A stretch of 64,000 bases of DNA from the IMG/VR virus record IMGVR_UViG_3300027782_000075, one strand, 5' to 3'. Below, one piece after another: positions 1 to 64,000 of the stretch; positions within the stretch are counted from its first letter, which is position 1, and every line of letters starts with the position of its first letter. This stretch comes from an uncultured virus (IMG/VR IMGVR_UViG_3300027782_000075). Its lineage: Duplodnaviria; Heunggongvirae; Uroviricota; Caudoviricetes. A program made the translations under genes and the position numbers. The notes below the pieces were generated by a model. It worked only from the letters and a program-made list of their open reading frames with translations. It did not search any database and was not told the DNA's origin.

Positions 1-2
1 CT

Positions 3-1361
3 CCGAGTGGATGTTACAGAATTATTAATAAGATTGTTGCTACCCCAACAGATACAGGTGCTCCACTTAATTTCTATTTGAACTGTGATGATTGTGAAGC
101 TTCATTACCAACACCAACACCAACTCCTACTAATACTCCAACAAATACAGAAACTCCTACTAATACTCCAACAAATACAGAAACTCCAACTAATACTCCG
201 ACACCAACAATAACTGAAACTCCAACCAATACTCCTACGGAGACCGAAACGCCTACTCCAACTCCAACCACAACTGACTTAACTTCAGTTACAACATTCA
301 CAATTTCGGGATGTACCAACTTGAACGTATTAGTTGCTGACTTAGGACCATCATCTTTAGCACCTGGTGACGTATTCAATCTAACATTCACAGGAGGAAC
401 ACCAAGTGGATGCTATAGAATTGTTGAAAAGACCGTGGCAACTCCAACAGATGGAGCAACACCACTTCTTTTCTATGTTAATTGTGCAGCATGTCAAGCA
501 ACTTTAGTAACACCAACTCCAACAAACACAAAAACTCCAACTGTAACACCAACTAATACCGCTACACCGTCTTCAACACCAACTGAAACACCAACTAACA
601 CTCCTACTCAAACTACAACTCAAACTTCAACTTTAACACCATCTCCAACCCCTACAGACCCGTTAGACGGAGGATTATATGAAGTTTCTACTTCACCTGA
701 CGCGGTATGTTATGGGACTTCTCCAACAACAACAATATATGTTCAAGGAACAATTGATATTAATGAGTTGATTTATCAAAATAACGCGGGAACTGACCCA
801 TATACTATATCTGAACTTCAAACTTTAACATCCACATTGGCAACAACATTCTACTTCCAATCTGTTAGTGGTGGAACTGTTTATACAATAACTGATAATG
901 GTTCAGGACAAGCTGAGTGTACCTCAATTGATGTGTGTCCAACTCCAACCCCGACTCCGACAGTAACAAGTACGGCAACACCGACTCCAACTAATACTCT
1001 TACCCCAACTAATACTCCAAGCGTAACACCAAACTATAACTTAACATTTACCAATGGATCGACAATATGTGAAATTCAGGCATTCCAGGACGATTTGGGA
1101 TTAGTTCCATTGACCGGAGCAACTCAAAGTTTCCCGATAAATCAAGGACAAACTTTGAGAGCAATACATGGTACAACTAACGCATTTCCAAGTGTTTATG
1201 TTACAGGTACTGGTTCTATCGATTGGCAATTTTTTATAAATGGCGTTTTTAATGGTTTTGGTTCGATTGTGTTACCTGACATATTACAATTTACGTTTGA
1301 GGGGGCACCAATATTAGCATCCGAAAATATAGTTTTAGAAATTACAGATACTCCTGGTTGA
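3..1361 (+). CDS. Pro/Thr-repeat (mucin-like) protein with repeated Cys-containing modules, 5'-truncated; possible virion fibre or decoration protein
   Basis: Frame is open from base 3. The module (PSGCYRI...FYxNCxxC) occurs twice, separated by TPT linkers. Confidence 0.75.
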   Translation, partial: PSGCYRIINKIVATPTDTGAPLNFYLNCDDCEASLPTPTPTPTNTPTNTETPTNTPTNTETPTNTPTPTITETPTNTPTETETPTPTPTTTDLTSVTTFTISGCTNLNVLVADLGPSSLAPGDVFNLTFTGGTPSGCYRIVEKTVATPTDGATPLLFYVNCAACQATLVTPTPTNTKTPTVTPTNTATPSSTPTETPTNTPTQTTTQTSTLTPSPTPTDPLDGGLYEVSTSPDAVCYGTSPTTTIYVQGTIDINELIYQNNAGTDPYTISELQTLTSTLATTFYFQSVSGGTVYTITDNGSGQAECTSIDVCPTPTPTPTVTSTATPTPTNTLTPTNTPSVTPNYNLTFTNGSTICEIQAFQDDLGLVPLTGATQSFPINQGQTLRAIHGTTNAFPSVYVTGTGSIDWQFFINGVFNGFGSIVLPDILQFTFEGAPILASENIVLEITDTPG

Positions 1362-1415
1362 CGATAAAAGTTACATAGTTGTGATATTTATTGGTAAGTA
1401 AATTACCAATATACT

Positions 1416-1667
1416 ATGAAAAAATTCTTATCTCAGTTGTTCGATGACAACAACACAATCAATGAAAAAAGCGTCGTAGGGTTTATGGCGTTTGTAATGA
1501 TGACAGGATTCGCAATTGCGGATATTGTTACAGGAACTTTAGGTAAAGACCTAGTGATAAACGAATTCATCTTTAACGCCTTCCTATGGCTAGTTCTTGG
1601 TTCCTTCGGAATCGGGTCAGTCGACAAATGGATTAACAAAGGAAAGTCAGACCAAATCGAGGAGTAA
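1416..1667 (+). CDS. Small two-TM membrane protein, possible holin
   Basis: Two hydrophobic segments and a charged C-terminus. TATTTAT upstream and a terminator downstream. Confidence 0.5.
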   Translation: MKKFLSQLFDDNNTINEKSVVGFMAFVMMTGFAIADIVTGTLGKDLVINEFIFNAFLWLVLGSFGIGSVDKWINKGKSDQIEE

Positions 1668-1671
1668 TCTT

Positions 1672-1707
1672 AAAATCCCCACTCTTTTTAGTGGGGATTT
1701 TTTTTTT
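1672..1707 (+). terminator. Intrinsic terminator
   Basis: AAAATCCCCACT/AGTGGGGATTTT stem followed by a T run. Confidence 0.8.
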
Positions 1708-1733
1708 ATTAGATATTTTCGTACATTTGTTTC

Positions 1734-1967
1734 ATGAAAATATCGGGAAACACCAAGTCAGAAACTGTGTCAAAAAAGTGGGAGGTCACTTTTGAAGATG
1801 AAGAAAGTGTATCAGTATTCAAATACAATACTGACGTGTCAAAGAATGGTCCAGTATCGGTTGAATTTAGATACAAAACAGGATACAAACACCCAACAGA
1901 GCAAAAGAAGAAAACCATAGGAGAATTGGCTAAGGAAGCAAGAAAACAAACTAGAGTTAAAAAATAA
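1734..1967 (+). CDS. Hypothetical protein
   Basis: 77-aa ORF preceded by TACATTTG (Bacteroidota -7 promoter motif). Confidence 0.6.
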   Translation: MKISGNTKSETVSKKWEVTFEDEESVSVFKYNTDVSKNGPVSVEFRYKTGYKHPTEQKKKTIGELAKEARKQTRVKK

Positions 1968-1992
1968 AAAGATGGATTTCTCCATCTTTTTT

Positions 1993-2418
1993 TTATGCTG
2001 TGAATTTTGTAATTCTTATTTCACAGGTTTCGGGTAATCCACAACTTTTTAAGTAGTTGTTGATTAAACTCATCATATTCACCCGACCAACAGGATTAGA
2101 TGAGTGAACGTAAACTTGAGGTAATGGAGTATTGGTTTCAACACTTTCCTCCACCAAAAACTTACAAGAATCCATACCAGTTTTTTCTAAAATATTGTCA
2201 TAATTTAGAGTGTTATTAGGTTTAGCGTTTGCATAGTATTCTGCAATTGCACTTTCTCCCAAATCATGGTCAAGTGATATTTCCTCAATATTTCCTAAGC
2301 CCAATTTTTGAACGGTTTCAACGAACTCATCATGATTTCTTACAACAACCCATTCATTATCTATTGGCGTACGTACGTCATCAAGATAGATACGGTAAGA
2401 CATTAAATTTTTTTCCAT
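1993..2418 (-). CDS. Cyclic-phosphate-processing receiver-like domain protein
   Basis: Motifs YLDDVR, ISLDHDLG and VHSSNPVG. Confidence 0.7.
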   Translation of the reverse strand: MEKNLMSYRIYLDDVRTPIDNEWVVVRNHDEFVETVQKLGLGNIEEISLDHDLGESAIAEYYANAKPNNTLNYDNILEKTGMDSCKFLVEESVETNTPLPQVYVHSSNPVGRVNMMSLINNYLKSCGLPETCEIRITKFTA

Positions 2419-2421
2419 AGT

Positions 2422-3102
2422 TCAAATATAAGTAATTTCTTTTGTTTCAGTATCATACTCCACAACTATAGGTTTGTGTGCATGTTCGTAACTATCGTTA
2501 AGAACAGATGCATTTAGAAATTCAATTCCACCCATTGTCTTTTGACCGTAACCATCATGGATGTGACCACAAACGTGAATTTTTGGTTTAACCTCCACGA
2601 TTTTACGATATAATTCTTCACAACCGACACGACCTCCGATCGGAGCGTAATCCAAAATACCGTATGCTGGCCCGTGAGTGATTAGGATGTCGACATCATC
2701 TGGTATTTTTTCCCATTTTGCTGCCAATTCTTCTCCTCTTGGAAGATTAAACGCCCAATTATGAAATTCAGGTTGCCAAGGACTACCATAAAATTTGATT
2801 CCATCAATGGTCACATCATTGTCAAACAAATAGATTACTCCCAAATCTTTGAACTCTATATCGATATCAGTTTGTTGTTCAAATCCAAAGTCGTGATTTC
2901 CTGCAATGAAAATTTTATGTTCAAATTCGGTATTTGAAAACCACTCCAAAAACCCGTTGATTTCGTGTTTTTGTCCCATACTTGTACAGTCACCCGCGTG
3001 TACGAGGATATCACCACTACCCAATATGTTTCCCATCCCCTTACTTGTAAGGTGTTTGTGTTTGTTGTGAGTGTCAGAGATGAATGTTATTTTCTTTTTC
3101 AT
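2422..3102 (-). CDS. Calcineurin-like metallophosphoesterase
   Basis: Motifs SDTH, HAGD, GNHD, THGP and CGHIH. Start placed at MKKKIT. Confidence 0.9.
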   Translation of the reverse strand: MKKKITFISDTHNKHKHLTSKGMGNILGSGDILVHAGDCTSMGQKHEINGFLEWFSNTEFEHKIFIAGNHDFGFEQQTDIDIEFKDLGVIYLFDNDVTIDGIKFYGSPWQPEFHNWAFNLPRGEELAAKWEKIPDDVDILITHGPAYGILDYAPIGGRVGCEELYRKIVEVKPKIHVCGHIHDGYGQKTMGGIEFLNASVLNDSYEHAHKPIVVEYDTETKEITYI

Positions 3103-3231
3103 AATCTTATTGCTAATTCCCATTTTAACCAACCAATAATTAGTTCCAAATCACCGTTAAGTTTTCTTGTATGGGTTATTTTTACAAAAGGAAAAATATA
3201 GATTTGCCCGTATACTTCAAATATTTTCATA

Positions 3232-3732
3232 TCAATCCCACCAATAACGAATGTTGTGTCCTATAAATTTCCATAGTAATTGTTCGGCTTTCTTTTGTTT
3301 TTGTCTTGATTTAAGCATAAGTTCACGTTTCAACAAATCAATCTCATCAACATTATCCCAATATTCATATTTGGATTTTATAAAAGATGTCCCATCACCC
3401 CTACCAGTATCCACAAACTCCCAATTAAATACATCATTACCATATTTTTCTCTAATGGTATCCATCCATTCAATCTCATAATCTCCATTATAAACTTTAT
3501 CCATCAAACTAATTGCAGTTCGGATTCGTGAAGCGTTTTGTTTTGATCTGTCGGGGTTCAGTTTATCTGATTCAAATAATTCTGCTTGTCTTTCCAATTG
3601 TTTTTTGAAAAGTTCAATAGAATACATGTAATCGAAGTCAAACCCATTCCAAATAATCGGTAAAAAGTCAATTACTCGTTGAATTTGTTGATATTTTCGT
3701 CTGAAGAAATGTTTTATGTTATTTAAGTTCAT
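3232..3732 (-). CDS. Hypothetical phage protein
   Basis: ORF; start moved to MNLNN because the upstream part overlaps a terminator and a TATATTTG promoter. Confidence 0.65.
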   Translation of the reverse strand: MNLNNIKHFFRRKYQQIQRVIDFLPIIWNGFDFDYMYSIELFKKQLERQAELFESDKLNPDRSKQNASRIRTAISLMDKVYNGDYEIEWMDTIREKYGNDVFNWEFVDTGRGDGTSFIKSKYEYWDNVDEIDLLKRELMLKSRQKQKKAEQLLWKFIGHNIRYWWD

Positions 3733-3761
3733 AATGTTATTGAGGTTTAGACAAATATACG

Positions 3762-3840
3762 AAAAAAAGCAAGACCCACCAAATAAATTTGTGGGTCTTG
3801 TAAAAGGGATATATGAGAACACTCACTTTGTGAGCGATTG
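3762..3840 (-). ncRNA. Candidate small RNA
   Basis: TATTTAT motif upstream (3846-3852, minus strand), a short CTCAC/GTGAG hairpin, then a terminator (CAAGACCCAC/GTGGGTCTTG plus U run). Confidence 0.4.
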
Positions 3841-3884
3841 TATAAATAAATATGATGATTTGTAAAAAAGTCCATGCTGTACTA

Positions 3885-4139
3885 TCAACAGAACAATTTT
3901 TCTACATTGTACAAATCATATCTTGAATTTTTATTTCTAAATAGGCTCCAAAATTCGTATCTCAAATATTTGATAACCTCTTTGTCTGAATCACTAAGAT
4001 TATCATTGACGTGTTTGGATTCCCAAAGGTTAAAACACTTCATTGTGGCATTCAAATGCTCTTTGCTTTGAGAAGATTTAAGTACTCTAAGTACCCACTT
4101 GAAATCTGAGATTGCTGAGGAAATGTTCATTGTCGTCAT
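3885..4139 (-). CDS. Hypothetical protein
   Basis: 84-aa ORF with TATATTTG upstream. Confidence 0.55.
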   Translation of the reverse strand: MTTMNISSAISDFKWVLRVLKSSQSKEHLNATMKCFNLWESKHVNDNLSDSDKEVIKYLRYEFWSLFRNKNSRYDLYNVEKLFC

Positions 4140-4230
4140 GTTTAGTTTTGTTTAACAAATATAAAATAAAAATTTACTCCGACAAAATTATCGGAGTAAA
4201 TAATTATTTTTTTTTTTATCGTAATACGAC

Positions 4231-5058
4231 TTATTTCAAAAGTGCGAAATACTCTTTGAAATGTTTGATTCTGTCAGAAATTCCTATGGTTCCGCCATTA
4301 ACTCTTTTGGTTACTGCTGTTACTGTAGCGTCATCCGCTCCTTTGTCACAAATTGCCCACAATTTGTTTGAATCAAAGAAGAATGCTGCAGATGCTAAAG
4401 GATATTTTGTTGCAACTAAATCTGGATTAGCAACTGTGTCTTCACCGATAAATTTAGCAAATTTTGTATAGTTGTCTTTACCAGTCAATTGGATATATCC
4501 ACGACCTCTAAACTTGAAACCTTCTTTTGTTGTTTCATCTCCATTACCCATTCTACTTCCATAAACTTTGGATGCGATTTTTTCAGGATTTTTAGCGTAA
4601 CCTTCTGCCAAGTTTCCAGGGAAATATTTTGGAAATATTTTTTTCAAACCATCCGCAGAATAATTTAGATTTTCTTGAATCGCTTTGAAACCAGCCGACT
4701 CATGTCCACACTGAGCTAAAAAGTGAGCCAATCTAAGTGGATTTGTAATGTTGAATTTCTTTGCCGCGTCAGGAATCTGAGCAATTACAGCATCAGGGAT
4801 ATGACCCTTCAGATTTTCTAACTTCAAAGGACCAGCATTAACAATCGGAGTTGATGGTTCAGTGATAAGTTGTTTAGTTCCAAACATCTTTGCCCAAGTC
4901 CCTTCACCAACAATACCGTCAGCAGTTAATCCATTAGACGATTGCCATTTTTTAACCGCAGCCTCTGTGCCAGAACCGAATACACCATCGGCTCCCAAAC
5001 CTAATTTTGCTTGGAGTTTTTTTACGTCTTCTCCTTTAGACCCAACTTTTAGTATCAT
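4231..5058 (-). CDS. Endolysin: peptidoglycan-binding domain plus GH19 lysozyme domain
   Basis: N-terminal DGVFGSGT..VKKWQ..GLTADGIVG. C-terminal FLAQCGHES, FRGRGYIQLTGKDNY and VTKRVNGG. Confidence 0.9.
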   Translation of the reverse strand: MILKVGSKGEDVKKLQAKLGLGADGVFGSGTEAAVKKWQSSNGLTADGIVGEGTWAKMFGTKQLITEPSTPIVNAGPLKLENLKGHIPDAVIAQIPDAAKKFNITNPLRLAHFLAQCGHESAGFKAIQENLNYSADGLKKIFPKYFPGNLAEGYAKNPEKIASKVYGSRMGNGDETTKEGFKFRGRGYIQLTGKDNYTKFAKFIGEDTVANPDLVATKYPLASAAFFFDSNKLWAICDKGADDATVTAVTKRVNGGTIGISDRIKHFKEYFALLK

Positions 5059-5181
5059 AGTAATTTATTTTATATTAATAAATATTGTCTAAAACCAATA
5101 AGATAATTTACCTTAACATAAACTAAAAATTTAGGACAAAATTAAATTTGGTGATATTTATGAATACCAAGATACTATCGA

Positions 5182-5676
5182 ATGAAAATTTTAACCCTTT
5201 TTATGGCGGGCATTATGCTATACATAATGCCTCACATCACCACAAATCTTACTGATGAAATATGGGTTGAATCTGTCGTAAACAAGATTCAAGTGGGAAA
5301 TCTCGCAGGAAATCGAAACTTAGAATTCGGTTTGAGAAATATCACAGAGGAATTTTTACAAGAAAAAAATTTCGATCTAAACCCTGACTCCAAACAAAAA
5401 CTATCTATTGAAATTGTCTACTTGGATGTATTAAAAACCAAGACGAATGTCTCTGTATTTCACAAAGACAGTGAATCTGTTGTAATACGTCTCAGAGGAG
5501 TTTTGAAGGTTGATGGAAAAAAAATCAAAGAAGTTATTGTTGAAGAAGAATCATCTGAGATTTCCATGTCAACACTAATTGTGGACAACGGAGGGAATTT
5601 CAATCAACAATCTTTGAGTAATGCGTTGAAAAAGGCTAGTGATACCTTGGTAACTAAACTATTTGAAACAAATTAA
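5182..5676 (+). CDS. Exported protein, first gene of the envelope operon
   Basis: N-terminal hydrophobic signal and an alpha/beta pattern. Confidence 0.6.
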   Translation: MKILTLFMAGIMLYIMPHITTNLTDEIWVESVVNKIQVGNLAGNRNLEFGLRNITEEFLQEKNFDLNPDSKQKLSIEIVYLDVLKTKTNVSVFHKDSESVVIRLRGVLKVDGKKIKEVIVEEESSEISMSTLIVDNGGNFNQQSLSNALKKASDTLVTKLFETN

Positions 5677-7782
5677 ATGAAAAATTTATTACTAATATCT
5701 TTTTTCTTAATCTCGTTCACTTCATTTGGGCAAATTAAGTTTAAGTTCCCCGACACAAGAATTTTAACAGATATAAGCGGGGGAGTTATTGATAGAGGAG
5801 ACCAATTTGATGTTATGGTTCATGCAAATGGTAATGGTGATGCTGTTACAAGGCAATTACTATTTGACTTTCAATACGACCAAACAAACTTTGAGATAGT
5901 TTCAATCAATCATACAGGCACAGGTGGAAACGGAGGAGTGTTCCCTACAGGTTCAAATATACAACTATCTTGGCAAAACTACCCAGGATATACTTACGCA
6001 GGAAATAGTACTTTTACAAACGGTACACAAAGATATGTTTCCAACGCGACTTACACATATAATGCTAACGGATCCAATGCAATTATAAGAGCGACTCTAA
6101 CATGGGCAACAAATTCTCCAATGCCATTTAACGCTTTTTCTCAAATAATAATTGTAAGGTTTAGATTAAAGGCGGCGTCTACATCAAACGCATTCAACCC
6201 TGTTAAATTAAACTTTGTTGCAGGATGGAATGTGCAAGGGGCTGGTGTTGCGACCTTTATGGACACACCATTATCAACTGAGGTTATCATGAATCAAAAT
6301 ACAGGTAAATTGATAACCGCAAAAGTTGACGCAAATACGAATTTACTAAATTTAACTGGTTTAAGGGTTTCATTCAGAGATACTTTAACAAATACCAATC
6401 AAAACTTTAATGTTTTATCAAACGGTAATGTGGATATAAACCAATCCTTATTATCTGAAAATAAAGTATATGAGGTTTCGGTAATGCATGATACGGACAA
6501 ACTAAATACCATTTATAATAACGCAATAACAATTTCCGACTTTACATCGGCACAAGGAGAATTTGTGACAATGGGATTAGATGGAAGCAAAGGACAAACA
6601 ATCAATACCGGACAATCCCTATATGCCGCTGACATCAATAGAAATAAATTGATTGATGGTGGAGATTTACCAAGGTTGTTATCACAAGTCGTAGGTATTG
6701 ACGCATTAGTAACCGTTCCAAATGGATATACACAAGGTAGTGGTGGCTATATGAGTGTACCAACATGGATGTCTACCGATGCAACAACTATCGCTGGTCA
6801 AGTTGAGTGGGCGATAATTACACCAAATCATTATTCTCAAAATGTGTCCAGAATATTGGTTGATATGAGAGAATTCGATGCGACTAATACACCTGAAAAA
6901 ATAAAGTCACTCCAATTATTTGATTTGTATGTTGGACCTGTAGAATTTGTTTCGAAGGACGGAACTTGGGCGACATTTAGAATACCATCTGGTATATCTT
7001 CAATAGGCACGTCAACTTACACACCATACATAAGAAATATCAATGGAGGTCCAGACTTTGGGTTAAGGGCGGAATTTACATTTAATGACTCACCATCAAA
7101 TTCTTGGGGAGCTATAACAACAACTAATTGGAATTCTTTTGATTTCCCTAAAACTTATATTAAAACAGGGACAATAGGAACTAACACGGTTGTAGACCTG
7201 AAATATCTTTTATGGGGAGATGTGAATCGTTCTCACTCATCACAAGTTGTTGTAAGTAATAATGGAGTTGCATCTGTAGTTAGTAGAGCCCTAAATAGTT
7301 TGAAGTCGAACACGACATTCAGAAATATGGCAACAGAATCATTCATCAATACTCCAAATGATGTTCCATCAATAGATGTAAATCTATCTAATTTGACTGT
7401 GACATCGAATAATATTGAAATCCCTATAAGTGTAACGACAAATGGAAATCCTGTTACAGGACTACAATTTGAATTTGATTACGACCCAACAAAGATAAAG
7501 TTTGAGGAGTTTTTCCCAAATGTACCAAATACATGGTACTTGTTTGTTAACTCTGTTGACGGTAAAGTCAAATTTGGTGGGATAGACCCAAATGAAAAAA
7601 CTCCAGTAACTGGAACGGCAATTCCATTCAAATTGAAATTTTCAACAATTGGTAATGGTGTTGATATTTTGACTTCCATCAAAGTATCCTCCACTATGGA
7701 CGCTAACACAATCAAGGGTTCTCAATTAGGAATAAAATTGAATACAACTCAAATAAAATTAACGGGATATAATAATTTCTAA
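5677..7782 (+). CDS. Secreted protein with cohesin-like and dockerin-like domains
   Basis: Signal peptide. Dockerin/EF-hand-like ADINRNKLIDGGD and GDVNRS. Cohesin-like IEIPISV...GLQFEFDYDPTKIKF at the C-terminus and a similar FDFQYDQTNFE at the N-terminus. Confidence 0.65.
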   Translation: MKNLLLISFFLISFTSFGQIKFKFPDTRILTDISGGVIDRGDQFDVMVHANGNGDAVTRQLLFDFQYDQTNFEIVSINHTGTGGNGGVFPTGSNIQLSWQNYPGYTYAGNSTFTNGTQRYVSNATYTYNANGSNAIIRATLTWATNSPMPFNAFSQIIIVRFRLKAASTSNAFNPVKLNFVAGWNVQGAGVATFMDTPLSTEVIMNQNTGKLITAKVDANTNLLNLTGLRVSFRDTLTNTNQNFNVLSNGNVDINQSLLSENKVYEVSVMHDTDKLNTIYNNAITISDFTSAQGEFVTMGLDGSKGQTINTGQSLYAADINRNKLIDGGDLPRLLSQVVGIDALVTVPNGYTQGSGGYMSVPTWMSTDATTIAGQVEWAIITPNHYSQNVSRILVDMREFDATNTPEKIKSLQLFDLYVGPVEFVSKDGTWATFRIPSGISSIGTSTYTPYIRNINGGPDFGLRAEFTFNDSPSNSWGAITTTNWNSFDFPKTYIKTGTIGTNTVVDLKYLLWGDVNRSHSSQVVVSNNGVASVVSRALNSLKSNTTFRNMATESFINTPNDVPSIDVNLSNLTVTSNNIEIPISVTTNGNPVTGLQFEFDYDPTKIKFEEFFPNVPNTWYLFVNSVDGKVKFGGIDPNEKTPVTGTAIPFKLKFSTIGNGVDILTSIKVSSTMDANTIKGSQLGIKLNTTQIKLTGYNNF

Positions 7783-7783
7783 C

Positions 7784-8146
7784 ATGAAAAAAATATTATC
7801 AATACTAATTTTCTCAGTTCTCTTTTTACAAGGATGTTTCAACCCTTACTACGATGAGATGCCGGAAATTGATTTAGGGGCTAAATCAACTTCTACAAAC
7901 ATAAAATCTGTTTTTCAGAATGGAAACATAGTGTTTATAGAGTTCGAAACAACTGTCGGAGCAAAATATTCAGTACAAATAATACCTTTTGGTCAAGAAA
8001 TACCAATAAAAAAAGAAGGCTTCACGGCAGTTGACACAACCACAAAAAGGGTATATAATTTAACAGAAGAACCAAAAGGGTATTATGACTTGGTTTTTTT
8101 GGACATTTCGGGGAAAGATATAAAATATCCGTTAATTATTAAATAA
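7784..8146 (+). CDS. Putative lipoprotein
   Basis: Lipobox LQGC after a signal peptide. Confidence 0.7.
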   Translation: MKKILSILIFSVLFLQGCFNPYYDEMPEIDLGAKSTSTNIKSVFQNGNIVFIEFETTVGAKYSVQIIPFGQEIPIKKEGFTAVDTTTKRVYNLTEEPKGYYDLVFLDISGKDIKYPLIIK

Positions 8147-8171
8147 AATAAATAAACTAAATAATAATACC

Positions 8172-8498
8172 ATGAGTGAAGAAACAGAAAACCATAATGA
8201 CGGAACTTGGTCAGGATTGAAAAAGACAATTATCGGATTGTTAACTACGGCAGTGTTGGGTGCCGGAGGAGTTATTACAAATAAATTGATTAACGGTGGT
8301 GAAGAAGAAGTTGTAGCCCCTGTTCAACAACAAACTCCAATTATTATTAACAACAATAACCAACAACAACAATCTGGTGGTGACAAAACTGTAATCATCA
8401 GAGAAAAATCAAGTCAACCAGCATCACAACCCGCAGCGACGGATAAACCTAATAAAAAAGAAGGAGACGAGTTCAAAGAAACCGCTCCAAAATGGTAA
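8172..8498 (+). CDS. Single-TM membrane protein
   Basis: Hydrophobic helix followed by a Q/N-rich tail. Confidence 0.65.
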   Translation: MSEETENHNDGTWSGLKKTIIGLLTTAVLGAGGVITNKLINGGEEEVVAPVQQQTPIIINNNNQQQQSGGDKTVIIREKSSQPASQPAATDKPNKKEGDEFKETAPKW

Positions 8499-8500
8499 AT

Positions 8501-8662
8501 ATGGAACAATTTTTAAGTTTTATGGTATTCCTCACATTGTTGATGGTATCCATGTTTGTATTTTATTCACCATCATTGTATTTGTTAATCTTCTTCGGAG
8601 GTGTGACTTACTTGATGTTGAGAGGTAAGAAGAAGGGTTGGGCTTGGCCAAAGAGACCTTAA
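8501..8662 (+). CDS. Small hydrophobic membrane protein (53 aa; not in ORF track)
   Basis: Translated by eye: MEQFLSFMVFLTLLMVS...GWAWPKRP*. Fills the operon gap. Confidence 0.6.
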   Translation: MEQFLSFMVFLTLLMVSMFVFYSPSLYLLIFFGGVTYLMLRGKKKGWAWPKRP

Positions 8663-8690
8663 TAAACATATAAAACAATTGAGGTTTAAT

Positions 8691-9413
8691 ATGAAAAAAT
8701 TTATATTATCGTCGATATTTGCTCTAATAGTACAAATATCGGCGTTTTCTCAAACTGTGGGAAGTACAAAAACAGAACAGTATCGTGCTTCTTTTGAAAC
8801 CGCAATTGACATAAGTCAATTTATGGATTATGAAGGAAAACAAATTCCAATTCAAATCCTAAAGGCAGGTATTTCAGATGAAATGTATGAGATGTATCCT
8901 GAACTCAAAGAAAAAAGAGTTGGTTTAGGTGTTGCGAACATTTCAATGGAATATCTTGAGAATCTTAACAGATTCAAATTCACTGAAGATAAGACTGAAA
9001 TCAAAAACCGAATGGTTAAGCAATTCCAAGCATCTCAGGCAGGAATTTCTGAAAACCAATTGGATGGTTTCGGTAAAATCAATTTGGCGGAATATTTTGT
9101 AACCATTGAATGTTATGATTACTCCATTTCAGAAGATGAAACTGTAAACCTGAAAGATGGTGTGAAAAATATGATGGTTACCCGTATTGGTCTACAAGTT
9201 AGATTTACAAATGCGGAAACTGGTGTTGTATTCGGAGCATCAGGACTTGGAGAAGCAGTTACAACAAGAGAATTAACACTTCTATCAGACGCAACAGTCG
9301 ATCCAGTTAAGTTTAATCAATCTACAATATCTATCGCAACAAAAAAAGCACTTGACATTGCTTGTGCCAGAATTTTAGATAGAATGATTAAAAAAGGGAT
9401 ATTCACAGAATAA
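8691..9413 (+). CDS. CsgG/HfaB-like protein
   Basis: Signal peptide. Pattern LGVANI..EYL..LNRFKFTE, AEYFV..ECYDYS and IGLQVRFTNAETG resembles the CsgG-family fold. Confidence 0.6.
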   Translation: MKKFILSSIFALIVQISAFSQTVGSTKTEQYRASFETAIDISQFMDYEGKQIPIQILKAGISDEMYEMYPELKEKRVGLGVANISMEYLENLNRFKFTEDKTEIKNRMVKQFQASQAGISENQLDGFGKINLAEYFVTIECYDYSISEDETVNLKDGVKNMMVTRIGLQVRFTNAETGVVFGASGLGEAVTTRELTLLSDATVDPVKFNQSTISIATKKALDIACARILDRMIKKGIFTE

Positions 9414-9436
9414 AATATTTCGAAAACCGATGATAC

Positions 9437-10765
9437 TTGAAAAGTTTGAAAATATTTTTGATGTTATTATTCATGGTATTAGTTTACCACGAGTCACAGG
9501 GGCAAGTTGTTACACAAACATACATTGACCCCTGTGATTCAAAAACTTATGTGGTATCCATACCCATACAATCTAACAATGGTGTATTAGTTGTAGTCAG
9601 AAACAAATCCAAAGTATTCAATTATCAACAATTTACCTCAGGAGAAGTAACCATTTGGATTAACGGAATTTTTTCAACTCCATGTCCCGCAAATGCGGTG
9701 GTAACACAAACTGTCACACAAGCTGTATCACAAGCCGCCTCCAACGCAGCATCGTCAGCGGCCTCATCTGCAGCATCTTCCGCAGCTTCATCCGCAGCAT
9801 CTTCATCAGCCTCCTCAACTGCGGCGTCTTCCGCAAGTAGTTCAACCCCTACATCCTCATCATCTTCTTCTTCATCTAGTTCGTCTAGTTCATCATCTCA
9901 ATCTTCTTCAGGAGAATCCTCATCATCTTCAAGTAGTAGTGAATCAAGTTCAAGTGAGTCAGGATCCAGTGAATCAAGTTCGAGTGAGGGTGGTTCCGAA
10001 GAAGGTGGTTCAGAAGGCGGAGATTCGGGAGAAAGTGAAGATGATAATTCAGATGGTAAAGGGAAAGGTGATAAAAAGAAAGTTGGTCCAGTGAATCCAA
10101 TGTTGGTTTCCTCAGACCTGACAACCGCACAGGGACCCGATTTGAAATATAGTGCCATCGCCTCCTTTGGCCTTAGTCAATCATCATTAGCAGGGAATGA
10201 AACATGGGGTGCAAACGCCATGATTTGGAGTACCTTAGACCAATTTGCTTTGGGTGGGGGATATACAAAAATGAATTTTCAACAAGGGAAATTAAACCAA
10301 ATCCACTCTTACTCATTCACCGCAGCTTACTTAGATGGAACTTATATGGGATTACTTGGATACACAAATATTAAACCAAGTGAAAAATATGGGACATACG
10401 GATATAACGTTGGTTTAATAACTTTATTGTTGAAAGATACTGAAGTTAATACTGAAACAAGAACAATTAAAAGAGTATTCAACTTATCTCTTGCCACCTC
10501 AGCGGTTGTATTTTGGACAAAACCATATGTCGTAAATACCAAACTTACATTATCTCCACAAGTCTTCTTAATGAACTCACCAATTTCATATAACCCTAAA
10601 ACAGGTGAATCAACGGTGAATAGACAATTTTCCTTCTTAGTCGGTTCATCATTTGACTATAAAATAAGTAAACGATTCGGATTGAGTATAAACTATAGAG
10701 CATTGGGTAACTCAAGTTCTCCAATACTTAGTAATTTCTTGATTGGATCAAGATTAATGTTATAA
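9437..10765 (+). CDS. Exported protein with Ser/Ala-rich linker and C-terminal outer-membrane beta-barrel-like domain
   Basis: Signal peptide, long poly-Ser linker, and amphipathic beta strands at the C-terminus. Confidence 0.6.
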   Translation: MKSLKIFLMLLFMVLVYHESQGQVVTQTYIDPCDSKTYVVSIPIQSNNGVLVVVRNKSKVFNYQQFTSGEVTIWINGIFSTPCPANAVVTQTVTQAVSQAASNAASSAASSAASSAASSAASSSASSTAASSASSSTPTSSSSSSSSSSSSSSSQSSSGESSSSSSSSESSSSESGSSESSSSEGGSEEGGSEGGDSGESEDDNSDGKGKGDKKKVGPVNPMLVSSDLTTAQGPDLKYSAIASFGLSQSSLAGNETWGANAMIWSTLDQFALGGGYTKMNFQQGKLNQIHSYSFTAAYLDGTYMGLLGYTNIKPSEKYGTYGYNVGLITLLLKDTEVNTETRTIKRVFNLSLATSAVVFWTKPYVVNTKLTLSPQVFLMNSPISYNPKTGESTVNRQFSFLVGSSFDYKISKRFGLSINYRALGNSSSPILSNFLIGSRLML

Positions 10766-10769
10766 CGAT

Positions 10770-11387
10770 ATGAAAAAAATATTTGACATCAGACACATAG
10801 TGATACTCCTAATGGTGGGTATAATAATATTCTTACAATTTTTCGTTCCTCCACAAATCGAAATAGAAGAAAAATTGGTTTATGATACAATACCTCAGGA
10901 AGTTATTTATGAAGTAGAGGTCGAAGTTCCATACGAGGTTGAAGTGGAGAAAATTGTTGAAGTACCAGCACCAACTCCACTTGTTGACACATCATTCATT
11001 CTACAGAAATATTACGTCAAAAACTTCAAATCAGACACAATAACATTGAATAATAATCAGGGGGTCATATATTTGTTTGACTCCATTTCACAAAATAAAG
11101 TTGTTTCAAGAAATTTTAGTGCTACCATCAAACCAAAAATAGTTAGAGAACCAGCGCCTGAACCATCGAAAGTTAGAAATCAAGTTTATGTGGGATTGAA
11201 CGGAGCTTTGAGTCATCAAGATTGGGTTAACTCACTCGGGACAAGTATATTGTTAAAAACAAAAGATGACAAAGTGTTCCAACTTGGCGGAGGAGTGGCA
11301 AATCGAACATTCGATGGTGTTACAGGTAAATTTTACCCATATGTGACAGGAGGAGTGTATTGGAAGTTAAAATTTAATAGAGAGTAA
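10770..11387 (+). CDS. N-terminally anchored envelope protein (possibly spanin-like)
   Basis: N-terminal TM, VEVEV repeats, and C-terminal beta strands ending GVYWKL. Confidence 0.5.
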   Translation: MKKIFDIRHIVILLMVGIIIFLQFFVPPQIEIEEKLVYDTIPQEVIYEVEVEVPYEVEVEKIVEVPAPTPLVDTSFILQKYYVKNFKSDTITLNNNQGVIYLFDSISQNKVVSRNFSATIKPKIVREPAPEPSKVRNQVYVGLNGALSHQDWVNSLGTSILLKTKDDKVFQLGGGVANRTFDGVTGKFYPYVTGGVYWKLKFNRE

Positions 11388-11413
11388 GAGTATTTATAAG
11401 AAATAACAACCCG

Positions 11414-12037
11414 ATGGATTTAAGAGAACTTATCAAAGAAACATTAGAAGAACATTTGAACAAATCTTTAATTATTAAAGAATCTGTTGAAGTTTCACAG
11501 TCATTGAAATATCATGTTGATAATGAGTTAACTTTAACTAATAATATTTTTCGTGCATACTCTGAAAGTTATTTTGATTTGGTGAATGAAGTTAGACAAT
11601 TGTGGGAGGAAGGTAAGATTGACCTTAACGAAGAAGATACTTTGATGGTGGAATCAGATTTGGGTAAGAAAGTATCAATCAAAGGTAAATTAATTTATCT
11701 TGATGCTCCATTCATTTACGAAGAAGAAGATGAGGAGGATGTTTTGGAAGAAGCAAAACATAGAGGCAAGAATGTTAAGTTAAATAAACCATTCAGAACT
11801 TCAGGTGGGCCGAAGAAATTCGCAGTTTATGTAAAATCAAAAAGTGGTGGGATAAAAAAAGTATCTTTTGGAGATCCGAATTTGAGAGTTAGAAATGCGA
11901 ATAAAAAGGCTGCAAAGTCATTCAGAGCAAGACACAAGTGTGACCAAAAGAAAGATAGAACTACGGCCGGTTATTGGAGTTGTTCAATCGGAAGATATGC
12001 CAAACAATTAGGTTTATCATCCTCAAATTCTTGGTAA
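11414..12037 (+). CDS. Conserved phage protein, probable head internal protein
   Basis: I/L-x-E motifs and a basic C-terminal domain (KKFAVYVK, SFRARHKC, AGYWSC). TATTTAT upstream. Confidence 0.65.
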   Translation: MDLRELIKETLEEHLNKSLIIKESVEVSQSLKYHVDNELTLTNNIFRAYSESYFDLVNEVRQLWEEGKIDLNEEDTLMVESDLGKKVSIKGKLIYLDAPFIYEEEDEEDVLEEAKHRGKNVKLNKPFRTSGGPKKFAVYVKSKSGGIKKVSFGDPNLRVRNANKKAAKSFRARHKCDQKKDRTTAGYWSCSIGRYAKQLGLSSSNSW

Positions 12038-12306
12038 TGGATTTTCCGTTTGAACAAGTTGAAAAAAACGGTAAACTGATTAGGACGTTTACTACCGATG
12101 TTGAAGTTGAAGAACTTAAATGGCATCAAGACCTTAAGGATAGAAATGTTACAGTAATAGAAGATGGTGGATGGTCATTCCAAATGGAAAATGAACTGCC
12201 AGTCAAATTGTTTAAGTCCAGTCAAATTCACATTCCTAAATTTGTTTGGCACAGAGTCATAAAAGGACCGGACCAATTAGTGGTCGAAATTGAAGAATTA
12301 GAATAG
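12037..12306 (+). CDS. Small cupin-like protein
   Basis: Motifs WHQD and IPKFVWHRVIKG. Start at MDFPF overlaps the previous stop. Confidence 0.6.
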   Translation: MDFPFEQVEKNGKLIRTFTTDVEVEELKWHQDLKDRNVTVIEDGGWSFQMENELPVKLFKSSQIHIPKFVWHRVIKGPDQLVVEIEELE

Positions 12307-12307
12307 A

Positions 12308-12688
12308 ATGGAACCATCAGATAAGTTGTGGAATAGAATAAATGAATTTTTGGAGAATCATATATTCCAAATTGATTCGGATTATAATTTCGATACAAAT
12401 TTCAAAATAAAACTAACAGGAACCAAAAACTATATTACGATTGGACAAGAAACAAAATTTATTCAATATACTTTGTATATCTTACCATCTAACAAACAGT
12501 CCGATTTATACTTCAGTATGTTCAAGAAACACACAGGTGAAGAAATAGATATTTCAACCACATCTACCATTTACGAAGTAATTAGGTATAAAATTGATAA
12601 GTTATTAAATCGTTTTTTGGAATTGTTCGGAGTAGACGAATACGTGATTTGTACAAAAGTAATTAATTTGGTCGAACTGGAAGATTAA
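12308..12688 (+). CDS. Hypothetical protein
   Basis: 126-aa ORF in operon. Confidence 0.6.
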   Translation: MEPSDKLWNRINEFLENHIFQIDSDYNFDTNFKIKLTGTKNYITIGQETKFIQYTLYILPSNKQSDLYFSMFKKHTGEEIDISTTSTIYEVIRYKIDKLLNRFLELFGVDEYVICTKVINLVELED

Positions 12689-12689
12689 C

Positions 12690-13310
12690 TTATTTTAATT
12701 TCTCTAAAACTCTCTTAACTGTTTCTGTTAAAGCCTGAGAACTCATCAATACAACACCTGACGCAATCAATCTTTCCGCAATCAAAATTGCCGCCTCATC
12801 GATATCTTGTGTTTCCATAATAACAGATTGAATGTCTGTAATAATAGGAATCATGAAACTATATGCTATGGTGTCTATAAATGATGAGGAACCAGTACCC
12901 ACAGAGGACATAAAATTTAAGAACGCTTCTTTCAACTGACTTCCTTTTCTTAATCCAACTTTGAAAATTTCTTCCAATCCCTCTTCTTTGATTACTGAAA
13001 ATAATTTCATGGACGGTCTTTTAGTTTCAAAAAATAATGAAAATGCTAAACCGGCTAAAACCAACATTCTTTGGTCTTCAGTTAAATCGAAATTTTGATT
13101 CCTTAAAAATTGGTCTAATGGAATCGCCATTCCACCCACAGCAGTACCCCAAGTTAGAAGCATTCTTAAATTAATGCCGTACGATTTGAATGCCCGATTT
13201 ACAATTTGTTTTGTAAATGTATTCAATTGTTTCATGTAGTTTCCAAGCATCGATTTTTCTTCTTCAGTAAGAAGTGCTCTTAGTTGAGATTCTGTAATTA
13301 AAAATTCCAT
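12690..13310 (-). CDS. Hypothetical protein, probable virion internal protein
   Basis: N-terminal LITESQ..LLTEE motif; TATTTAT upstream. Confidence 0.65.
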   Translation of the reverse strand: MEFLITESQLRALLTEEEKSMLGNYMKQLNTFTKQIVNRAFKSYGINLRMLLTWGTAVGGMAIPLDQFLRNQNFDLTEDQRMLVLAGLAFSLFFETKRPSMKLFSVIKEEGLEEIFKVGLRKGSQLKEAFLNFMSSVGTGSSSFIDTIAYSFMIPIITDIQSVIMETQDIDEAAILIAERLIASGVVLMSSQALTETVKRVLEKLK

Positions 13311-13343
13311 ATAACAATAAATATATTACTTATATTTATTGTT

Positions 13344-13571
13344 ATGAAAGGAACGTTGAATCCACCGTTAAAAGTCGGAGATAAAATTATATGTTATCAC
13401 TTGGAAGGAGAACTTGGAGTTCCTCCAGGAACATCAGGTAGAGTTACTAGTATTTCAAAAGATCCATTTGAGTTTGATTCGGATGAACAAATTATTGGTG
13501 TCGATTGGGAGAATGGAAGTAAACTAAGTATGATTAGTTCTACAGACGCTTGGAAAAAAATTAGTGAATAA
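13344..13571 (+). CDS. Small SH3-like hypothetical protein (DUF4314-like)
   Basis: Motifs VPPGTSGRV and VDWENGSKL. Confidence 0.55.
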   Translation: MKGTLNPPLKVGDKIICYHLEGELGVPPGTSGRVTSISKDPFEFDSDEQIIGVDWENGSKLSMISSTDAWKKISE

Positions 13572-13599
13572 GGAGAGGAGGAATACTCCTCTTCCCTAA

Positions 13600-13797
13600 T
13601 TATACAGTATGAAAGGATCGGACTTTCAAAAATGCCTTTCCGATTGATTCGTCAAGCAATTTTTCTAATTCCAAACTCGCATTCTTTTTTTCGGAATACT
13701 TTTTACTGAATAATATCTCTCGGAAAAATCCGTATCCATCGTAGTATCCATTAGTGTATGGATTATAAATTACAAATATTTTTTTACCTTTTTTCAT
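13600..13797 (-). CDS. Hypothetical protein
   Basis: ORF in tightly packed minus-strand operon. Confidence 0.5.
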   Translation of the reverse strand: MKKGKKIFVIYNPYTNGYYDGYGFFREILFSKKYSEKKNASLELEKLLDESIGKAFLKVRSFHTV

Positions 13798-13798
13798 T

Positions 13799-14035
13799 TT
13801 ACATAAAGTTTATAACAATTTTAGTTCCGTAATCATCTATTTTATATCCGATCCATCTATTATCAAGAGCAAAGTATTTGTTGAAGTTGAATATTGTAAT
13901 TTCTTGACCGTTGTAATAGGAGACCAATGAATTTAATGCGTAATCAATCGAATATCCTCCCTCCAACCTATGATTAAGTATGAGATTAGCGATATCAGGT
14001 TCAACATCTATATTAAGTAAAATGACAATCTGCAT
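13799..14035 (-). CDS. Hypothetical protein
   Basis: ORF in operon. Confidence 0.5.
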   Translation of the reverse strand: MQIVILLNIDVEPDIANLILNHRLEGGYSIDYALNSLVSYYNGQEITIFNFNKYFALDNRWIGYKIDDYGTKIVINFM

Positions 14036-14038
14036 AAT

Positions 14039-14353
14039 CTATTTAACTCTTGTAAAATATTCCATAGGGTAAGGGTAATCCAATTCAATATCCCATCCCT
14101 TATGTGTAGTGTTTATGAAAAGTAGGATGGAACTAGCTTTATCCCCATGTTTCATATCGAGTAGTCTAAAGGTGGCTTCCTTGACAAACTTTTTATTATC
14201 CAAAGAGTATTCAACATTAGTTAATTTTGCTACAGTATCTCCTTTATAAAGGATATACTCTTTGTAAGTAGTGAACCCTTCGGTGTTAGCCTTCTTTACT
14301 GTAGTACAAGAAGCTAAACTTAGAATCGAAAATAATAGAATTGTTTTTTTCAT
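14039..14353 (-). CDS. Putative lipoprotein
   Basis: Lipobox LASC. Confidence 0.7.
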   Translation of the reverse strand: MKKTILLFSILSLASCTTVKKANTEGFTTYKEYILYKGDTVAKLTNVEYSLDNKKFVKEATFRLLDMKHGDKASSILLFINTTHKGWDIELDYPYPMEYFTRVK

Positions 14354-14379
14354 AATAATAGAATTGTTTTTTTTATAAA

Positions 14380-15498
14380 TTAATTTGATAATGGGGCTTT
14401 TATGGCTTTATGTGATTGATAATTTAATAACTCGAAGCATTCTGGTCTATAAGACATGATTTTTTCGGTGAATGTTTTTTCTCCAAAATGTTCTTTTACT
14501 TTTTCATGTTGGTACCAATTTCTTTCCGTGATTTGAACTTTGGGCAAATCATAAGGTCTTCTATGCATTTGTTCTTTTGCTTGTTCAATATGGTTTGAAT
14601 ACAAATGAACATCACCTAAGTTTCCAATCAATTCATCAGGAATCATATTGACTTCTTTCGCAATTATTTCAAGTAACAGAGCATAAGAAGCAATATTGAA
14701 TGGTAACCCCAAGAATGTATCAACAGAACGTTGATTCCACATAAGAGAGATTGATCTTTTAGGAACAGGATATAATTTATCTATATCATCATGTTCAATG
14801 TTTGCCATCGGTAATCCAAAATCAAATGGGTCAAATGTATCATAAGTTTTTGCCGCTAAATCTAACCTTTCTCCAACCCGCAACTCTCTTGTATACATTT
14901 GAAATCCATAATGACAAGGTGGAAGAACCATTTCGTCTAATTGACCCACATTCCAAGCACTTACCATTAATCTTCTACTATCTGGATTTGTTTTAAGTTG
15001 TTCAATCAATAATCTAATTTGGTCTACATATATGGGGAAAGAGTCATTTGGTCCTACGCTATGCAATGTCCAATTTCTCCATTGTGCCCCATAAATTGGG
15101 CCCAAATCACCCCACTTCTTAGCAAACTCATCATCTGTTTTGATACGATTGATGAATTCTTTCTGTGTATGTGGTGTCAAATCTTCACCACAATCTTCTA
15201 CCATTGGTCTCCAATTAAACCAATATCGCTTATACGCATCTCCATCCCAAATATGACAATCATAATCCAATAAGAATTTGATATTAGTATCCCCACGTAG
15301 AAACCACAGGAGTTCCGTGACCATAGTTTTCCATGCCATCTTCTTTGTGGTTAGTAACGGAAACCCTTCACTCATCTTATGACGCATTTGTCTACCAAAA
15401 ACGGAAAGGGTACCAGTACCTGTTCTATCTTTTTTCTCAACACCATTATCTAAAATGTCTTTGAGTAGTTGTTGATATTGTCTTTCTATATTAATCAT
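14380..15498 (-). CDS. thyA: Thymidylate synthase
   Basis: Motifs DRTGTGT, ELLWFLRG, LPPCH, QRSVDTFLGLPFNIASY and HLYSNH. Confidence 0.97.
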   Translation of the reverse strand: MINIERQYQQLLKDILDNGVEKKDRTGTGTLSVFGRQMRHKMSEGFPLLTTKKMAWKTMVTELLWFLRGDTNIKFLLDYDCHIWDGDAYKRYWFNWRPMVEDCGEDLTPHTQKEFINRIKTDDEFAKKWGDLGPIYGAQWRNWTLHSVGPNDSFPIYVDQIRLLIEQLKTNPDSRRLMVSAWNVGQLDEMVLPPCHYGFQMYTRELRVGERLDLAAKTYDTFDPFDFGLPMANIEHDDIDKLYPVPKRSISLMWNQRSVDTFLGLPFNIASYALLLEIIAKEVNMIPDELIGNLGDVHLYSNHIEQAKEQMHRRPYDLPKVQITERNWYQHEKVKEHFGEKTFTEKIMSYRPECFELLNYQSHKAIKAPLSN

Positions 15499-15800
15499 TT
15501 TTCAAAATCACTAAATTTTAATCCCCACATTAACGAAACCATTCCCATTTCTCTTTCGCATAAGGTTTTATTCCAACGAAATACTCGTTTCATATAATCC
15601 ATACCCCACTTTTTCCATTCCTCATTTTGTTCCATGGTCATTGTCCATTGGGCATACCAATCATCTTTTCTATCCTTTACATCATCGTAGGTTACTTGGT
15701 ACCCTGCGATTTCAAACATTTTGTTGATTACATCTACAACAAATTGTTCTTGTTTCTGTTTTGTAGTCAATCGTTTTGTCATAATTTTATAGTTTACCAA
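15495..15800 (-). CDS. Hypothetical protein
   Basis: ORF overlapping the thyA start. Confidence 0.6.
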   Translation of the reverse strand: MVNYKIMTKRLTTKQKQEQFVVDVINKMFEIAGYQVTYDDVKDRKDDWYAQWTMTMEQNEEWKKWGMDYMKRVFRWNKTLCEREMGMVSLMWGLKFSDFEK

Positions 15801-16025
15801 ATTGTTGGTGATTTTGTTGAATATAATTGGAAATGGAGAATCCTAACCAAATCTCTTTTAGAATAACCTTAATCTTTTGAATCATCTTTTTCATCTTCGT
15901 CTTCATCGAATAAATCATATCCTTTGTAATCAGGATGATTTTTATGCATGTAATCTATACCTCTTACCCACAGAAAAGAAATAACGATGGGAGTTATAAG
16001 TAAAAAGAAAATCGCTACTAATATT

Positions 16026-16676
16026 TCAACTGATATAGTCATAAACATCTTCGTTTGTTTTATCCATCAAATCATTATACTGTTTTACAAGTCGGTTTAC
16101 ATCTCCCCAAATAATATTGGCATTTGGGTCAAGTTCCTTGATTTGTTCCGCCAATTCCTTTTGTCTTCCTTGAGAAAAATATTCTCCTTCTATTGCGTTT
16201 GCCAGATTATGAAGATGTTCAGGAGCACTTATTGAAATTCTCAAATCATAATCCGCCCACTTTGTTTTATAATCATTCATCATGATACCTTTGGTCAGTT
16301 TCACTTTCAAATTATGTAAAGTTAGGTTACGAACTCTGATAATAGAATTATCTGACCCAAACAAGTGCAAGAAACGAAGAAACCATCTTGGGCAACCTTT
16401 AGGTTTCGCTTCGTAATCCATTGCTAGTACCAAAGGGTACATTGCTTTGAATACAGTTCCGAGTTCTATGTAAGGTACAGAACCCAAATATTTATACTTC
16501 TCGTAAAAATTTTCTGGAAAAAATACTGCACGAATATCGTCCAAAGTAATATCTCTGGTATAAATCATTCCTTTTTTTCTACCTCTCCAAAATAGAAGGC
16601 TTTGTAGAAAATTCAAAGCTTTCTCATCAAAAGGTCTATTGTCCTTGAATGGACCGAATTTACTAGTTGTTTTCAT
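16026..16676 (-). CDS. Hypothetical protein
   Basis: 216-aa ORF in operon. Confidence 0.65.
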   Translation of the reverse strand: MKTTSKFGPFKDNRPFDEKALNFLQSLLFWRGRKKGMIYTRDITLDDIRAVFFPENFYEKYKYLGSVPYIELGTVFKAMYPLVLAMDYEAKPKGCPRWFLRFLHLFGSDNSIIRVRNLTLHNLKVKLTKGIMMNDYKTKWADYDLRISISAPEHLHNLANAIEGEYFSQGRQKELAEQIKELDPNANIIWGDVNRLVKQYNDLMDKTNEDVYDYIS

Positions 16677-16995
16677 TTTGTTTAGATAGTTTATTTTCTA
16701 ATTTACTTATTTTTTTCCCAAAAAGTTTGAATATTTTATATCTGATGTTTTCTACGTGTCTCATCGCAATCCACTTTCCAATAACACTACCACCAACGTA
16801 AAATGGAATAACCCACCAATCACCTTCAAACAGAAGGTCCAATGACCAATAAACTGTTGCTAAGGAGACTAAGTTAATGTAAACAGAATTATATAACAAT
16901 AGAGTCAACCTGTTCTCGTACGTGTATTTTATCTCCAACACCTTAAAGATATTGAACATAATTTGAAACACCAAAACCAAAAGATAATATTTCAT
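16663..16995 (-). CDS. Small multi-pass membrane protein
   Basis: Three hydrophobic segments. Confidence 0.6.
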   Translation of the reverse strand: MKYYLLVLVFQIMFNIFKVLEIKYTYENRLTLLLYNSVYINLVSLATVYWSLDLLFEGDWWVIPFYVGGSVIGKWIAMRHVENIRYKIFKLFGKKISKLENKLSKQNENN

Positions 16996-17213
16996 AATTT
17001 ATTTTGGTTCTCCCATTCTTCGATGATGTAGTTTATGTTGTCGGATAGATAATCTTGTTTTGATAACCATTCAATGAATTCTTTAGTCCCCAAATCATAA
17101 GATTGTTCCATACATTTTTCAACTGAATTTCTATCAAAAAATCCAGTATGCACAATGTGATTATTTAATATTTTTTCTAAACTCGGTTTCATGATTCGAT
17201 TTCTTTTTGCCAA
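16992..17213 (-). CDS. Hypothetical protein
   Basis: ORF in operon. Confidence 0.5.
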   Translation of the reverse strand: MAKRNRIMKPSLEKILNNHIVHTGFFDRNSVEKCMEQSYDLGTKEFIEWLSKQDYLSDNINYIIEEWENQNKL

Positions 17214-18244
17214 AATGGTCTACTGTACTCCGGTTTTATTAATTTCCAAATAAATGGAGAAACGTCTTTCCCGTTCAACATACTGAATAATATTGATGGA
17301 TGGTCATATCCTTTCGCATTCTCAGCAAAATCCTTTTGTTCTAAATTATTTGATTTCAGTTCATTGAAGATTTCAGTGTAATCTTTGAGTATATTTTCAT
17401 ATCTGGCAACCAAATCTTTAACCGTAGTTTTCACCCAAGAATCAAATTCATCAGGGACTCTGTCCAACAATACATTCAAGTCCTTATTGTCTTTCAAATA
17501 TTCCCAAATGTCCACATTTGAAAACTCGGTCAATAATCTGTGAAGATAAACGTAATCTTCACCCTTTATCTTCATTCTAAGACCACTTCTGAATTTAACA
17601 ACATAACCCTCCCTTTCTTTGGAGATAGAGGATTTGAGGTTCTTATAATCTTGAATTCCGTCGTATTTTTTGATTACAGGTAATCCCGTTTCTTTATTTA
17701 TCAATAATAATGAATCATGTTCGAGTTCTTTGCCATTAGCATTACTAATCATCGACAAAACAACCAAAGATTCATCACTACCGTAATCACATACAATTCT
17801 ATTCTGAGGGTAGATTATTTCGACTAAAGTAGTATATCCTTTCGGGATAGGCTCCACATTATACTTCTCATCTAATATTTGTCTTGCTCTTATTGATTGT
17901 GAAGAAGTAAATGACCCTTTACTAGCGATAATCCATTTACCTTGATACCAAAACAAAATACCTAAAGATCCATCAAGTTTTTCATATACTTCGAAATCTT
18001 CGTTGGGAATTTCTTGAGGGGAATGTTCTTCCAAATTGAAAAACTTATCAAATGATTTTGCTATCACATTACCTTGATTGTCCAAAATTAATCCTCTACA
18101 ACTTTTGGTGATATTATCCCACAATTTTTCGTATTGGGTTTTTCTGGTGTAGTTGTATATAGATAAAGAAAGGGTTGGATGGTCATTTTTGACCACCAAA
18201 CCCTTTTCAATGTAATCATTCAATATGTTTAAGTCGAAGTTCAT
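17189..18244 (-). CDS. RNA ligase (T4 Rnl1-like)
   Basis: Motifs CRGLIL, FDKFFN, motif I EKLDGS, EGYVV and KIKGEDY. Confidence 0.88.
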   Translation of the reverse strand: MNFDLNILNDYIEKGLVVKNDHPTLSLSIYNYTRKTQYEKLWDNITKSCRGLILDNQGNVIAKSFDKFFNLEEHSPQEIPNEDFEVYEKLDGSLGILFWYQGKWIIASKGSFTSSQSIRARQILDEKYNVEPIPKGYTTLVEIIYPQNRIVCDYGSDESLVVLSMISNANGKELEHDSLLLINKETGLPVIKKYDGIQDYKNLKSSISKEREGYVVKFRSGLRMKIKGEDYVYLHRLLTEFSNVDIWEYLKDNKDLNVLLDRVPDEFDSWVKTTVKDLVARYENILKDYTEIFNELKSNNLEQKDFAENAKGYDHPSILFSMLNGKDVSPFIWKLIKPEYSRPFWQKEIES

Positions 18245-18444
18245 TTTTTTTCAGTACCCCTAAAGATACGAAAAAAAAGTAGATAAAACACAAGTGAAAT
18301 TAAAATTCCTCCCAAAATTGTCGAGATTGTCGAAACAAAAAAATTTGTAGATTCCGTCAATGGTATAAGAGAAAAAACTAAAAAGATTCCCAACAAAAGT
18401 GGTGGCAAAAATCTTTTGATTAAAATTACAATTTTTTTCGTCAT
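18241..18444 (-). CDS. Small two-TM protein
   Basis: Hydrophobic ORF in operon. Confidence 0.5.
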   Translation of the reverse strand: MTKKIVILIKRFLPPLLLGIFLVFSLIPLTESTNFFVSTISTILGGILISLVFYLLFFRIFRGTEKK

Positions 18445-18447
18445 AAT

Positions 18448-18672
18448 TTAATTTTGGATTAGCATGTTTGTATTAGAGACTGGAAATCTACCTACAGGTA
18501 CTCTTATCTCTCCTTCTTCACTTGCTTGTTTAACCATGACTTCGTAGTATGTGTCCAAAACTTTTACGGTTGGAACGTCTTGGAAAGTATAAAGAATTTT
18601 TGAATGATGTTCTCCTTCGTAAACTACGACGGATTTTGTTTTTGTGTTGAAAATTAGTGTTTGTAGTGCCAT
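18448..18672 (-). CDS. Hypothetical protein
   Basis: ORF in operon. Confidence 0.6.
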   Translation of the reverse strand: MALQTLIFNTKTKSVVVYEGEHHSKILYTFQDVPTVKVLDTYYEVMVKQASEEGEIRVPVGRFPVSNTNMLIQN

Positions 18673-18683
18673 ATTTTTTTATT

Positions 18684-18872
18684 TTAGTAATATTGTTTTT
18701 GTATAACTATTCCGTAAGCAAAATTATAAAAAGAAACATTAAGACCAAAGGCCGGAGTGTTTACTCCTGATTCCAAGAAGTAATATTGATCATACCAAAT
18801 AGATATACAGGGAATTAACCAATATTTTCCTATAACTTTTCTAAGTTTACTGTGATTTACTTTCCATTTCAT
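18684..18872 (-). CDS. Hypothetical protein
   Basis: ORF in operon. Confidence 0.45.
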   Translation of the reverse strand: MKWKVNHSKLRKVIGKYWLIPCISIWYDQYYFLESGVNTPAFGLNVSFYNFAYGIVIQKQYY

Positions 18873-18902
18873 ATTGTTCTTTTTTATAAAGATAAGAAAA
18901 AA

Positions 18903-19157
18903 TTACTCAGAAACCAAAAATACTGGATTTTGTTCACCAGCATAAAGCCCGATGATGTTATAATCAAAAAATTCCATCGCTTCAGTCATAGTCATTAAAT
19001 CTCTTTCACATAAAATGTTAAGGATTTTGTTTTTGGAATAAAGGATGCGAGGTCCGTTTCCGAACTCCTCAACAATCCCAATGATTGCCTCGTCAAGTCC
19101 ATCAAGGATGATGGCACCTTCAGCGTATTCGTGGATGTCGTAGTCGTTGATTGTCAT
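18903..19157 (-). CDS. Conserved hypothetical phage protein
   Basis: Motifs DGLDEAIIG and EFFDYNIIG.Y.GE..P. Confidence 0.7.
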   Translation of the reverse strand: MTINDYDIHEYAEGAIILDGLDEAIIGIVEEFGNGPRILYSKNKILNILCERDLMTMTEAMEFFDYNIIGLYAGEQNPVFLVSE

Positions 19158-19169
19158 AGTAGTTAAATA

Positions 19170-19244
19170 ACAAGTGAGCCCGTAAACTGAGGCGATAAAT
19201 AAATTACCAAGATACTATCGGATGAAAATACGGAACTCACTTGT
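19170..19244 (-). ncRNA. Hairpin leader or small RNA with loop antisense to late-gene start regions
   Basis: Stems ACAAGTGAG/CTCACTTGT and CCGTA/TACGG. 19205-19229 matches 5165-5189 at 24/25 nt. Confidence 0.6.
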
Positions 19245-19252
19245 ATATTACA

Positions 19253-19281
19253 ATAATAGATTTTCCACTTAAAATTGTCAA
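19253..19281 (-). promoter_or_regulatory. Promoter TTGACA-N17-TATTAT driving the minus-strand operon
   Basis: Consensus-like -35 and -10 elements with 17-bp spacing; start would fall at the hairpin base. Confidence 0.6.
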
Positions 19282-19329
19282 ATGAAAAAAATGAAAAAAT
19301 AAAAGTATTTATAAATAAAACTATTAGTT

Positions 19330-21033
19330 ATGAGAGGATACTTTGGATTAGGACAGTTGTCTGCTGCTGAGAAGTCAGATATTTTAGACCAACACAAAAG
19401 TTTGTATAATGGATACCAAACCATGCAACCACAGGTCTCAAACACTCAACCATTATATACTTACGATTTCGCTGGTGATAAAGACGGATTGGTGGTAAAC
19501 AACAAAGGTGAAGTAAAGAAATATACAAATATGGGAATTAACGAACAAGTTAACCAATCTACAGGTCCGTATGATGAATGTTTCATTTCACAAGGAATAC
19601 CTAAAGAAAAGATTCCTCAATTTTGTAAATCATGGGAAACTATGGGAAAGTGTGCAAGTGAAATGATGAAAGGGGAATTTTATAAGACTACCGAATTTAT
19701 GGATAAAGTTGATGCCGCACTTGATTGTATGTTTAAGAAAATCAGAGAGGAGAAAGACTATGGAATTAACGAACAAGTTGAATCCAAAGAAATGTGTGAG
19801 CAATGTGGAGGTCGAATGACCGAAGGCATTTGTGAACAATGTGGTGGAGGAGAAATGGAAGAAGCCACTGGTAAATTGGACGACATCTATGATGAGGAGG
19901 ATTTGAATCCAAGCGCAGGTTTTGACTACATCGAAGGACCATCCAATAGTATTGATACCTTTGAAAAAATGCACCACATGAAAAAAATAAAATCAGAAGG
20001 TAAATACGAAGACGATGATAATGAAGATGACGCAGTTGTAGGATCAGAAGACATGCAAATCGATTCAAGTGAAATGTATGAAGATGAGACAGATGACAAA
20101 CCTTATGAAAAAGGTAAAAGAGGTATGAAAGCATCCCGAGCAAGAGCTTCGTTCACTCCAACACCACAAGAAAATGAAATTCTAAATAATTTATTCGGAC
20201 AATATGGAGAAGATATTCCACCAATTGTAATCAGATACTTAAGAAAATTACCAAGAAAAACATTATTAAACCGTTTAGTTAAAGTAGGTCTTATTGATAA
20301 AGATTTATTACAGGGGAAAGAAACTATCGACGAACAAGGATATACAGGTGGTGGAAACGCTCCCGACATGGATATAAGTAACATCGAACCAGCTTACAAC
20401 TTTAGAAGTAACGGTCCTGATGAAGTTTATCCAACTGAAGGAGAAATGGAAGAACAAACTCCTGAGGATAATACGAGGTATAGAAGAAGAGGAATTACTT
20501 ATGACAACCTATTAAGTTTTATTGATTATGAAAAAACTCAATGGGATGCGTGTCATGATTTTAGTGATGAATTCGAATACGCTGACAACATTATTTCTTC
20601 GGCAATTGATAATTTCTTCGCTGAAACAGGACAAGATTATGAAAATGATGATCTTTTTGATGAATTACATGATATTTGTAAAGATTGGTTTGGAGAGGAG
20701 TTACTTTCAAGTTATTACGAAGAGTGCGGAGGTCAAGAAGAGGAAGAAGAAGAGGACTTCATGTTTATGGAATCAGCATTCGCAGATGAAATAGACGAAG
20801 TCGATGTATCAGGTTCTCAAGGTATTTACGGTGAAATGGAACCACCTTATGTTTTTGATCCCGAAGGACCTGGAAAAGCAGGACCATACCAAAGATCAAG
20901 TTATTACGAGGAAGAAGATGAGGATGAAGAATCCGAAGAAGATTTTGAACTTGATGAAGATTTGAAAGAATCTTTTATGGAACAAAAAAATAAAGTCATG
21001 AAAATGATGAATCGAATGAAAATAATAAAATAA
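19330..21033 (+). CDS. Acidic modular protein, probable head internal protein
   Basis: Repeated GINEQV, a CxxC-CxxC pair, acidic composition; TATTTAT at 19306. Confidence 0.7.
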   Translation: MRGYFGLGQLSAAEKSDILDQHKSLYNGYQTMQPQVSNTQPLYTYDFAGDKDGLVVNNKGEVKKYTNMGINEQVNQSTGPYDECFISQGIPKEKIPQFCKSWETMGKCASEMMKGEFYKTTEFMDKVDAALDCMFKKIREEKDYGINEQVESKEMCEQCGGRMTEGICEQCGGGEMEEATGKLDDIYDEEDLNPSAGFDYIEGPSNSIDTFEKMHHMKKIKSEGKYEDDDNEDDAVVGSEDMQIDSSEMYEDETDDKPYEKGKRGMKASRARASFTPTPQENEILNNLFGQYGEDIPPIVIRYLRKLPRKTLLNRLVKVGLIDKDLLQGKETIDEQGYTGGGNAPDMDISNIEPAYNFRSNGPDEVYPTEGEMEEQTPEDNTRYRRRGITYDNLLSFIDYEKTQWDACHDFSDEFEYADNIISSAIDNFFAETGQDYENDDLFDELHDICKDWFGEELLSSYYEECGGQEEEEEEDFMFMESAFADEIDEVDVSGSQGIYGEMEPPYVFDPEGPGKAGPYQRSSYYEEEDEDEESEEDFELDEDLKESFMEQKNKVMKMMNRMKIIK

Positions 21034-21131
21034 AAAAAACCCCTCCGAAACGAGGGGTTTTTTTATTAAATTATATGAAAAATATGACTTTTCATATATT
21101 TTTTAATATTTGTTTATAAATTGATATTGTT

Positions 21132-21431
21132 ATGGAAATCAAGGAAATCGTATCTTATTATTTTAATAATGAGACCAATTTAGTAGATGTATCATTTAGA
21201 ACCATCGAAGATGAAGAAGATGTTGTAAGAATCGATACAATAGATTATAGTGTAATAGAGAGTTATGGGTTTGACTTAATCACAGAATCTTTTGATTTTT
21301 TTGATGATGACCTTGAGGATGATTTATTTGAAGAAACAAAAATTGAATTAGATGAAGATATACTAATAACTTTTCTAAACGAATATTATATCATTAATCC
21401 ATCGTCAATACCTAACCCTGAATTTTATTAA
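21132..21431 (+). CDS. Acidic hypothetical protein
   Basis: 99-aa ORF. Confidence 0.6.
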   Translation: MEIKEIVSYYFNNETNLVDVSFRTIEDEEDVVRIDTIDYSVIESYGFDLITESFDFFDDDLEDDLFEETKIELDEDILITFLNEYYIINPSSIPNPEFY

Positions 21432-21958
21432 GGACCGACTCGAGTTAATGACATGGTCATAACTTGTTTCTCACCTAATTTACCAGCAAACCAAGCTCCC
21501 GACGATTTCAATTGGATAGTTTCCAATCCGTCATCTTCAATGATAAATTTCATTGGGACATAACTACCGTTTTTGGTGGTGTAATGATATTGAATGTATC
21601 CCGAATGAAATGGAGTTGTTCCTGTTATTGTATAAAAAATATAATTGGGATTTGTACCATAAAACCAAATGTCTTCACCTGAAGGAGTAACCCCTTGAAA
21701 TTTCATTCTTACAGTTGAATAGTCAAAATGAATGTAAAAATTATTTATTTTAATTTCGTTAAACGGGTCAGGTAATTTGGAATTTTTGTACGTTGACCCT
21801 AACAAATACGACTCATCTCTAGTCTGATTTTGGTCAACATTCGTTATCTCCAACTTGGATACAACATACTTCCCACTCAACGTGACATCTTTGATTTCGG
21901 TCACGTAAAGTTGGCATGAAGTAAAAAATAGAAGAGTTATTAGTATAATCTTTTTCAT
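21428..21958 (-). CDS. Putative lipoprotein
   Basis: MKKII...FTSC lipobox; TATATTTG upstream. Confidence 0.65.
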   Translation of the reverse strand: MKKIILITLLFFTSCQLYVTEIKDVTLSGKYVVSKLEITNVDQNQTRDESYLLGSTYKNSKLPDPFNEIKINNFYIHFDYSTVRMKFQGVTPSGEDIWFYGTNPNYIFYTITGTTPFHSGYIQYHYTTKNGSYVPMKFIIEDDGLETIQLKSSGAWFAGKLGEKQVMTMSLTRVGP

Positions 21959-22006
21959 CCGCCAAATATAAAAAAAATTTTTTGATAACACAAAATATTT
22001 ATTGAT

Positions 22007-22243
22007 ATGATATTAGACATCGACTTCCTTATTGATTTTTTTAATAAAAATTCCTTTACAGGAACCAAAGATGAAATGGGGGAACAAGAAGCCGCAGCAG
22101 CACCTACAGGAGGCGGAGGAGGTAAAGTTCCAAAATGGGCTGATTCATATCCAATAACAAGAGGTAAAGCAAATCGATTGGGAGCTTCGGGAGAAAAGTG
22201 GAATACCGACCTTAAAAGAGGATCCGCCAATCAGATTTGGTAA
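22007..22243 (+). CDS. Hypothetical late protein
   Basis: TATTTAT upstream; repeated W....RG.AN motif. Confidence 0.6.
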   Translation: MILDIDFLIDFFNKNSFTGTKDEMGEQEAAAAPTGGGGGKVPKWADSYPITRGKANRLGASGEKWNTDLKRGSANQIW

Positions 22244-22277
22244 TTAACGTATATTTATAAAATAAAATATTAAAACT

Positions 22278-23189
22278 ATGGTACAACCAAAGTATAGCCC
22301 AGAGGAAGCACTAGAACGAGTGAAACTGATGATGAAGTATGATACTTCAAAAACTTTGAATGAGAACAGAGAAATAATTTTTGAACAAAGTTATATTGAT
22401 CCGTCCGCTGTTGGGGCGGGAGCCGTAACCGCTGCTGCTGGAGCATATGCTGGCGCCGCTATCGGAACTGGCATATTTCCAATAGCCGGAACTGCCATAG
22501 GTGCCTTAGTTGGACTTGGTTTGGGGGCCTTAGGAAATTGGGCAACTAGTGCTGATAAAGGTGAAGATGGGTTCAGAAAAGTGATGGAGGCATGTAATGC
22601 CTCGGGTGCCTCTAAATTAGTTCCTAAATTATCTAAAACTGAGGTTAGAAATATTGCGTACAAAATTGAAGACGCTAAAGGCGCTTGGAACGATGATGAA
22701 GATGCGATCGTAAGTGCTTTGATGGAAATACCAACAATTGCCGATTTATGTGCTGTTGATAAGAAAATCGCTGGCGGTCTTGCGGAGTTTTTGGATAATT
22801 TGACAGATGATCCTGAGGAGTGGAAGATGTTTACTCGGCCTTTGGAAGGAATAATTGAAGATTCTGAGATTGTCTTAACACCTGAAGATCAAGAACAAGC
22901 CGATGGTGTATCAAATAGTGGAGGTTCTACTACAAGTGGATATAAATCTTGTTCAGGTACATATAGTTACGGATGTAAATCAGATGCAATTAAAACTGTA
23001 CAGGGATGTTTGAGTTTAGTTACGGACGGTAAGTTTGGCCCAAAAACACAGGCAGCTCTCAAAGCTAAGGGTTTCGATTCATTCACAGATGCTGACGTAA
23101 ATAAAATTTGCAGTAAAACTACAGAAGAAGAACCTGAAGTTTCAGGAGAGTCGCCTTCGGACGCTGACCAAAACAATCTTGAATTCTAA
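22278..23189 (+). CDS. Virion-associated protein with glycine-zipper segment and C-terminal peptidoglycan-binding-like motif
   Basis: GAAIGT..GALVGLGLG; VQGCL..TDGKFGPKTQAAL; N-terminal TLNE/IFEQ motifs. Confidence 0.6.
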   Translation: MVQPKYSPEEALERVKLMMKYDTSKTLNENREIIFEQSYIDPSAVGAGAVTAAAGAYAGAAIGTGIFPIAGTAIGALVGLGLGALGNWATSADKGEDGFRKVMEACNASGASKLVPKLSKTEVRNIAYKIEDAKGAWNDDEDAIVSALMEIPTIADLCAVDKKIAGGLAEFLDNLTDDPEEWKMFTRPLEGIIEDSEIVLTPEDQEQADGVSNSGGSTTSGYKSCSGTYSYGCKSDAIKTVQGCLSLVTDGKFGPKTQAALKAKGFDSFTDADVNKICSKTTEEEPEVSGESPSDADQNNLEF

Positions 23190-23201
23190 ATTCATACATA
23201 T

Positions 23202-24191
23202 ATGAAAAATTCTAATTATAAAATAAAAAAATCTTTGATTTCAGAACAAACAACCCCCAACGTAAGACAACAATTGGAGAAATTTTTGTCAGACGGTTGT
23301 GTAAAAGTTGGTAAAATTGTTTCTATGCAATCAAAAAATCCGTTATTACAATTTGCAATCAAACAAGAAAGTACAAAAACACCTGGTAAATTTAGATATT
23401 TATTCGCAGATAATAGGATTGGATCTTTTAATGAAAACGGGAAATTCGAGTTTAATCCTTCTAAATTTTCTTGCCAAGGAGTACTACAATCTGCGGCTGC
23501 GGCAGTGACAGCATCACAACAAGCAGAAATAGATTCTAAAATTGCAACTGAAATGAAAAAAGGTTGGAAAAAATTAGAAACTTTGAAGTCGGAAGGTGTT
23601 GATTTGACAACTTTAGATAAAGTTTTCGACAAAATAGTAATAGGTAATGTGGCTCTTTTCAGACCAAAAGGGTCTTCAACAACTTTTACTCCAGGAACTT
23701 CAACTGTTGATTTTAATAATGACCAACAATCTTTTGTCGATACATTTATCGCTAAAGGATATAAATTAAATCCAACAAGGTTAGAACAAAATTCTTTAGT
23801 TAAAGTTACTGGTGAACAACTAGGAGCACCGGCAGACCTTTTCCCTAATGGATTAGTTATGTGGTATGATCCAAATCAACAATCTACAATCAGAGGTGGA
23901 GAAAATAGTATTTTAAGTGATATCTTGGATAATCAATCTATCAATAGAACCACTTGTAGAAAAAATGTTAAGGATTTCTTCGAATTGTATCGAAGAAGAA
24001 ATAGTGCTCAAGTCGATCCAGCAACAGTTGACAGAGCAAAAAGAATTGTACAAGCGTGTAGAGATGAGCATTATGGTAAATGGGGTGTTACAGGTGGCAA
24101 AAACGTTGATGACATGTTAGATGTTTTATCAGGACGTAAAGAAGGTGGACCATTATCAACAGGACCAACCGCAATTTTCAGAATTAAGTAA
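23202..24191 (+). CDS. Hypothetical protein, probable internal virion protein
   Basis: LISEQ motif near the N-terminus. Confidence 0.65.
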   Translation: MKNSNYKIKKSLISEQTTPNVRQQLEKFLSDGCVKVGKIVSMQSKNPLLQFAIKQESTKTPGKFRYLFADNRIGSFNENGKFEFNPSKFSCQGVLQSAAAAVTASQQAEIDSKIATEMKKGWKKLETLKSEGVDLTTLDKVFDKIVIGNVALFRPKGSSTTFTPGTSTVDFNNDQQSFVDTFIAKGYKLNPTRLEQNSLVKVTGEQLGAPADLFPNGLVMWYDPNQQSTIRGGENSILSDILDNQSINRTTCRKNVKDFFELYRRRNSAQVDPATVDRAKRIVQACRDEHYGKWGVTGGKNVDDMLDVLSGRKEGGPLSTGPTAIFRIK

Positions 24192-24199
24192 TTATAGAT

Positions 24200-24907
24200 A
24201 TGTTACAGAAAAAAATTAAAAAAAGTCTGATCGAGACCAAAAACAAAAAAGAATCTATTTTGATTGAACAAAAATTAATCAAAAGCAGAATCATGATGAT
24301 TGTTGAAAATGAAGATAATATCAAAAATTTCAAATCATTACCCAAGTCAAAGCAAGAAAAAATTGCACACAAACTTTTCGAAGAAATAAATTATCTTCAA
24401 GAAACCAATATATTAAACGAGCAATTAATGGACTTCTTGAGTAAAATTTTTGGAAATGCTTTCGGTGGTATCGCTCAAACAATAGTTGAACCTATGGTTA
24501 ACTCTCTTTTGAGTGGAATAGGTCTTGAAGGATATTTCAAAGATTTTCTAGTTTCATTTATTACTTCCAACCCTGCGAGACTGGCAAAGGCTCTCAAAAG
24601 TTGTGACGAACTAACAAAGTTAGTCGCAGAATCTTTGTCAGAAGCGGTGTTTATGATGATTCAAAGACAACAAGGATTGGAAGGTCAAGGATATACATTC
24701 TTGAGGAATGCTTTAGGTGGAGCAGTAAAAGATACTGCGTTTATCAAAAGCATAGAAACCCAAATAAGTGGTATTGTTTGTCAGTTGTTCGGTAAAATGA
24801 ACGACAAAGCATCAGGTGTATATGACAAACTTAAAACCGATGTTGGGACACAGGGTCTTGGAGGTATATTACCTTCATTATCTTCATTAACGGGCCAAAG
24901 TAAGTAA
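24200..24907 (+). CDS. Hypothetical protein, probable internal virion protein
   Basis: Multiple L/I-x-E motifs. Confidence 0.65.
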   Translation: MLQKKIKKSLIETKNKKESILIEQKLIKSRIMMIVENEDNIKNFKSLPKSKQEKIAHKLFEEINYLQETNILNEQLMDFLSKIFGNAFGGIAQTIVEPMVNSLLSGIGLEGYFKDFLVSFITSNPARLAKALKSCDELTKLVAESLSEAVFMMIQRQQGLEGQGYTFLRNALGGAVKDTAFIKSIETQISGIVCQLFGKMNDKASGVYDKLKTDVGTQGLGGILPSLSSLTGQSK

Positions 24908-24975
24908 AATTATTTTGTGATAAACTGACGAGCAAAAAGTAAAGGGGGTGTTCTAAAGTCTAAGAAAAAGAAGGG

Positions 24976-25656
24976 TTATTTACCCTTCTTTTTTGATTTT
25001 ACGACCTCGTCAATGATACCGTATTCGAGAGCTTGGTTACTATCCAACCACAAATCTCTACTAGCATCAATTTTAACTTGTTCAGGGTCTTTCCCACAGA
25101 ACTCACCAAGTAAACCAAATAGAATATCATTCAATTTAGCCCACTCTCTCATTGTGATTTCCGCATCTTGGATGTTACCCACAGCACCACCCGAAGATTG
25201 GTGTAGCATTGTTCTAGAGTACTTCAAAGAACTTCTTTTTCCTTTGGTACCTGCTCCCAACAATACAGACCCCATAGATGCCGCCATTCCTGTGTTCACA
25301 GTTCTAATGTCACAAGCAATGTAGTTCATTACATCAACCATAGATAGTCCTGATTTCACACTTCCACCTGGACTGTCAATGTGCATCGTGATATCGGTTT
25401 TATCAACATTGTCCATGAACATCAATTGTGCCTGTACAATAGTTGACATTCTATCATCGACAGGGCCAGCAACCCAAATGATTCTGTCTCTCATCAATCT
25501 TGAGAAGATGTCAATCTGAGTAGCTCTCATCTCTCTTTCTTCAAGAATGTAAGGAGTCATAGACGACTGAATTTGATTTGAGAAGTTGTGAAGATCCAAT
25601 GATCCTTTACCCAAATGGTTTACGTAATAATTTTGAAATTCTTGTCCGATGTTCAT
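24976..25656 (-). CDS. clpP: ATP-dependent Clp protease proteolytic subunit
   Basis: Motifs DIFSRLMRDRII, IDSPGG, GMAASMG, MLHQ and RDLWL. Confidence 0.95.
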   Translation of the reverse strand: MNIGQEFQNYYVNHLGKGSLDLHNFSNQIQSSMTPYILEEREMRATQIDIFSRLMRDRIIWVAGPVDDRMSTIVQAQLMFMDNVDKTDITMHIDSPGGSVKSGLSMVDVMNYIACDIRTVNTGMAASMGSVLLGAGTKGKRSSLKYSRTMLHQSSGGAVGNIQDAEITMREWAKLNDILFGLLGEFCGKDPEQVKIDASRDLWLDSNQALEYGIIDEVVKSKKKGK

Positions 25657-25695
25657 ATCTGTTTTATTTTTTACAAAGTTAATACATTTTTTAGT

Positions 25696-26181
25696 TTATC
25701 CAAAAGATTTTTGAAATTCTGTCCAAACGTTTAATAAGACCACGTCATCGTACATTATAGGTGGTTCATATGCTGACCTACTCATTGACATTTTAGCCTC
25801 CTCAGGGGTCTTATTATCCTTCTGTCGATTACATTTGGAACAACAAGTTACCAAGTTTGTCCATTCGTTTGTTCCTCCTCTAGATTTTGGTAATACGTGG
25901 TCTAAGGTTAAATGTTTTTTTGACCCACAATAAACACATTCATATCCATCTCTTTTGTAGATTCTGCTACGGTTTGGTTTATTCAATCTTGTCCTATGTT
26001 TGATATATTTCAAAAGACGTATGATAACTGGTCGTACGTATTTGTTATACCCAGTAATGATTGGATTTTCCCCAGATCTTACAATTTCTGCCTTACCTTT
26101 GGTGACCAACACAAATCCTCTATGAACACTTGTCACGTTCAAGGGTGTGTAGTCAGAATTCAAAACTAATACTCTACTCAT
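25696..26181 (-). CDS. HNH endonuclease (McrA-like)
   Basis: Motifs VLVLNSDY.PL, CVYCG, TLDHVLPKSRGG and CCSKCN. Confidence 0.9.
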   Translation of the reverse strand: MSRVLVLNSDYTPLNVTSVHRGFVLVTKGKAEIVRSGENPIITGYNKYVRPVIIRLLKYIKHRTRLNKPNRSRIYKRDGYECVYCGSKKHLTLDHVLPKSRGGTNEWTNLVTCCSKCNRQKDNKTPEEAKMSMSRSAYEPPIMYDDVVLLNVWTEFQKSFG

Positions 26182-26334
26182 TTATCAAATGTTTCAACAA
26201 AAGTAATTTATTTTTTTTAGAAACGAAAGTTGTTGTGAATGAAAAATTTTATTACCTTTGTCATGTTGATTTGATGGAAGTACATCGTTGATTTTTACGA
26301 TAAAGAATATTATCATTGAAAACGAAGATAATAT

Positions 26335-26406
26335 GGACCCGTAGCTCAGAGGAAGAGCAGCGCTCTCATAAAGCGAAGGTCGGGATATCATGATTCCCCG
26401 GGTCCA
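26335..26406 (+). tRNA. tRNA with CAT anticodon (Met or Ile2), non-canonical T-loop
   Basis: Acceptor GGACCCG/CGGGTCC; loop CT-CAT-AA; T-loop ATCATGA. Confidence 0.7.
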
Positions 26407-26433
26407 CAAACAATTAAACTAAAACAAACTACA

Positions 26434-27165
26434 ATGAAAATCAAAAAATTAATCCTATCAGTTGTAACCCTATCCGTATTTTTAATTTCTTGTTCTAAAG
26501 AAGAAATTAATGGTAGTGAAATCACTCCTATCAATAATATGGAACATGCGACCATGTCAACATCAAGTATTGGTGGAGAACAAACACCTTTGAGAGCATA
26601 TATTTTTGTGGAACCAATGTCGAAACATGTGATGATTAAAAACCATTTGAATAAGTTACCATTTATTGGAAGACTCCCATTTGTTGGATTTCATGGTGTT
26701 AATGCAGGTGCATGGAAAGATAACTTACCAAATTATATTAATATGACTCATTGGATTGATGGTAGATTACCACAAATTATGCAAGTTGACATTCCCCAAA
26801 CAAGTGGAGGAATCGATACATTTGGTAATCCTGTTCAAGCTTTCAATTTCAAAACTGTTAAAATAACAAAAAATACAGTAAATGATAAATTTTCTTGGAT
26901 TATAGTTCTTATACCAATTAATGCGATGAGTAACGATACAAAAAGACAAAGAAGGATACGTATTGATGAAAAGGCGGGTAATATAACAAAATCTTCAACA
27001 ATTTTTACAACTGATAATGTTATGTCAGAAACTGTGATTAACTATAATGGTAATCGTATTCCGGCAGGTCAATATAGGGTTTATTCAACTTATCCATCAA
27101 GTGGTATGAGACTGAATTTGAACTCAACAAATGATGTTTATATTAGAGGTTTTAGTAACCAATAA
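26434..27165 (+). CDS. Putative lipoprotein
   Basis: Lipobox LISC. Confidence 0.7.
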   Translation: MKIKKLILSVVTLSVFLISCSKEEINGSEITPINNMEHATMSTSSIGGEQTPLRAYIFVEPMSKHVMIKNHLNKLPFIGRLPFVGFHGVNAGAWKDNLPNYINMTHWIDGRLPQIMQVDIPQTSGGIDTFGNPVQAFNFKTVKITKNTVNDKFSWIIVLIPINAMSNDTKRQRRIRIDEKAGNITKSSTIFTTDNVMSETVINYNGNRIPAGQYRVYSTYPSSGMRLNLNSTNDVYIRGFSNQ

Positions 27166-27172
27166 TTAATAC

Positions 27173-27247
27173 GCTCCTAAAGCATTGCTGGCGATGCACA
27201 TGACTTGTAATCATGATAACTTGGTTCGATTCCGAGTGGGAGCTCCA
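27173..27247 (+). tRNA. tRNA-Thr(TGT)
   Basis: Cloverleaf; CATGA-CTTGTAA-TCATG; encoded CCA. Confidence 0.9.
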
Positions 27248-27250
27248 ACA

Positions 27251-27426
27251 GTACTTACTACGCTACCCATAAGAACAGCGTCCCAGGGTAAGTCGTGTAC
27301 CTCGATGTTAACCGTAAGAACAACACAGAGGTTGTATCGTGATATAAGTGAATAGCCCAAGGTATAAGCTAAAATCACACCCCTAACCTCTATTCAAATG
27401 ACGATTTGATTATGTTAGGTTTTTTT
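27251..27426 (+). ncRNA. Candidate structured RNA with tandem hairpins sharing a 12-nt loop
   Basis: Loops ACCCATAAGAAC and AACCGTAAGAAC on different stems. Confidence 0.5.
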
Positions 27427-27514
27427 GGAGAGATGGCAGAGTTGGCCGATTGCACCTGACTTGAAATCAGGAGTACCTGTGAGGGTACCGTGGGTTCGAA
27501 TCCTACTCTCTCCT
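27427..27514 (+). tRNA. tRNA-Ser(TGA)
   Basis: CCTGA-CTTGAAA-TCAGG, long variable arm, GGTTCGAATCC. Confidence 0.92.
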
Positions 27515-27521
27515 CATCATA

Positions 27522-27616
27522 ATTGTGACGATTCGAAAGAATGACGGAACGGACGCTAAGAATGAAATGGAAACTGAAGGATTATCCTTGGAAACAAACC
27601 GTACAGACGTTACAAT
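27522..27616 (+). ncRNA. Candidate structured RNA, GGA-rich
   Basis: Closing stem ATTGTGACG/CGTTACAAT, a GAAA tetraloop hairpin and five GGA motifs. Confidence 0.4.
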
Positions 27617-27638
27617 CTTTTTCACAAATTAAATCATA

Positions 27639-27992
27639 ATGGCACATCCAAACTTACATGCAAAATCATCCGCCAAAAAGTTTGGTGGAAAACCTGAGGA
27701 CTACATTCATTTACATGAATGGTTAGACGAAACCAAGTCATGGTTTGGTGATTCCTTACATAGAATGTTTCGGCACCATAGTGAGGGGATATTCGAAATG
27801 GAAAAAAGGTTTGGTACCGAATTCAAAAACTCAGATGGAAAAACGGTTTATACTCGTTATGTTGGAGAACAACATATCAAGGAAGATTGTAATAACTACA
27901 TTCCATCAGCCAAAGAATGGGTTAACAACATGATGTCCAATCAAAGACCACAGTGGATGTTGAAGACCATTAAATTAGAATTCGAAGACTGA
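27639..27992 (+). CDS. DUF6915-like protein
   Basis: MAHP..HAKSSAKKFGG..EDY..LH.W.D; HR..RHHSEGIF. Confidence 0.75.
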   Translation: MAHPNLHAKSSAKKFGGKPEDYIHLHEWLDETKSWFGDSLHRMFRHHSEGIFEMEKRFGTEFKNSDGKTVYTRYVGEQHIKEDCNNYIPSAKEWVNNMMSNQRPQWMLKTIKLEFED

Positions 27993-28003
27993 TATTTATT
28001 TGT

Positions 28004-28702
28004 ATGTCACAAAATATATTAACACCAGAAGAAAAAAAATATTTAGGAAAAATATCAAGGTTTCTTAGATCGATGGGAATGAGATATGGAGAAATTCAAT
28101 TTGAAATGGAACCGGACCAAGAGGGAATTGCGTACAGTCCAAACGATTTTCCAACTCATTTTGAAAATAATTATACCGCAGAAATACCGGACGGCCTTGT
28201 ACCAATATTGAAAAAAATTATTGACTATGTTGATGATGATGGGTTATATAGCGAGGTACCTTATGATGGTTACCTCATTTATCAAAGATTTGACATTACA
28301 ATTAATGCTATGTCAGGAGAAATATCTTTAACACACTCCTATAGTTATCAAATTGAGGGAGGTTCACAAGGTATCGAATACGATGATATGATTGAAGAGT
28401 GGGAAGAAAAAGGAGTTTTCAATGATACCGAAATTCCTGAAGACAATTATTTGGTCTTGAAGTATAATGGAGGTGGAGATAGTGGATACATCGAATCGAA
28501 TTTTGAGAATGGAGAACCTGTACCAACCGAAGTAGAAGAATGGTGTTATCAACAATTGGAAGATAACTTCGCAGGCTGGGAGATAAATGAAGGATCTCAA
28601 GGTGAATTCCAATTTGATTTTAATGAAAAAACAGTTATATTATCACACGCATACAACATTGAAGAATCTAGATCCAACACACTGTGGGAAGAAGAATTTT
28701 AG
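28004..28702 (+). CDS. Acidic protein with DUF6878-like C-terminus
   Basis: Motifs YNGGGDSGYIE and GWEINEGSQG. Confidence 0.6.
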   Translation: MSQNILTPEEKKYLGKISRFLRSMGMRYGEIQFEMEPDQEGIAYSPNDFPTHFENNYTAEIPDGLVPILKKIIDYVDDDGLYSEVPYDGYLIYQRFDITINAMSGEISLTHSYSYQIEGGSQGIEYDDMIEEWEEKGVFNDTEIPEDNYLVLKYNGGGDSGYIESNFENGEPVPTEVEEWCYQQLEDNFAGWEINEGSQGEFQFDFNEKTVILSHAYNIEESRSNTLWEEEF

Positions 28703-28719
28703 AATGATTTATTAAATTT

Positions 28720-29370
28720 ATGGTGGAAACAACAATTATCAACGAAGATTTTAGAAACTGCGACATACCAACAGGATTAACAATAACCGACCCACCTTAT
28801 AATCAAGAATATTCATACAACGAATACAAAGACAAGTTAACTGAACAGGATTATATTGAGTTATTATCCAAAATCCCAACTCCTTGTGTCATTATTCATT
28901 ACCCAGAAGAAACAATCAACTTGTTACCAAAGGCAATAAATGATAAATGTGAACAGGTTGTTTGTTGGGTGTATAACTCCAACACAGGGAAACAAAGTCG
29001 ATTGATATCATGGTGGGGTTGTAAGCCGGACTTCAGGAAAGTCAGACAGGAATATAAAAATCTCAAAGACAAACGTATTCAAAAAAGAATTGCTGAAGGA
29101 AAGACTGGTGCCAAACTTTATGATTGGTGGGAAATTAATCAGGTAAAGAATGTCAGCAAAGAAAAAACCGAACACCCTTGTCAAATTCCTGAGGAAGTAA
29201 TCCGAAGAATTATTTTGACAACCGCACAACCAAATCAAACAATTATTGATGTGTTCGGTGGAAGTGGGACGACAAGTAAGGTAGCTCAAGAGTTGGGATT
29301 CAACTCAATTAGTTATGAAATCGATGAGAAGTATTGTGAAATTATGAAACATCGGGTTGAAAGTATCTGA
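28720..29370 (+). CDS. DNA methyltransferase (N6-A/N4-C, beta-type)
   Basis: TDPPY precedes HPCQIP and DVFGGSGTT. Confidence 0.9.
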   Translation: MVETTIINEDFRNCDIPTGLTITDPPYNQEYSYNEYKDKLTEQDYIELLSKIPTPCVIIHYPEETINLLPKAINDKCEQVVCWVYNSNTGKQSRLISWWGCKPDFRKVRQEYKNLKDKRIQKRIAEGKTGAKLYDWWEINQVKNVSKEKTEHPCQIPEEVIRRIILTTAQPNQTIIDVFGGSGTTSKVAQELGFNSISYEIDEKYCEIMKHRVESI

Positions 29371-29379
29371 AACTTTCAT

Positions 29380-29387
29380 TATATTTG
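29380..29387 (+). promoter_or_regulatory. Bacteroidota sigma-A -7 element TAnnTTTG (also at 26253, 30299, 30664, 33799, and 39081 on minus)
   Basis: Motif recurs upstream of RNA genes and early-type genes. Confidence 0.65.
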
Positions 29388-29396
29388 TAGAATAAT

Positions 29397-29717
29397 GTCC
29401 GGGTGATGAAATCGGTAGACATGCAAGACTTTAGAGGTAGACATGAATACTTTTATTAAAGTATTAAAGTTTACAAAATTGAGTGCCTGAGGGGAAACCT
29501 TCAGAGTAGAATTCCTCAAATTCGGTGAACCTTTTGAAATGGGAATACCGAGCGAAGCCCGAGAGGGAACGTGTAGAGACTAGACGGGGAACACCTAAAT
29601 CGAGAGATATGGTGAAGGTATAGTCCAGACCACAAACCGTGAGGGTAGTGAAAACTATAGTGGTAAGAAAATCTTGTGGCTTAGGCCGTGCGGGTTCAAG
29701 TCCCGCCCCGGATACCA
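29397..29717 (+). tRNA. trnL: tRNA-Leu(TAA) split by a group I intron (exons 29397-29431 and 29668-29717)
   Basis: Joined exons give CAAGA-CT T^AA AA-TCTTG, a Leu-type variable arm, T-arm and CCA. Confidence 0.9.
29432..29667 (+). mobile_element. Group I self-splicing intron (trnL-UAA type), no ORF
   Basis: P AAATTCGGTGAA, Q AATACCGAGC, R GTGTAGAGACTAGACGGG, S GAAGGTATAGTCC. Exon ends in U and intron ends in G. Confidence 0.9.
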
Positions 29718-29753
29718 AACACTATCGTTCTTTGGAATAAAGGAGAAAATTAT

Positions 29754-30005
29754 ATGGATTTAGTATCATTTATTTTAGGAATGTCTATAGTTGTGGTCAT
29801 TGCTGTGGCAGTGGTTGCGGTTATTGCTTTTGTTAGAGTGAATAAACAGAAGGAAGAAATTAAACAAATAAATCAGTTTCTCGCAAGAGAAATTGAAAAT
29901 CAAATGAGAGATCGTGATAGAATTATTGACGATATTTATCGAACAATCGATTCACGACTTGATAAACTTGAAAGTAGATTGAACGCCGCAAGGCATAAAG
30001 ATTAA
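29754..30005 (+). CDS. N-terminal TM coiled-coil protein
   Basis: Start at MDLVS with AAGGAG upstream; enclosed by a long inverted repeat. Confidence 0.65.
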   Translation: MDLVSFILGMSIVVVIAVAVVAVIAFVRVNKQKEEIKQINQFLAREIENQMRDRDRIIDDIYRTIDSRLDKLESRLNAARHKD

Positions 30006-30043
30006 ATAAAAACTTTCAAAGACGATAGTGTTATTCACATATT

Positions 30044-30205
30044 ATGTTCGGATTATTCAAGAAAAAAACAGAAAAAGAAAAATTACAGGAAACTTATGAG
30101 AAAATGATGGCAGATGCTTATAAATTATCTCATACAAACAGAACCGCATCTGACAAACTTCTGGCTGAAGCCGAAGAACTTGCGAAAAAAATATACGGTC
30201 AGTAA
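30044..30205 (+). CDS. Lacal_2735-family-like small protein (53 aa; not in ORF track)
   Basis: MFGLFKKKTEKEKLQETYEKMMADAYKLSHTNRTASDKLLAEAEELAKKIYGQ resembles the flavobacterial family from memory. Confidence 0.7.
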   Translation: MFGLFKKKTEKEKLQETYEKMMADAYKLSHTNRTASDKLLAEAEELAKKIYGQ

Positions 30206-30210
30206 TATTT

Positions 30211-30285
30211 GTCCCCGTAGCTCAGCTGGATAGTAGCGATTGCCTTCTAAGCAATAGGTCACACGTTCGAATCGTGTCGGGGATA
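30211..30285 (+). tRNA. tRNA-Arg(TCT)
   Basis: ATTGC-CTTCTAA-GCAAT; full cloverleaf. Confidence 0.92.
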
Positions 30286-30310
30286 CAAAATATTTCAGTA
30301 TATTTGTATT

Positions 30311-30399
30311 GTGATTGAGGAGCACGATTTAGATACACAAGCTCAATTACAAACTGGGTGACACGGGAACGATTCAGATACTAGTGTTACCCTTTTTTT
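30311..30399 (+). ncRNA. Candidate ~90-nt small RNA of two hairpins with shared ACGATTYAGATAC loop
   Basis: Own TATATTTG promoter; the second hairpin is followed by a U tract. Confidence 0.55.
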
Positions 30400-30468
30400 A
30401 TTAGATATCAGAATAAATAATTTTACAAAATAAAAATATTTCATACATTAGAAGTACTTATCAATACA

Positions 30469-30558
30469 ATGAGAACTACAAGTCAACATATTAACAGTAA
30501 TAGTCAACAAGAGAATTGTTGTTATGAAAGTATTTGCCCTGTAGTTCGGATGTCATAG
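30469..30558 (+). CDS. Putative attenuator leader peptide (29 aa)
   Basis: MRTTSQHINSNSQQENCCYESICPVVRMS*, overlapping alternative pairing segments. Confidence 0.55.
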   Translation: MRTTSQHINSNSQQENCCYESICPVVRMS

Positions 30559-30594
30559 AAAGTAATTTTTTAATTTAAGTTAAATTAAATTTTT

Positions 30595-30631
30595 AGACCC
30601 CGAACTCTTAAAAAAAGTTTGGGGTTTTTTT
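30595..30631 (+). terminator. Intrinsic terminator (attenuator 3:4 hairpin)
   Basis: AGACCCCGAACT/AGTTTGGGGTTT plus T run. Confidence 0.75.
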
Positions 30632-30683
30632 ATGACATGTTTTTGTTCTTTGAAATATTGTAGTATCTTTGTAAGACAAACAT

Positions 30684-30757
30684 GCTCCGGTCGTCTAATT
30701 GGTTAGGACATCCCCCTTTCACGGGGAAGCTTACGGGTTCGAGTCCCGTCCGGAGTA
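30684..30757 (+). tRNA. tRNA-Glu(TTC)
   Basis: TCCCC-CTTTCAC-GGGGA; cloverleaf. Confidence 0.92.
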
Positions 30758-30882
30758 CTGACACGAGAGGCAACCGAAGGCATACTAGACACTGTTTAGG
30801 CAATGGGAACGATCACACAGAATACCTCTCTCTCGTAGGTAAGTTTCAAGTTCTGTTGACTGTGGGGAAAGTCCCACTCTAT

Positions 30883-30971
30883 AGTCAGGTGGTGTAATGG
30901 TAGCACTCGGTGAAGTAGACGCAGTAATGTAGTCCCAATCCGTAGTACAGGTTCGAATCCTGTTCTTACTA
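30883..30971 (+). ncRNA. tRNA-like RNA 1 (AGTCAGG family), no canonical anticodon arm
   Basis: D-arm, T-arm ACAGG-TTCGAAT-CCTGT and acceptor-like stem; central arm ~35 nt. Confidence 0.6.
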
Positions 30972-30985
30972 CAAATAAAAAATAT

Positions 30986-31120
30986 ATGAAATGGATTATT
31001 AGACAATTTGGAAACGTATGGTGTTTATTTGTACATGGCTTTGTTTTAGATAAACACAAAATGCATAAAGCATATGGACCACAAGAATGTCAAAAATGTG
31101 GTAGGTGGTGGGATTTATAA
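30986..31120 (+). CDS. Small putative zinc-binding protein (44 aa; not in ORF track)
   Basis: MKWIIRQFGNVWCLFVHG...ECQKCGRWWDL*. Confidence 0.5.
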   Translation: MKWIIRQFGNVWCLFVHGFVLDKHKMHKAYGPQECQKCGRWWDL

Positions 31121-31127
31121 TAGTCAG

Positions 31128-31352
31128 GTGAAAAAATTAAAAGTTGTGGAAAAAGAAATAAGTAAAGAAACTGATGAGTTTATTGATAAATTAGACCATC
31201 TGTGTTGGGAACATGGCTTTGAAATTTGGCCAACTGACACTATTAACAAAAGAAATGAAGACGGCTCATATCCCACCTTTACTATTCATAATATAGGTAG
31301 TGGTGAAACAGTAAGATTGATATATGTCGATGGTGACGGAAGAGGTAAATAA
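31128..31352 (+). CDS. Hypothetical protein
   Basis: Likely GTG start inside an AGTCAGGTG copy. Confidence 0.45.
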   Translation: MKKLKVVEKEISKETDEFIDKLDHLCWEHGFEIWPTDTINKRNEDGSYPTFTIHNIGSGETVRLIYVDGDGRGK

Positions 31353-31359
31353 TTAGGCT

Positions 31360-31468
31360 AGTCAGGTGGCGGAATTGGTAGACGCTAGGGAGTTGGTACA
31401 AAAACTCTATCAGATGCATTGATAATGTACCTCATACATCATACAGGTTCGAATCCGGTTCTAACTAC
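31360..31468 (+). ncRNA. tRNA-like RNA 2 (AGTCAGG family) with extra central hairpins
   Basis: Leu-like D-arm GCGGAATTGGTAGACGC and GGTTCGAATCC. Confidence 0.6.
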
Positions 31469-31538
31469 GCAAAAAACAAATAAGATGGAGTTTCTTTACC
31501 CTTTCGAGGATGAGTTTTAGAAATCTAAATTATTATAT

Positions 31539-31610
31539 GGTGGCCGTAGCCTAGTGGGAGGGCGGAAGTTTGTGGCACTTCAGGTAAGAGTTCGATTCTC
31601 TTCGGTCACA
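31539..31610 (+). tRNA. tRNA-His(GTG)
   Basis: GAAGT-TTGTGGC-ACTTC; encoded G-1; A at position 73. Confidence 0.85.
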
Positions 31611-31614
31611 CAAC

Positions 31615-31682
31615 AGTCAGGTGGTGTAAATGGCAGCACACAGTAGTTAACTGAGGAGCGGGTTAGAAACCCGTCCTGACAC
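31615..31682 (+). ncRNA. tRNA-like RNA 3 (AGTCAGG family), shortened anticodon arm
   Basis: GTCAGG/CCTGAC stem, D-arm, CAG-TAGTTAA-CTG arm, T-loop TTAGAAA. Confidence 0.55.
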
Positions 31683-31691
31683 CTTATCAAT

Positions 31692-31765
31692 GGTCAGATA
31701 CCCAAGTGGCTTAAGGGGCTTGTCTGCAAAACAAGTATCCATCGGTTCGAATCCGATTCTGACCT
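31692..31765 (+). tRNA. tRNA-Cys(GCA)
   Basis: CTTGT-CTGCAAA-ACAAG; U73. Confidence 0.92.
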
Positions 31766-31783
31766 CATTTAATTAATTAAAAT

Positions 31784-32200
31784 ATGAAAATTGTAATTGT
31801 AAGCGGTTATTTTAATCCTGTTCATAAGGGACATATTGAATATTTCAATAAGTCCAAAGAACATGGTGATAAACTCTATGTTATCGTCAATAACGACAAA
31901 CAGAGAGAGTTGAAAGGTAGTAAAGAATTCCAAGATGAAGATGAAAGAATGTTCATCATCCAAAACCTTAAAATGGTTGATAGAGTATTTCTTTCAGTTG
32001 ACACAGATCGAACTGTGTGTAAGACAATCGAATTGATCCATTCTTTTGGGGATAGGGACGACGAATTCTTATTTGCCAATGGTGGGGACCAAAACAATAA
32101 TAGCATCCCTGAGACACCTATTTGTGATTGGTTGGGGGTTAAATTGATTGATGGACTTGGAGATAAAATCCAATCTTCATCTTGGTTGTTGAAGAAGTAA
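31784..32200 (+). CDS. Cytidylyltransferase-family (HxGH) nucleotidyltransferase
   Basis: Motifs SGYFNPVHKGH, VIVNND, FANGGD and KIQSSS. Confidence 0.85.
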   Translation: MKIVIVSGYFNPVHKGHIEYFNKSKEHGDKLYVIVNNDKQRELKGSKEFQDEDERMFIIQNLKMVDRVFLSVDTDRTVCKTIELIHSFGDRDDEFLFANGGDQNNNSIPETPICDWLGVKLIDGLGDKIQSSSWLLKK

Positions 32201-32271
32201 ACATCTATGGTGAAATGGCATCATACCGGATTCCAAACCCGTTGTTCCAAGTTCGAGTCTTGGTGGGTGTG
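32201..32271 (+). tRNA. tRNA-Trp(CCA), weak anticodon stem
   Basis: Acceptor ACATCTA/TGGGTGT; loop TT-CCA-AA; T-arm intact. Confidence 0.7.
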
Positions 32272-32282
32272 CAAAATGTAAA

Positions 32283-32487
32283 CTTCAGTACCCACACAGC
32301 AGTGGAGATGGGCTAAGTTAGATACGATTCCTCGTAGCTGGGAGTAGAATGCTGAAGAACATTTATAGGTTGATTGGGGAAGGAATGTATGTTAACCTGA
32401 TGATGGAGGTGGTACATTTGGAGTTTGGAATCATCGTAGTAATGCCAATCGTAAAAGGAGATGTCCACTGAACCATCTTCTCCTTTT
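32283..32487 (+). ncRNA. Candidate structured RNA(s)
   Basis: Stems CTTCAGTA/TGCTGAAG and GATTGG/CCAATC, a possible GATGAT/ATCATC pseudoknot, and a terminal hairpin. Confidence 0.4.
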
Positions 32488-32562
32488 CCTAATCTTTCAA
32501 AAAAAAATAAATAATTTTTTATTTTGATAGAAAAGTTTTATCTTTGTCTAAAATAATAAATT

Positions 32563-32991
32563 ATGACCATTTCTGAGACACAAAAAAATAAATTTTATGA
32601 GTTAGGGAATACATTACCAAAATGTGTAAATCCTGGATGTGAAAATGATGTTGCAGTCAGAAACTGGGGAAATTGGTCATTCAAATCAGAATGTTCTCGG
32701 TGTCAATCAGACAGAAAAAAGGGATTAATAAGGGAGGGTATCACAATTCATAAAAAAGAATATTGTGAAAATATTGACGGTCATTTAGGATTCAAATGCC
32801 CTGTTCCCACAAAAGAAAGTTGGAAAGGGTTTGAAATAGGATGTTTAGATTTGGACCACATAAATGGAGACCATAATAATAATTCAATTGAAAATGTTAA
32901 AACATATTGTAAATTGTGCCATAATAAAAAGAGCGTCGAAAGCGGCGATTGTTCTAATAAAAAAAAATCCGCAAGAATTTTTAATCACTAA
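32563..32991 (+). CDS. HNH endonuclease
   Basis: LDLDHINGDHNNN..ENVKTYCKLCH with N-terminal Cys pairs. Confidence 0.8.
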   Translation: MTISETQKNKFYELGNTLPKCVNPGCENDVAVRNWGNWSFKSECSRCQSDRKKGLIREGITIHKKEYCENIDGHLGFKCPVPTKESWKGFEIGCLDLDHINGDHNNNSIENVKTYCKLCHNKKSVESGDCSNKKKSARIFNH

Positions 32992-33788
32992 TGGAACAAA
33001 AAATTATTCATGAAGATTGTATTCAGGGGCTTAAAAAAATAAAAAATGAGATTATAAATCTAACATGGACATCACCACCATATTATAACGCTAAATCATA
33101 TAGTGAATGGCCAACATATCAAGACTATCTTGATTTCTTAAAAGATGTTTTCTCTGAAGTTTTTAGAGTTACTTTGCCAGGTAGAATGTGTATTGTGAAT
33201 CTTTCACCTGTAATTGTTCAAAGAGAATCTAGATCACATGAAAGTAAAAGATTGGCAATCCCTTTTCATTTTTTCACAATTATGGAATCTTTGGGTTGGA
33301 AATATATTGATGATATTGTTTGGGTTAAACCCGAAGGTTCTGCCATAAATAGAAACGGGGGGTTTTATCAACATCGTAAACCTGTTGCGTATAAACCTAA
33401 TTTAGTATCTGAAACTATTTTTGTATTTCAAAAACCAGCGAATTTTTTGATAGACAAAATTGTTAGGTCATATAATGGTGAAGATTTGGAAAAATCATTA
33501 GTTAAAGGTCACTATGAAAGGAGTAATGTTTGGTTAATCAACCCTGAAACAAAATCAAAACATTTAGCTCCATACCCTGAAAAACTATCGGATAATATAA
33601 TCCAATATTATTCTTTCTACGGAGATATTGTTTTAGACCCTTTTTTGGGATCAGGAACAACTTTACTTTCCTGTGAAAAATATGGTAGGAATGGTATTGG
33701 TTATGAAATTCATAAGGAATATGTGGAAATGTCTGAAAAAAGAATAGAAGAATATAGAAAGAACAATAATCAACAAGAATTATTTTAA
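32991..33788 (+). CDS. DNA methyltransferase (N4-C type, beta)
   Basis: Motifs TSPPY, HLAPYP and LDPFLGSGTT. Confidence 0.92.
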   Translation: MEQKIIHEDCIQGLKKIKNEIINLTWTSPPYYNAKSYSEWPTYQDYLDFLKDVFSEVFRVTLPGRMCIVNLSPVIVQRESRSHESKRLAIPFHFFTIMESLGWKYIDDIVWVKPEGSAINRNGGFYQHRKPVAYKPNLVSETIFVFQKPANFLIDKIVRSYNGEDLEKSLVKGHYERSNVWLINPETKSKHLAPYPEKLSDNIIQYYSFYGDIVLDPFLGSGTTLLSCEKYGRNGIGYEIHKEYVEMSEKRIEEYRKNNNQQELF

Positions 33789-33815
33789 GAAAACTTACTA
33801 TCTTTGTCGCGATTT

Positions 33816-33850
33816 GGACTCTACAGCAGGTTCGAGTCCTATCGGTCCCA
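33816..33850 (+). pseudogene. Mini tRNA remnant (acceptor plus T-arm only)
   Basis: GGACT...AGGTTCGAGTCCT...GGTCC behind a TATCTTTG promoter. Confidence 0.45.
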
Positions 33851-33851
33851 C

Positions 33852-33932
33852 AAGACAGACACACGCTTCCCACGGTGTTAAAGTACAAGGATAATGAAGA
33901 GAATAATACGTCTCCTAAGGTCTGTCTAAACT
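33852..33932 (+). repeat. 81-nt structured element, copy 1
   Basis: Identical to 35105-35185; closed by AGACAGAC/GTCTGTCT. Confidence 0.9.
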
Positions 33933-34002
33933 GTCTCATGGTGTAACGGTAGCACAAGTCACTTTGGTTGACTTAGTTCAGGTTCGAATCCTGATGAGAT
34001 AT
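33932..34002 (+). tRNA. tRNA-Gln(TTG)
   Basis: AGTCA-CTTTGGT-TGACT; cloverleaf. Confidence 0.9.
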
Positions 34003-34007
34003 CAAGT

Positions 34008-34056
34008 TATTCATGTTCCAAAACATGAAAAAACAGTAAGTTTTGGAACATGAATA
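34008..34056. repeat. Perfect 17-bp inverted repeat between tRNAs
   Basis: TATTCATGTTCCAAAAC / GTTTTGGAACATGAATA. Confidence 0.8.
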
Positions 34057-34140
34057 GAGAATTGCCTGAGTGGTTAAAGGAGCAGATTGCTAATCTGTCA
34101 TCTCGAAAGGGATGCATTGGTTCGAATCCAATATTCTCTG
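34056..34140 (+). tRNA. tRNA-Ser(GCT)
   Basis: GCAGA-TTGCTAA-TCTGT, long variable arm, G73. Confidence 0.9.
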
Positions 34141-34145
34141 CATTT

Positions 34146-34288
34146 TGTAAGGTGTTGAAATTGGCAGACAATCCCCGCCTGTCTCGTGGGGGAGGATCAT
34201 CTGATAAACGAAGGATAATGGGTTGACCACAATCATGTAATGTCCTTTGGCTAAAGACCTCGTGGTGGTTCGAATCCATCTCTTACAG
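34146..34288 (+). tRNA. tRNA-Asp(GTC)-like RNA with ~70-nt variable-region expansion
   Basis: Acceptor TGTAAGG/TCTTACA, G73, CCCCGC-CTGTCTC-GTGGGG, T-arm GGTGG-TTCGAAT-CCATC. Confidence 0.65.
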
Positions 34289-34297
34289 CATAAAAAA

Positions 34298-34371
34298 GCG
34301 GGTATAGCTCAATTGGCTAGAGTGCCGTCCTTCCAAGTCGGAAGTTGTGAGTTCGAATCTCACTACCCGCT
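34298..34371 (+). tRNA. tRNA-Gly(TCC)
   Basis: GCGGGTA/TACCCGC; CT-TCC-AA; U73. Confidence 0.92.
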
Positions 34372-34387
34372 CTTTTACTTACAATAA

Positions 34388-34461
34388 TGGAATATAGCTC
34401 AGTTGGTTAGAGCGCTATCCTGATACGGTAGATGTCGGTGGTTCGAGTCCACCTATTCCAA
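34388..34461 (+). tRNA. tRNA-Ile(GAT)
   Basis: CTATC-CTGATAC-GGTAG; cloverleaf. Confidence 0.9.
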
Positions 34462-34462
34462 C

Positions 34463-34798
34463 ATGGAAAATGTAATCAAGAAAAATAAAAACAAGGTAAA
34501 ACTTGAGAAGATTGTAAAGGAGTATAATGATGCAAGTTCTTATGAAATTTGGGAGGGTGTCCGAGATAATTTTATCTTTGGATTCATCGCGGCAACCTTG
34601 GTTGTTTTTATCGCAACTCAGACTGATTTGGCGGTTTTAATAGGTTATTTGACTTATTATTTCTTTATGGGTAAAATTGTTAATAGACCTAAATATGTTA
34701 CAGATTTGGGTAAGTTAATTGTATTTCCAATACCCTCGGCTCTCGGTGCTTTTGCGGGGTATAAACTTTCATATTACTTTTTACAATATTTAAGTTAA
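34463..34798 (+). CDS. Membrane protein
   Basis: Three hydrophobic segments. Confidence 0.65.
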   Translation: MENVIKKNKNKVKLEKIVKEYNDASSYEIWEGVRDNFIFGFIAATLVVFIATQTDLAVLIGYLTYYFFMGKIVNRPKYVTDLGKLIVFPIPSALGAFAGYKLSYYFLQYLS

Positions 34799-34896
34799 AA
34801 AAAAGGTTTGAAAAAAAACTAAATTATTTGACTCTTCCGTGAAAATTCAATATATTTATAGTTCGTAAATTAAATTAAAAACAAAAAACAAAAAAA

Positions 34897-35088
34897 ATGA
34901 AAAAAATTTTAGTAGTATTCACAATCCTTTCTACAATCGTTCTTGCTTCTTGTGGAGGTAAGGGTGTTTCAACTGAAGGAACTGATTCTGTATCAGTAGA
35001 TTCAACTGAAGTAGCTGTTGACACAGTTGCTGTTGAAGTTGTAGATAGCGTTGAGGTTGAAGCCGATCTAGTTGAGGCTGTAAAGTAA
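34897..35088 (+). CDS. Small acidic lipoprotein
   Basis: Lipobox LASC; VDS/T repeats. Confidence 0.7.
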   Translation: MKKILVVFTILSTIVLASCGGKGVSTEGTDSVSVDSTEVAVDTVAVEVVDSVEVEADLVEAVK

Positions 35089-35104
35089 TTTTACCACAAC
35101 AAAA

Positions 35105-35185
35105 AAGACAGACACACGCTTCCCACGGTGTTAAAGTACAAGGATAATGAAGAGAATAATACGTCTCCTAAGGTCTGTCTAAACT
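35105..35185 (+). repeat. 81-nt structured element, copy 2
   Basis: Identical to 33852-33932. Confidence 0.9.
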
Positions 35186-35227
35186 ATCCTATGGTGTAAC
35201 GGTAGCACAAGAGATTTTGGTTCTCTT
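35185..35227 (+). pseudogene. 5' half of a second tRNA-Gln(TTG), truncated after the anticodon arm
   Basis: TATCCTA-TGGTGTAACGGTAGCACA-AGAGA-TTTTGGT-TCTCT, then a terminator. Confidence 0.7.
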
Positions 35228-35259
35228 AAAAAAAAACCCACCTTTCGGTGGGTTTTTTT
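35228..35259. terminator. Bidirectional terminator
   Basis: A run, ACCCACC-TTTC-GGTGGGT, T run, between convergent units. Confidence 0.8.
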
Positions 35260-36499
35260 ATAACATCTTTTTTATTTTTTCTATATTCTCGTTTACTTTT
35301 TTTCGATTGAATGGGTCTTTCAAAAAGTTTAATACGAATGGGTCAACTTGTTTTTTATCTGCGACACCACCAAATCGTTTTTCAGTTCTATCACCTTCTT
35401 TGTTATATTTATCTTGGAATATGCTGAGAGGTGCCTTCATTAATGCCGCCATTAATGGATCCCAATATTCAGGTTCTGACGAACCTTTCTTTTTTTCAGA
35501 GTCTTTTTCAACTTCTTTTCCTATTGTTTTTACATTCTCATATGTAATAGGTATTCTAGACCATTTATGATCATACAATGTAACCTCAACATCAGAATCT
35601 GTGTTACCTAATACACTACCGGCACTTACAACATCTCCAGTTGAAAGGGAAGGATTTGATATTCCACAATATTGTAGATATTTGGTCCCATTATTATCAT
35701 ATTCAATTGTTGTCTGATTTACACAACCTGAAAAAAATTTTCTATTATTAATTTTTCCCGAAATAGGAGATTTAATTTTTGGATTGTCATCTTTTGGAAT
35801 TATAATTCTACCATATCTGTCCGAGGTATTTTTCCCAAAATTTCTATTTTCAAATATCCCTAGTTTTTCATAATTTACGTTACCGACTAATGGTGCGTAT
35901 TCTGTTGGGCCACTTGGTCCAAATGAAATAACATCTGACACGTCGCTCGATGATGTACTCGAACTTGTTGTTGTTCCTGATTTTTTTTCTGGAGTTGTGA
36001 TAGGGCCTGTCAAATTTATCCCTTCTTTGTTTAAGTAGTCCATCGGATTAATCGGTTGACCATCTTTTTCCAATCCAAAGTGCAAATGTGGCCCATCACT
36101 TCTGCCTCGTCCAACATCATTCGGGCCTCCTCCGCTTATACCTATAATGTCGCCTTGTCTTACTTGTTGACCAGGAGAAACATTAATTTTTTTCAAATGA
36201 CAATATTTAGTTTTGAACCCGCTAGAGTGATTGATTTTTACAGTACCTCCACAATCATCATCCAATATTGCTCCAACTTCTACAATACCGTCGGCTGCGG
36301 ATTTGACATTTGCATTATTCGCAGTCAAATCTACTCCACGATGAAGTCTTCCCCACCTCGGGCCAAATGGTGAGGTTACGGATGTATTATCCACAGGAGA
36401 AATAAACGCAGCCTCATTAATTGATGAAACTTCTTTGATAGAATTTTTTAACAATTCAAGTTCCTCAAATATTCTTGAAATATTTTTTTCGATACTCAT
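35258..36499 (-). CDS. M23-family peptidase, probably virion-associated
   Basis: Motifs HRGVD, YCHL and GPHLHF; second degenerate M23-like domain; start at MSIEK. Confidence 0.85.
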   Translation of the reverse strand: MSIEKNISRIFEELELLKNSIKEVSSINEAAFISPVDNTSVTSPFGPRWGRLHRGVDLTANNANVKSAADGIVEVGAILDDDCGGTVKINHSSGFKTKYCHLKKINVSPGQQVRQGDIIGISGGGPNDVGRGRSDGPHLHFGLEKDGQPINPMDYLNKEGINLTGPITTPEKKSGTTTSSSTSSSDVSDVISFGPSGPTEYAPLVGNVNYEKLGIFENRNFGKNTSDRYGRIIIPKDDNPKIKSPISGKINNRKFFSGCVNQTTIEYDNNGTKYLQYCGISNPSLSTGDVVSAGSVLGNTDSDVEVTLYDHKWSRIPITYENVKTIGKEVEKDSEKKKGSSEPEYWDPLMAALMKAPLSIFQDKYNKEGDRTEKRFGGVADKKQVDPFVLNFLKDPFNRKKVNENIEKIKKML

Positions 36500-36538
36500 A
36501 TTAATAAATACCCGAGTTAAATAAAAAAAGACCAACTA

Positions 36539-36865
36539 TTAGTCGGCCTTCTTTGTATACGTAAGTCTTTTAATTTTAACTTGAGTCGGTTCAGGTAATC
36601 CTGTTAATAAGGTTGATTCCTCTTCCTTAACTGGTTTTGGGTTTTCATCCGGTTTAACCTCGGTCAATCCAAATCTAATATGTTTGTACCAAACTCGTTC
36701 ATGTATGTAATATTGAATTGGTTTCCATACTAATTCAATTATACTAAAGGCGGCTCCTATTTCTATGGAGTCGGTTACTAACCACATAGTAATAAATCCA
36801 ATACTCGTACTCAAAATACGATATGATATGGTTTTTGCTAAGTGTCTTTTTGGTGAAACGGTCAT
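36539..36865 (-). CDS. DUF2061-like membrane protein
   Basis: RHLAKTISYRIL...YYIHERVW. Confidence 0.75.
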   Translation of the reverse strand: MTVSPKRHLAKTISYRILSTSIGFITMWLVTDSIEIGAAFSIIELVWKPIQYYIHERVWYKHIRFGLTEVKPDENPKPVKEEESTLLTGLPEPTQVKIKRLTYTKKAD

Positions 36866-36906
36866 GGAATTTGTATTAAAATTTATTATAAAATAATAGT
36901 ATATTA

Positions 36907-37101
36907 TTAACTATTATCAAAGTTAGTTTTGTTTAATTCTTTTATAGTAATTTCATTATGTTTCCACATTTTCCATGTGTTAAATTCTTTGAGAGATTCT
37001 AAAGTTTTTTCATGTACTAAGATAAAACCTTCGGGAGCAACTCCACCAAACTTACGAACTTCACCTTCTTCTTCCAATATTTTTTTTATGTTAACTAGCA
37101 T
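36907..37101 (-). CDS. Hypothetical protein
   Basis: ORF in operon. Confidence 0.5.
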   Translation of the reverse strand: MLVNIKKILEEEGEVRKFGGVAPEGFILVHEKTLESLKEFNTWKMWKHNEITIKELNKTNFDNS

Positions 37102-37700
37102 GATAAATATTTTATTATTTTTTCTTTTATTCCACTTTGTTTGATTCCTTCATCACATTGAGGAGTCCAAACAAAGTTCTCCAATCCCCAATCTCTGTCG
37201 TATGGCCCATAATAACTCGCATCAACATGAGTACCCATATGAAGGTCATCAACTGCAACCCAATGTGTAACTTCGGGATGTGATTTTAACCATTCTTTAA
37301 TCTCAAAGTGTCTTTCTTGTTCTTGACCATCGGTCCTATTCCAATCAAAATCAGACGGAACACGACCTTCATCTAACCAATTTGTGTAATGAAACACTTC
37401 GGTGAATCCGATTGGTTTTTTGATGATACCTTGAGATGTGTAGTATTCTCCCAACTCTTCCAATGTACCATGTAATCTCCAATCGGAACTTACCACGATT
37501 TCAGCACCAGTGGTTTCCAATATTTGATTTAGGATTTTAACCGCCTTTACGTCAAAGTTATCGAAACGATACTCAACTGGTAATTGGTTATTATGGTCAA
37601 AGACTGGATTTTCACCTAATTTTTTTTGTTTTTTATGTCGGGAACCCCAGTTATTACTGAGACAAATTACCCCATCATTATCTAAGAATATTACTTTCAT
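37095..37700 (-). CDS. HAD-superfamily phosphatase of the RNA-repair (Swiss-army-knife) type
   Basis: Motifs FLDNDGV, VVSSDWR and VAVDD. Confidence 0.8.
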   Translation of the reverse strand: MKVIFLDNDGVICLSNNWGSRHKKQKKLGENPVFDHNNQLPVEYRFDNFDVKAVKILNQILETTGAEIVVSSDWRLHGTLEELGEYYTSQGIIKKPIGFTEVFHYTNWLDEGRVPSDFDWNRTDGQEQERHFEIKEWLKSHPEVTHWVAVDDLHMGTHVDASYYGPYDRDWGLENFVWTPQCDEGIKQSGIKEKIIKYLSC

Positions 37701-37701
37701 T

Positions 37702-38049
37702 TTATTTCCAAAATACTTGTACTGAAACAATTATGAATGCTAAAATTAAACAGATTATTGTCTTCGGAGTCATATTTTCTTGAAACAAGGTAGATGACAA
37801 AATTGTGAATATGACAACACCTAAAGCAAATCCAATCAATCTGCTAGGCCAAATCTGACCTCCAAATCCTTGTACATAAAGATTAACGGATTTGATGTAA
37901 AGGTAACTGATTGGAATACCTGATAGTAAGAGTAACCAAAGGTATTTCTCTGACCAACCATATTTGATTGACCCTTGTAGCTGTATAAATGATCCTATTT
38001 GACCTAAAATCATTAACAGTGTCGCTAGTATTATTTTTGTGATATCCAT
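37702..38049 (-). CDS. Four-TM small membrane protein (DMT/SMR-like)
   Basis: Four hydrophobic helices. Confidence 0.6.
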   Translation of the reverse strand: MDITKIILATLLMILGQIGSFIQLQGSIKYGWSEKYLWLLLLSGIPISYLYIKSVNLYVQGFGGQIWPSRLIGFALGVVIFTILSSTLFQENMTPKTIICLILAFIIVSVQVFWK

Positions 38050-38091
38050 TTTGTAAAGATAAAAAAAATCCCTTGAATATTCGAGGGATTT

Positions 38092-38538
38092 TTAATTTTT
38101 GATAAGGTTTATGATTTTTTTTATTTTCGTTTTATTTTCTCTGACACCTGCTTTGAGAGAAAGAATTTTTTCTACTTCGAATCGTAAAAGTTCTTTGGAA
38201 TTTGTTGAGGACACTCCATGTTTGAGAACCTCTTCCACCCCATGGGATCTGTGATACGCATCCAAGTGAGTTGAGGACACTCCATGTTTGAGAACCTCTT
38301 CCACCCATTCCTCTATAACAGGTTCATATTCTTTCCGTTCCATGCCAAACAACGGAAAAAAATCATTGAAGAATGAGTATCTCCACCATAGAACTCCCAC
38401 ACTTTTTAGTTCCAAATACCAATACTTATTTGCACGATCGATGAACCAAATCGAGTTATTATCATCCACAATGATTTCAGCCTGACCTAAATCTTGGTCT
38501 AACTTTTTGAAAATGATTTTTTTAAGCCTTTCGTGCAT
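38092..38538 (-). CDS. Hypothetical protein with in-frame repeat VEEVLKHGVSST x2
   Basis: 148-aa ORF. Confidence 0.65.
   Translation of the reverse strand: MHERLKKIIFKKLDQDLGQAEIIVDDNNSIWFIDRANKYWYLELKSVGVLWWRYSFFNDFFPLFGMERKEYEPVIEEWVEEVLKHGVSSTHLDAYHRSHGVEEVLKHGVSSTNSKELLRFEVEKILSLKAGVRENKTKIKKIINLIKN
38204..38306. repeat. Two identical 37-bp direct repeats with a 29-bp spacer
   Basis: GTTGAGGACACTCCATGTTTGAGAACCTCTTCCACCC at 38204 and 38270. Confidence 0.9.
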
Positions 38539-38658
38539 ATTGGTTGATGTCTATGTGATACAAAAATACTAATATTTTACGTAATTCAAAAATTAAGGTT
38601 TCCTTCGAAAGGGAATTAAAAAAAAAAGGGAGTCATTGACTCCCTTTTTTATTGATTG

Positions 38659-39071
38659 TGGAGGTGCAGGTTACCGCCACCTGGTCTTACCCGCCATATC
38701 AAAAATGGACTACACGTTTAGGTCAAGGTTTGTGATACCTTCCGAAATAGATGGTTCCTATTTTGACATCGTTACCAACAACTGTGTCGAGTTCACTTGT
38801 AATAAGGTAGCCCTCTGAACGTGACCTTTGATACGCTTCGGGTGGTATCGCACCTTGGAGGGCTTCTGTTCCTAGGTTATATGCCCATTCGACCTGACGT
38901 TGTATCTACTTATCAAGCAGTTACAACAGATGCTTCTCTAGTTAAACCTAAAGCAGACATCTTAGCAAGAGTATTGCCGTTTACTTTCTTCACCGTGGAT
39001 TTAAGTCATAGATGAATTCTGACTACGTGCCCATTGATTATACAAACGTTAATCAATTCTATTTCACCCCC
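38659..39071 (-). ncRNA. ssrA: tmRNA
   Basis: Acceptor GGGGGTG/CACCTCC-A with G3:U70. Tag ORF 38978-38913 encodes GNTLAKMSALGLTREASVVTA**. Own promoter and terminator. Confidence 0.88.
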
Positions 39072-39132
39072 ATTGTTGTACAAATGTAAGTATAAATATC
39101 TCCAAATCCAACCGAATTGATATTTATTTCAT

Positions 39133-40179
39133 ATGATAAGTTTAGAAACATTTGTTGCTCTGAGAAATTACGTCAAAGGAAAAATTGACGCTCATCAACT
39201 TATGGATGCAGACAAATTGTTTGATTCGATTAAAGAGAATTATAGATATCCTGCTGAAAGTATTATTCGTATTGACTTCAGAAACAAAGAAGATCTTCTC
39301 AAAACCTTGGGATTAGCGGATGACGATATATATTTTTATTTTGATGTGACAAGTCCTTATAATAGTTATGAGTTCATAGATCATTACTCCGCTATAGAAG
39401 AGTTCAAAGATGGGTATGGATTTTACAATTATTTAGATGAAGAAAATAAATATACCTTGTCTCAAATATCTCGTGCGATTTTACCAAAAAAAGTTGACTT
39501 TGGAGATGATGAATTTTTACAAGAATTATCCGCAGTTTTATTACAAAACTTCAAACAAGAAACTGAAGATATAATTGATGAATACGCGGCCGAGAAAAAT
39601 TATCAAATGAACCGAGAGGCATATAAAGTTGTAGAAAAGGAATTACAGGATTACACTGATTCATTAGCATTTGAGGTCACCGATTCGGGATTAAGAATTA
39701 GTGTTGGTCAACTAATACAACTTTATTTGATGGAGAATGCAATTCATATACCATTAAAAAAATTGCTTGAAAAAGTTTTTGAATCTAACAAACAATATTT
39801 TGGATGGTCTGATGATATCTACGAATACGCCAATGATGACGATTTTGATTCGGTAAGTTTTAATAAATATGCTGGAAGAATATTAGATAATATTTTAGAC
39901 AGAATCGTAGACGCTGGAGAAGAATTGGGAGTAGACATAAATGACTTTACCTCCATGACGGCAAGAATCGAAAAAAAGTTCAAAGCTGGAGAATGGTATT
40001 TTTTACCAAAAGACAAGACCAAACAGACTAGATTCAAAGTGGAGGGATTTGAATTTCCTAATATGAAAATATCGGTATTATTACAAAAAGGATTGAAAGA
40101 AAAAAAAGTATCATTATCAGAACAAAATTTTTATAATTTATTATATCAACCATCATTATTCAGTTTGGATGAAATCTAA
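39133..40179 (+). CDS. Hypothetical protein
   Basis: 348-aa ORF; TATTTAT upstream. Confidence 0.7.
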   Translation: MISLETFVALRNYVKGKIDAHQLMDADKLFDSIKENYRYPAESIIRIDFRNKEDLLKTLGLADDDIYFYFDVTSPYNSYEFIDHYSAIEEFKDGYGFYNYLDEENKYTLSQISRAILPKKVDFGDDEFLQELSAVLLQNFKQETEDIIDEYAAEKNYQMNREAYKVVEKELQDYTDSLAFEVTDSGLRISVGQLIQLYLMENAIHIPLKKLLEKVFESNKQYFGWSDDIYEYANDDDFDSVSFNKYAGRILDNILDRIVDAGEELGVDINDFTSMTARIEKKFKAGEWYFLPKDKTKQTRFKVEGFEFPNMKISVLLQKGLKEKKVSLSEQNFYNLLYQPSLFSLDEI

Positions 40180-40199
40180 TTTATTTGTATCTTTATAAG

Positions 40200-41033
40200 A
40201 TGAACGATATAAATTTGCTCAAAGAAGTTTTGAGCGTACCTACAAAAACTAATCAAGAACATCGGATGGTTGAATTTTTGGTTAATTGGTTAACTGAAAA
40301 CAACATTGAACATTATGTCGATGACAAAATGAATGTCTATGCTACCAAGCAAGAGACATCTGATATTCCTGAAGATTTTTATTTTCCTTGTGTAATTTCA
40401 CACACTGATACTGTCCACCACATAGATACAATTAACATCAGAGAAATGATGTTGGAAAATGCTCAAGGAGAACTTAAACCTTCTTTGAAAGCATTCAACG
40501 ATATAGATTTGCCTACAGGTATTGGAGGAGATGATAAATGTGGTGTATTTGCTTGTTTAACTTTATTAAAGGAATTACCAAATCTTAAAGCAGCATTCTT
40601 TGTTTCAGAAGAAACTGGATGTCACGGATCTCGTGCTGCAGATTCTAAATTTTTCGAAAATGTTGGATATGGTATTCAGTTTGATGCTCCTGAAAATTGG
40701 ATGATTACTGAAAAATGTTTTGGACAAGTATTATTCGACAGAGAAACAGAATTTTTTGAAAAAATTGATAAGGTTTTGACTGAGGGTATGGATAATGATA
40801 GAATGCAATATATGGTTCATCCGTACACAGATGTTTATGCTTTGAGAAGTAAATTTGACTTTTCTTGTATCAATTTTTCTATTGGTTATTATGATTACCA
40901 TACTCCGAACGAATACGTAGTAATCGAAGATGTATTCAACGGAATAGAAATGGGTAGAAAAATGATTGAAGAATTAGGATATAAGTTACATTTCAAAAAA
41001 TCAGTCCCTAAAGGACAGTGGCATCCATTTTAA
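40200..41033 (+). CDS. M20/M28-family zinc peptidase
   Basis: Motifs SHTDTV, GGDDKCG, SEETG, QFD and YHT. Confidence 0.85.
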   Translation: MNDINLLKEVLSVPTKTNQEHRMVEFLVNWLTENNIEHYVDDKMNVYATKQETSDIPEDFYFPCVISHTDTVHHIDTINIREMMLENAQGELKPSLKAFNDIDLPTGIGGDDKCGVFACLTLLKELPNLKAAFFVSEETGCHGSRAADSKFFENVGYGIQFDAPENWMITEKCFGQVLFDRETEFFEKIDKVLTEGMDNDRMQYMVHPYTDVYALRSKFDFSCINFSIGYYDYHTPNEYVVIEDVFNGIEMGRKMIEELGYKLHFKKSVPKGQWHPF

Positions 41034-41642
41034 TTAGATAAAATCCTCTAACTTATCTATGTGTCTTTTAACAATCGGGTGGTCTTGAATATCTTCATAT
41101 TGACCTCCCGATTTTTTTATTTGTTTAATGTCGTTTATAATTTGTTGGATACCTCCACGAACCATTTTGGACATCGAAGGATATTGTTGTACGTAAGGAG
41201 AAAGAGAAAATAATTTTTTCGCGATTTCTATTGGTATATTTAACTCGATTACGATTTTTGCCACCATATTTTTAGCAAACGCATCCGCATCCAATTCCAT
41301 TTCCCAATATTGTTTATATAGTGCCTCAAAATCTTCTAAGTCGAAATCAGTTAGTGGATTGAGCATTTTCAAATCTCTCATTTGTTCTTCGTGCCTGAGT
41401 TCGTGAAATATGGTATACAGGAAATCTCCGATAGTCTCCATTTGTATTGGAGAACATATAATTACTTGGTCACGAGTTCTCACTCCTTTGAATCCCGACG
41501 AACAAGAGTTCAAAAATTTTACGTTAATCTCATTATCTCGAATATAGTTTACGACAAAGTTTTCGATTGCATCAACTTTGGATTCTAATTCTGATGGGAA
41601 AGAATTTTTGAACTTTTCTAATAGTCTGGAAAAATTACTCAT
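41034..41642 (-). CDS. Putative zinc metallopeptidase (HExxH)
   Basis: FHELRHEEQ followed by ELDADAFA. Confidence 0.65.
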   Translation of the reverse strand: MSNFSRLLEKFKNSFPSELESKVDAIENFVVNYIRDNEINVKFLNSCSSGFKGVRTRDQVIICSPIQMETIGDFLYTIFHELRHEEQMRDLKMLNPLTDFDLEDFEALYKQYWEMELDADAFAKNMVAKIVIELNIPIEIAKKLFSLSPYVQQYPSMSKMVRGGIQQIINDIKQIKKSGGQYEDIQDHPIVKRHIDKLEDFI

Positions 41643-41685
41643 AATTATAAATATAAAAAAAGGGGGAATTATCCCCCTTTTTAAT

Positions 41686-43701
41686 TTACCGTCCTTTCTT
41701 GACTACTTTGACTACTTCATCTTCGACTTTAATCACATAGGTTTTACCTGGTATGATTTTGTCGGTCAGAACTTCTTCAGATAATAAGTCTTCAACCTTA
41801 TCTTGAATCGCTCTCTTGAGTGGTCTAGCACCGTATACCTCATCATATCCGATTTTTGATAGGTAATTCAAAAGTGATTCATCGTAAGTAATCTTATACT
41901 TCATTTCTTCAAGACGCTTCATCAACTTTTTAAGTTCGATGTCGGTGATTTTCTTGATGTCATCTTGTGATAGAGAATTGAAAACGATAGTATCGTCGAT
42001 ACGATTGATGAATTCAGGAGAGAAGAAATTTTTCATTTCTTTCATCAAGATTTCCTTCTTCGCTTCTTCGTTACTATAGGTATTGTTGGAGAATCCAATA
42101 CCAGTTCCAAAGTCTTGTAATTTCTTCACACCAAGATTTGAGGTCAAGATGATAAGGGTATTCTTGAAGTTAATCTTTCTACCCAAACTATCTGTAACGT
42201 GACCATCGTCCAAGATTTGAAGTAATACTGTAAACACATCTTTGTGAGCTTTTTCAACCTCATCAAACAAGATGACAGAGTAAGGTTTATTCTTAACCTT
42301 TTCGGTCAACAATCCACCTTCTTCGTATCCAACATAGCCTGGAGGTGCCCCAACCAATTTGGATACGGTGTGTTTTTCTTGATATTCGGACATATCAACA
42401 CGGATTAACGAATCTTCACTACCGAACATTTCTTTCGCTAGTTGTTTCGCTAAGTGAGTTTTACCAACACCTGTGGAACCCAAGAATACGAACGAACCAA
42501 TTGGACGATTTGGATCTTTGATACCAAGTCGATTTCTCTTGATGGATTTTGCGACCTTGATTACCGCAGCATCTTGACCAATTACGGTTCCAACAATATG
42601 TTTGTCCAAATTGATAAGTGCTTTAGTATCGTCAACCGACATTCTGCTCACAGGGATTTTAGTCATGTTTGATACCACATCATAAACATCCTCCAAGGTA
42701 ATCTTTTGTTTGTCTTTGGACATTTGTTCTTCAAACTTTTGTTTTTCTTGTTCCAATTTGTCCAACAACTTTTTCTCTTTGTCTCTTAGATGTGCCGCTT
42801 GTTCGTAATTCTGTTTCTTAACAACATCCATTTTCTGTTGTTTAAGTTCTGCAGCTTTACGTTTCAAGTCTTCAATCGCTTCAGGAACTTTAAGTTCAGT
42901 CTGCATCTTAGCTCCAACTTCATCCAAAATGTCGAATGCTTTGTCAGGAAATTCACGGTCGGTAATATATCTGTCCGCCAACTTCACACAAGTTTCGATT
43001 ACTTCATTTGAATAAATTACCTTGTGGTATGTTTCGTATTTATCTCGAACGTTATTCAAAATTTGAATTGTTTCTGCTACGGTAGAAGGTTCCACAATCA
43101 CTTTCTGAAATCTACGCTCCAACGCTCCATCTTTTTCAATGTGTTTTCTGAACTCATCCAAAGTTGTTGCACCGATTACTTGAATTTCACCACGAGATAA
43201 TGCCGGTTTGAAGATGTTGGAACCATCCATAGTTCCTGATGAATTACCTGAACCAACTAAAGTATGAATTTCATCGATGAACACGATAATGTTCGGGTTC
43301 GCCTGAAGTTCTTCAATGATTACTTTCATTCTTTCCTCGAATTGACCACGGTATTTTGTACCGGCAACAACTGAAGTCAAGTCCAAATTCACAAGTCGTT
43401 TATCCAACAAATTACGTGGACATTCACCATTCACAATTTTCATTGCTAAACCTTCAGCAATAGCGGTCTTACCACAACCAGGTTCTCCGATAATGATTGG
43501 GTTATTCTTTTTTCTTCGTGAAAGAATCTGAGCAATTCTTAGGATTTCTCTATCCCTTCCGATTACGGGATCTAGCTTACCTTCTTCGGCAAGTTTATTC
43601 AAATCTCTACTGAAATTGTCTAGTACAGGAGTCGAGCTGTCCGCAGCGGACTTCTGTTTTTTACTCATCATTTTGTCTTCGTCGTCCATTAAGTCGTTCA
43701 T
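41686..43701 (-). CDS. clpC: ClpC-like AAA+ unfoldase lacking the N-terminal domain
   Basis: Two Walker A motifs (GEPGCGKT, GSTGVGKT), UVR middle domain (QNYEQAAHLRD), IGF loop (GIGFS). Confidence 0.9.
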   Translation of the reverse strand: MNDLMDDEDKMMSKKQKSAADSSTPVLDNFSRDLNKLAEEGKLDPVIGRDREILRIAQILSRRKKNNPIIIGEPGCGKTAIAEGLAMKIVNGECPRNLLDKRLVNLDLTSVVAGTKYRGQFEERMKVIIEELQANPNIIVFIDEIHTLVGSGNSSGTMDGSNIFKPALSRGEIQVIGATTLDEFRKHIEKDGALERRFQKVIVEPSTVAETIQILNNVRDKYETYHKVIYSNEVIETCVKLADRYITDREFPDKAFDILDEVGAKMQTELKVPEAIEDLKRKAAELKQQKMDVVKKQNYEQAAHLRDKEKKLLDKLEQEKQKFEEQMSKDKQKITLEDVYDVVSNMTKIPVSRMSVDDTKALINLDKHIVGTVIGQDAAVIKVAKSIKRNRLGIKDPNRPIGSFVFLGSTGVGKTHLAKQLAKEMFGSEDSLIRVDMSEYQEKHTVSKLVGAPPGYVGYEEGGLLTEKVKNKPYSVILFDEVEKAHKDVFTVLLQILDDGHVTDSLGRKINFKNTLIILTSNLGVKKLQDFGTGIGFSNNTYSNEEAKKEILMKEMKNFFSPEFINRIDDTIVFNSLSQDDIKKITDIELKKLMKRLEEMKYKITYDESLLNYLSKIGYDEVYGARPLKRAIQDKVEDLLSEEVLTDKIIPGKTYVIKVEDEVVKVVKKGR

Positions 43702-43756
43702 AATGTTTTTTAGTTTTTACAAAGTAATAACAAATTTAGTTCTTATCCAAATGATT

Positions 43757-43811
43757 TGACAAATTGTCAGAAATATTTATTTTTATTAAATCTTTTTCTG
43801 ACATAATGTCA
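43757..43811. promoter_or_regulatory. Pair of TGACA-N3-TGTCA palindromic operators in the divergent clpC/UVR intergenic region
   Basis: TGACAAATTGTCA (43757) and TGACATAATGTCA (43799). Confidence 0.6.
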
Positions 43812-43879
43812 TATAAAAACCATCGGCATAAATCTTGAAACAAAGATAACAAATAAACTTAAAATAAAAAACTAAAATT

Positions 43880-44251
43880 ATGTTTGGTAACAGAAGATCG
43901 TATAACGACATTTTTAGAGCATTCGATGAAATGTTCACACAATTAACCCCAAATAACGGTGAGTGGAAAACTCAAAGTAAAGTTTCAGAAGATGGAACAA
44001 TGAAAATAACTACGTATTACTACGACAACGCTAAAACAAACCCAACTTCAAAAAATCTGAAACAACAACTTGAAATCGCAATTGAAAATGAAGATTTTGA
44101 AAAAGCGGTTGAACTAAGAGACCAAATCAAGAAATTGGATATCAATCAAAAGGAAATCAACAAACTTGAAGAGGAACTCAAAAAATCAATCGAACAACAA
44201 AACTTTGAAAAATCAATTGAGATTCGAGACCAACTCAAAAAACTAAAGTAA
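43880..44251 (+). CDS. Tandem UVR-motif protein (McsA-like ClpC adaptor candidate)
   Basis: AIENEDFEKAVELRDQI and SIEQQNFEKSIEIRDQL. Confidence 0.8.
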   Translation: MFGNRRSYNDIFRAFDEMFTQLTPNNGEWKTQSKVSEDGTMKITTYYYDNAKTNPTSKNLKQQLEIAIENEDFEKAVELRDQIKKLDINQKEINKLEEELKKSIEQQNFEKSIEIRDQLKKLK

Positions 44252-44330
44252 AATAATCCCCACTCAAAAGGTGGGGATTTTTATTTTATATTGATTATCA
44301 TACATAAAAAGTTTTATAATATTTATATTT

Positions 44331-44663
44331 ATGAAACCATTCGAAAGATATCTGACTCACTTAACCGACTTAAGAAAATTTTTGGACATATATTTGGAAA
44401 TGAGACAATATTTCCAAGAATTAAATTTTTCTGAAAAGGACATGGAAAGCCCTCCAATGTATACTGAAAAAATGTTTTTATATCATGAGAGATTAAATAG
44501 ACTCCATACTGACGTATTAAAACAAGTTAATGATTTTGGGTTTGATGTTTCTGAAGAAGAATTTGATGATTTTATAGTACCACGACTGAAAAAGATAAAC
44601 GAACTAATACCCCTTAAAGATGGCAATAGTAAAAGAACAGATATTGGGAACGAAGATTATTAA
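44331..44663 (+). CDS. Hypothetical protein
   Basis: 110-aa ORF. Confidence 0.55.
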   Translation: MKPFERYLTHLTDLRKFLDIYLEMRQYFQELNFSEKDMESPPMYTEKMFLYHERLNRLHTDVLKQVNDFGFDVSEEEFDDFIVPRLKKINELIPLKDGNSKRTDIGNEDY

Positions 44664-44862
44664 TGAAATTAAATCTTCCAATATAAAAAAAACTGAATAC
44701 GACACCGAAACCAAAAAACTCGTTATAGAATTTAATAATGGATTCAAATATGAGTACGATGATGTTCCACATCAGATTTACACTAAATTTAGAATGTCAG
44801 AGTCTCAAGGGAAGTTTTTTACCACTGACATATCCAAGGCCTACAAGTACAAGAAGTTGTAG
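44620..44862 (+). CDS. KTSC-domain protein
   Basis: SSNI....YD.....L.IEF.NG..Y.Y..VP......F..S.S.GKFF. Confidence 0.85.
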   Translation: MAIVKEQILGTKIINEIKSSNIKKTEYDTETKKLVIEFNNGFKYEYDDVPHQIYTKFRMSESQGKFFTTDISKAYKYKKL

Positions 44863-44873
44863 TATTTATATAA

Positions 44874-45617
44874 ATGAATAACTTCCAAAAAATTCTTAAT
44901 AGTTTTTCAGTACAGGAAACTCTCAACCCAAAAATTTGGCAGAATCCTGATGACCCTCAGAAATCAAAAATGATTCCTAAGGTGAAAAACGCATTGATGA
45001 GAATTGCGGAAGAATTTATTGAATATCTTGGAGAAGAAGTCTTTGTTGAAGATATTGTTTTGACTGGTTCATTAGCAAATTTTAATTGGTCTGAGTATTC
45101 AGATTTTGATTTACACATTATTGTTGATTTTCAACAATTCGAAGATGAGTCACCATTATATAAAGAACTATATAATCTAAAGAAACAAGTATTCAACGAC
45201 AAACACGATATCAAAATATTTGGATATGACGTTGAACTCTATGCTCAAGATAACGAGGAACCACATTTTGCAACAGGTGTCTATTCTGTGATGAACGATG
45301 AATGGGTGACAAAACCTAAAAAGTTAGAAAATGAAATCGACAAAGCAGTTTTGGAGAAGAAAATCAAAAACTGGACAGAAAAAATAGACAAAGTAATTGA
45401 GACCGATGAACCTGAAGATGATAAAAAGTTAATCGATTCAATTAAAGATAAATTGAAAGATTATAGAAAATCTGGATTAGAAAAGGAGGGGGAGCTCTCA
45501 TATGAAAACTTGGTTTTTAAGTTTTTAAGAAGGTCAGGGCATATTCAAAAATTATTTGATATTTCGAATAAAGCTCTCGATAAAGAGCTTTCTATCGAGA
45601 GAAAAATAGAAGACTGA
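44874..45617 (+). CDS. Pol-beta-superfamily nucleotidyltransferase-like protein
   Basis: TGSLANFNWSEYSDFDLH (GS...DxD) and VELY. Confidence 0.7.
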   Translation: MNNFQKILNSFSVQETLNPKIWQNPDDPQKSKMIPKVKNALMRIAEEFIEYLGEEVFVEDIVLTGSLANFNWSEYSDFDLHIIVDFQQFEDESPLYKELYNLKKQVFNDKHDIKIFGYDVELYAQDNEEPHFATGVYSVMNDEWVTKPKKLENEIDKAVLEKKIKNWTEKIDKVIETDEPEDDKKLIDSIKDKLKDYRKSGLEKEGELSYENLVFKFLRRSGHIQKLFDISNKALDKELSIERKIED

Positions 45618-45670
45618 TACTTAGAACTTAATAATTGTGAATAATCATATATTTATAAAGAAAAACTTAA

Positions 45671-47080
45671 ATGGCTTTTAATTATTATATTGCGTCTTCT
45701 TGTAACTCTTCCACAAATTTATATGTAAAGTCGGAGGAAAATCTTATTGTGGGTAAAATCTACGACTTAATCATCGAAGGTGGTGGGAACGGATGTTATT
45801 CAATTGATCCTGGTGTTGAAACACCATTGGCATTGACCGCAACAATTTTTAATGGACCATGGAATAATTGTCCTGAATGTTTGGGAGATATAACCCCAAC
45901 CCCAACGGCATCAAATACTCCAACACCAACTGTTACTACAACTAATACTCAAACTCCAACTAACACTGCAACAAAAACTCCAACACCTACGCCAACTAAT
46001 ACACAAACTGCGACACAAACTTCTACTCCTACAGTAACTCCAACTAATACTACAACTCCGACTGTAACTCCAACAAAAACAACAACTCCAACTAATACTA
46101 CAACTCCGACTGTAACTCCAACAAAAACAACAACTCCGACTGTTACTACAACTAATACTCAAACTCCAACTAACACTGCAACAAAAACTCCAACACCTAC
46201 GCCAACTAATACTACAACTCCGACTGTAACTCCAACAAAAACAACAACTCCGACTGTAACACCAACTAATACCTCTACTCCAACAGTTACTCCAACAAAT
46301 ACTGTCACACCAACAAAATCTCCTTTACCTTTCACTTATTATATTATAACTCCGTGTGCGGGTGGAGAAGCGTTCTATGCCAAATTTATAGGTAACCTCA
46401 TAAATAATAAAATTTATGATTTATCATTCGAAGACGCAAGTCATCAATGTTATACTGTTGTTGATGGATTTGAAACTCCATTAGCCCTAACAGTGACAAT
46501 TTTTAACGGTCCTTGGAATACTTGTGTCGAGTGTCTTGATGATATAACTCCAACACCAACGGCATCAAATACTCCAACACCAACTCTTACTCCAACTAAT
46601 ACTCAAACACCAACTAACACTGCTACAAAAACTCCAACACCTACGCCAACTAACACACAAACGCCAACTAATACTTCAACACAAACTCAAACACCAACTA
46701 ACACATCGTCGGCAACAAGAACACCGACACCAAGTGTAACGTCAACTCAAACACAGACACCAACAAATACCGCAACAAGAACTCCGACTCCGAGCATCAC
46801 TTCATCACCTACAGGAACAGCTGGACTGACACCTACACCAACAGGAACACCGGCATCGACTCCAACATCGACTCCAACACCAAGTGTAACTCCGTATCTT
46901 GTTATTGAAGTGAACCAACAATATGAATATACTCTTGGTATGTTGGGTTCATTTAGCGGAGGAACTGCACCGTCAGGTTCAACAGTTCCATATCAAGTCA
47001 TGACTAGTGAAGATGGGGATGAAGTAATTGTACAACTAAACGCAATTTCTTTAGGAGGATTTCAAGGATTAAATAATTAA
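45671..47080 (+). CDS. Pro/Thr-repeat protein with two Cys-containing modules
   Basis: KIYDL...CY...ETPLALT.TIFNGPWN.C.ECL.DITPTPT occurs twice; long TPT arrays. Confidence 0.8.
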   Translation: MAFNYYIASSCNSSTNLYVKSEENLIVGKIYDLIIEGGGNGCYSIDPGVETPLALTATIFNGPWNNCPECLGDITPTPTASNTPTPTVTTTNTQTPTNTATKTPTPTPTNTQTATQTSTPTVTPTNTTTPTVTPTKTTTPTNTTTPTVTPTKTTTPTVTTTNTQTPTNTATKTPTPTPTNTTTPTVTPTKTTTPTVTPTNTSTPTVTPTNTVTPTKSPLPFTYYIITPCAGGEAFYAKFIGNLINNKIYDLSFEDASHQCYTVVDGFETPLALTVTIFNGPWNTCVECLDDITPTPTASNTPTPTLTPTNTQTPTNTATKTPTPTPTNTQTPTNTSTQTQTPTNTSSATRTPTPSVTSTQTQTPTNTATRTPTPSITSSPTGTAGLTPTPTGTPASTPTSTPTPSVTPYLVIEVNQQYEYTLGMLGSFSGGTAPSGSTVPYQVMTSEDGDEVIVQLNAISLGGFQGLNN

Positions 47081-47110
47081 AAAAAACAAAAAATATAAAT
47101 AAATCATAAT

Positions 47111-48340
47111 ATGGGAGATTTGAAACCACTTGGCAGTGAAAAATTGACTGGACAAGACAAAATAAAAAGAATCATGGAAATTGCTCGTTTCAATGAAGTG
47201 ATACCAACAAATATTAATGAAACCGCAAAATCTGAATATTCAATTTCTTTAGCCGATGGTAATCGGTATGAAATCGTTAAGGAAAGACAGGGTTATATTA
47301 TTAAAAAAACCATTTCGGAATCTGAGACTGATTATATTGAGCCAATGAAAAATAGAAAATACTATTCTTCATATTCTCAAGCATTCAAAAGACTAAATTT
47401 AGTTGCCGGAGAGTTGAACAGAATAAACGAAAACGAAGAAGGAGTTTCTTTATACGGAGAACAAAAAAAGTTCACGTTAAAAACTCCTAAACCTGCTGAA
47501 GCTCCAGCGCCAGCGGCTGAAGTACCTGCAACTCCACCACCAGTTCCCGCTCCAGCATTACCTCCATCCCCAAGTGCAGAAATGCCTGCAGGTGATGATA
47601 TGGGTATGGGAGATATGGGTATGGAAGATATGGGTATGGCCCCTGAAGCGGAAGTTGAGGTTGACGCAACTATGGATGTTGAATCTCCTGAAACTGGTGA
47701 AGAAGAGACAGTAAGTTTCAGAACTATCCAAAAACTTACAGGTAAATTGACACAGAAAATCAGAACTTTGGATACACAAGAAGGAATGACTTCTGAAGAT
47801 ATTAAGTATGTAATCAACATGGTATTATCATCATTAGACCTTAAATCATTGTCTGAAGAGGATAAAGAAGACATCATGGGTAAGTTCGATGAAGAATCTG
47901 AAGACTTAAGTGGTGATGATATGGGTGGATTGGATATGACTGACGATAGTGAAGTTGAAGATATCCAAGCTGACATGGACGTTCCAGTGGAATCCGAAAT
48001 GGAAGAAGGTGGATATGGAAATGGAGCTATCATCGATAGTATTTTCGGAGAATCTACGGTTGACAAAGTAATCTCTAAGTATTTCGAAATATCTAAAAAA
48101 GAAATTCTTGAAAGTAAGGAAAAAAATTTACAAAAGAAAAAAAGTGTAATTTCTCAATCAAAAAAACAGATGGAAGAAGTTATTAGACTGAGTGAAACTA
48201 TTGAACAAGAATTAACGGCTAAAAAATTCTTAAATGAAAACTCCAACGCAAAAATTGTTGGACTTACAAATAAGAAAAATTTAGTGTTTGAGAATAAAGG
48301 AAAACAGATTAAAATATCACCTGAAGGATTATTAGTATGA
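47111..48340 (+). CDS. Hypothetical head-module protein
   Basis: 409-aa ORF; acidic linker and I-x-E motifs. Confidence 0.7.
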   Translation: MGDLKPLGSEKLTGQDKIKRIMEIARFNEVIPTNINETAKSEYSISLADGNRYEIVKERQGYIIKKTISESETDYIEPMKNRKYYSSYSQAFKRLNLVAGELNRINENEEGVSLYGEQKKFTLKTPKPAEAPAPAAEVPATPPPVPAPALPPSPSAEMPAGDDMGMGDMGMEDMGMAPEAEVEVDATMDVESPETGEEETVSFRTIQKLTGKLTQKIRTLDTQEGMTSEDIKYVINMVLSSLDLKSLSEEDKEDIMGKFDEESEDLSGDDMGGLDMTDDSEVEDIQADMDVPVESEMEEGGYGNGAIIDSIFGESTVDKVISKYFEISKKEILESKEKNLQKKKSVISQSKKQMEEVIRLSETIEQELTAKKFLNENSNAKIVGLTNKKNLVFENKGKQIKISPEGLLV

Positions 48341-48732
48341 GCAATTTGATATACGTAAATGGTTTAGGACCCAACTATAAGGGAGACAATCTTTACGAAT
48401 TCATTTTCTCTGATAGTCTTGATGTTTGGGGAGATTCTTGGGAAAGTAGACCGGCTAACGGTTATCCAAGTCCTCCCGAATTACATCATATTAAAAAAGT
48501 AGGAGTTCTGAGAAATACTGATGTAAAATTGGAATTGATTCAGAACTCCGATTTTTTTTCTATGGAAGATGCAATTGACGATGTGGTCGCATTAGCCTGG
48601 GAAACAGACGAAGATGGAAATCATAAAAGAATGGTTTTTAGATTTGGAATGTCCGAACAACAAATAAAAGACAAACTCTACGAAAGAGATTTGATATTAG
48701 AATTCGAAAAAAAAGTAGTTTATGAAAGTTAA
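48337..48732 (+). CDS. Hypothetical protein
   Basis: ORF overlapping both neighbours. Confidence 0.7.
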   Translation: MSNLIYVNGLGPNYKGDNLYEFIFSDSLDVWGDSWESRPANGYPSPPELHHIKKVGVLRNTDVKLELIQNSDFFSMEDAIDDVVALAWETDEDGNHKRMVFRFGMSEQQIKDKLYERDLILEFEKKVVYES

Positions 48733-49564
48733 TAAAAAAGCACTTGAATTAATCGATAAAGGATTATCCGCAAATACTGTTAAAAAATTAACAGAATCTC
48801 AAATTAACATTCTTCATTCCAAACTATTCAATGAAGCAGTTACAACTACCACAACTACATCATATAACATATCGACTGATGATGTAAAAAAAGGTGTAAC
48901 ATTACCAGAGGTACCTGGGAAAAAAATGACAATTCAACAAACTCAAACAGGAATAAAGGCTACTCCAACTGAAGAAGTAAAAGAAACTGATGAGGTTGAA
49001 GTAACCTCCGACCCAAACAAGGAAACTGAAACTCAAGACCCAAAACAAGTGGGACCATCATCAGATGATGGATTTGGTGATGAAACTGATGGAATGGGTA
49101 TGTTTGAAAGTGAAGCAGACCTTAAGCCAGGACAACCAAATCCATGGGCAATATGTCATGCTCAGGTTGGGCCTAAAAAAACAAGAAAATTTGAAAGATG
49201 CGTAAAATCAGTAAAAAAACAGTTGGAAGAAGGAAAAAATCCTGTATCTTTGTTTATAGAATCTGAAATTACTAAAATCGTGGAAAGAAACATACTACCG
49301 AGAATTACGAAAGGTGACTTATTGAAATATCTTTCAGAGGCATCTCATACCAAAATGAAGAAGGATACTGTAGAAGCAGCGGAACCAACTATTGCTCCGT
49401 CTAAACCAATTACTAAACCTGACACAAAACCAAGAACGAGACCATCTCACCCTGGCAAAAATCCATTCCCTGGTGAAAAAGAAGCTCCGAGAGCTGGTAA
49501 AGTTTCGCCTGATGAAGCTAAGGACAAATTAATTGATGTGATATTAAATTTACTAAAAAAATAA
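48722..49564 (+). CDS. Hypothetical head-module protein
   Basis: NPWAIC...KFERCV motif. Confidence 0.7.
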   Translation: MKVNKKALELIDKGLSANTVKKLTESQINILHSKLFNEAVTTTTTTSYNISTDDVKKGVTLPEVPGKKMTIQQTQTGIKATPTEEVKETDEVEVTSDPNKETETQDPKQVGPSSDDGFGDETDGMGMFESEADLKPGQPNPWAICHAQVGPKKTRKFERCVKSVKKQLEEGKNPVSLFIESEITKIVERNILPRITKGDLLKYLSEASHTKMKKDTVEAAEPTIAPSKPITKPDTKPRTRPSHPGKNPFPGEKEAPRAGKVSPDEAKDKLIDVILNLLKK

Positions 49565-49566
49565 TC

Positions 49567-50898
49567 ATGGCTAAGAAATTAAAAGAACAAATAGATTACG
49601 GAAATACTCCTGAAAGAATGGACCCTAATCTTGAAAGAAAATTAGGAGATCCTGAAAGTCTATATGCTCAGAACCCTGCAATGAAAAAAGGAGCTGAAGA
49701 TGTTCAGAGGTTAGTTAGCCAAAGATTTCAGAAAGTTGCGGACAAACTGAGACAAGTTACCGGAATTGGAAATCTTAACTCCAAACAAGTTCAAGGAATG
49801 ATTTATCAGGAAATGATGAGTAAACTTCCAAGAATTATGTCAATCGAAGCCCGCCATAAAGATGAATTAATTCAATTAGCAATTGACGCTAGTTTGGAGG
49901 AGGGTGAGGTTCCTGAAAACACCTATCAGATTGAAGGATTTTTAGGTGAAAGTATTGACGCTTCGAATTTTAGATATCAACCTGACGAAGAAGAGGACGA
50001 AGAAGAAGAGGATGACGAAGATGAAAAAATGAGTATCCCTTCTTTTGATGTCGAAGATTTAACCGATGAAGAAGAATTAGAATTAGAAAAACACAAAAGA
50101 AATATAATTAACGCTATCATTCAAGGAGCGGCAAAAAAAGGACATTACCTTTTTCAGAAGCCCAATGTGAAGGCAAGATTAGATGCAATTGACCCATCAC
50201 TATATCCAAGTTATTTGGGTATAATGGCAATAAACGACTTTATGTACTTCACCATGGAACAGATGATTGAAATGATGAGTCAGACCGGTCAAGGTGTCGC
50301 AGGTAAAATGTCATTAGAAGATGCTGATGATGAAGGTGGAGAAGGTGATGATGATGCCCCCGACACAAAAATTGTTGCAGAAGGAATGATTTTTCCAATT
50401 TTGTGCCATGAGATTATCAAAGGATTAGAGGCGGTTAAAGGTAGATACGGACAATCACAAAATCCAAGTATCAGACAAAAAGTGAAAGGTGCCGTGGATT
50501 TGTTATCAAACGAACCAATGCAACTTAGAATCGGTCCTGAAATTGTAGAAAAAATTAGACTTGCATTACCTGATGAGATGTTCTCTGAGTCAAATAAGGG
50601 ATTAATCAATTGGTTTCATATTTCATTATATCAGTTAGCCGCTCAAGAATTTTTACAACTTATGGGAGATGTTATCTCTGCAGATGGATCTAAAGTCAAA
50701 AGAGCGACTTCAAGATTTAGGGAAATTATGAAAGAAGCGATGCAACTTAAGGCGGAATATGACGAGTATGTTGCCAGCAAAGAAGAGGAAGAAATGGGAG
50801 ATTTCTTAGGAAGTTTAGGGCCTAATGAACCTGATGATGACGATGACGATTTTCTCGATGATTTCTTAGGTAGTATGAACATATCAAGACCTAAATAA
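49567..50898 (+). CDS. Hypothetical acidic protein upstream of terminase
   Basis: 443-aa ORF. Confidence 0.7.
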   Translation: MAKKLKEQIDYGNTPERMDPNLERKLGDPESLYAQNPAMKKGAEDVQRLVSQRFQKVADKLRQVTGIGNLNSKQVQGMIYQEMMSKLPRIMSIEARHKDELIQLAIDASLEEGEVPENTYQIEGFLGESIDASNFRYQPDEEEDEEEEDDEDEKMSIPSFDVEDLTDEEELELEKHKRNIINAIIQGAAKKGHYLFQKPNVKARLDAIDPSLYPSYLGIMAINDFMYFTMEQMIEMMSQTGQGVAGKMSLEDADDEGGEGDDDAPDTKIVAEGMIFPILCHEIIKGLEAVKGRYGQSQNPSIRQKVKGAVDLLSNEPMQLRIGPEIVEKIRLALPDEMFSESNKGLINWFHISLYQLAAQEFLQLMGDVISADGSKVKRATSRFREIMKEAMQLKAEYDEYVASKEEEEMGDFLGSLGPNEPDDDDDDFLDDFLGSMNISRPK

Positions 50899-50906
50899 TT
50901 CAGTGT

Positions 50907-52667
50907 GTGAACAAAGAACAATTAATTATAGAATATACGAAGTGTATGAGGAGTACTCCTTATGCACTTCGTTCTTATTTACAGACATACGATAATACAG
51001 TATCAAAGTATGTCCCATTAGAACTTTTTCCTGACCAAGTTTCACTACTTGAAGATTACGAAAGCTACAACGAAAACATTGCATTAAAATACAGACAAGC
51101 GGGGGTTTCAACTGTAACCGCGGCTTGGGCGTCAAAAAAACTTGCGTTTGCAAGAAAGGAAAAACCTGAAAAAGTTCTAATCATCGCCAACAAGTTGGAT
51201 ACTTCTGTGGAAATGGCCAACAAAATAAGGGCATTTATTGAACAATGGCCTGATTGGGTTGATATAAGATTCTCTGTGGAAAAAAACTCCCAAAGACATT
51301 TCAAACTAAATAATGGATGTGAAGTTAAAGCGGTGGCAACATCCAAAGATGCTCTTAGAGGTTATACACCAACAATTCTTATTTTTGACGAAGCCGCCTT
51401 TATCGAGGCAGATGGAGACTTTTGGTCTGCTTGTATGGCTTCACTATCCACGGGTGGTAAAGTTATTGTAGTTTCCACACCAAACGGTTACGACCCAATC
51501 TATTATGAAATATATGACCAAGCATTAAGAGGAATGAATGATTTCAAAATCTCTGAAATGTTTTGGTATCGAGACCCTCGTTATACCAAAGATTTGTACA
51601 TGGTAAAGACAAATGATTTGGTTCATTATCTTTTGAATCGAGAAGATTATCCAATAGATACCGTAATTAACTTATCCAATAATAATCCTTATGATAGAGA
51701 CCATACTATTGTAACAGATTATATTTCCCAAGGATATAAACCTTGTTCTGCATGGTTTGAGGGAATGGTAAAAAAGCTCAAGTACGATAGACGTAAAGTT
51801 GCTCAAGAACTTGAATGTAACTTCTTAGGATCGGGTGATAACGTATTCGATTCAGATCTAATGCAGAACATTTCCAAAAACCAATTAAGACCTCCACAAG
51901 CTAAACTTATGGGTAACGCTCTGTGGATTTTTAAGGAACCTGTAAATGGACATAAATATGTTATGGGGGTTGACGTTTCTCGTGGTGACTCTGAGGATTT
52001 TTCATCAATCCAAATTATTGATTTTGATGAACGGGAACAAGTATTAGAATATGTTGGTAAAATCCCTCCCGATGTTTTAGCAGAAATTGCTTATAAGTGG
52101 GGGACAATGTACAATGCATTCTGTGTAATTGATATTACAGGAGGTATGGGAGTTTCAACCGCCAGAAAAATGCAAGAATTACAATATCAACCCGGATTGT
52201 ATGTTGATGGAGTCGATACTTCTAACAAATGGAAGTGGGACCCGAAAATAAATGAAAAAATTCCTGGTATCAACTTCAACACAAAAAGAGTTCAAATTAT
52301 AGCCGCATTTGAAGAGGGGGTTAGACACGGATTTAAGATATATTCACATAGAACGTATAATGAGATGAATACCTTTGTATATATTCATGGAAGACCTGAT
52401 CACCAAAAAGGACAACATGATGATTGTATCATGGGTCTTTCCATGGCAATTTATGTTGCAGAGAAGTCATTTCAGTCATTAACAAAAGTTGTTAACCACA
52501 CAAAAGCCATGTTGAATTCGTGGTCTACTGTGATGAATGAAAATAAAAATACTTCAGATTTTTTTAATCCATTGGTACCTCAGATGGGAAGAGACTCCAA
52601 CTTGAGTAATAATGGGGCATCCAAAGCGGATTACCAAAAATATGGTTGGTTATTTGGTGCTAAATAA
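50907..52667 (+). CDS. Terminase large subunit (T4 gp17-like)
   Basis: Motifs KYRQAGVST, IFDEAAF, VSTPNG, QELECNF, GVDVSRG and HDDC. Confidence 0.93.
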   Translation: MNKEQLIIEYTKCMRSTPYALRSYLQTYDNTVSKYVPLELFPDQVSLLEDYESYNENIALKYRQAGVSTVTAAWASKKLAFARKEKPEKVLIIANKLDTSVEMANKIRAFIEQWPDWVDIRFSVEKNSQRHFKLNNGCEVKAVATSKDALRGYTPTILIFDEAAFIEADGDFWSACMASLSTGGKVIVVSTPNGYDPIYYEIYDQALRGMNDFKISEMFWYRDPRYTKDLYMVKTNDLVHYLLNREDYPIDTVINLSNNNPYDRDHTIVTDYISQGYKPCSAWFEGMVKKLKYDRRKVAQELECNFLGSGDNVFDSDLMQNISKNQLRPPQAKLMGNALWIFKEPVNGHKYVMGVDVSRGDSEDFSSIQIIDFDEREQVLEYVGKIPPDVLAEIAYKWGTMYNAFCVIDITGGMGVSTARKMQELQYQPGLYVDGVDTSNKWKWDPKINEKIPGINFNTKRVQIIAAFEEGVRHGFKIYSHRTYNEMNTFVYIHGRPDHQKGQHDDCIMGLSMAIYVAEKSFQSLTKVVNHTKAMLNSWSTVMNENKNTSDFFNPLVPQMGRDSNLSNNGASKADYQKYGWLFGAK

Positions 52668-52668
52668 C

Positions 52669-52675
52669 TATTTAT
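52669..52675 (+). promoter_or_regulatory. Putative late promoter TATTTAT (also 5155, 11391, 19306, 22252, 45650, 56008, 57052, 60516)
   Basis: Recurs shortly upstream of structural gene starts, on the coding strand in both orientations. Confidence 0.6.
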
Positions 52676-52703
52676 ATTACTGAGGTAAAGAGTAAATTAG
52701 ATT

Positions 52704-54548
52704 ATGGCAGAACAAAATATGACGGTTTGGCAAAGACTGTCACAAACATTTGGACCTAACTCATTATTAAATCAAGACTATCCAACATTCAAGTTTGATA
52801 AAAAGGAACTCCTACGCACAAAAAGTAGAGAGGAGTATGAGAAAGAAAAACTTCAAGCACAACAAACATATTATCTTACCAATCAGTGGTCTAAGGTTGA
52901 AAATAACCTTTATTCTCAGGCGATTTATTATGAACCTACAAGGTTATCTGCTCAGTATGACTACGAATCAATGGAATACACTCCTGAGATTTCCGCAGCA
53001 TTAGACATTTATGCCGAAGAGTCAACTACAACAAATGAGGACGGTTTCATATTACAAATTTATTCAGAATCTAAAAGAATTAAGGGAGTTCTTGCCGATT
53101 TATTTAACAATGCTTTAGACATCAACACCAATTTACCTATGTGGACAAGAAACACATGTAAATATGGTGATAACTTTGTATATCTGAAATTAGACCCTGA
53201 AAAAGGAATTGTTGGGGTACAACAATTACCGACTATTGAAATTGAAAGACATGAGGTTGGAGCAAGTGGTAAAATATCTGTCGATGTAAAAAATGAAGTA
53301 GATAAAGATAAAAAGGCGTTACACTTCACATGGAAAAATAAAAATATGGAATTCCAATCTTGGGAAATTGCTCACTTCAGATTATTAGGTGATGACAGAA
53401 AACTTCCATATGGAACTTCCATGTTAGAAAAAGCAAGACGTATTTGGAAACAACTTTTACTATCAGAAGATGCGATGTTAATTTATCGTACATCAAGAGC
53501 CCCTGAGAGAAGAATGTTCAAAGTATTCGTTGGAAACATGAATGATGACGATGTTGAGGCTTATGTACAACGTGTTGCCAACAAGTTCAAAAGAGAACAA
53601 ATTGTTGATAGTAAAACAGGTAACGTAGATATGAGATTCAATCAAATGGCGGTTGACCAAGATTATTTTATTCCTGTAAGAGACCCCGCAGCGCCAGACC
53701 CAATCTCAACATTACCTGGAGCAACTAACTTATCTGAAATTGCCGATATTGAATATATCCAAAAGAAATTGTTAACCGCCCTCCGAGTACCAAAGGCTTT
53801 CTTAGGATTTGAAGAAGTTGTTGGTGATGGTAAAAATTTGGCGTTACAAGATATACGATTTGCTCGTACCATCAACAGAATTCAAAAGAGTATGATTGCC
53901 GAATTGAATAAAATTGCAATTGTACATTTATTTTTATTAGGATTTGAAGACGAACTTTCAAATTTCACAATTGGATTAACAAATCCATCTACTCAAGCGG
54001 ATTTACTTAAAATTGATGTTTGGAAAGAGAAAGTATTATTGTATAAAGATTTGGTTTCTGATCCAGGAAATGGAATTCAGGCAACTTCATCTACATGGGC
54101 TAAGAAGCATATTTTTGGATGGTCAGATGACGAAGTTCGTTTGGACTTACAACAACAAAGAATTGAAAGAGCCGTTGGAGAAGAATTAAAAGCGACTCCA
54201 ACTGTTATAACAAAAACTGGATTGTTTGATAATATTGACAAATTATATGGTAGCCAAACAGGGTCAACACCAACGGCAGGAGCTTCTACGACAATGGACG
54301 GAGGAGAGGAATTAGGATCTCCACCATCATTTGGAGGAGGTGGTGGTGAGATACCTGGAGGAGAACCCGAGTTACCTCCAGCAGGTGAAGCTCCTCCCGC
54401 CGAAATAACACCAGAATCAAGGAAAAAAGATCTAAATATTTTAGTGGAAAATAATTTAATTGAAGGGTCTCGAATAATAAATTTGGGTCAGGGACAAGAT
54501 TCTTTAGGAGAAATTTCAAAACACTTAGATAAGTTATTAAATTCATAA
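52704..54548 (+). CDS. Portal protein (T4 gp20-like)
   Basis: LSEDAMLIYRTSRAPERRMF, DYFIPVR, TLPGATNL, IEYIQKKL..ALRVP. Confidence 0.93.
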   Translation: MAEQNMTVWQRLSQTFGPNSLLNQDYPTFKFDKKELLRTKSREEYEKEKLQAQQTYYLTNQWSKVENNLYSQAIYYEPTRLSAQYDYESMEYTPEISAALDIYAEESTTTNEDGFILQIYSESKRIKGVLADLFNNALDINTNLPMWTRNTCKYGDNFVYLKLDPEKGIVGVQQLPTIEIERHEVGASGKISVDVKNEVDKDKKALHFTWKNKNMEFQSWEIAHFRLLGDDRKLPYGTSMLEKARRIWKQLLLSEDAMLIYRTSRAPERRMFKVFVGNMNDDDVEAYVQRVANKFKREQIVDSKTGNVDMRFNQMAVDQDYFIPVRDPAAPDPISTLPGATNLSEIADIEYIQKKLLTALRVPKAFLGFEEVVGDGKNLALQDIRFARTINRIQKSMIAELNKIAIVHLFLLGFEDELSNFTIGLTNPSTQADLLKIDVWKEKVLLYKDLVSDPGNGIQATSSTWAKKHIFGWSDDEVRLDLQQQRIERAVGEELKATPTVITKTGLFDNIDKLYGSQTGSTPTAGASTTMDGGEELGSPPSFGGGGGEIPGGEPELPPAGEAPPAEITPESRKKDLNILVENNLIEGSRIINLGQGQDSLGEISKHLDKLLNS

Positions 54549-54569
54549 TATTTATTTGAAAAAGACACA

Positions 54570-55268
54570 ATGACCTTCGGAATAGTAAAATCCCTAATAG
54601 AAAAAAATCTCTTGGAATCATACAAAAATGAAATGGAATTCAAGAAGACTTTACGAGAATTCAAACACAACGTTTTGAATAATAAAGCTATGTCTAAAGC
54701 GTACGACATTTATAGTCAACTGAGTTCACCTCAAGGTTTAGGTGAACAAGATGCAAAAGATTTTATTGAAGAAGGGATTTCTTTATTAAACAAAATTTTA
54801 CCAAGTATTAAACTTCCAATTACTCTTTCCGAAAAAACTGAAAACAATTATACCGAAATTGATACATTAGTTTATAACCAAGGTGTTAATTTACTTGAAA
54901 GATTAAATGCGAAGAAAAATATTTTGAAGGTGGTTACATCAACTAAAGAAACAATTAAAGAAAATATTAATATTCCGATTAGTTCTATGGTTACCATAGC
55001 AAACCAAACAGTTAATAACTACATACTTAGTTTAGATGAAAATTCTAAAAAAGAATTTTTTCAAATAGTTTCTGAAGATGTCAAAACTTTGGAAGCAAAA
55101 TTTGAAACAATTAAGGAAAGTGCAATATCTAAATTGACGGAACTCCAAAATAGTGAAGATTCGCAAGATATTAAAACAAAAATTTCAGAAACAATCGATA
55201 AAGTTAAGTCTGAAAAGTTTGACCAATTGAATTTTTTGAAATTAAAAAATTTGGAAGAATCAATTTGA
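54570..55268 (+). CDS. Hypothetical head-module protein
   Basis: 232-aa ORF. Confidence 0.7.
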   Translation: MTFGIVKSLIEKNLLESYKNEMEFKKTLREFKHNVLNNKAMSKAYDIYSQLSSPQGLGEQDAKDFIEEGISLLNKILPSIKLPITLSEKTENNYTEIDTLVYNQGVNLLERLNAKKNILKVVTSTKETIKENINIPISSMVTIANQTVNNYILSLDENSKKEFFQIVSEDVKTLEAKFETIKESAISKLTELQNSEDSQDIKTKISETIDKVKSEKFDQLNFLKLKNLEESI

Positions 55269-55451
55269 TTGGTCTTTAATACTTTGAATATATTTCGCTT
55301 TTAGAATCTGTGCTCTTCTAAGTACAGATTTTTTTGTATATTCTCTTTTCTCGAATAAAATCTGATTTTGCTTTGTTTTGATTACTTTTGACTTTAGGGT
55401 TTTGAGGGCTTTCTCAATATTGTTACCCTGATTAATTTTAATTATTATCAT
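55260..55451 (-). CDS. rpsU: Ribosomal protein bS21 homolog
   Basis: NIEKALK.LK.KV.KT.....L..K.EYTKKSV.RR....KAKY; located between portal and prohead protease. Confidence 0.85.
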   Translation of the reverse strand: MIIIKINQGNNIEKALKTLKSKVIKTKQNQILFEKREYTKKSVLRRAQILKAKYIQSIKDQSN

Positions 55452-55550
55452 ATATTAGAAATATCTTCAAGTATAAAAAAATTTTGACATTTATGTATAT
55501 ATTGTATATTTTTTCATTAACAAAAATAAACATACGTAATATCATTATTA

Positions 55551-55988
55551 ATGAAAAAAGGAAAAAGTGTTAAACTTAACCTATTCAATCCTATTAAGTC
55601 CCAATACGGGACAGTAGATTCCAAAAACTTAAAATCGGTTTATATAAATATTCAATCATGGGTTACACCAAAAGATGAGTTAGATAATTGGAACCGAATT
55701 GTATCTGGTTTAGGAAGAGAAATAAAAAATTCAGTTTTTGAATCAATTGATTCAAAAATTTTTCAAGAAAAAAATATTGTTGATTTGGACCTAAGAACAA
55801 GTGGAATTTCTAAAGGGAAAAAATCATTTTTCAACTTAGAAATTAATCTATACACTCTCCGAGAGATGGATTTCAAATCTGATGAAATAAAAGAATCCAT
55901 AAAAAACATTGTCAAATCAATCTATAAAAATAACGTAGTTCAGAACAAATACTTCGAATTTTCAATTTCTAAAAAAGACGAAATTTAG
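55551..55988 (+). CDS. Hypothetical protein
   Basis: 145-aa ORF. Confidence 0.7.
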   Translation: MKKGKSVKLNLFNPIKSQYGTVDSKNLKSVYINIQSWVTPKDELDNWNRIVSGLGREIKNSVFESIDSKIFQEKNIVDLDLRTSGISKGKKSFFNLEINLYTLREMDFKSDEIKESIKNIVKSIYKNNVVQNKYFEFSISKKDEI

Positions 55989-56027
55989 CAAACTATCTGA
56001 ATCCGTATATTTATCTTAAAAGATTAG

Positions 56028-56744
56028 ATGAAAAATTTAAGAATTTTAGAAGCGAGCGAGCTTGGCCACGGTATATTAATTGAAATGGACGCTGGTTGGG
56101 TTTCTCCGAAAGATGCTCAGAATATTGACATTATAAAAGAAGCATCCAATTTAGATTATAGAAATCCATTTGAATTTTACGCAGTACTTCAAAAATATGA
56201 TACTCCAAATAGAAATGGTAGAACATATCCTGAGAGGATTCTAAAAAGAGAGGCAGATAGATATAAACAATCTATTTCTAAGGGGTTGTCAACATCTGAA
56301 TTAAATCACCCTGAATCATCATTAATTGACTTGGACAGAGTATCTCACATCATTACCGATATATGGTGGGATAAAAATATACTCATGGGAAAACTCAAAT
56401 TATTGACATCTCCAGGGTTTCACGAAAGAGGGATTGTTTCGACTAAAGGAGACCAAGCCGCCAACCTAATGAGACAAGGGGTAACTTTAGGTATTTCTTC
56501 AAGAGGTGTTGGGTCGTTGAAGAAAGTAGGAGAAAGAAATGAAGTACAAGATGACTTTGAACTAATCTGTTTTGATTTGGTATCTTCACCTTCAACTCCA
56601 GGAGCATATCTTTTTACTAATCCTGATGAACGAAGTAAATATGAAGAAAATTTAGAGGAGGAAATAAAATCTAAACAAAATAATGAGTACGCTGAAAAGT
56701 CAGTTGACTTAATGAAAAAATTAGACGATTTTTTAAGAAAATAA
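56028..56744 (+). CDS. Prohead core protease (T4 gp21-like)
   Basis: Motifs NRNGRTYP, ELNHP, GISSRGVGS and DLVSSPS. Confidence 0.93.
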   Translation: MKNLRILEASELGHGILIEMDAGWVSPKDAQNIDIIKEASNLDYRNPFEFYAVLQKYDTPNRNGRTYPERILKREADRYKQSISKGLSTSELNHPESSLIDLDRVSHIITDIWWDKNILMGKLKLLTSPGFHERGIVSTKGDQAANLMRQGVTLGISSRGVGSLKKVGERNEVQDDFELICFDLVSSPSTPGAYLFTNPDERSKYEENLEEEIKSKQNNEYAEKSVDLMKKLDDFLRK

Positions 56745-56748
56745 AATT

Positions 56749-56958
56749 ATGGAAGAAAAATATTTTGTAGCAAAAATTCAGTACGATTTTCCTGATGAAA
56801 ACACAGGTAAGATTAAAAAAGTTAGAGAAGAGAAACTAGTAAAAGGTTACTCTGTCACAGACGTTGAAGCAAAAGTAACCAAGAAATATGAGGGGTTTAC
56901 TCATGATTGGAGAATCACTGCTGTGTCTGAAAGTAAAATCGACGAGGTAATTGAGTAA
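56749..56958 (+). CDS. Small conserved protein
   Basis: SVTDVEAKV...I.AV.ESKI. Confidence 0.65.
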   Translation: MEEKYFVAKIQYDFPDENTGKIKKVREEKLVKGYSVTDVEAKVTKKYEGFTHDWRITAVSESKIDEVIE

Positions 56959-57083
56959 TCAACATTATTAAACTGAAACAAATGAAGTGGTCTATTGACC
57001 ACTTTTTTTATTTTAGGGATATCGTGAAATGACTTTTTTTCATTTTGGTACTATTTATATGATAAATTAAACAATTTTTTTCT

Positions 57084-58622
57084 ATGCAAGAAAATAAAAA
57101 CTTAGTACAGGAGGCGTTAATTCAAATGAAAAATGTTGAAGAAGCTATCGCCCAGAACGCAAAAGGAATACTTGCTTCTACTATGAAGGAAGAAATCAAC
57201 CAATTAGTAAAAGAATCTCTATCAGAACAAGACATGGAAGATGAGGTTGAATTAGATACAGACATCGAAATGGATGAACCTGTTGATAATGAAGATGATA
57301 TGGAAATGGACATGGAATTTGACATGGACATGGATATGGATTCAGAAGAAAGTCCAATAGATTTGACTGACGCTTCTGACGAAGAAATTCTGAAGGTGTT
57401 CAAGGCCATGGGTGAAGAAGATGGCATCATCGTAAAAAAAGATGGTGAAGATATTCACTTAACCGATAATGACACCGATTCTGAATACTTAGTTAAGCTT
57501 GGTGAGTCTGAAGAAGACGAAGAAGAATTAGACGAAACAATGCACATGGATGAAATGGATGACATGGATCTTGACACAGAAGATGTTATCAATGCAATTT
57601 TCTCTAAAGATGGCGATGTTGAAGACATCGACATGGAGGATGAAGAAGTTATGTACGAAATTGAATTTAACGAAGAAGATGATGACATGATGGAACAAGA
57701 AGATGATGACATGATGGAAGAAGAAGATGACGACATGATGGAAGAAGAAGATTTGGACGAATCTTACAACCACAGAAGATCTGTTAGAGAAGGTAAATCG
57801 ACAGTAAAACCTAAGGGTGTTGGAATTGGGTCTGGACCAAAATTCACTTACAAAGATAAAGCTAAAGGCGGATTCGATGAAAAGAAGAAAGAAGGACCAA
57901 AATCAGTTGGTACTGGTAAACCAAAATTCGAATACAAGAAAGGTGAAAATATGGAACAAAAATCCAAAGTTGTTAAGGCAGAAACAAAAGAAGGTCAAGG
58001 ATACAAAGACAAAGAGGATGAAAGATTGGCAATGAAACATGGTAAAATTGCTTCAAAAGATCTTAAAACTACTAAGGCTCGTAGAGATGACGCAGGTTTT
58101 GAAAAAAGAGAAACCAAAGAGGCGGCTAGAACTTATGGAATGGGTTCAAAAGAAGGACGAGGACTAAGAAAAGGTATTACTAATAACAGAAATTATGTTT
58201 ATGGTAAAAACGGAGTAAAAGTTGAATCCACAGAATCAGAAGTTAATGTGTTGAGAGAAAAGAATGAAGAGTACAGAAAAGCATTAAATATTTTCAGAGA
58301 AAAACTTAATGAAGTTGCTATCTTCAACTCAAACTTGGCATATGCTACAAGATTGTTCACTGAACATTCGACCACTAAAAAAGAGAAAATTAATATTCTT
58401 AGAAGATTCGATAATGTAGATACTTTGAAAGAATCTAAAAATCTTTATAGGTCAATTAAAGATGAATTGTCTAAAACTGAAAGTACACCAATTAACGAAT
58501 CAGTAGAAGCTAAATTAAACAAGAATGTTTCTACAGGTTCATCAACTACCCTAATTGAATCAAAAACTTATGAGAATCCTCAATTCTTAAGAATGAAAGA
58601 TTTGATGAGTAAAATTGGGTAA
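57084..58622 (+). CDS. Prohead scaffolding/core protein
   Basis: Acidic coiled-coil protein between protease and capsid genes. Confidence 0.7.
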   Translation: MQENKNLVQEALIQMKNVEEAIAQNAKGILASTMKEEINQLVKESLSEQDMEDEVELDTDIEMDEPVDNEDDMEMDMEFDMDMDMDSEESPIDLTDASDEEILKVFKAMGEEDGIIVKKDGEDIHLTDNDTDSEYLVKLGESEEDEEELDETMHMDEMDDMDLDTEDVINAIFSKDGDVEDIDMEDEEVMYEIEFNEEDDDMMEQEDDDMMEEEDDDMMEEEDLDESYNHRRSVREGKSTVKPKGVGIGSGPKFTYKDKAKGGFDEKKKEGPKSVGTGKPKFEYKKGENMEQKSKVVKAETKEGQGYKDKEDERLAMKHGKIASKDLKTTKARRDDAGFEKRETKEAARTYGMGSKEGRGLRKGITNNRNYVYGKNGVKVESTESEVNVLREKNEEYRKALNIFREKLNEVAIFNSNLAYATRLFTEHSTTKKEKINILRRFDNVDTLKESKNLYRSIKDELSKTESTPINESVEAKLNKNVSTGSSTTLIESKTYENPQFLRMKDLMSKIG

Positions 58623-58664
58623 TCAAAATTAAATAAACAAATAAAACAAAACAAAATACTAAAA

Positions 58665-60458
58665 ATGGGAGCATTATTAGAATCAGGTCTTGTAGGTAAC
58701 ATCGGTCTTAAGCACCTTAAAGTTATCAAAGAAGACACAATCAACAAATGGGACAAATTAGGATTCTTAGAGGGTCTTAAGGGTCACATGAGAGAGAACG
58801 TAGCTCAACTTTATGAAAACCAAGCTTCTCACTTAATCAACGAAGCATCATCTACATCTGATACAGGTGCATTTGAGACAGTGGTTTTCCCTATCGTTAG
58901 AAGAGTTTTCTCTAAATTATTAGCAAACGATATCGTTTCAGTACAAGCAATGAACTTACCAATCGGTAAATTATTCTACTTCGTACCTAACATCCAATCT
59001 TATGAGAATGGACAGAATCAACACTGGGCTCCTTACGGATCACCAAACGCTGCGGCTGACCAAACTCCTAATTCAGGATATGATTACAACTTAACTAAAG
59101 ACCTTTACGATAGATTCTACGAAGGTAACGAACCAGCGTTGGATCCACCAGGTTTATTCGACTATTCAAAAGGACAGTTTTCAGCGATTACTGCTGACGT
59201 TACAACTGTAGCATGGGCTGGAAGCAACTTGATTCCTTCAGCGTATACTCTTTCTGATTACAGAAAAGTATTGATAGTTATGTCAGGTTTTGCTTCTGAT
59301 GGAGCAGGTAAGTTAATTGGTCCTGATGGTCAACCAATGGATAACGAAGCATTCTTATCTGATTTGACTGTTTATGGTTCAGCTGGTAACGTTTACACTT
59401 CAGCTAACACATCAAACCCTTACTTATTCAGAGTTGTAACTCAGAGATATGGTAAAGGTATTGTAGAATATGGTAATAACAACCAAACGTTGGTATTCCC
59501 TAACAGTAAGACAGATGGTGGTCAGTTTGACAACGTTTGTGACGCTGAAGGTAAAATCTACTTAGAAGTTGATTTACAAGTACCAGTATGTATCACTTGC
59601 GGTGGTTCATTAGATGGTTACACTGGTTCAACATTCGCGTCAACAATCGCAACTAACTCTCAAGCATTCTCAGCAACTTATAGAATCTATAAGAACTTGG
59701 AATTCGAAGACAGAATTGGTGAAGTTTCTTTTGACCTTATGTCTGTAACAGTTTCTGTAACTGAAAGAAAATTAAGAGCACAGTGGTCTCCAGAAATGGC
59801 ACAGGACGTTGCGGCATTCCACAACATCGACGCTGAGGCTGAATTAACAGCATTGTTATCTGAGCAAGTTGCAGCTGAAATCGATAGAGAAATCTTGAGA
59901 GACCTTAGAAAAGCTGCAGCTTGGAACTTAAGATGGGATTACAATGGATGGAAGAGATTAGGTTCTTCTGCAGTACCTTATACTCAGAAAGACTGGAACC
60001 AAACTCTTATCACAGCAATCAACCAAATTTCTGCACAAATCCACAAGTCAACATTGAGAGGTGGAGCTAACTGGATCGTTGTTTCTTCTGAAATCAGTGC
60101 TATCTTTGATGACTTGGAATACTTCCACGTATCAAACGCAGCTCCTGAGCAGGATCAGTACAACATGGGTATTGAAAGAGTTGGTACATTAGCAGGTCGT
60201 TACCAAGTGTATAGAGACCCTTACTTCCCACCAAACCAAGTATTGATGGGTCACAAAGGAACTTCTCTATTGGACACAGGTTACATCTACGCACCGTATG
60301 TACCTCTACAATTAACTCCTACAATGTACAATCCGTTTAACTTTACTCCGATTAAGGGTATTATGACGAGATACGCTAAGAAAGTTGTCAACAATCGCTT
60401 TTACGGACGAATTACAGTTGATGGTGTTAGAACATTTGACTTGAGAGAATTGAGATAA
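58665..60458 (+). CDS. Major capsid protein (T4 gp23-like)
   Basis: PIVRRVF, SVQAMNLP.G, RKLRAQWS.E.AQD, DAEAEL...LSE....EIDREI, YAPYVPL, GIMTRY. Confidence 0.96.
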   Translation: MGALLESGLVGNIGLKHLKVIKEDTINKWDKLGFLEGLKGHMRENVAQLYENQASHLINEASSTSDTGAFETVVFPIVRRVFSKLLANDIVSVQAMNLPIGKLFYFVPNIQSYENGQNQHWAPYGSPNAAADQTPNSGYDYNLTKDLYDRFYEGNEPALDPPGLFDYSKGQFSAITADVTTVAWAGSNLIPSAYTLSDYRKVLIVMSGFASDGAGKLIGPDGQPMDNEAFLSDLTVYGSAGNVYTSANTSNPYLFRVVTQRYGKGIVEYGNNNQTLVFPNSKTDGGQFDNVCDAEGKIYLEVDLQVPVCITCGGSLDGYTGSTFASTIATNSQAFSATYRIYKNLEFEDRIGEVSFDLMSVTVSVTERKLRAQWSPEMAQDVAAFHNIDAEAELTALLSEQVAAEIDREILRDLRKAAAWNLRWDYNGWKRLGSSAVPYTQKDWNQTLITAINQISAQIHKSTLRGGANWIVVSSEISAIFDDLEYFHVSNAAPEQDQYNMGIERVGTLAGRYQVYRDPYFPPNQVLMGHKGTSLLDTGYIYAPYVPLQLTPTMYNPFNFTPIKGIMTRYAKKVVNNRFYGRITVDGVRTFDLRELR

Positions 60459-60476
60459 TCGAAATTTCGATATGGT

Positions 60477-60506
60477 AAAAAGGGACAAGAAATTGTCCCT
60501 TTTTTT
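60477..60506 (+). terminator. Terminator after major capsid gene
   Basis: AAAAAGGGACAA/TTGTCCCTTTTT. Confidence 0.8.
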
Positions 60507-60537
60507 ATGTTCTGATATTTATAATAAATTGTATATT

Positions 60538-61716
60538 ATGATTAAGCAAACTTGGGAAATATCACAAGAAGAACGAAATAGAATTATTTCACTTCACGAA
60601 TCCGCAACAAAGAATCTTTATTTAGTGTCTGAACAAAATACTGCCGAACCTGAAAAAGATTCAATTAGTTTGACCAAACGGGTTGAATTTCCAAGTGGAT
60701 TTCATAGTTCATCTGCAGTAAATCTTGAAACCCTCATAGATTTGTCCAAAATTGAAGAATTCTTAAAAAAATATAAAGATAAAAAGATAGTTATTAAACT
60801 AAAGTCAAGTGAATCACAGGTTCCAAATAATGATAACGAGGTTACTCCAAAGAAAAGACTTAACCCTGGAGACCTTAGTAAAATGAGATATCAAACTATT
60901 CAAACTTTTATGACTGAATGGTTAAATGGTCTTGTTTCTAAAGGTATTATTTCTCAAGTTCCTAAATTTATAAACACTGAACCTCATATTGACACAACTA
61001 CGCCTTGGGATCCAAAATCATCTCCTAAAGATCCAAAATATACTAAACATCAGTTTGTTGAGATTGAGGTAAACGCGGAAGGTCAGATAGAGCCGAAAAA
61101 AACTTTAACACCTGAGTTTCAGAAGGTCGAAACTTCGAGAACAGAATATTCAACGACAAACAATTATAATACTGCTTTATTTTATAACTATAGTTATGCA
61201 CCAGGTGCTGTCCTTGGTATGAGTCAGTCGGAAGCTGAGTCTTTGCCTGGAGCTTTATTAACTATGAATAGGGAATTTGTACTTGATACTCCAGCACCAA
61301 AATTAAATCTACCATCATTCCCAATAAAAATAACCCCAAATGGTGGACAAACTGTACCCGTAATAGTTTTGAAACAAAAGAAAGGTAATGAAGTACCCGA
61401 TTCACCAAATTATTGGATAAAATGGAACGCATATGTTTCAGACTCATATACCCTTGAAATTCCATTTCCGAAAGATAGTAAAGAATTTCAATCTGCTTGG
61501 CTATTCATGTATTTTTATATTAATTCACCAAATTCATTCCCTCAAGATTGGAAATTTATTGCAAACAAACCTGAAAATGTAGATTGGAATTTAGTTGATG
61601 TTGAATTACAAAGTGGCGGGGAACAAAAATACAGTAAGACTATCGCAACCCAAAAAGATGTATGGAGTAAATATCCTATGGATTGGTATGCTAATATGGT
61701 AAAGAAAGTTTATTGA
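60538..61716 (+). CDS. Probable internal virion protein
   Basis: ISQEERNRIISLH...VSEQ leader; start at MIKQ after TATTTAT. Confidence 0.65.
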   Translation: MIKQTWEISQEERNRIISLHESATKNLYLVSEQNTAEPEKDSISLTKRVEFPSGFHSSSAVNLETLIDLSKIEEFLKKYKDKKIVIKLKSSESQVPNNDNEVTPKKRLNPGDLSKMRYQTIQTFMTEWLNGLVSKGIISQVPKFINTEPHIDTTTPWDPKSSPKDPKYTKHQFVEIEVNAEGQIEPKKTLTPEFQKVETSRTEYSTTNNYNTALFYNYSYAPGAVLGMSQSEAESLPGALLTMNREFVLDTPAPKLNLPSFPIKITPNGGQTVPVIVLKQKKGNEVPDSPNYWIKWNAYVSDSYTLEIPFPKDSKEFQSAWLFMYFYINSPNSFPQDWKFIANKPENVDWNLVDVELQSGGEQKYSKTIATQKDVWSKYPMDWYANMVKKVY

Positions 61717-61721
61717 ATTCA

Positions 61722-62243
61722 TCAATTCAACGCAATAAAAGAGAAATAATAATGATTTTCAGTTTTTTGATAAGAAAGGTAAAATCTTTTTGTTTTCTCA
61801 TCGAGAAGAAGTTCGTTGTGTGATTCGGAATGTTTCCATTTTAAGAAACAATATTTTACAACATCGTATTCTGTCGAAGTTTCCATTGACATCTTGTTCA
61901 AGATTTCTTCGATTTCTTTTACGTTTGAAAACCAATTTCCTATTCCGTCTTTTTTAGGGATATTTATTTTCATAATATTTTCCCCCCCGTATGTAAAATC
62001 AGAAATATACGAATGTATATTTTCATTAAATCCATTGTGACTGTAATCTTCCACTATACTTTTACTACGTAAATCGGCAAATTCTTTCATAGAGTAATCG
62101 ATTTTAACTGGATTCAATCCATTTGAACATCTATACTCATTTAAGATTTGTTCAAAATTAATAATAATGGGAGTACTGTCATTATTTGGATTCTTGAACC
62201 CAAATAATAAAAATGAAAGCAATAGAATAACAATTTTTTTCAC
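61722..62243 (-). CDS. CAP (SCP-like) domain exported protein
   Basis: Signal peptide; LNEYR..NGL, YSH, GENI, W.HS.SH..LLL. Confidence 0.75.
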   Translation of the reverse strand: MKKIVILLLSFLLFGFKNPNNDSTPIIINFEQILNEYRCSNGLNPVKIDYSMKEFADLRSKSIVEDYSHNGFNENIHSYISDFTYGGENIMKINIPKKDGIGNWFSNVKEIEEILNKMSMETSTEYDVVKYCFLKWKHSESHNELLLDEKTKRFYLSYQKTENHYYFSFIALN

Positions 62244-62248
62244 AAAGA

Positions 62249-62473
62249 TTATTTTTTTTCAGTAAAGTGGTTATTCATTATTCTTAATGATTTAGAAACA
62301 ATTTCAGATTCTTGTAATGAGAAAATTCTTGAATTGTGAGAGTATTCTAATGCTTTGATAATCATGTAATATGCCTGTTCCAAGTTCATGTCATCACACA
62401 GGGTGTTTACATCGTTTGGAGTGTAATACGCGATACTATCGAATAGTAATCCTATTGGTTGTTTTTGTTCCAT
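62249..62473 (-). CDS. Hypothetical protein
   Basis: 74-aa ORF. Confidence 0.55.
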   Translation of the reverse strand: MEQKQPIGLLFDSIAYYTPNDVNTLCDDMNLEQAYYMIIKALEYSHNSRIFSLQESEIVSKSLRIMNNHFTEKK

Positions 62474-62510
62474 TATTTTGAATTGACGGTATATTTATTG
62501 TTACAAAGTT

Positions 62511-63197
62511 ATGAAAAAAAATTCAATAAAAGAAGCGACAGGTTCTGGTAGTTCCGGAAAATTTAAGGTACCTATTGTTCTTGCCCCACAGCCATGGGAA
62601 AAGAATCAATTAGCACCATTCACAGACCCTTTATATTCGTATACAAATGCCGAATTAGCCTACGAAGAAGCGGACGGAGACTTCATAGAATCTCCTGAAA
62701 AAAGGGCTCAAATTGAAAAAAGAACTAAAAAATTATCTAAAATGACTGATTATTTGAAACAATTTTATACTGGACAAAATGACGAAGAGGGATCGGCACT
62801 TAATCCAACTATGAGTGGTGACCCATTAAAAGAATCATTATTGAAAGAAGATTTGGCGGTTTGGTTCGGTACTAAGAAAAAACCTAAAGGATCGAAACAG
62901 CCTTCAGGACCATGGGTTAATATTTGTAGAAAAAAGGAAGGAGGAGGGCATCCTCCTTGTGGTAGACCTGAAGCAGATAGTAAGGGATATCCTAAATGTC
63001 GTGCTAAAGGAGTCGCCGCAAACATGACCGACGCCCAAAAGAAATCAGCATGTTCACAGAAAAGACGTGCCGAGAAAAAAGACCCCAAAGTTGGAACTGG
63101 AAACAAACCAACTATGACATCTTATAAACCAAAAAAATCCCAAAATGAATCATTAAGGGATTTAATTCTTAAAATTTTGAAAGAAAACATTAGATAA
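62511..63197 (+). CDS. Conserved phage protein with basic C-terminal domain
   Basis: EDLAVWF, WVNIC, CGR, YPKCR. Confidence 0.65.
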   Translation: MKKNSIKEATGSGSSGKFKVPIVLAPQPWEKNQLAPFTDPLYSYTNAELAYEEADGDFIESPEKRAQIEKRTKKLSKMTDYLKQFYTGQNDEEGSALNPTMSGDPLKESLLKEDLAVWFGTKKKPKGSKQPSGPWVNICRKKEGGGHPPCGRPEADSKGYPKCRAKGVAANMTDAQKKSACSQKRRAEKKDPKVGTGNKPTMTSYKPKKSQNESLRDLILKILKENIR

Positions 63198-63585
63198 GCT
63201 TTTCTAAAATTTTCTTCAGTGAGTGTTGTACTTGGCTATGCATTTCCTTTTCAAATTTCATTCTTGCTTCTTCTACTTTGTTATCAAACATTCTGTTTAA
63301 TTTCTCAGACATCAAATCAGAAACTACAATGTCGTAGTTATACACGTGATTTGTTATATTTATCCTGTTTTCGTGAAGAACCACAAACATTTGTAGAAAC
63401 TCATTTTTGATATATCTTTTTTGTGAGAGAGGGGCAATTAAAAATTTAGAACTTTCATGATTGATTAACTTACGGCAAATTGAAGATGCAGTTTTTTCAT
63501 TCTCATCAAGTTCTACTTGTGGTACAAGTTTTCTTTTGAATCTAATAAAAAATCTAGTCCAAATTTTTTTGAAGAATTTTTTCAT
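63190..63585 (-). CDS. Hypothetical protein
   Basis: 131-aa ORF. Confidence 0.6.
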   Translation of the reverse strand: MKKFFKKIWTRFFIRFKRKLVPQVELDENEKTASSICRKLINHESSKFLIAPLSQKRYIKNEFLQMFVVLHENRINITNHVYNYDIVVSDLMSEKLNRMFDNKVEEARMKFEKEMHSQVQHSLKKILEKLI

Positions 63586-63670
63586 GATGATGGGTATGAT
63601 TTGATAGTCTTACAAAAGTAATAAAATTCTTCGACAAAAAAAAGAAGAACCTAAATTCTTCTTTTTATTT

Positions 63671-63997
63671 TTAACAATAAGCCCCTGAGCAATGTTTTTT
63701 ACCGTCTAAACCCGGCATCTTACCTTTACATACTTGGACTCCATAACCGTTCGAATAAGCGGAAGGAAAAACTTTGAATTTCCCTTTCGCAGCCGCGAGT
63801 CCTCTAGCACAAAGTTTGGTTCCAGTTTTCTTTCTACCTTCAGTCATTTCTTCATAATCAACATATTGGTCCATTTTTCTTTTCTCATTCATTATGAAAT
63901 CAAAAACTTGGTCCATGTTTGTCTTTGCTTCTGAAACGTGGTCGTCAGCCCAATCATGTCCATCTTGTATAATTTGGTCAATCATTTCTTCATCCAT
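63671..63997 (-). CDS. Hypothetical protein, probably continues beyond the window
   Basis: LCARG..AAK.KFKVFPSAY.NGY.VQVCKG. Confidence 0.6.
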   Translation of the reverse strand: MDEEMIDQIIQDGHDWADDHVSEAKTNMDQVFDFIMNEKRKMDQYVDYEEMTEGRKKTGTKLCARGLAAAKGKFKVFPSAYSNGYGVQVCKGKMPGLDGKKHCSGAYC

Positions 63998-64000
63998 TTC

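What the first reader, a model, noticed from the sequence alone, without database searches (positions are those of the whole stretch)
19170..19281. Hairpin RNA whose loop is antisense to the start codon region of a gene 14 kb away
Seen: a minus-strand promoter (TTGACA-N17-TATTAT) starts at the base of a 75-nt hairpin. Bases 19205-19229 (TACCAAGATACTATCGGATGAAAAT) equal 5165-5189 at 24/25 positions, spanning the leader and ATG of the first envelope-operon gene (5182). Transcribed from the minus strand, the RNA is therefore complementary to that translation initiation region. A match of this length is not expected by chance in 64 kb. Inference: an early trans-acting antisense RNA, embedded in an operon leader, that silences a late operon.
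Basis: partly seen in the sequence, partly recalled or inferred. Interest (0 to 1): 0.85.

Follow-up and report, generated by a model that had tools for sequence, protein, structure and literature searches.

The report
Phage hairpin RNA antisense to lysis-gene leaders
A giant phage of freshwater Bacteroidota carries a small, conserved hairpin RNA gene whose loop is the mirror image of the start regions of two or three of the phage's own late genes, so it probably holds back their translation.

Summary
The 25-mer occurs twice (24 of 25 identical; none expected by chance). The 75-nt hairpin and the minus-strand promoter at its base are real.

The window belongs to a ~320-kb bS21-encoding jumbo phage of freshwater Bacteroidota. 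Of 79 related loci found through the neighbouring protein, 65 carry the element. It has a conserved -35/-10 promoter, a stem that keeps pairing through compensatory changes, an almost invariant loop, and in most clades a U-run. It fits the minus strand better than the plus strand. There is one copy per genome and no Rfam match.

The loop complements the predicted short leader and start codon of gene A (5182), of a second gene C (1416; small, two hydrophobic helices), and less well of the endolysin (5058, minus strand). These rank 1, 2 and 3 of 93 window genes and of 398 genes in a complete relative. Loop and targets change together in several clades. In the ten contigs tested, the C leader motif occurs only where the hairpin does.

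Best reading (about 0.6): an early, trans-acting antisense RNA from an operon leader that represses late, probably lysis-related, genes. Transcription, strand and repression are not shown. This is a new RNA family, a new variant of a known kind.

The parts
19276..19281 (-). -35 box (TTGACA) of the hairpin RNA / early-operon promoter
   Evidence: The TTGAC core is kept at the same spacing in most of the 35 distinct relatives viewed; the L067/L068/L073/L075 group reads TTTTAC.
19251..19258 (-). -10/-7 box (TATTAT followed by TG)
   Evidence: The first T and the last T of TAnnnT are invariant and the A is at least 90% conserved in alignment A1. The box also resembles the Bacteroidota TAnnTTTG type seen before other early-type genes.
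19170..19244 (-). 75-nt hairpin RNA; predicted 5' end at about 19245
   Evidence: Folds. Covariation. Single covariance-model hit per genome.
19229..19243 (-). 5' arm of the outer stem
   Evidence: Seven of 8 outer-helix pairs show compensatory changes.
19171..19184 (-). 3' arm of the outer stem
19189..19229 (-). 41-nt loop block, invariant in the window's clade. It is the union of the stretches complementary to C/E (about 19196-19218) and to A (19205-19229).
   Evidence: with direct reading.
19199..19214 (-). Predicted 16-nt apical loop, the part complementary to all targets (likely first contact)
   Evidence: Fold; inner stem 19215-19220 with 19193-19198.
19160..19169 (-). U-rich tract after the hairpin. 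It is weak here and is a run of about 5 to 11 U in most other clades. The start codon of the 84-aa gene follows closely.
   Evidence: Alignment A1.
18903..19157 (-). First gene of the downstream early operon (84 aa, phrog_13182, function unknown)
   Evidence: In relatives without the hairpin the same promoter sits about 7 nt before this gene.
5154..5161 (+). Late-type promoter-like box (ATATTTAT) of gene A
   Evidence: The same box precedes the portal and prohead protease genes.
5165..5189 (+). Target site A: predicted whole 5' leader plus the ATG (5182) of a 164-aa protein with an N-terminal hydrophobic anchor
   Evidence: Rank 1 of 93 start regions.
1384..1391 (+). Late-type promoter-like box of gene C
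1395..1418 (+). Target site C: leader and ATG (1416) of an 83-aa protein with two hydrophobic helices. Positions 1395-1417 match 21 of 23 positions of 19196-19218.
   Evidence: Rank 2 of 93.
5050..5069 (-). Probable target site E: leader and ATG (5058-5056) of the endolysin, matching 18 of 20 positions of 19198-19217
   Evidence: Rank 3 of 93. Facultative: some close relatives lack it.

Best explanation
Window 19170-19244, read on the minus strand, is a small structured regulatory RNA. A conserved host-type (early) promoter starts transcription at the base of a long hairpin. The hairpin is followed by a U-rich tract and then, almost at once, by the first gene of an early operon (RNA ligase, thymidylate synthase and others). 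The RNA therefore exists as a short terminated or processed species, as the 5' leader of the operon mRNA, or as both.

Its nearly invariant loop is complementary to the short 5' leaders and start codons of phage genes driven by the late-type ATATTTAT box. These are gene A (5182, an N-terminally anchored 164-aa protein beside the endolysin), gene C (1416, an 83-aa two-helix membrane protein with holin-like topology) and, in many lineages, the endolysin itself (5058, minus strand).

Inferred mechanism: the apical loop contacts the 5' end of these mRNAs. Pairing then spreads over 15-25 nt, covers the start codon, and blocks ribosome entry or triggers cleavage. Translation of these late, probably lysis-related, genes is held back until late mRNA outnumbers the early-made RNA.

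Shown here: the sequence features, their conservation, stem covariation, strand asymmetry, one copy per genome, the ranking of targets, and co-variation and co-occurrence of loop and targets. Inferred: transcription, the RNA ends, base pairing in vivo, the direction and sign of regulation, and the lysis roles of A and C.
For: (1) Conservation. The element is found in 65 of 79 loci recovered through the neighbouring 567-aa protein, not through the motif. It sits at a fixed 116-127 nt from that gene.

(2) Promoter. The first T and the last T of the TAnnnT box are invariant and the A is at least 90% conserved. The TTGAC -35 core is kept in most of the 35 sequences viewed.

(3) Structure. RNAalifold finds 6 of 7 outer pairs with compensatory changes. 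For my 17-pair structure, 90.4% of cells pair against 83.1% in shuffles (0 of 500 as high) and 37-46% when partners are slid. Seven of 8 outer-helix pairs have double changes.

(4) Strand. The minus-sense RNA folds better in 28 of 35 distinct sequences (mean -21.4 against -18.1 kcal/mol; 96 against 30 G-U pairs). A U-run follows the stem on the minus strand in most clades.

(5) Copy number. A covariance model finds one strong hit per genome in 1.02 Mb (the window and three complete relatives). The only weak extra hits of note are the antisense of sites C and A.

(6) Targets. Loop against start-region duplex scans give A, C and the endolysin as ranks 1, 2 and 3 of 93 in the window and of 398 in G002. 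In the distant G003 the endolysin, C and A are three of the top 4 of 398, although those genes are dispersed over 33 kb. In a whole-genome scan of G002, site A is the best non-self site.

(7) Co-variation of loop and A. One clade has a 2-nt insertion in both. Another has the same substitution at motif position 8 plus a shared downstream heptamer. A third has the same substitution at position 15. Over 9 genomes of different clades, each loop matches its own genome's A better than other genomes' A (sum 150 against 125.8 +/- 6.7; 23 of 20000 permutations as high).

(8) Co-variation of loop and endolysin. Window 19199 and 5068 are A/A in 5 contigs and G/G in 3.

(9) Natural loss. G004, a complete genome with no homolog of A or of the 701-aa gene, has four substitutions exactly in the A-pairing part of the loop. 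It keeps the C/endolysin-pairing part, with a 13-nt run to C.

(10) Co-occurrence. Of 10 contigs with a C homolog, the 2 whose C leader carries the motif have the hairpin. The 8 without the motif, 2 of them complete genomes, do not.

(11) Modularity. Relatives without the hairpin have the same promoter about 7 nt before the 84-aa gene. The hairpin is a separable module, not a requirement of the operon.
Against: No direct evidence of transcription, strand or RNA ends. The four metatranscriptome runs laid were unstranded contigs, and none bridges 19204-19331.

The duplex with A has a conserved C-A mismatch at motif position 17 in the window's clade (16 of 17 informative loci there), which is not a wobble. 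The matches to C and E also include non-wobble mismatches.

Co-variation of identical letters at two loci is equally expected if one protein reads the same DNA or RNA sequence, or if short-patch gene conversion homogenises the copies. The relatedness of the genomes inflates the permutation test.

The motif contains two 4+1+4 palindromes, a feature typical of sites for protein dimers.

The U-tract in the window's own clade is weak, so a discrete about 85-nt RNA may not be released there.

The endolysin match is only about 3 SD from the mean and is absent in two close relatives (L321, L322).

The strand test may be helped by the flanking U-run, which can wobble-pair only in the minus sense.

The lysis roles of A and C rest on topology and position alone.
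Confidence: 0.62

Rival explanations
1. Same RNA pairing, opposite logic. The abundant late mRNAs of A, C and E pair with the hairpin in the leader of the early operon. This shuts that operon off, or changes termination at the U-run. The hairpin is then the regulated site rather than the regulator.
For: The hairpin sits directly before the start codon of the early operon's first gene. One RNA-library contig of a relative ends in adapter sequence exactly at 19204, the left border of the 25-mer and inside the apical loop. That could be a cleavage product of such a duplex.
Against: Relatives run the same operon from the same promoter without the hairpin, so the operon does not need it. Three separate genes each keep a dedicated leader that matches the loop, which is the pattern of targets of one regulator. 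The evidence is a single contig.
Confidence: 0.12
2. The shared sequence is a DNA operator, or an RNA site readable in both senses because of its palindromes, for one regulatory protein. That protein co-regulates the three late promoters and the early leader. The hairpin at site B has a separate role.
For: The motif contains two 4+1+4 palindromes (read). At A, C and E it lies just downstream of the ATATTTAT box, where a repressor would sit. Identical changes at the two loci fit a common reader as well as they fit pairing.
Against: The targets carry different sub-segments of the motif: A lacks the first palindrome, and C and E lack the second. The distance from the promoter box to the motif varies (3, 4 and 10 nt). 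What is constant is overlap with the start codon. This reading does not explain the covarying stem, the minus-strand G-U asymmetry or the U-run. No candidate protein was identified.
Confidence: 0.12
3. The hairpin is a cis-acting leader only: a 5' stabiliser or attenuator of the early operon. Its likeness to the A, C and E leaders is a duplication or gene-conversion scar with no trans function.
For: 5'-terminal hairpins and promoter-proximal terminators are common cis elements. The loci lie within 18 kb of each other in the window.
Against: The loop is far more conserved than the stem across lineages whose neighbouring protein is only 37-50% identical. The likeness persists where the loci are dispersed and inverted (G003, G007, G008, G010). 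The A-specific part of the loop decays only where A is lost. The motif and the hairpin co-occur.
Confidence: 0.06
4. The 25-mer is a plus-strand promoter for a phage-specific polymerase or factor.
For: It is a long, highly conserved, few-copy motif in one orientation, upstream of plus-strand genes. This superficially resembles single-subunit polymerase promoters (recalled, not tested).
Against: There are only 2-3 copies per ~320-kb genome. The motif overlaps or abuts the start codons of A, C and E. The 567-aa gene has its own ATATTTAT box next to its ATG and keeps it where the hairpin is absent. No role is left for the covarying stem.
Confidence: 0.03

Closest known systems
P22 sar RNA (antisense to the ant start region)
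   Same: A small phage RNA, about 70 nt, that pairs with the translation start region of a phage gene and blocks its expression (table passage of review PMC12197685 seen; further details recalled).
   Different: By my recollection sar is transcribed from the strand opposite its own target, so it is fully complementary and cis-encoded. Here the RNA gene lies 14-18 kb from its targets (up to 44 kb in G003), matches only 15-25 nt, and has several targets.
P1/P7 C4 RNA and P4 CI RNA (immunity RNAs)
   Same: Phage antisense RNAs cut out of an operon leader.
   Different: Those act on sites in the same transcript, control lysogenic immunity, and are matured by RNase P. Here the targets are separate late transcripts of a large phage with no sign of lysogeny in the window. 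Processing was not tested.
PAK_P4as15, antisense RNA at the endolysin gene of Pseudomonas phage PAK_P4
   Same: A phage antisense RNA proposed to repress endolysin translation and delay lysis (passages of PMC12197685; PMC5563952 seen only in the listing).
   Different: It is cis-encoded, about 550 nt, and overlaps its target. The present RNA is a trans-encoded, about 80-nt hairpin with covarying structure and up to three targets.
StxS / lambda 6S-type RNA made by termination just downstream of a phage promoter
   Same: The architecture is a promoter followed at once by a terminator-like hairpin. This gives a short RNA with regulatory activity, with read-through into the operon (abstract of PMC7547250 in the listing).
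   Different: By my recollection StxS comes from the late promoter, acts on host mRNAs and uses Hfq. Here the promoter is of the early host type, the targets are the phage's own late genes, and the complementarity is long.
Kissing-loop antisense RNAs of plasmids (CopA, RNA I, Sok)
   Same: A stem-loop presents the antisense sequence in an exposed loop, which starts pairing with the target start region (recalled).
   Different: Those are cis-encoded with full complementarity. Loop motifs such as YUNR were not tested here.

Membership tests
Trans-encoded base-pairing regulatory RNA (general kind) | Own promoter giving a discrete transcript | tested here: met
   Consensus match. The -35 core is conserved in most relatives, and the -10 T and T are invariant with the A at least 90% conserved, at fixed spacing. 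This is prediction only; there is no transcript data.
Trans-encoded base-pairing regulatory RNA (general kind) | Defined 3' end (intrinsic terminator or processing) | tested here: inconclusive
   A hairpin plus a run of about 5 to 11 U occurs in most clades. The tract is interrupted in the window's clade, and the simple terminator scan found none at 18800-19500.
Trans-encoded base-pairing regulatory RNA (general kind) | Conserved secondary structure supported by covariation | tested here: met
   7 of 8 outer pairs with double changes, and 0 of 500 shuffles reach the observed pairing or covariation score.
Trans-encoded base-pairing regulatory RNA (general kind) | Complementarity to the translation start region of genes encoded elsewhere | tested here: met
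   A, C and the endolysin are ranks 1-3 of 93 and of 398, and three of the top 4 of 398.
Trans-encoded base-pairing regulatory RNA (general kind) | Regulator and target co-vary or co-occur | tested here: met
   The changes are identical letters, which does not by itself prove RNA pairing.
Trans-encoded base-pairing regulatory RNA (general kind) | RNA is expressed from the predicted strand and changes target expression | not testable with these tools
   Only unstranded contigs of RNA libraries were available.
Any curated Rfam family | Match to a covariance model | tested here: not met
   No hit overlapping 19170-19244 at E up to 10 in a search of 18600-19800.
Cis-encoded antisense RNA (sar, OOP, PAK_P4as15 type) | Transcribed opposite its own target gene | tested here: not met
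   The targets lie about 14 and 18 kb away in the window, and up to 44 kb away and on either strand in relatives.
P1 C4 / P4 CI immunity RNAs | Targets in the same transcript; RNase P maturation; immunity function | not tested
   The targets here are preceded by their own promoter boxes. Maturation and function could not be tested.
Plain intrinsic terminator / attenuator | Short GC-rich stem, small loop, U-run; loop sequence free to vary | tested here: not met
   The loop is about 45 nt and is the most conserved part. The U-run is present in most clades.

The most novel reading that the evidence does not exclude
The hairpin RNA is an RNA-stoichiometry clock for lysis in a host that lacks Shine-Dalgarno-led initiation. 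A stable pool of the RNA is made early from a host-type promoter. That pool must be titrated by the rising late mRNAs of a holin-like protein, the endolysin and a membrane-anchored partner before these can be translated. Burst timing would then be set by an sRNA threshold rather than by holin protein kinetics alone. The same duplexes may feed back on the early operon.
Probability: 0.25. Interest if true: 0.85.

Novelty: new variant of a known kind. Interest (0 to 1): 0.74.

Why it matters
Regulatory RNAs that phages encode to control their own late genes in trans are scarcely documented. The best-known phage antisense RNAs are cis-encoded or belong to temperate immunity systems. Very little is known about small-RNA regulation in Bacteroidota or their viruses.

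This is a conserved RNA family with clear structure, a readable set of targets, and natural experiments in which the loop changes with the target or decays when the target is lost. That makes base-pairing regulation in uncultivated jumbo phages directly testable. Tests could use stranded lake metatranscriptomes, or reporters in a Flavobacterium host.

If the targets are truly the lysis genes, the RNA would be a new kind of lysis timer. It also gives annotation pipelines a new covariance model and a candidate late-promoter box for this phage group.

Tried and rejected
- Phage collection search. BLAST of 18000-21000 found nothing. BLAST of 4200-7200 found only distant endolysin matches.
- Own assembly. 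It is not held. I used G001, the same genome from about window 15462 onward, and relatives.
- Earlier findings.
- Rfam. No family matches the hairpin.
- Family and Atlas searches for A, C and the 84-aa protein. Nothing informative came back. The only leads are weak: clusters where 38% carry DUF2644 and 18% carry Lipoprotein_16.
- Metatranscriptomes. Four RNA runs hold parts of 18000-20500 as unstranded contigs of relatives. There is no cover bridging 19204-19331 and no strand information, so nothing can be said about expression. The stops at about 19331 in three runs may simply be assembly breaks at variable sequence.
- A second target for the variant loop of G004. Pattern search found nothing convincing. 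The later duplex scan gave the C homolog and the endolysin-like gene.
- Presence/absence test in five contigs without the hairpin (G011-G015). It was uninformative: they are 19-47% fragments with no C homolog, and motif matches occur at control frequency. G023 (complete, no hairpin) has no detectable C homolog either.
- A faulty pattern. The pattern was one base short for the commoner loop variant and missed my positive controls. It was replaced by a gapped pattern.
- Recombination (att-like) sites. Rejected because the two copies are direct in some genomes and inverted in others.
- An inner minus-strand promoter inside the loop. This was suggested by the end at 19204 and a partial resemblance to a -7 box. 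I did not adopt it: there is no upstream element, the idea would not fit site C, and it rests on one contig.
The counts given (C: 32 of 53 distinct, 49 of 79 loci; endolysin: 14 of 56 distinct, 17 of 80 loci) are my reading of the printed outputs.
- A failed script. One search failed on a coding error and was rerun.

Full report
**Observation**

Allowing 3 mismatches, nothing else in the window matches, and none of 100 shuffles gave two matches. The inverted repeat 19170-19184 / 19229-19244 folds well on either strand (z about -4; 0 of 200 shuffles as good), with the 25-mer in its large loop. The minus-strand TTGACA-N17-TATTAT match (11 of 12) ends about 7 nt before the hairpin. The ATG at 5182 starts a 164-aa frame.

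**What genome this is**

Identifiable genes in the window include:
- an endolysin (4231-5058, minus strand), thymidylate synthase and a T4 RnlA-like RNA ligase;
- portal, prohead protease, large terminase and major head protein;
- 12 tRNA genes.

The nearest held record, G001, is the same genome from about window 15462 onward (100% identity) and is rated 28% complete. Complete relatives are 309-326 kb. G001, G002, G003 and G006 encode ribosomal protein bS21. This fits the bS21-encoding jumbo phages of freshwater Bacteroidetes described in PMC9723584 (abstract and passages read).

Two promoter-like boxes recur before genes:
- A Bacteroidota-type TAnnTTTG box precedes early-type genes such as a Lon-like protease, HNH endonucleases and a ClpP-like protease.
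- An ATATTTAT box lies 4-30 nt before the start codons of many genes, including the portal and prohead protease genes.

I take the ATATTTAT box to be the late promoter. That is an inference.

**The hairpin is a conserved, structured, minus-strand element**

To avoid selecting on the motif, I collected relatives through the neighbouring 567-aa protein (79 loci).
- 65 loci carry the element, at a constant 116-127 nt from that gene.
- 7 have no match, one of them (L035) because almost no upstream DNA is held.
- 7 gave only spurious matches.

The 65 loci give 37 distinct sequences. I aligned 34 of these with the window, leaving out L029, L037 and L084 as near-duplicates.

Loop. It is nearly invariant even where the protein is only 37-50% identical.

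Stem. It differs from clade to clade but keeps pairing.
- RNAalifold finds 6 of 7 outer pairs with compensatory changes.
- For a 17-pair structure that I specified, 90.4% of cells pair against 83.1% in shuffles (0 of 500 as high) and 37-46% when partners are slid.
- Seven of 8 outer pairs show double changes; the inner stem hardly varies.

Strand. On the minus strand the first T and the last T of the -10 box are invariant and the A is at least 90% conserved. The TTGAC -35 core is kept in most sequences, the L067/L068/L073/L075 group reading TTTTAC. In most clades a run of about 5 to 11 U follows the stem, and the start codon of the 84-aa gene follows shortly after. The minus-sense RNA folds better in 28 of 35 sequences (mean -21.4 against -18.1 kcal/mol; 96 against 30 G-U pairs). 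The U-run may contribute to that asymmetry.

Copy number and family. A covariance model (R1) finds one strong hit in each of the window, G002, G003 and G004 (1.02 Mb in all). Those sequences, or near-identical ones, were in the training set, so the informative result is that there are no further copies. The weak extra hits of note lie on the antisense of sites C and A. Rfam has no match.

Modularity. In eight hairpin-less loci that I viewed, the same promoter sits about 7 nt before the 84-aa gene. A ninth, L064, has a different arrangement. The hairpin is therefore a separable module inserted into the leader.

**The loop has more than one target**

A 2-mismatch search showed a third, partial copy at 1406-1418. 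Read in context, the leader and ATG of an 83-aa gene (C, 1416) match 19196-19218 at 21 of 23 positions. This uses the 5' part of the invariant loop block, which gene A does not use.

The leader and ATG of the endolysin (5069-5050, minus strand) match 19198-19217 at 18 of 20 positions. Its start codon falls in the middle of the match.

All three genes have an ATATTTAT box 3, 4 or 10 nt before the matching stretch. If transcription starts about 5 nt after the box, each whole leader of about 16-20 nt, plus the ATG, is covered by the complementarity. That spacing is inferred from the many genes whose ATG lies 4 nt after the box.

Unbiased duplex scans of the loop against the -30..+20 region of every crudely called gene gave:

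| Genome | Genes scanned | Result |
|---|---|---|
| Window | 93 (mean -11.4, sd 4.7) | A -36.5, C -28.1, endolysin -25.1: ranks 1, 2, 3 |
| G002 | 398 | same order: -40.4, -28.1, -24.2 |
| G003 (distant) | 398 | endolysin-like gene and C homolog tie for first (-24.5), an unrelated 152-aa gene third, A homolog fourth (-23.5) |

In G003 these genes are spread over 33 kb and lie up to 44 kb from the hairpin. A 50-nt window scan of all of G002 put site A first among non-self sites (-41.7 against a background maximum of -35.4).

Conservation of each target site in protein-based collections:
- Site A: all 30 informative of 38 loci keep the 15-nt core at 13-15 of 15 positions, 2-4 nt before the ATG.
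- Site C: by my reading, 32 of 53 distinct upstream sequences (49 of 79 loci) carry the leader. The more distant C homologs do not.
- Endolysin: 14 of 56 distinct sequences (17 of 80 loci) carry both halves of the match. Two close relatives (L321, L322) do not. This target is facultative.

What the targets are:
- C has two hydrophobic segments and a charged tail.
- A has one N-terminal hydrophobic segment.
- The endolysin has none.
- Neither A nor C has a family assignment.

'Holin-like' and 'lysis-related' are therefore inferences from topology and neighbourhood.

**Loop and targets change together**

1. In G010 both the loop and site A have a 2-nt insertion after motif position 12. Other contigs of that loop type (G007, G008 and the L068-L074 loci) carry the insertion in the loop.
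2. In the most divergent clade (G009) both have the same substitution at position 8 and share a downstream heptamer not seen elsewhere.
3. In G016 both have the same substitution at position 15.
4. In the window's clade the match extends to 24 of 25 positions and is kept in all 17 informative loci, while the stem beside it varies.
5. Window 19199 and its counterpart in the endolysin leader (5068) are A/A in five contigs and G/G in three. C keeps G there, which would still wobble-pair.
6. G004, a complete genome, has no homolog of A or of the 701-aa gene. It has four adjacent substitutions in exactly the A-pairing part of the loop. It keeps the part shared with C (a 13-nt run) and with the endolysin-like gene (a 12-nt run).
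7. Across nine genomes of different clades, each loop matches its own genome's site A better than other genomes' (sum 150 against 125.8 +/- 6.7; 23 of 20000 permutations as high). Shared ancestry makes this less than nine independent events.
8. Of ten contigs with a C homolog, the two whose leader has the motif contain the hairpin. The eight without the motif, two of them complete genomes, do not. One of those eight has a 3-mismatch match that I take as chance.
9. The endolysin genes on two contigs without the hairpin, and in the complete hairpin-less genome G023, lack the motif.

Results against a simple picture:
- The A duplex has a conserved C-A mismatch at position 17.
- In the 3300027973/4 contigs, site A differs from the loop by a small internal bulge.
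- In G007 and G008 the second motif copy lies 22 nt before a different gene.

**Expression**

Twenty-three RNA runs hold small shares of 18000-20500. The four best were laid, but they are unstranded contigs of relatives. They show presence in RNA libraries only.

One contig (run X2, depth 17) covers 18706-19204 and then runs into adapter sequence exactly at the left border of the 25-mer, inside the apical loop. This may be a processing site or a reverse-transcription stop. One contig in one run is a hint only.

**Mechanism and rivals**

The reading that explains all features is an early-made hairpin RNA, free or as the operon leader, whose exposed loop pairs with the 5' ends of the A, C and endolysin mRNAs across their start codons. 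The features it accounts for are:
- the promoter;
- the covarying stem and the strand bias;
- the U-run;
- the single copy per genome;
- a loop block that is the union of three complementarities;
- the co-variation, loss and co-occurrence patterns.

I put this at about 0.62. Repression of translation is the likeliest outcome.

The same pairing could instead serve late shut-off of the early operon (0.12). A protein reading the shared sequence cannot be excluded, because identical changes at two loci fit it as well and the motif holds two palindromes. That rival does not explain the RNA-level features or the different sub-segments carried by the targets (0.12). A cis-only leader with a duplication scar (0.06) and a plus-strand promoter (0.03) fit poorly.

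**Comparison with what is known**

Searches of the held literature found no description of such an RNA. The searches were:
- 'phage-encoded / small RNA / endolysin / antisense';
- 'antisense RNA / holin / phage / lysis timing';
- 'phage / trans-acting / small RNA / late genes / jumbo';
- 'jumbo phage / Flavobacterium / freshwater'.

The bS21-phage paper does not mention promoters, small RNAs or antisense RNA (0 occurrences of each term). Its supplements were not examined.

Nearest relatives in kind:
- P22 sar and PAK_P4as15 (review passages);
- the promoter-proximal terminated StxS RNA (abstract in a listing);
- the P1 C4 and P4 CI RNAs, from memory.

None combines trans-encoding at a distance, several own late targets and this architecture. 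I therefore file it as a new RNA family and a new variant of the antisense-regulator kind.

**Limits**

- All gene calls for the scans were crude: ATG-started ORFs of at least 50 aa.
- The duplex energies ignore accessibility.
- Promoter classes and transcript starts are inferred.
- Many relatives are genome fragments.

Noticed in passing
window-wide, e.g. 13333-13340, 22000-22003 region, 28000 region, 44867-44873, 19306-19317: An ATATTTAT-type box precedes about a quarter of the crudely called genes. In at least 8 of them it ends only 4 nt before the ATG, which predicts leaderless late mRNAs. This may bear on why these phages carry their own bS21.
   Followed up: partly
window e.g. 3733-3770 (-), 4140-4180 (-), 21100-21131, 30660-30681, 43702-43740 (-): Bacteroidota-type TAnnTTTG boxes sit before early-type genes (Lon-like protease, HNH endonucleases, ClpP-like protease). 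This gives a second promoter class and supports a Bacteroidota host.
   Followed up: partly
window about 55260-55451 (-): A ribosomal protein bS21 gene (Pfam PF01165 match at G001:39829-39981, which maps here). It ties the phage to the published bS21 jumbo phages of freshwater Bacteroidetes.
   Followed up: partly
window 27173-34462 (+): A cluster of 12 tRNA genes (Thr, Ser x2, Arg, Glu, Tyr, His, Cys, Trp, Gln, Gly, Ile), interspersed with HNH endonuclease and methyltransferase genes.
   Followed up: no
window 1993-3132 (-): A gene pair: a cREC_REC 'cyclic-phosphate processing receiver' domain protein next to a calcineurin-like metallophosphoesterase. It is possibly a nucleotide-signal-degrading counter-defence pair.
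   Followed up: no
window 19204/19205: One metatranscriptome contig of a relative (run X2) ends in adapter sequence exactly here, inside the apical loop at the border of the 25-mer. It may mark a processing or cleavage site of the hairpin RNA.
   Followed up: partly
window 14380-15498 (-): The thymidylate synthase is 372 aa against a 266-position Pfam profile, matched end to end. It therefore carries about 100 extra residues internally.
   Followed up: no
window 19552-19781: An RNA-library contig of a relative (run X4) skips 228 nt inside the 567-aa gene. Homologues of this protein match over very different lengths, so the gene has a length-variable middle part.
   Followed up: no
window 13311-13343: A short divergent intergenic region between 12690-13310 (-) and 13344-13571 (+) is nearly palindromic. 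It has an ATATTTAT-type box facing each way, each 4-6 nt from its ATG.
   Followed up: no
L174 (G007:50240) and L176 (G008:27191): In these relatives the second copy of the motif lies 22 nt before a different gene (product begins MATRK...) rather than an A homolog. The set of targets may differ between clades.
   Followed up: no
G003:219734-220192 (+): A 152-aa gene ranks third of 398 in the loop against start-region scan of G003. It may be a further clade-specific target or a chance match.
   Followed up: no

Follow-up and report, generated by a model that had tools for sequence, protein, structure and literature searches.

The leaders ilvL (of ilvGMEDA) and thrL are multivalent leader-peptide attenuators of enterobacterial amino-acid operons, and the pheM-pheST leader extends attenuation to an aminoacyl-tRNA synthetase operon. 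How phage tRNA arrays are regulated is, to our knowledge, largely unknown. Here we describe an element in the tRNA array of an uncultured Caudoviricetes virus (IMG/VR record IMGVR_UViG_3300027782_000075), of which a stretch of 64,000 nucleotides was analysed (hereafter, the window). The element is probably a transcription attenuator of the ribosome-mediated (leader-peptide) kind, with a block of phage tRNA genes under its control.

By analogy, the closest precedents would be the multivalent ilv and thr leaders. The element would share with them a short leader that is translated, regulatory codons for two or more amino acids, an intrinsic terminator and a set of mutually exclusive hairpins (1:2, 2:3 and 3:4). 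There are a number of key differences: (i), the genes under control would be tRNA genes and not those of biosynthetic enzymes; (ii), the leaders sample as many as ~13 amino acids, most of them with one to three codons; (iii), several leaders are used modularly along one array, in a phage; (iv), the phage has a Bacteroidetes-type host, with initiation that does not rely on Shine-Dalgarno pairing, and neither sequence nor Rfam similarity connects the two kinds of leader. The proposed switch itself is that of trpL and hisL, in which a stall at a hungry codon frees segment 2 while a ribosome at the stop codon, or none at all, leads to termination; those leaders, however, present a run of one codon for one amino acid, whereas the present leader has segment 1 at codons 2-4 and carries its sampled codons in the loop of the 1:2 hairpin. 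Like pheM-pheST and the T-boxes, the element would regulate a part of the translation apparatus by tRNA charging, but a T-box recognises uncharged tRNA by direct binding, independently of any ORF, and pheM responds to a single amino acid and acts on a protein gene. An attenuator-like leader at E. coli tRNA-Phe genes was considered as a precedent and discarded: upstream of pheV, the K-12 genome has a plain promoter region only.

In the full-text literature outside subscription journals and supplements, we found no account of tRNA genes, or of phage tRNA arrays, being controlled by a leader peptide, and an older description is possible; as far as the literature searched shows, the known cases of leader-peptide attenuation concern amino-acid and synthetase genes and not tRNA genes. 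If the attenuator reading is true, the transcription of tRNA genes would respond to how fast defined codons are translated. In the further form of a tRNA homeostat (see below), the element would be the first case of tRNA genes autoregulated via translation speed, and the phage would carry its own sensor of the host translational state. The conserved grouping of tRNAs in these arrays would then be explained, and a testable link would exist between phage tRNAs and tRNA-targeting host defences. Such leaders could also serve as compact, modular reporters of codon availability, and they would suggest a genome-wide search for short ORFs upstream of tRNA genes with matching codons.

The nearest database record (G001) is 100% identical to the window over 30150-31000. 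A neighbouring protein (27639-27992) has 347 relatives in IMG/VR, and the best 80 of these 347 marker-protein loci, several of them on ~320-kb contigs, were our sample of relatives. Because a Pfam search places Ribosomal_S21 above its cut-off in G001 and in two ~320-kb relatives, we assign the window to the ~320-kb freshwater bS21-encoding phages (PMC9723584); a search with a bS21 motif gave no match in the six frames of the window itself. These phages carry 5-25 tRNA genes per genome (PMC9723584); the tRNA-bearing passages of that article give counts and predictions, and the strings 'leader' and 'attenuat' are absent from its main text.

Within the syntenic tRNA array of this group the module sits mid-array, usually 40-60 nt before tRNA-Glu. 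A profile of the module (30420-30675) recovered 110 strong copies from the fetched loci, 48 of them distinct; three copies cut at contig ends were excluded, and 46 distinct complete sequences, 67-98% identical to the window at the DNA level, were kept and aligned with MAFFT (alignment A1, the basis of the pairing percentages of the helices). The copies share descent, and counts among relatives are not counts of independent events. A pattern scan with TTGTTGKTATGAR...GTAGTTC gave 53 matches, of which 13 were discarded as chance hits inside unrelated genes with no tRNAs near. In the phage GenBank collection, a distant blastn search with 30150-31000 gave tRNA-to-tRNA matches only and none to the module. 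A search of 30287-30683 against Rfam at an E of 1 or less, which includes the T-box and known leader families, returned zero matches; weak matches to Rfam leader families occur at 35179-35288, all under their gathering scores. The parts of the module and the genes behind it are as follows.

30421-30451, + strand: P1, upstream promoter-like site with a 19-nt spacer (alignment and sequence)
30469 (ATG) to 30558 (TAG), + strand: leader ORF of 29 codons, MRTTSQHINSNSQQENCCYESICPVVRMS (sequence check)
30473-80, + strand: segment 1, GAACTACA, codons 2-4 of the ORF, pairs with segment 2 (sequence and fold)
30505-30521, + strand: apex hairpin CAACAA-GAGAA-TTGTTG inside the ORF, at its Gln-Gln ... Cys codons (pairs 91-100% kept)
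30540-49, + strand: segment 2, TGTAGTTCGG, partner of segment 1 or of segment 3 (sequence and alignment)
30550-30596, + strand: AT-rich spacer with the stop codon (30556-58) and an inner hairpin (30569-89) (folding)
30597-30631, + strand: intrinsic terminator, T-run to 30631 (-15.3 kcal/mol)
30597-606, + strand: segment 3, 5' arm of the terminator, ACCCCGAACT (sequence check)
30616-25, + strand: segment 4, 3' arm of the terminator, AGTTTGGGGT (sequence check)
30642-30671, + strand: P2, second promoter-like site, TTTG (30642-45), an 18-nt spacer and TATCTTTG (30664-71) (sequence and alignment)
30684-30758, + strand: tRNA-Glu, first gene after the module (tRNA call)
30684-34462, + strand: tRNA group Glu(ttc), Tyr(gta), His(gtg), Cys(gca), Trp(cca), Gln(ttg), Ser(gct), Gly(tcc), Ile(gat), with small ORFs, an HNH endonuclease and a DNA methyltransferase among the tRNAs

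The 29-codon ORF, the three alternative pairings and the terminator had all been claimed in the original prediction, and each lies where it was placed. Together they could work as follows. The promoter would start a short transcript, and the ORF would be translated while RNA polymerase proceeds. Smooth translation to the stop codon would leave the ribosome covering segment 2, segments 3 and 4 would pair and transcription would end at 30631; if no ribosome were loaded, 1:2 would pair and the terminator would form too. If aminoacyl-tRNA for a sampled codon were scarce, the ribosome would stall in the ORF, blocking segment 1 and leaving segment 2 free to join segment 3 in an extended antiterminator, and the polymerase would continue into the tRNA genes. 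Since the leader samples codons that are read by the tRNAs of the genes behind it, the phage would limit its own tRNA supply by negative feedback, through an OR-gate over many codons, and its tRNA output probably rises when ribosomes lack these tRNAs. The translation of the leader, the stalling and the regulated read-through are inferred. We also lean, with less assurance than for the attenuator itself, towards a tRNA homeostat: the array would be split into sub-operons, each gated by a leader that serves as a test track of its own tRNAs' codons, any shortage would stall the ribosome and open the terminator, and supply would stop once phage tRNAs accumulate. Possible causes of the shortage would be codon usage that differs from that of the host, starvation or host nucleases that cleave tRNAs.

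The codon content of the leader connects it to the genes behind the terminator. That the leader samples codons of the downstream tRNAs, as first proposed for the window, is borne out there: the nine downstream tRNAs can read 16 of its 28 codons, where window ORFs of at least 200 aa set the expectation at 29% (binomial p = 0.0017). The proposed tally of AGT codons needs correction, there being four and not three; they make up four of the five Ser codons, against an AGY background of 22% (p about 0.01). Leader and array also differ together between clades: the window clade has no Val, Phe, Lys or Met tRNAs downstream, and its leader reads INSNS where others read MVFST. For the three Asn codons of the window leader there is no Asn tRNA in the window, and in the close relatives L008, L005 and L133 an Asn tRNA is present behind the module. 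The sensitivity of an attenuator of this kind is uncertain because most sampled codons occur once or twice and not in runs. In addition, the Gln-Gln...Cys-Trp codons coincide with the apex hairpin, so that RNA structure may partly impose them.

Weak secondary matches to the profile turned out to be paralogous modules, built likewise of a promoter, a small ORF, GAAC/GTTC-type segments and a terminator, and an ad hoc scripted rule sorted the modules into three types. Type A leaders, for example MKTMNTNTNLDTPTTPNGDAGTICVSSEASGW or MKTMNTNTNLDTPTTPNGDAGT..., stand ahead of Pro, Asn, Asp, Gly, Thr and Ala tRNAs. The type B leader MRTTLLHTLLLDRQGLLRRLMP holds TTA five times, CTT twice, CTA once and AGA four times, and stands ahead of Leu(taa), Arg(tct) and Leu(tag). 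Type C, the type of the window (for example MKTTIKHMVFSTQQKSICWYERM...), precedes Glu, Val, Phe, Lys, Cys, Trp, Tyr, Met, Gln, Arg(acg), His, Ser and Ile. Types A and B were not found in the window, where nhmmer gave a single match only. Where type B is absent, Leu and Arg codons appear in the type A leader, and Leu and Arg tRNAs follow in its group (for example MTTLNTLNRLALAPTNDGTGN...). The third group of L082 is divided between two leaders, with MRTSINHISSFVEQHEVCFSFGMRC ahead of Val, Glu, Phe, Phe, His, Ser and Met and MKPINKNMISKRQPQISICWYPRITHSSVIGESNIS ahead of Pro, Ile, Cys, Trp, Tyr, Gln, Arg, Met and Ser.

The paralogous leaders thus differ in composition and each fits its own tRNA group, as a leader that samples downstream codons was predicted to do. 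Enrichment for own tRNAs is found in 57/57 distinct modules with enough downstream sequence, at 0.62 against 0.36 expected for amino acids and 0.53 against 0.28 for codons (whole ORF minus Met1; expectation from window ORFs of at least 200 aa). In loci with several modules, 703 of 1106 residues are specific to the leader's own group and 272 to another group; own exceeds other in 35 of 39 leaders and falls below it in three, all of type B, whose own-only set is Leu alone. The match extends to synonymous codons: ahead of tRNA-Arg(acg), codon 2 left out, Arg is written CGT 14 times, CGC five times and AGA once, while ahead of tRNA-Arg(tct) it is written AGA 27 times and CGG twice, on a background of 0.71 AGA and 0.11 CGT. 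In these leaders the choice of Arg codon follows the downstream isoacceptor. A scan of the 80 loci with their flanks for terminators of this type yielded, among the matches listed, at least 16 new combinations of leader and tRNAs. In nine of these, which repeat the pattern on more distantly related contigs that order their tRNAs differently, half or more of the leader residues fall within the set of the leader's own tRNAs, such as the L167 leader MKNTNKNMTRVAKATTKGGDRNTTLGLGCIMSLMDG (MKNTNKNMTRVAKATTKGGDRN...), which lies 8 nt from a group of Thr, Lys, Lys, Asn, Arg, Val, Ala, Met, Gly and Gly, or the L139 leader MKNMNLHIAVIKPMAVCQWYPRAVSGSDQVFS, ahead of Pro, Pro, Lys, Cys, Trp, Leu, Val, Tyr, Ala, Gln, Met, His, Arg and Ile. 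Seven match poorly (below 0.3), and for some of them the probable cause is a mis-called ORF or an array truncated at the end of the 2.5-kb flank. We regard the match between leaders and tRNAs across paralogous modules as the strongest evidence that points to an attenuator, and the recurring rearrangements as more telling than the counts, given that the copies are related by descent and the counts are not independent.

The same comparison bears on a simpler reading of the small ORF, namely an independent gene for a micropeptide of ~30 residues with its own promoter and terminator, the tRNAs being transcribed from their own promoter only and the pairings being incidental. The layout in the window, with promoter, ORF, terminator and second promoter in this order, would suit such a gene, as would the peptide motif conserved in relatives, H...QQ(E).CW(Y)(E). 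However, the three paralogous peptides have no common sequence while each mirrors its downstream tRNAs, down to Arg codons that track the isoacceptor, and in a search of the peptide and its neighbours against PHROGs the leader peptide had no family match. Moreover, the C-terminal part shifts frame while its nucleotides stay unchanged: the majority of copies translate the segment 2 block TGTAGTTCGG as C-S-S-D and the window clade translates it as P-V-V-R, which means that the block is constrained as RNA and not as peptide. Finally, type A modules leave as little as 5-20 nt between terminator and tRNA. We consider a micropeptide gene improbable.

Under the attenuator reading, segment 2 should choose between two partners, and the complement of segment 1, TGTAGTTC (30540-47), indeed overlaps the AGTTCGG (30543-49) that is complementary to the segment 3 core CCGAACT (30600-06) within the 5' arm of the terminator. 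Folding of a 173-nt stretch gives -36.7 kcal/mol (z = -3.16), a value matched by 2 of 200 shuffles, and the minimum-energy structure includes 1:2 together with 3:4. In the window, 1:2 has 8 bp and reaches -17.8 kcal/mol counting the inner stem, and the extended antiterminator, formed of 2:3 and the folded spacer, reaches -15.6 kcal/mol. Folding both conformers, as originally suggested, thus gives 1:2 and 3:4 at the energy minimum and predicts the antiterminator once the A site of a ribosome is set at codons 7-20. A terminator scanner with a loop limit of 8 nt skipped the hairpin at 30597-30631 because its loop exceeds that limit, and the terminator was called by folding instead.

Among the 46 copies the terminator has 98.3% of cells paired, and RNAalifold recovers it. 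Covariation had been proposed as a check for all segments and the outcome is divided. The 2:3 helix is paired in 84% of cells, against 44% or less for controls with a slid partner, and holds 21 double-change cells against 9.1 in shuffles, a number reached by 0 of 500 shuffles; pair 112-178, for example, occurs as GC 27, AU 8 and GU 3, and pair 110-180 as UA 38, UG 4 and CG 3, and the antiterminator thus shows some covariation of the compensatory kind. The 1:2 helix, for its part, is paired in 79.9% of cells with little covariation and is absent from the RNAalifold consensus. For type A modules, 10 of 13 distinct combinations have the first base of the terminator loop paired with the nucleotide on the 5' side of the segment 2 core (AT 5, TA 4, GC 1), a covariation for which the terminator hairpin cannot itself account. 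In several clades the terminator loop further extends the complementarity to segment 2, as with CTGTAGTC and GACTACAG in L041. Duplexes of segments 2 and 3 are also more stable in cognate than in swapped combinations, at -12.6 against -11.0 kcal/mol in type C (21 of 39 rows) and -11.2 against -10.3 kcal/mol in type A (15 of 22); a swap between copies costs only about 1-1.6 kcal/mol on average, which points to a modest coevolution of the two segments outside the conserved GAAC/GTTC core.

A route other than 2:3 should also be weighed, in which translation of the leader does matter but acts by protection from Rho or RNases, or by control of pre-tRNA processing or stability. The codon match would fit such a route, as it links the element to translation and is by itself no proof of a terminator switch. 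Predictions of the antiterminator are also uneven: its z falls below -2 against shuffles in 20 of 22 type A modules, 19 of 39 of type C and 1 of 7 of type B, in a test whose span missed segment 2 in copies with long ORF tails. Nevertheless, an intrinsic terminator with its T-run is invariant in all copies, and segment 3 and its loop covary with segment 2; we therefore give little weight to these other routes and retain attenuation by alternative pairing as the preferred reading.

Loss of the ORF or of the pairings in relatives had been named beforehand as evidence against an attenuator, and both checks favour one: the 2:3 helix is kept as described above, and all 46 distinct complete copies have an open frame that starts with ATG and spans 25-36 codons. 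Over the same span, frame +1 contains 123 stops and is closed in all 46 copies, and frame +2 contains 163 stops and is closed in 45 of 46. The stop codon of the window begins 7 nt past segment 2, and in relatives it ranges from just before segment 2 (type B) to ~10 codons beyond it. That the element could be a non-coding small RNA, or mere terminator and promoter with an ORF open by chance, would agree with the short, structured transcript expected and with a peptide that has no protein family match, but is very hard to reconcile with a frame that stays open where the others average 2.7 and 3.5 stops per copy, with indels in the leader that are 3 nt long, with a composition that tracks the tRNAs and with the lack of any Rfam match at an E of 1 or less over 30287-30683.

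Transcription of the tRNA genes would be reached from two promoter-like sites, which flank the ORF and terminator; such sites in this region are of the form TTTG-N19-TAnnTTTG, the Bacteroidetes promoter consensus. The boxes of P1 are TTTTACA at -33 (30421-27) and TACATTAG at -7 (30444-51). Its counterpart in relatives reads TTTGACA-N19-TAnnTTTG, and the window copy is degenerate at both boxes. Directly upstream of P1 the window has an inserted 134-nt element with its own terminator, at a place where in the closest relatives tRNA-Arg adjoins the promoter. Because P1 is degenerate and this element is inserted upstream, the window copy may be weakly expressed, or more weakly than those of relatives.

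P2 corresponds to a caveat of the original prediction, that a separate promoter lies just after the terminator; this site is real (TATCTTTG, 30664-71) and is shared by relatives. Between terminator and tRNA-Glu, nearly every type C copy, that of the window among them, has a conserved TTTG-N18/19-TAnnTTTG; its 'nn' positions differ among relatives, as fits a real promoter. The P2 block CTTTGAAATATTG is nearly invariant in relatives and occurs a single time in the window. A strict scan for TTTG-N19-TAnnTTTG missed both sites of the window because P1 is degenerate and the spacer of P2 is 18 nt. Since P2 is conserved after the terminator, tRNA-Glu has a route of its own; with P2 present, the tRNA genes of the window do not depend on read-through, which would add to this route and not be the sole one.

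Type A modules differ in this respect. The gap between T-run and first tRNA measures 5-20 nt in 10 of 17 distinct cases (5, 5, 5, 5, 6, 8, 13, 16, 17 and 20 nt), which leaves no room for a promoter; those tRNAs are therefore transcribed only through the terminator. For the window, parts of 30290-30900 are contained in 20 metatranscriptome runs, and we examined the contigs of four. Contigs from three RNA libraries or studies span the terminator into tRNA-Glu (X1, 30544-30869; X4, 30523-30709; X2, 30558-30708), a pattern that is compatible with read-through; contigs give neither transcript ends nor levels, and DNA carry-over is possible. Coverage by contigs in the four runs excludes 30406-30507, which is neutral either way. 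Farther upstream, inspection of 26100-27660 found a plain promoter-like box ahead of the first tRNA.

Behind the leader terminator, a short block lies within the second promoter (30642-30671):

30646-30663, block CTTTGAAATATTG, after the leader terminator and before the second promoter's -7 box

It is almost unchanged across the 46 diverged module copies (distinct complete copies of the window-type module in relatives) and occurs a single time in the 64-kb window. Such conservation is more than a promoter spacer requires: CTTTGAAATATTG may be the site for a regulator or, alternatively, it may be a piece of the read-through RNA.

Modules of the window's type (type C) do not always stand directly before a tRNA. 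In a few relatives (loci L065, L069, L070 and L064), a protein-coding ORF or 285-1144 nt separates the type C terminator from the next tRNA, so at these loci control by this leader may extend to protein genes as well. In type A, the paralogous module found before Pro/Asn/Asp/Gly/Thr/Ala tRNAs, the gap between the end of a -7-like box, TAATATTG, and the leader ATG is just 4-6 nt or so (for example at L021 8629-8791), a spacing suggesting that the type A leader mRNA may be leaderless or almost so. Type A modules also carry a conserved spacer hairpin (TGGTTGG ... GCCAA) between segment 2, the alternately pairing RNA segment, and the terminator.

Upstream of the leader module, the window holds a further element:

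30287-30400, ~110-nt element immediately 3' of tRNA-Arg
30299-306, TATATTTG box inside this element
30357-30400, its terminator, GGGTGACAC...GTGTTACCC followed by a T-run

Many relatives have 92-95% identical copies of it, although ~450 nt from the leader module. A small RNA and a mobile promoter-terminator cassette are the two candidate readings of this element. A similar motif, GGGAACGAT, is also present 3' of tRNA-Glu (about 30806-30814).

Protein genes interrupt the tRNA array itself:

28720-29370, 32563-32991 and 32991-33788, ORFs among the tRNA genes, two DNA methyltransferase-like and one HNH endonuclease-like

At such insertions tRNA order and spacing vary between relatives, a comparison which suggests that mobile genes reshuffled the array. 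Finally, an additional tRNA with anticodon CAT (26335-26406; 47.5 bits, Rfam), absent from the ARAGORN list for the window, is preceded by a box:

26253-60, TACCTTTG box upstream of this tRNA

Follow-up and report, generated by a model that had tools for sequence, protein, structure and literature searches.

That the tRNA regions of phages T4 and T5 give rise to small stable RNAs is a finding about fifty years old. Excerpts of two accounts describe those of T4, whose function is still given as unexplained (PMC3014915; PMC9697503). T5 RNA1 and RNA2 and T4 RNA C are the closest known relatives in kind of the elements analyzed here. RNA1 (30501–30644) and RNA2 (32959–33083 of NC_005859), 144 and 125 nt long, are encoded among the phage tRNAs and on their strand, and carry the annotation "tRNA-like stable RNA with unknown functions", their stability being that stated by the annotation. 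As in the family described below, RNA1 shows a D arm of the Leu type (GCCGGAATTGGTAGACGGG) together with a T arm; RNA2 has a 7-bp acceptor CATTCTA/TAGGATG followed by A-C, a long central insert instead of the anticodon arm, and the T-arm sequence of the family (CAGGTTCGAATCCTGTC), with a T-arm string of 17 nt in common. Both differ from the family in acceptor sequences and inserts, and each is present in one copy in an E. coli siphovirus, whereas the family is many-copy, fast-swapping, and carried by uncultured T4-like lake phages. T4 RNA C (species 1 RNA, 139 nt) and RNA D lie at the end of the T4 tRNA cluster, again on the tRNA strand. The 3' end of RNA C comprises CCGGG-TTCGAAT-CCCGG and, after it, a strand whose pairing with the 5' end of the RNA is imperfect; no Leu-type D arm is seen in it, RNA D is without a T arm, and, unlike the lake phages, T4 has no multi-copy family of such elements. 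Model R1 assigns 18 bits to T5 RNA1, 24.3 to T5 RNA2, and 20.7 to the 3' part of T4 RNA C, values in the range of ordinary tRNAs.

Three other RNAs invite comparison. tmRNA joins a tRNA acceptor/T-arm frame to a large non-tRNA insert and is charged by AlaRS, which ignores the anticodon; by analogy, the same logic may hold for LeuRS in the lake-phage elements, although their frame retains a full D arm, their inserts measure 20–110 nt, and their identity is of the leucine rather than the alanine type. YrlA (RF02553) is likewise a non-decoding RNA mimicking the acceptor, D, and T arms of tRNA, and it ends at a Ro-binding stem, not at an acceptor. Ponchon and Dardel reportedly engineered a "tRNA scaffold", in which any chosen structured RNA takes the place of the anticodon arm and is processed and stabilized as a tRNA; the lake-phage design differs in being natural, in using a class II (Leu) frame, and in carrying hundreds of inserts. 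At the DNA level, the excerpted description of PeSL cassettes in T4-type phages concerns hyperplastic regions in which recombination reshuffles small genes bounded by short, constant sequence elements (PMC2839356). PeSLs are, however, promoter-plus-terminator DNA/RNA signals, whereas the lake-phage elements are tRNA-shaped RNAs.

Four tRNA-like elements in one array

The window, i.e., the whole 64-kb stretch analyzed, contains the 10-mer AGTCAGGTGG exactly three times, at 30883, 31360, and 31615, always on the + strand. The expected count is 0.07 (shuffle mean), and three copies are reached in 0 of 100 shuffles; hence, the common 5' end attributed to three elements in the earlier note lies far above shuffle expectation. 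The corresponding elements are the tRNA-framed RNAs E1 (30883–30971, model R1 55.6 bits) and E2 (31360–31467, 62.8 bits) and the 68-nt mini form E3 (31615–31682, 40 bits), all on the + strand. The segment of the + strand tRNA array that holds them (30684–31766) has the order tRNA-Glu (30684–30758), E1, two small ORFs, E2, tRNA-His (31540–31611), E3, and tRNA-Cys (31692–31766), with gaps of 3 nt between tRNA-His and E3 and 9 nt between E3 and tRNA-Cys.

Retention of the acceptor, D, and T arms is confirmed for all three elements, as is the absence of a canonical anticodon arm (5-bp stem, 7-nt loop, U33, and purine 37). The window elements have an acceptor-like terminal helix and a T arm, and are longer than a tRNA or lack the anticodon arm. 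E1 and E2 share a 7-bp acceptor with one mismatch each, a D arm with G18G19, and a T arm with T54-T55-C56.

In E1, the acceptor AGTCAGG/TCTTACT contains a C4:U69 mismatch and a G7:U66 pair, and is accompanied by the D arm GTGTAATGGTAGCAC, a 4-nt variable loop, the T arm ACAGG-TTCGAAT-CCTGT, and discriminator A. The arm of ~35 nt with a GTAA tetraloop, noticed earlier in the single sequence, reappears in the subfamily consensus as a 35-nt insert arm (30908–30942) forming a bulged-A hairpin with a GUAA cap (30924–30927). Along with this hairpin, E1-type RNA has a conserved GAAGUAG/CCCAAU internal loop. The ten sequences of this subfamily yield a cloverleaf consensus, in which three insert-arm pairs show compensatory changes and 93.1% of cells are paired against 88.2% in shuffles (0/500 as high). 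As a single sequence, E1 folds no better than shuffles (z = +0.53). The ARAGORN call of tRNA-Tyr(gta) for E1 was rejected: U33 is missing from the implied loop, AAGUAGA, and the implied stem fails to recur in the subfamily.

E2 has the acceptor AGTCAGG/TCTAACT with a C4:A69 mismatch, discriminator A, the D arm GCGGAATTGGTAGACGC, which is that of an E. coli-type tRNA-Leu, and a T arm with one A:G mismatch. Its insert spans 60 nt, for which RNAfold predicts three hairpins, in agreement with the several hairpins reported before; the loop GGTACA (31395–31400) is indeed complementary to TGTACC (31426–31431), its partner in the putative pseudoknot. Folding of the single sequence is again no better than in shuffles (z = +1.09). 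A scan of IMG/VR with the E2 insert gives 27 stretches, only one of which holds the element itself, as an identical copy. In the L129 copy of E2, the acceptor is AGTTAGG/TCTAACT, i.e., the mismatch is compensated. Given the acceptor mismatches and the shuffle-level folding, E1 and E2 of the window may be impaired copies, perhaps impaired recombinants.

In E3, what remains of the anticodon arm can fold in two equally good ways, as a 3-bp stem closing the loop UAGUUAA or as a 4-bp stem closing a loop of 5 nt; thus, the shortened arm claimed for this element stands, while the loop TAGTTAA is only one of two equal folds. E3 has a 5-nt variable loop, the T arm GCGGG-TTAGAAA-CCCGT with a non-canonical T loop (TTAGAAA, A at position 56), the acceptor AGTCAGG/CCTGACA with an A1:A72 mismatch, and discriminator C. 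It folds better than shuffles (z = –2.75) and, with four sequence variants among relatives, is the best conserved element of the locus.

The standard tRNA and bacterial Y RNA models, suggested as a check in the earlier note, give a mixed result. E1 reaches 38.9 bits with Rfam tRNA (RF00005; gathering score 29), yet 29 central nt stay unaligned; E2, at 21.4 bits and with a 46-nt insert in the alignment, falls under the gathering score; and E3 is matched by neither ARAGORN nor Rfam. The proposed YrlA-like membership is not upheld: RF02553 has no match in 30600–31800 up to E = 10 and none on E1–E4, its sole match in 29200–34500 (24.4 bits; gathering score 69) runs across two ordinary tRNAs, and none of the 94 window ORFs has a TROVE match that would indicate a Ro partner. 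tmRNA was rejected as well, with no ARAGORN call in the window, no match at the Rfam gathering score, and none at E ≤ 1 in 29200–34500.

A fourth tRNA-like element, absent from the earlier note, is E4, a 143-nt RNA at 34146–34288 on the + strand (model R1 22.4 bits), with a design unlike that of E1–E3. It has the acceptor TGTAAGG/TCTTACA, a Leu-type D arm, a T arm, discriminator G, an anticodon-like hairpin with the invariant loop CUGUCUC (U33 present, U at 37), and a variable arm of ~80 nt. An alignment of eight sequences shows compensatory changes in 13 of 48 pairs; the single-sequence folding z-score is –1.32, and there is no Rfam tRNA match at E ≤ 1. A giant variable arm on an intact tRNA-Leu is a fitting description of E4; for E1–E3 and the AGTCAGG family it was rejected, since the anticodon arm is present in only 3/170 elements. 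E1–E4 are all encoded on the + strand within the array, flanked by tRNA-Glu and tRNA-Gly, a feature common to the tRNA-region RNAs of T4 and T5.

Constant frame and exchangeable inserts

The 5' frame pattern is found in more than 127 IMG/VR stretches among the matches listed, and the 3' frame lies within 260 nt of it in 135 of the 147 listed matches. Among these, the family comprises 170 distinct elements, 68 to ~160 nt long, a sample anchored on the 5' end and hence selected by the search pattern. At frame positions that the search does not force, T48 is seen in 144/170 elements, A73 in 147/170, and the T loop TTCGAAT in 109/170; GGTA follows the D-loop GG in 115/170. A canonical anticodon arm (5-bp stem, 7-nt loop, U33, R37) is found in three of the 170, where shuffled inserts give 1.2. 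With the T arm as anchor, scanning yields 69 long Leu-type elements, 57 of them with at least 6/7 acceptor pairs; these 57 have 21 different acceptor stems, 11 of which are wholly different and fully complementary. The acceptor helix covaries across Leu-type elements.

The inserts behave differently from this frame. Clustering sorts the 156 inserts into 128 unrelated groups, of which 107 hold a single insert; insert sizes run from 20 to about 110 nt, i.e., up to beyond the size of the arms replaced. Compared with shuffles, the inserts fold with a mean MFE z-score of –0.72 (t = –8.2). A second insert subfamily has seven compensatory pairs, three of these inside the insert. No other Rfam family is seen in the inserts, 20 element-rich loci yielding, at the gathering score, nothing but tRNA. 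The 107/156 singletons would agree, too, with inserts tolerated as mere filler.

Neutral decay would be expected to erode both parts alike; the near-invariant frame of 170 elements beside 128 unrelated insert clusters therefore argues against it, and the view that a retained frame with a swapped arm is not random decay is strengthened by the compensatory changes in the insert arms of the E1 subfamily, the second subfamily, and E4. A variant of the decay idea is that the elements are functionless tRNA remnants, whose ends persist only as punctuation, marking sites of RNase P/3' processing in the array transcript and its small mRNAs. The acceptor mismatches and poor fold scores of the window E1 and E2 agree with this, as do the location of elements at 1 to 14 nt from tRNAs and micro-ORFs and the few canonical tRNAs on the same frame (tRNA-Lys UUU in L063, tRNA-Leu UAG in L049). 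However, an acceptor/T minihelix would suffice for punctuation, yet the D arm, U8-A14, and A15-U48 are also retained; intact tRNAs are absent from these positions in relatives; the inserts can exceed the replaced arms, are more structured than shuffles, and covary; and 167/170 elements without an anticodon arm beside a near-invariant frame are not expected from decay. We thus regard pure punctuation as quite improbable.

Family copies number 1 to 8 per genome, all within one cluster. In the INPHARED records of cultured phages the frame is found in none, only T-arm matches of 23–40 nt being seen inside annotated tRNAs. Tenacibaculum phage pT24 was considered for its odd "tRNA-Undet" genes; these are outside the E1–E3 family. 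Bacterial genomes give 129 pattern matches, 27 of them with the 3' frame; those with titles inspected are MAG contigs, and the remaining ones look like chance matches in coding DNA. The MAG bins hint at freshwater Bacteroidota as the probable host. No description of a tRNA-framed RNA family was found in the literature covered, which left out most subscription journals. The phage RNA family to which E1–E3 belong is very large and uncatalogued; its RNAs retain the upper half of tRNA-Leu, the codon-reading arm giving way to a folded insert that can be exchanged. Since some members are called tRNAs by ARAGORN and Rfam, with meaningless anticodons, phage tRNA counts are inflated.

Termini, relatives, and turnover of arms

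U-1 precedes 85% of the elements, compared with 108/183 true tRNAs of the same loci, and C74 is seen in 93% compared with 159/183; CCA is encoded in only 5/170 elements and in 0/183 true tRNAs. With U-1 and A73-C74, the flanks resemble those of neighboring true tRNAs, and such signals are consistent with RNase P-type processing. A promoter-like site at 30856–30885, overlapping the first bases of E1, was dismissed because family conservation is absent upstream of –5.

At this locus, relatives whose neighboring protein is 86–99% identical have 2 to 9 elements bearing different inserts. These close relatives hold other anticodon-less elements rather than canonical tRNAs, of which E1–E3 might, as the earlier note considered, have been degraded alleles. 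Contigs from RNA libraries, which show neither RNA ends nor strand and may be of DNA origin, include one that joins the window sequence up to 30881 to the frame with a different insert; in contigs of four RNA-library runs, frame halves continue into other inserts, and a single piece spans 30930–31228. Sequencing runs matching the window number 24, each with at most 18% of its words.

A further trace of exchange is a fourth + strand copy of the 9-mer AGTCAGGTG at 31122–31130, an orphan 5' stub with no tRNA-like remainder after it. It lies immediately 3' of the stop codon of a 44-codon ORF and at the start of an ORF ending at 31352; in relatives, the stub and its leader are directly 5' of various other small ORFs.

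Such observations raise the possibility that the constant ends matter mainly as DNA, being short identical repeats that serve as recombination joints for inserts or micro-gene cassettes between co-infecting phages, the RNA being a by-product. Cassette-like differences among near-identical relatives and orphan stubs 5' of different small ORFs are in favor, as are the chimeric acceptors of E1 and E2 (consensus 5' strand, variant 3' strand), the sequence TCTTAC of the E1 acceptor 3' strand being present also in E4. PeSL cassettes provide a precedent, at least in the excerpted description (PMC2839356). On the other hand, the acceptor, D, and T helices covary, indicating selection on RNA pairing; conservation ends no more than 5 nt beyond the RNA termini; and the conserved bases are the tRNA tertiary set, not needed for DNA recombination. 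As a primary explanation, joints in DNA seem very improbable to us, although they are compatible with, and not opposed to, the explanation preferred below.

Proposed roles of frame and arms

An excerpted account of E. coli LeuRS lists as identity elements A73, A15-U48, G18G19, A20a, and the D/T elbow, the anticodon and the variable arm being dispensable (PMC9976931). E1, E2, and most family members show these features in sequence, though the rules are those of E. coli and may not hold for the host. The frame keeps these determinants, so that most members could be leucylated. E3 is an exception: C at position 73 (G in E4, A in most of the family) and the T loop TTAGAAA mean that the LeuRS idea cannot cover all members.

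On balance, we think it moderately probable that E1–E3, and E4 in another design, encode RNAs without an anticodon that have the frame of a phage leucine tRNA, mature like tRNAs, and carry swappable structured arms. Judging by their location on the same strand, the RNAs would be co-transcribed with the tRNA array. From the flanks, the 5' end would be cut by RNase P, and the 3' end, encoded up to A73-C74, would be completed by the host CCA-adding enzyme, as in the neighboring tRNAs. The conserved positions suggest a fold with the tRNA top half and elbow (acceptor/T helix, D–T loop contact, U8-A14, and A15-U48), from which a lineage-specific structured arm would project in place of the anticodon and variable region. 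The frame would thus provide processing, folding, and stability, the arm being the working, diversifying part. Arms, and also small ORFs between elements, may be swapped among related phages by recombination at the constant 25–27-nt ends, and most members, not E3, may be substrates of LeuRS.

The roles could also be reversed, with the frame as the effector: multi-copy tRNA mimics whose top half, possibly leucylated and bound by EF-Tu, soaks up an anticodon-blind factor, candidates being LeuRS, toxins targeting the CCA end or the acceptor, and elbow binders. The inserts would then abolish decoding and keep the copies too unlike to recombine. Conservation of the frame, with A73 and all tertiary contacts, indeed far exceeds that of the insert, and the anticodon-independent LeuRS identity set is retained; copies number 1 to 8 per genome, in a single cluster, singletons prevail among inserts (107/156), and the phage encodes RNA-repair genes (Rnl1-type ligase, HAD_SAK_2, and cREC) typical of tRNA conflicts. 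Filler, however, is not expected to show invariant unpaired motifs and compensatory stems, as insert subfamilies do across phages; E3, although the best conserved element of the locus, has neither A73 nor C56; and no linked tRNA-targeting defense or synthetase gene is found in the window. An effector frame hence appears unlikely.

Returning to the arms as the working part, a role in phage–host or phage–phage conflict is most likely, since arm turnover is fast. A decoy role of RNAs of the E1–E3 type is possible but unsupported. Antisense targeting within the window was rejected for the three inserts: no sense or antisense match of at least 12 nt to those of E1, E2, and E3 is present in the 64 kb, and 11-mer matches are at chance level.

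A bolder and rather doubtful proposal is that of a natural "tRNA-scaffold display", in which a host-matured, maybe LeuRS-chargeable frame presents hundreds of swappable conflict arms, and which would account also for T4 RNA C and T5 RNA1/RNA2. The arms could then be aptamer-, decoy-, or guide-like, and would be gained by cassette exchange at the constant ends. If true, such a display would be the RNA counterpart of an integron or a diversity island; and if the arms are effectors, the frame would be the natural counterpart of the engineered tRNA scaffold.

For the old question of the T4 and T5 RNAs, the family offers comparative material, with arms that covary, loops that are conserved, and turnover seen even among near-identical genomes. 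Stable RNAs of the T4/T5 type are not oddities of two laboratory phages: their design is used hundreds of times in uncultured phages.

Four tRNA-framed elements of a T4-like phage

The string AGTCAGGTGG occurs exactly three times in the window (30883, 31360, and 31615, all on the plus strand), and a tRNA-shaped element begins at each copy; shuffled sequence holds 0.07 copies on average, and three were reached in 0 of 100 shuffles. The presence of the three elements is real, well beyond chance. E1 (30883–30971, plus strand) is called tRNA-Tyr(gta) by ARAGORN and scores 38.9 bits with the Rfam tRNA model, 29 central nucleotides being left unaligned; we rejected the tRNA-Tyr assignment, as the proposed anticodon loop AAGUAGA has no U33. 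E2 (31360–31467, plus strand), with a 46-nt insert (the exchangeable central arm), reaches 21.4 bits in Rfam, below the gathering score of 29, and E3 (31615–31682, plus strand) is reported by neither program.

The arms described in the earlier note are recovered. The 35-nt arm of E1 with its GUAA cap is seen in the consensus structure of its subfamily; folding gives three hairpins for E2, with GGTACA complementary to TGTACC; the shortened arm of E3 has the loop UAGUUAA, an equally good alternative being a 4-bp stem with a 5-nt loop. Folded singly, E1 and E2 are no more stable than shuffles (z = +0.53 and +1.09), and E3 is stable (z = -2.75). The E2 acceptor in the window, AGTCAGG/TCTAACT, has a C4:A69 mismatch; at the related locus L129, it is AGTTAGG/TCTAACT and fully paired. 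E1 has the consensus 5' acceptor strand and the 3' strand TCTTACT, and TCTTAC is also in the 3' acceptor strand of a fourth element, E4. Given these chimeric acceptors, the window copies of E1 and E2 could be mildly impaired. The insert scan of IMG/VR found the E2 insert in one other contig only, as an identical copy. E3 has four sequence variants among relatives; their sole within-stem change is A-U to G-U, hence E3 yields no covariation evidence.

E4 (34146–34288, plus strand; 143 nt) was missed by ARAGORN, Rfam, and the earlier note; it scores 22.4 bits with R1, a model of the family. It has the acceptor TGTAAGG/TCTTACA, a Leu-type D arm, a normal T arm, and discriminator G. In eight sequences, the loop CUGUCUC of its anticodon-like hairpin is invariant, and compensatory changes are seen in 13 of 48 predicted pairs, mostly in the big variable arm of about 80 nt. 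In the predicted structure, the E4 insert is an enlarged variable arm, the anticodon arm not being replaced. The loop presumably differs from that of tRNA-Asp at position 37 only; G73 is the Asp discriminator, and ARAGORN finds no tRNA-Asp in the window. E4 may derive from tRNA-Asp.

The window covers part of a large T4-like phage and encodes the gp23 capsid protein, gp20 portal, T4-type terminase, ClpP protease, a Clp-type AAA+ ATPase, ribosomal protein S21, and an Rnl1-type RNA ligase with other RNA-repair domains. The latter, all on the minus strand, are a cREC cyclic-phosphate receiver domain with a metallophosphoesterase (1996–3132), the Rnl1-type ligase (17192–18244), and a HAD "Swiss Army Knife" RNA-repair domain (37098–37730); gene sets of this type are usually associated with the mending of cleaved tRNAs. 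An IMG/VR record of 85 kb (G001, estimated completeness 28%) is 100% identical across 30600–31800; complete relatives are 270–326 kb. All 12 ARAGORN tRNA genes of the window are on the plus strand, at 27.1–34.5 kb; an extra tRNA (26335–26406, plus strand), reported by Rfam (47.5 bits) and not by ARAGORN, adjoins an HNH endonuclease gene (25699–26181, minus strand). E3 is closely packed, 3 nt from tRNA-His on one side and 9 nt from tRNA-Cys on the other. At 29642–29718 (plus strand; R1 17.8 bits), CCCGGAT-A-CCA, in which CCA is encoded, comes after a T arm GCGGG-TTCAAGT-CCCGC; no matching 5' acceptor strand is nearby, neither ARAGORN nor Rfam reports a tmRNA here, and a longer tRNA-ended RNA might have its 3' end at this T arm.

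Constant frame and variable centre

A 5' pattern derived from the 5' ends of E1–E3 was scanned against IMG/VR; more than 127 stretches among the matches listed fit it. The 3' frame GGTTCGAATCCTGTCCTGACT (at most four mismatches) is found within 260 nt in 135 of 147 pattern matches of the listed loci. When the 5' 10-mer may differ at one position, the collected loci contain 170 distinct elements, 68 to about 160 nt in length. A search of 185,579 genomes of bacteria and archaea with the same 5' pattern gave 129 matches. Only 27 of these have the 3' frame, on MAG contigs wherever the title was inspected; the others resemble random hits within coding sequence. The frame is absent from the records of the cultured-phage collection. 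Complete or near-complete relatives have one to eight members each (E ≤ 1e-6), all within one cluster. The family is not described in the literature searched, which covers only a minority of the subscription journals.

Conservation was counted at positions left free by the search pattern (n = 170 distinct elements). T48 is seen in 144 elements, discriminator A in 147, the T loop TTCGAAT in 109, the T stem ACAGG/CCTGT in 137, the 3' acceptor strand CCTGACT in 141, and C74 in 93%. E2 and most family members have the D arm GCGGAAUUGGUAGACGC, which we take to be that of E. coli-type tRNA-Leu; the same type is found in T4 tRNA-Leu and in one relative's own tRNA-Leu.

The centre varies: 156 inserts of at least 25 nt fall into 128 BLAST clusters, 107 of them singletons. 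An anticodon arm (5-bp stem, 7-nt loop, U33 and R37 at the expected place) is present in 3 of 170 elements vs. 1.2 in shuffled inserts; 33 of 135 records are tRNAs according to ARAGORN, which assigns them haphazard anticodons. Since D-loop-like and T-loop-like words are enriched in inserts (GTAATGG, 7 vs. 0.54 expected; TAATGG, 12 vs. 2.5; TTCGATT, 4 vs. 0.41), tRNA modules are the apparent building blocks of some arms. Among the three elements with an anticodon arm are two apparently real tRNAs, tRNA-Lys(UUU) at L063:2918-2988 (minus strand; Rfam 66 bits) and tRNA-Leu(UAG) at L049:1501-1582 (plus strand), on the same frame with the typical 5' acceptor strand AGTCAGG, hence the ancestry of the frame lies in working phage tRNAs. 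Should LeuRS charge the frame whatever the anticodon, the Lys-reading tRNA would be notable. Other tRNA-shaped RNAs, with AGGATGA/TCATCC(T) acceptors (L335:108-175 and L345:108-175, both minus strand), have the D arm in common with E3; the loop of their "anticodon" hairpin is 5 nt (UCUUC or GCAGA), and anticodon-less tRNA look-alikes therefore exist on other frames, too.

Selection on structure and turnover of arms

RNA structure is under selection. A scan anchored on the T arm only, hence unbiased for the acceptor, gave 69 long (≥95 nt) Leu-type elements; at least six of seven acceptor pairs are formed in 57 of them, spread over 21 stems, and A-C directly follows the acceptor in 50 of the 57. 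Eleven acceptor stems are wholly different and perfectly complementary, e.g., GTAGATG/CATCTAC and GGGGGAG/CTCCCCT; AGTCAGG is, therefore, the commonest acceptor within a wider class. As a population, inserts exceed dinucleotide shuffles in stability (mean z -0.72, t = -8.2, 38% below -1).

Ten sequences of the E1 subfamily were aligned, and a further scan gave 12 stretches. The consensus is a cloverleaf, and all three compensatory pairs are in the insert arm: 27:66; 28:65, with both sides changed in five sequences; and 37:58 (A-U in six, U-A in three). The internal loop GAAGUAG/CCCAAU and the GUAA hairpin with a bulged A are invariant. Paired cells make up 93.1% vs. 88.2% in shuffles, and the covariation score is 0.192 vs. 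0.113, each observed value being reached in 0 of 500 shuffles; in a control with partners slid by 1–3 columns, pairing falls to 29–41%. A second insert subfamily, from six phages, has seven compensatory pairs (three in the insert stem, four in the T stem).

The cytidylyltransferase-like gene immediately downstream (31784–32200; protein identity 86–99%) served as the anchor for the loci of relatives. L130 has nine elements and two orphan stubs in 3.4 kb, with other inserts in eight of the nine; L129 has four elements, E2 and E3 among them; L134 has three, and L136 and L138 two each. R1 finds family members in L129–L140 and, at E ≤ 1e-3, none in 55 more distant loci (L154–L208). The earlier note had counted canonical tRNAs at these loci in relatives as evidence against its reading; none stands in place of E1, E2, or E3 in the relatives examined, an outcome that favours that reading.

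A fourth copy of the 5' stub AGTCAGGTG, at 31122 (plus strand), has no tRNA-like remainder. Two micro-ORFs lie between E1 and E2 on the plus strand, one of 44 codons (30986–31120), the other starting at the stub and ending at 31352. In the window and in L129, L130, and L132, the stub and a 15-nt A-rich leader stand before small ORFs that differ, and the stub leaders have no Shine-Dalgarno sequence. This arrangement suggests cassette exchange at the frame ends. Chimeric acceptors and cassette differences fit recombination between short constant ends, the same kind as described in PMC2839356 for PeSL elements of T4-type phages.

Proposed maturation, related RNAs, and possible roles

Conservation of the elements fades within about 5 nt beyond the RNA ends, with A-A-N-A-U preferred upstream (U-1 in 85%) and C-A-A-A downstream. 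Among 183 distinct ordinary tRNAs from loci L002–L208 and the window, C74 is found in 159, A next in 134, and U-1 in 108; the flank signature is common to both sets, and CCA is encoded in 0 of 183 tRNAs vs. 5 of 170 elements. We infer expression, processing, stability, and any activity: the elements would be co-transcribed with the tRNA array, cleaved by RNase P at -1/+1, and completed at the 3' end by the CCA-adding enzyme. In RNA-library contigs, which alone cannot show transcription or ends, halves of the frame are fused to different inserts; one contig follows the window up to 30881 and continues with the frame and an insert of the L094 type.

The closest known RNAs are the stable RNAs from the tRNA regions of T5 and T4. 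The T5 record labels RNA1 (144 nt) and RNA2 (125 nt) "tRNA-like stable RNA with unknown functions". As in the family, the D arm of RNA1 is of the Leu type, and RNA2 has the family's T-arm string and a 7-bp acceptor, then A-C, around a long insert. At its end, T4 RNA C has a T arm and an imperfect acceptor; according to PMC3014915 and PMC9697503, its role has yet to be established. All three score 18–24 bits with R1, the same as ordinary tRNAs; they have the design of the family in common with it, and common descent is at most a possibility. YrlA and tmRNA identities were tested and rejected. In the cultured jumbo phage pT24 of Tenacibaculum (LC168164), two near-identical "tRNA-Undet" genes (L497, 2292–2370 and 2659–2737) have a long non-canonical anticodon arm; the annotated tRNA-Pro between them has a T arm and 3' strand similar to the family's. 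As a laboratory model for odd tRNA look-alikes of phages, pT24 might be useful.

The elements are most likely non-decoding RNAs that mature as tRNAs do, each with a structured arm, open to exchange, on a frame derived from tRNA-Leu. Frame and helix conservation, arm structure, and covariation, as seen in sequence comparison, support the retained tRNA frame with a swapped arm claimed by the earlier note. Leucine identity in E. coli, as listed in PMC9976931, comprises A73, the A15-U48 pair, G18G19, A20a, and the D/T elbow, with the anticodon and variable arms dispensable; the frame retains these listed features, and leucylation of most members is, therefore, a concrete possibility, one that does not extend to E3 (C73, A56) and E4 (G73). 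The inserts of E1–E3 have no target match of at least 12 nt within the window, and in twenty element-rich loci searched with Rfam, no family was found for any insert. Fast turnover of the arms between near-identical phages suggests conflict functions. The family is a new, very large, modular version of a known yet unexplained kind of phage RNA.
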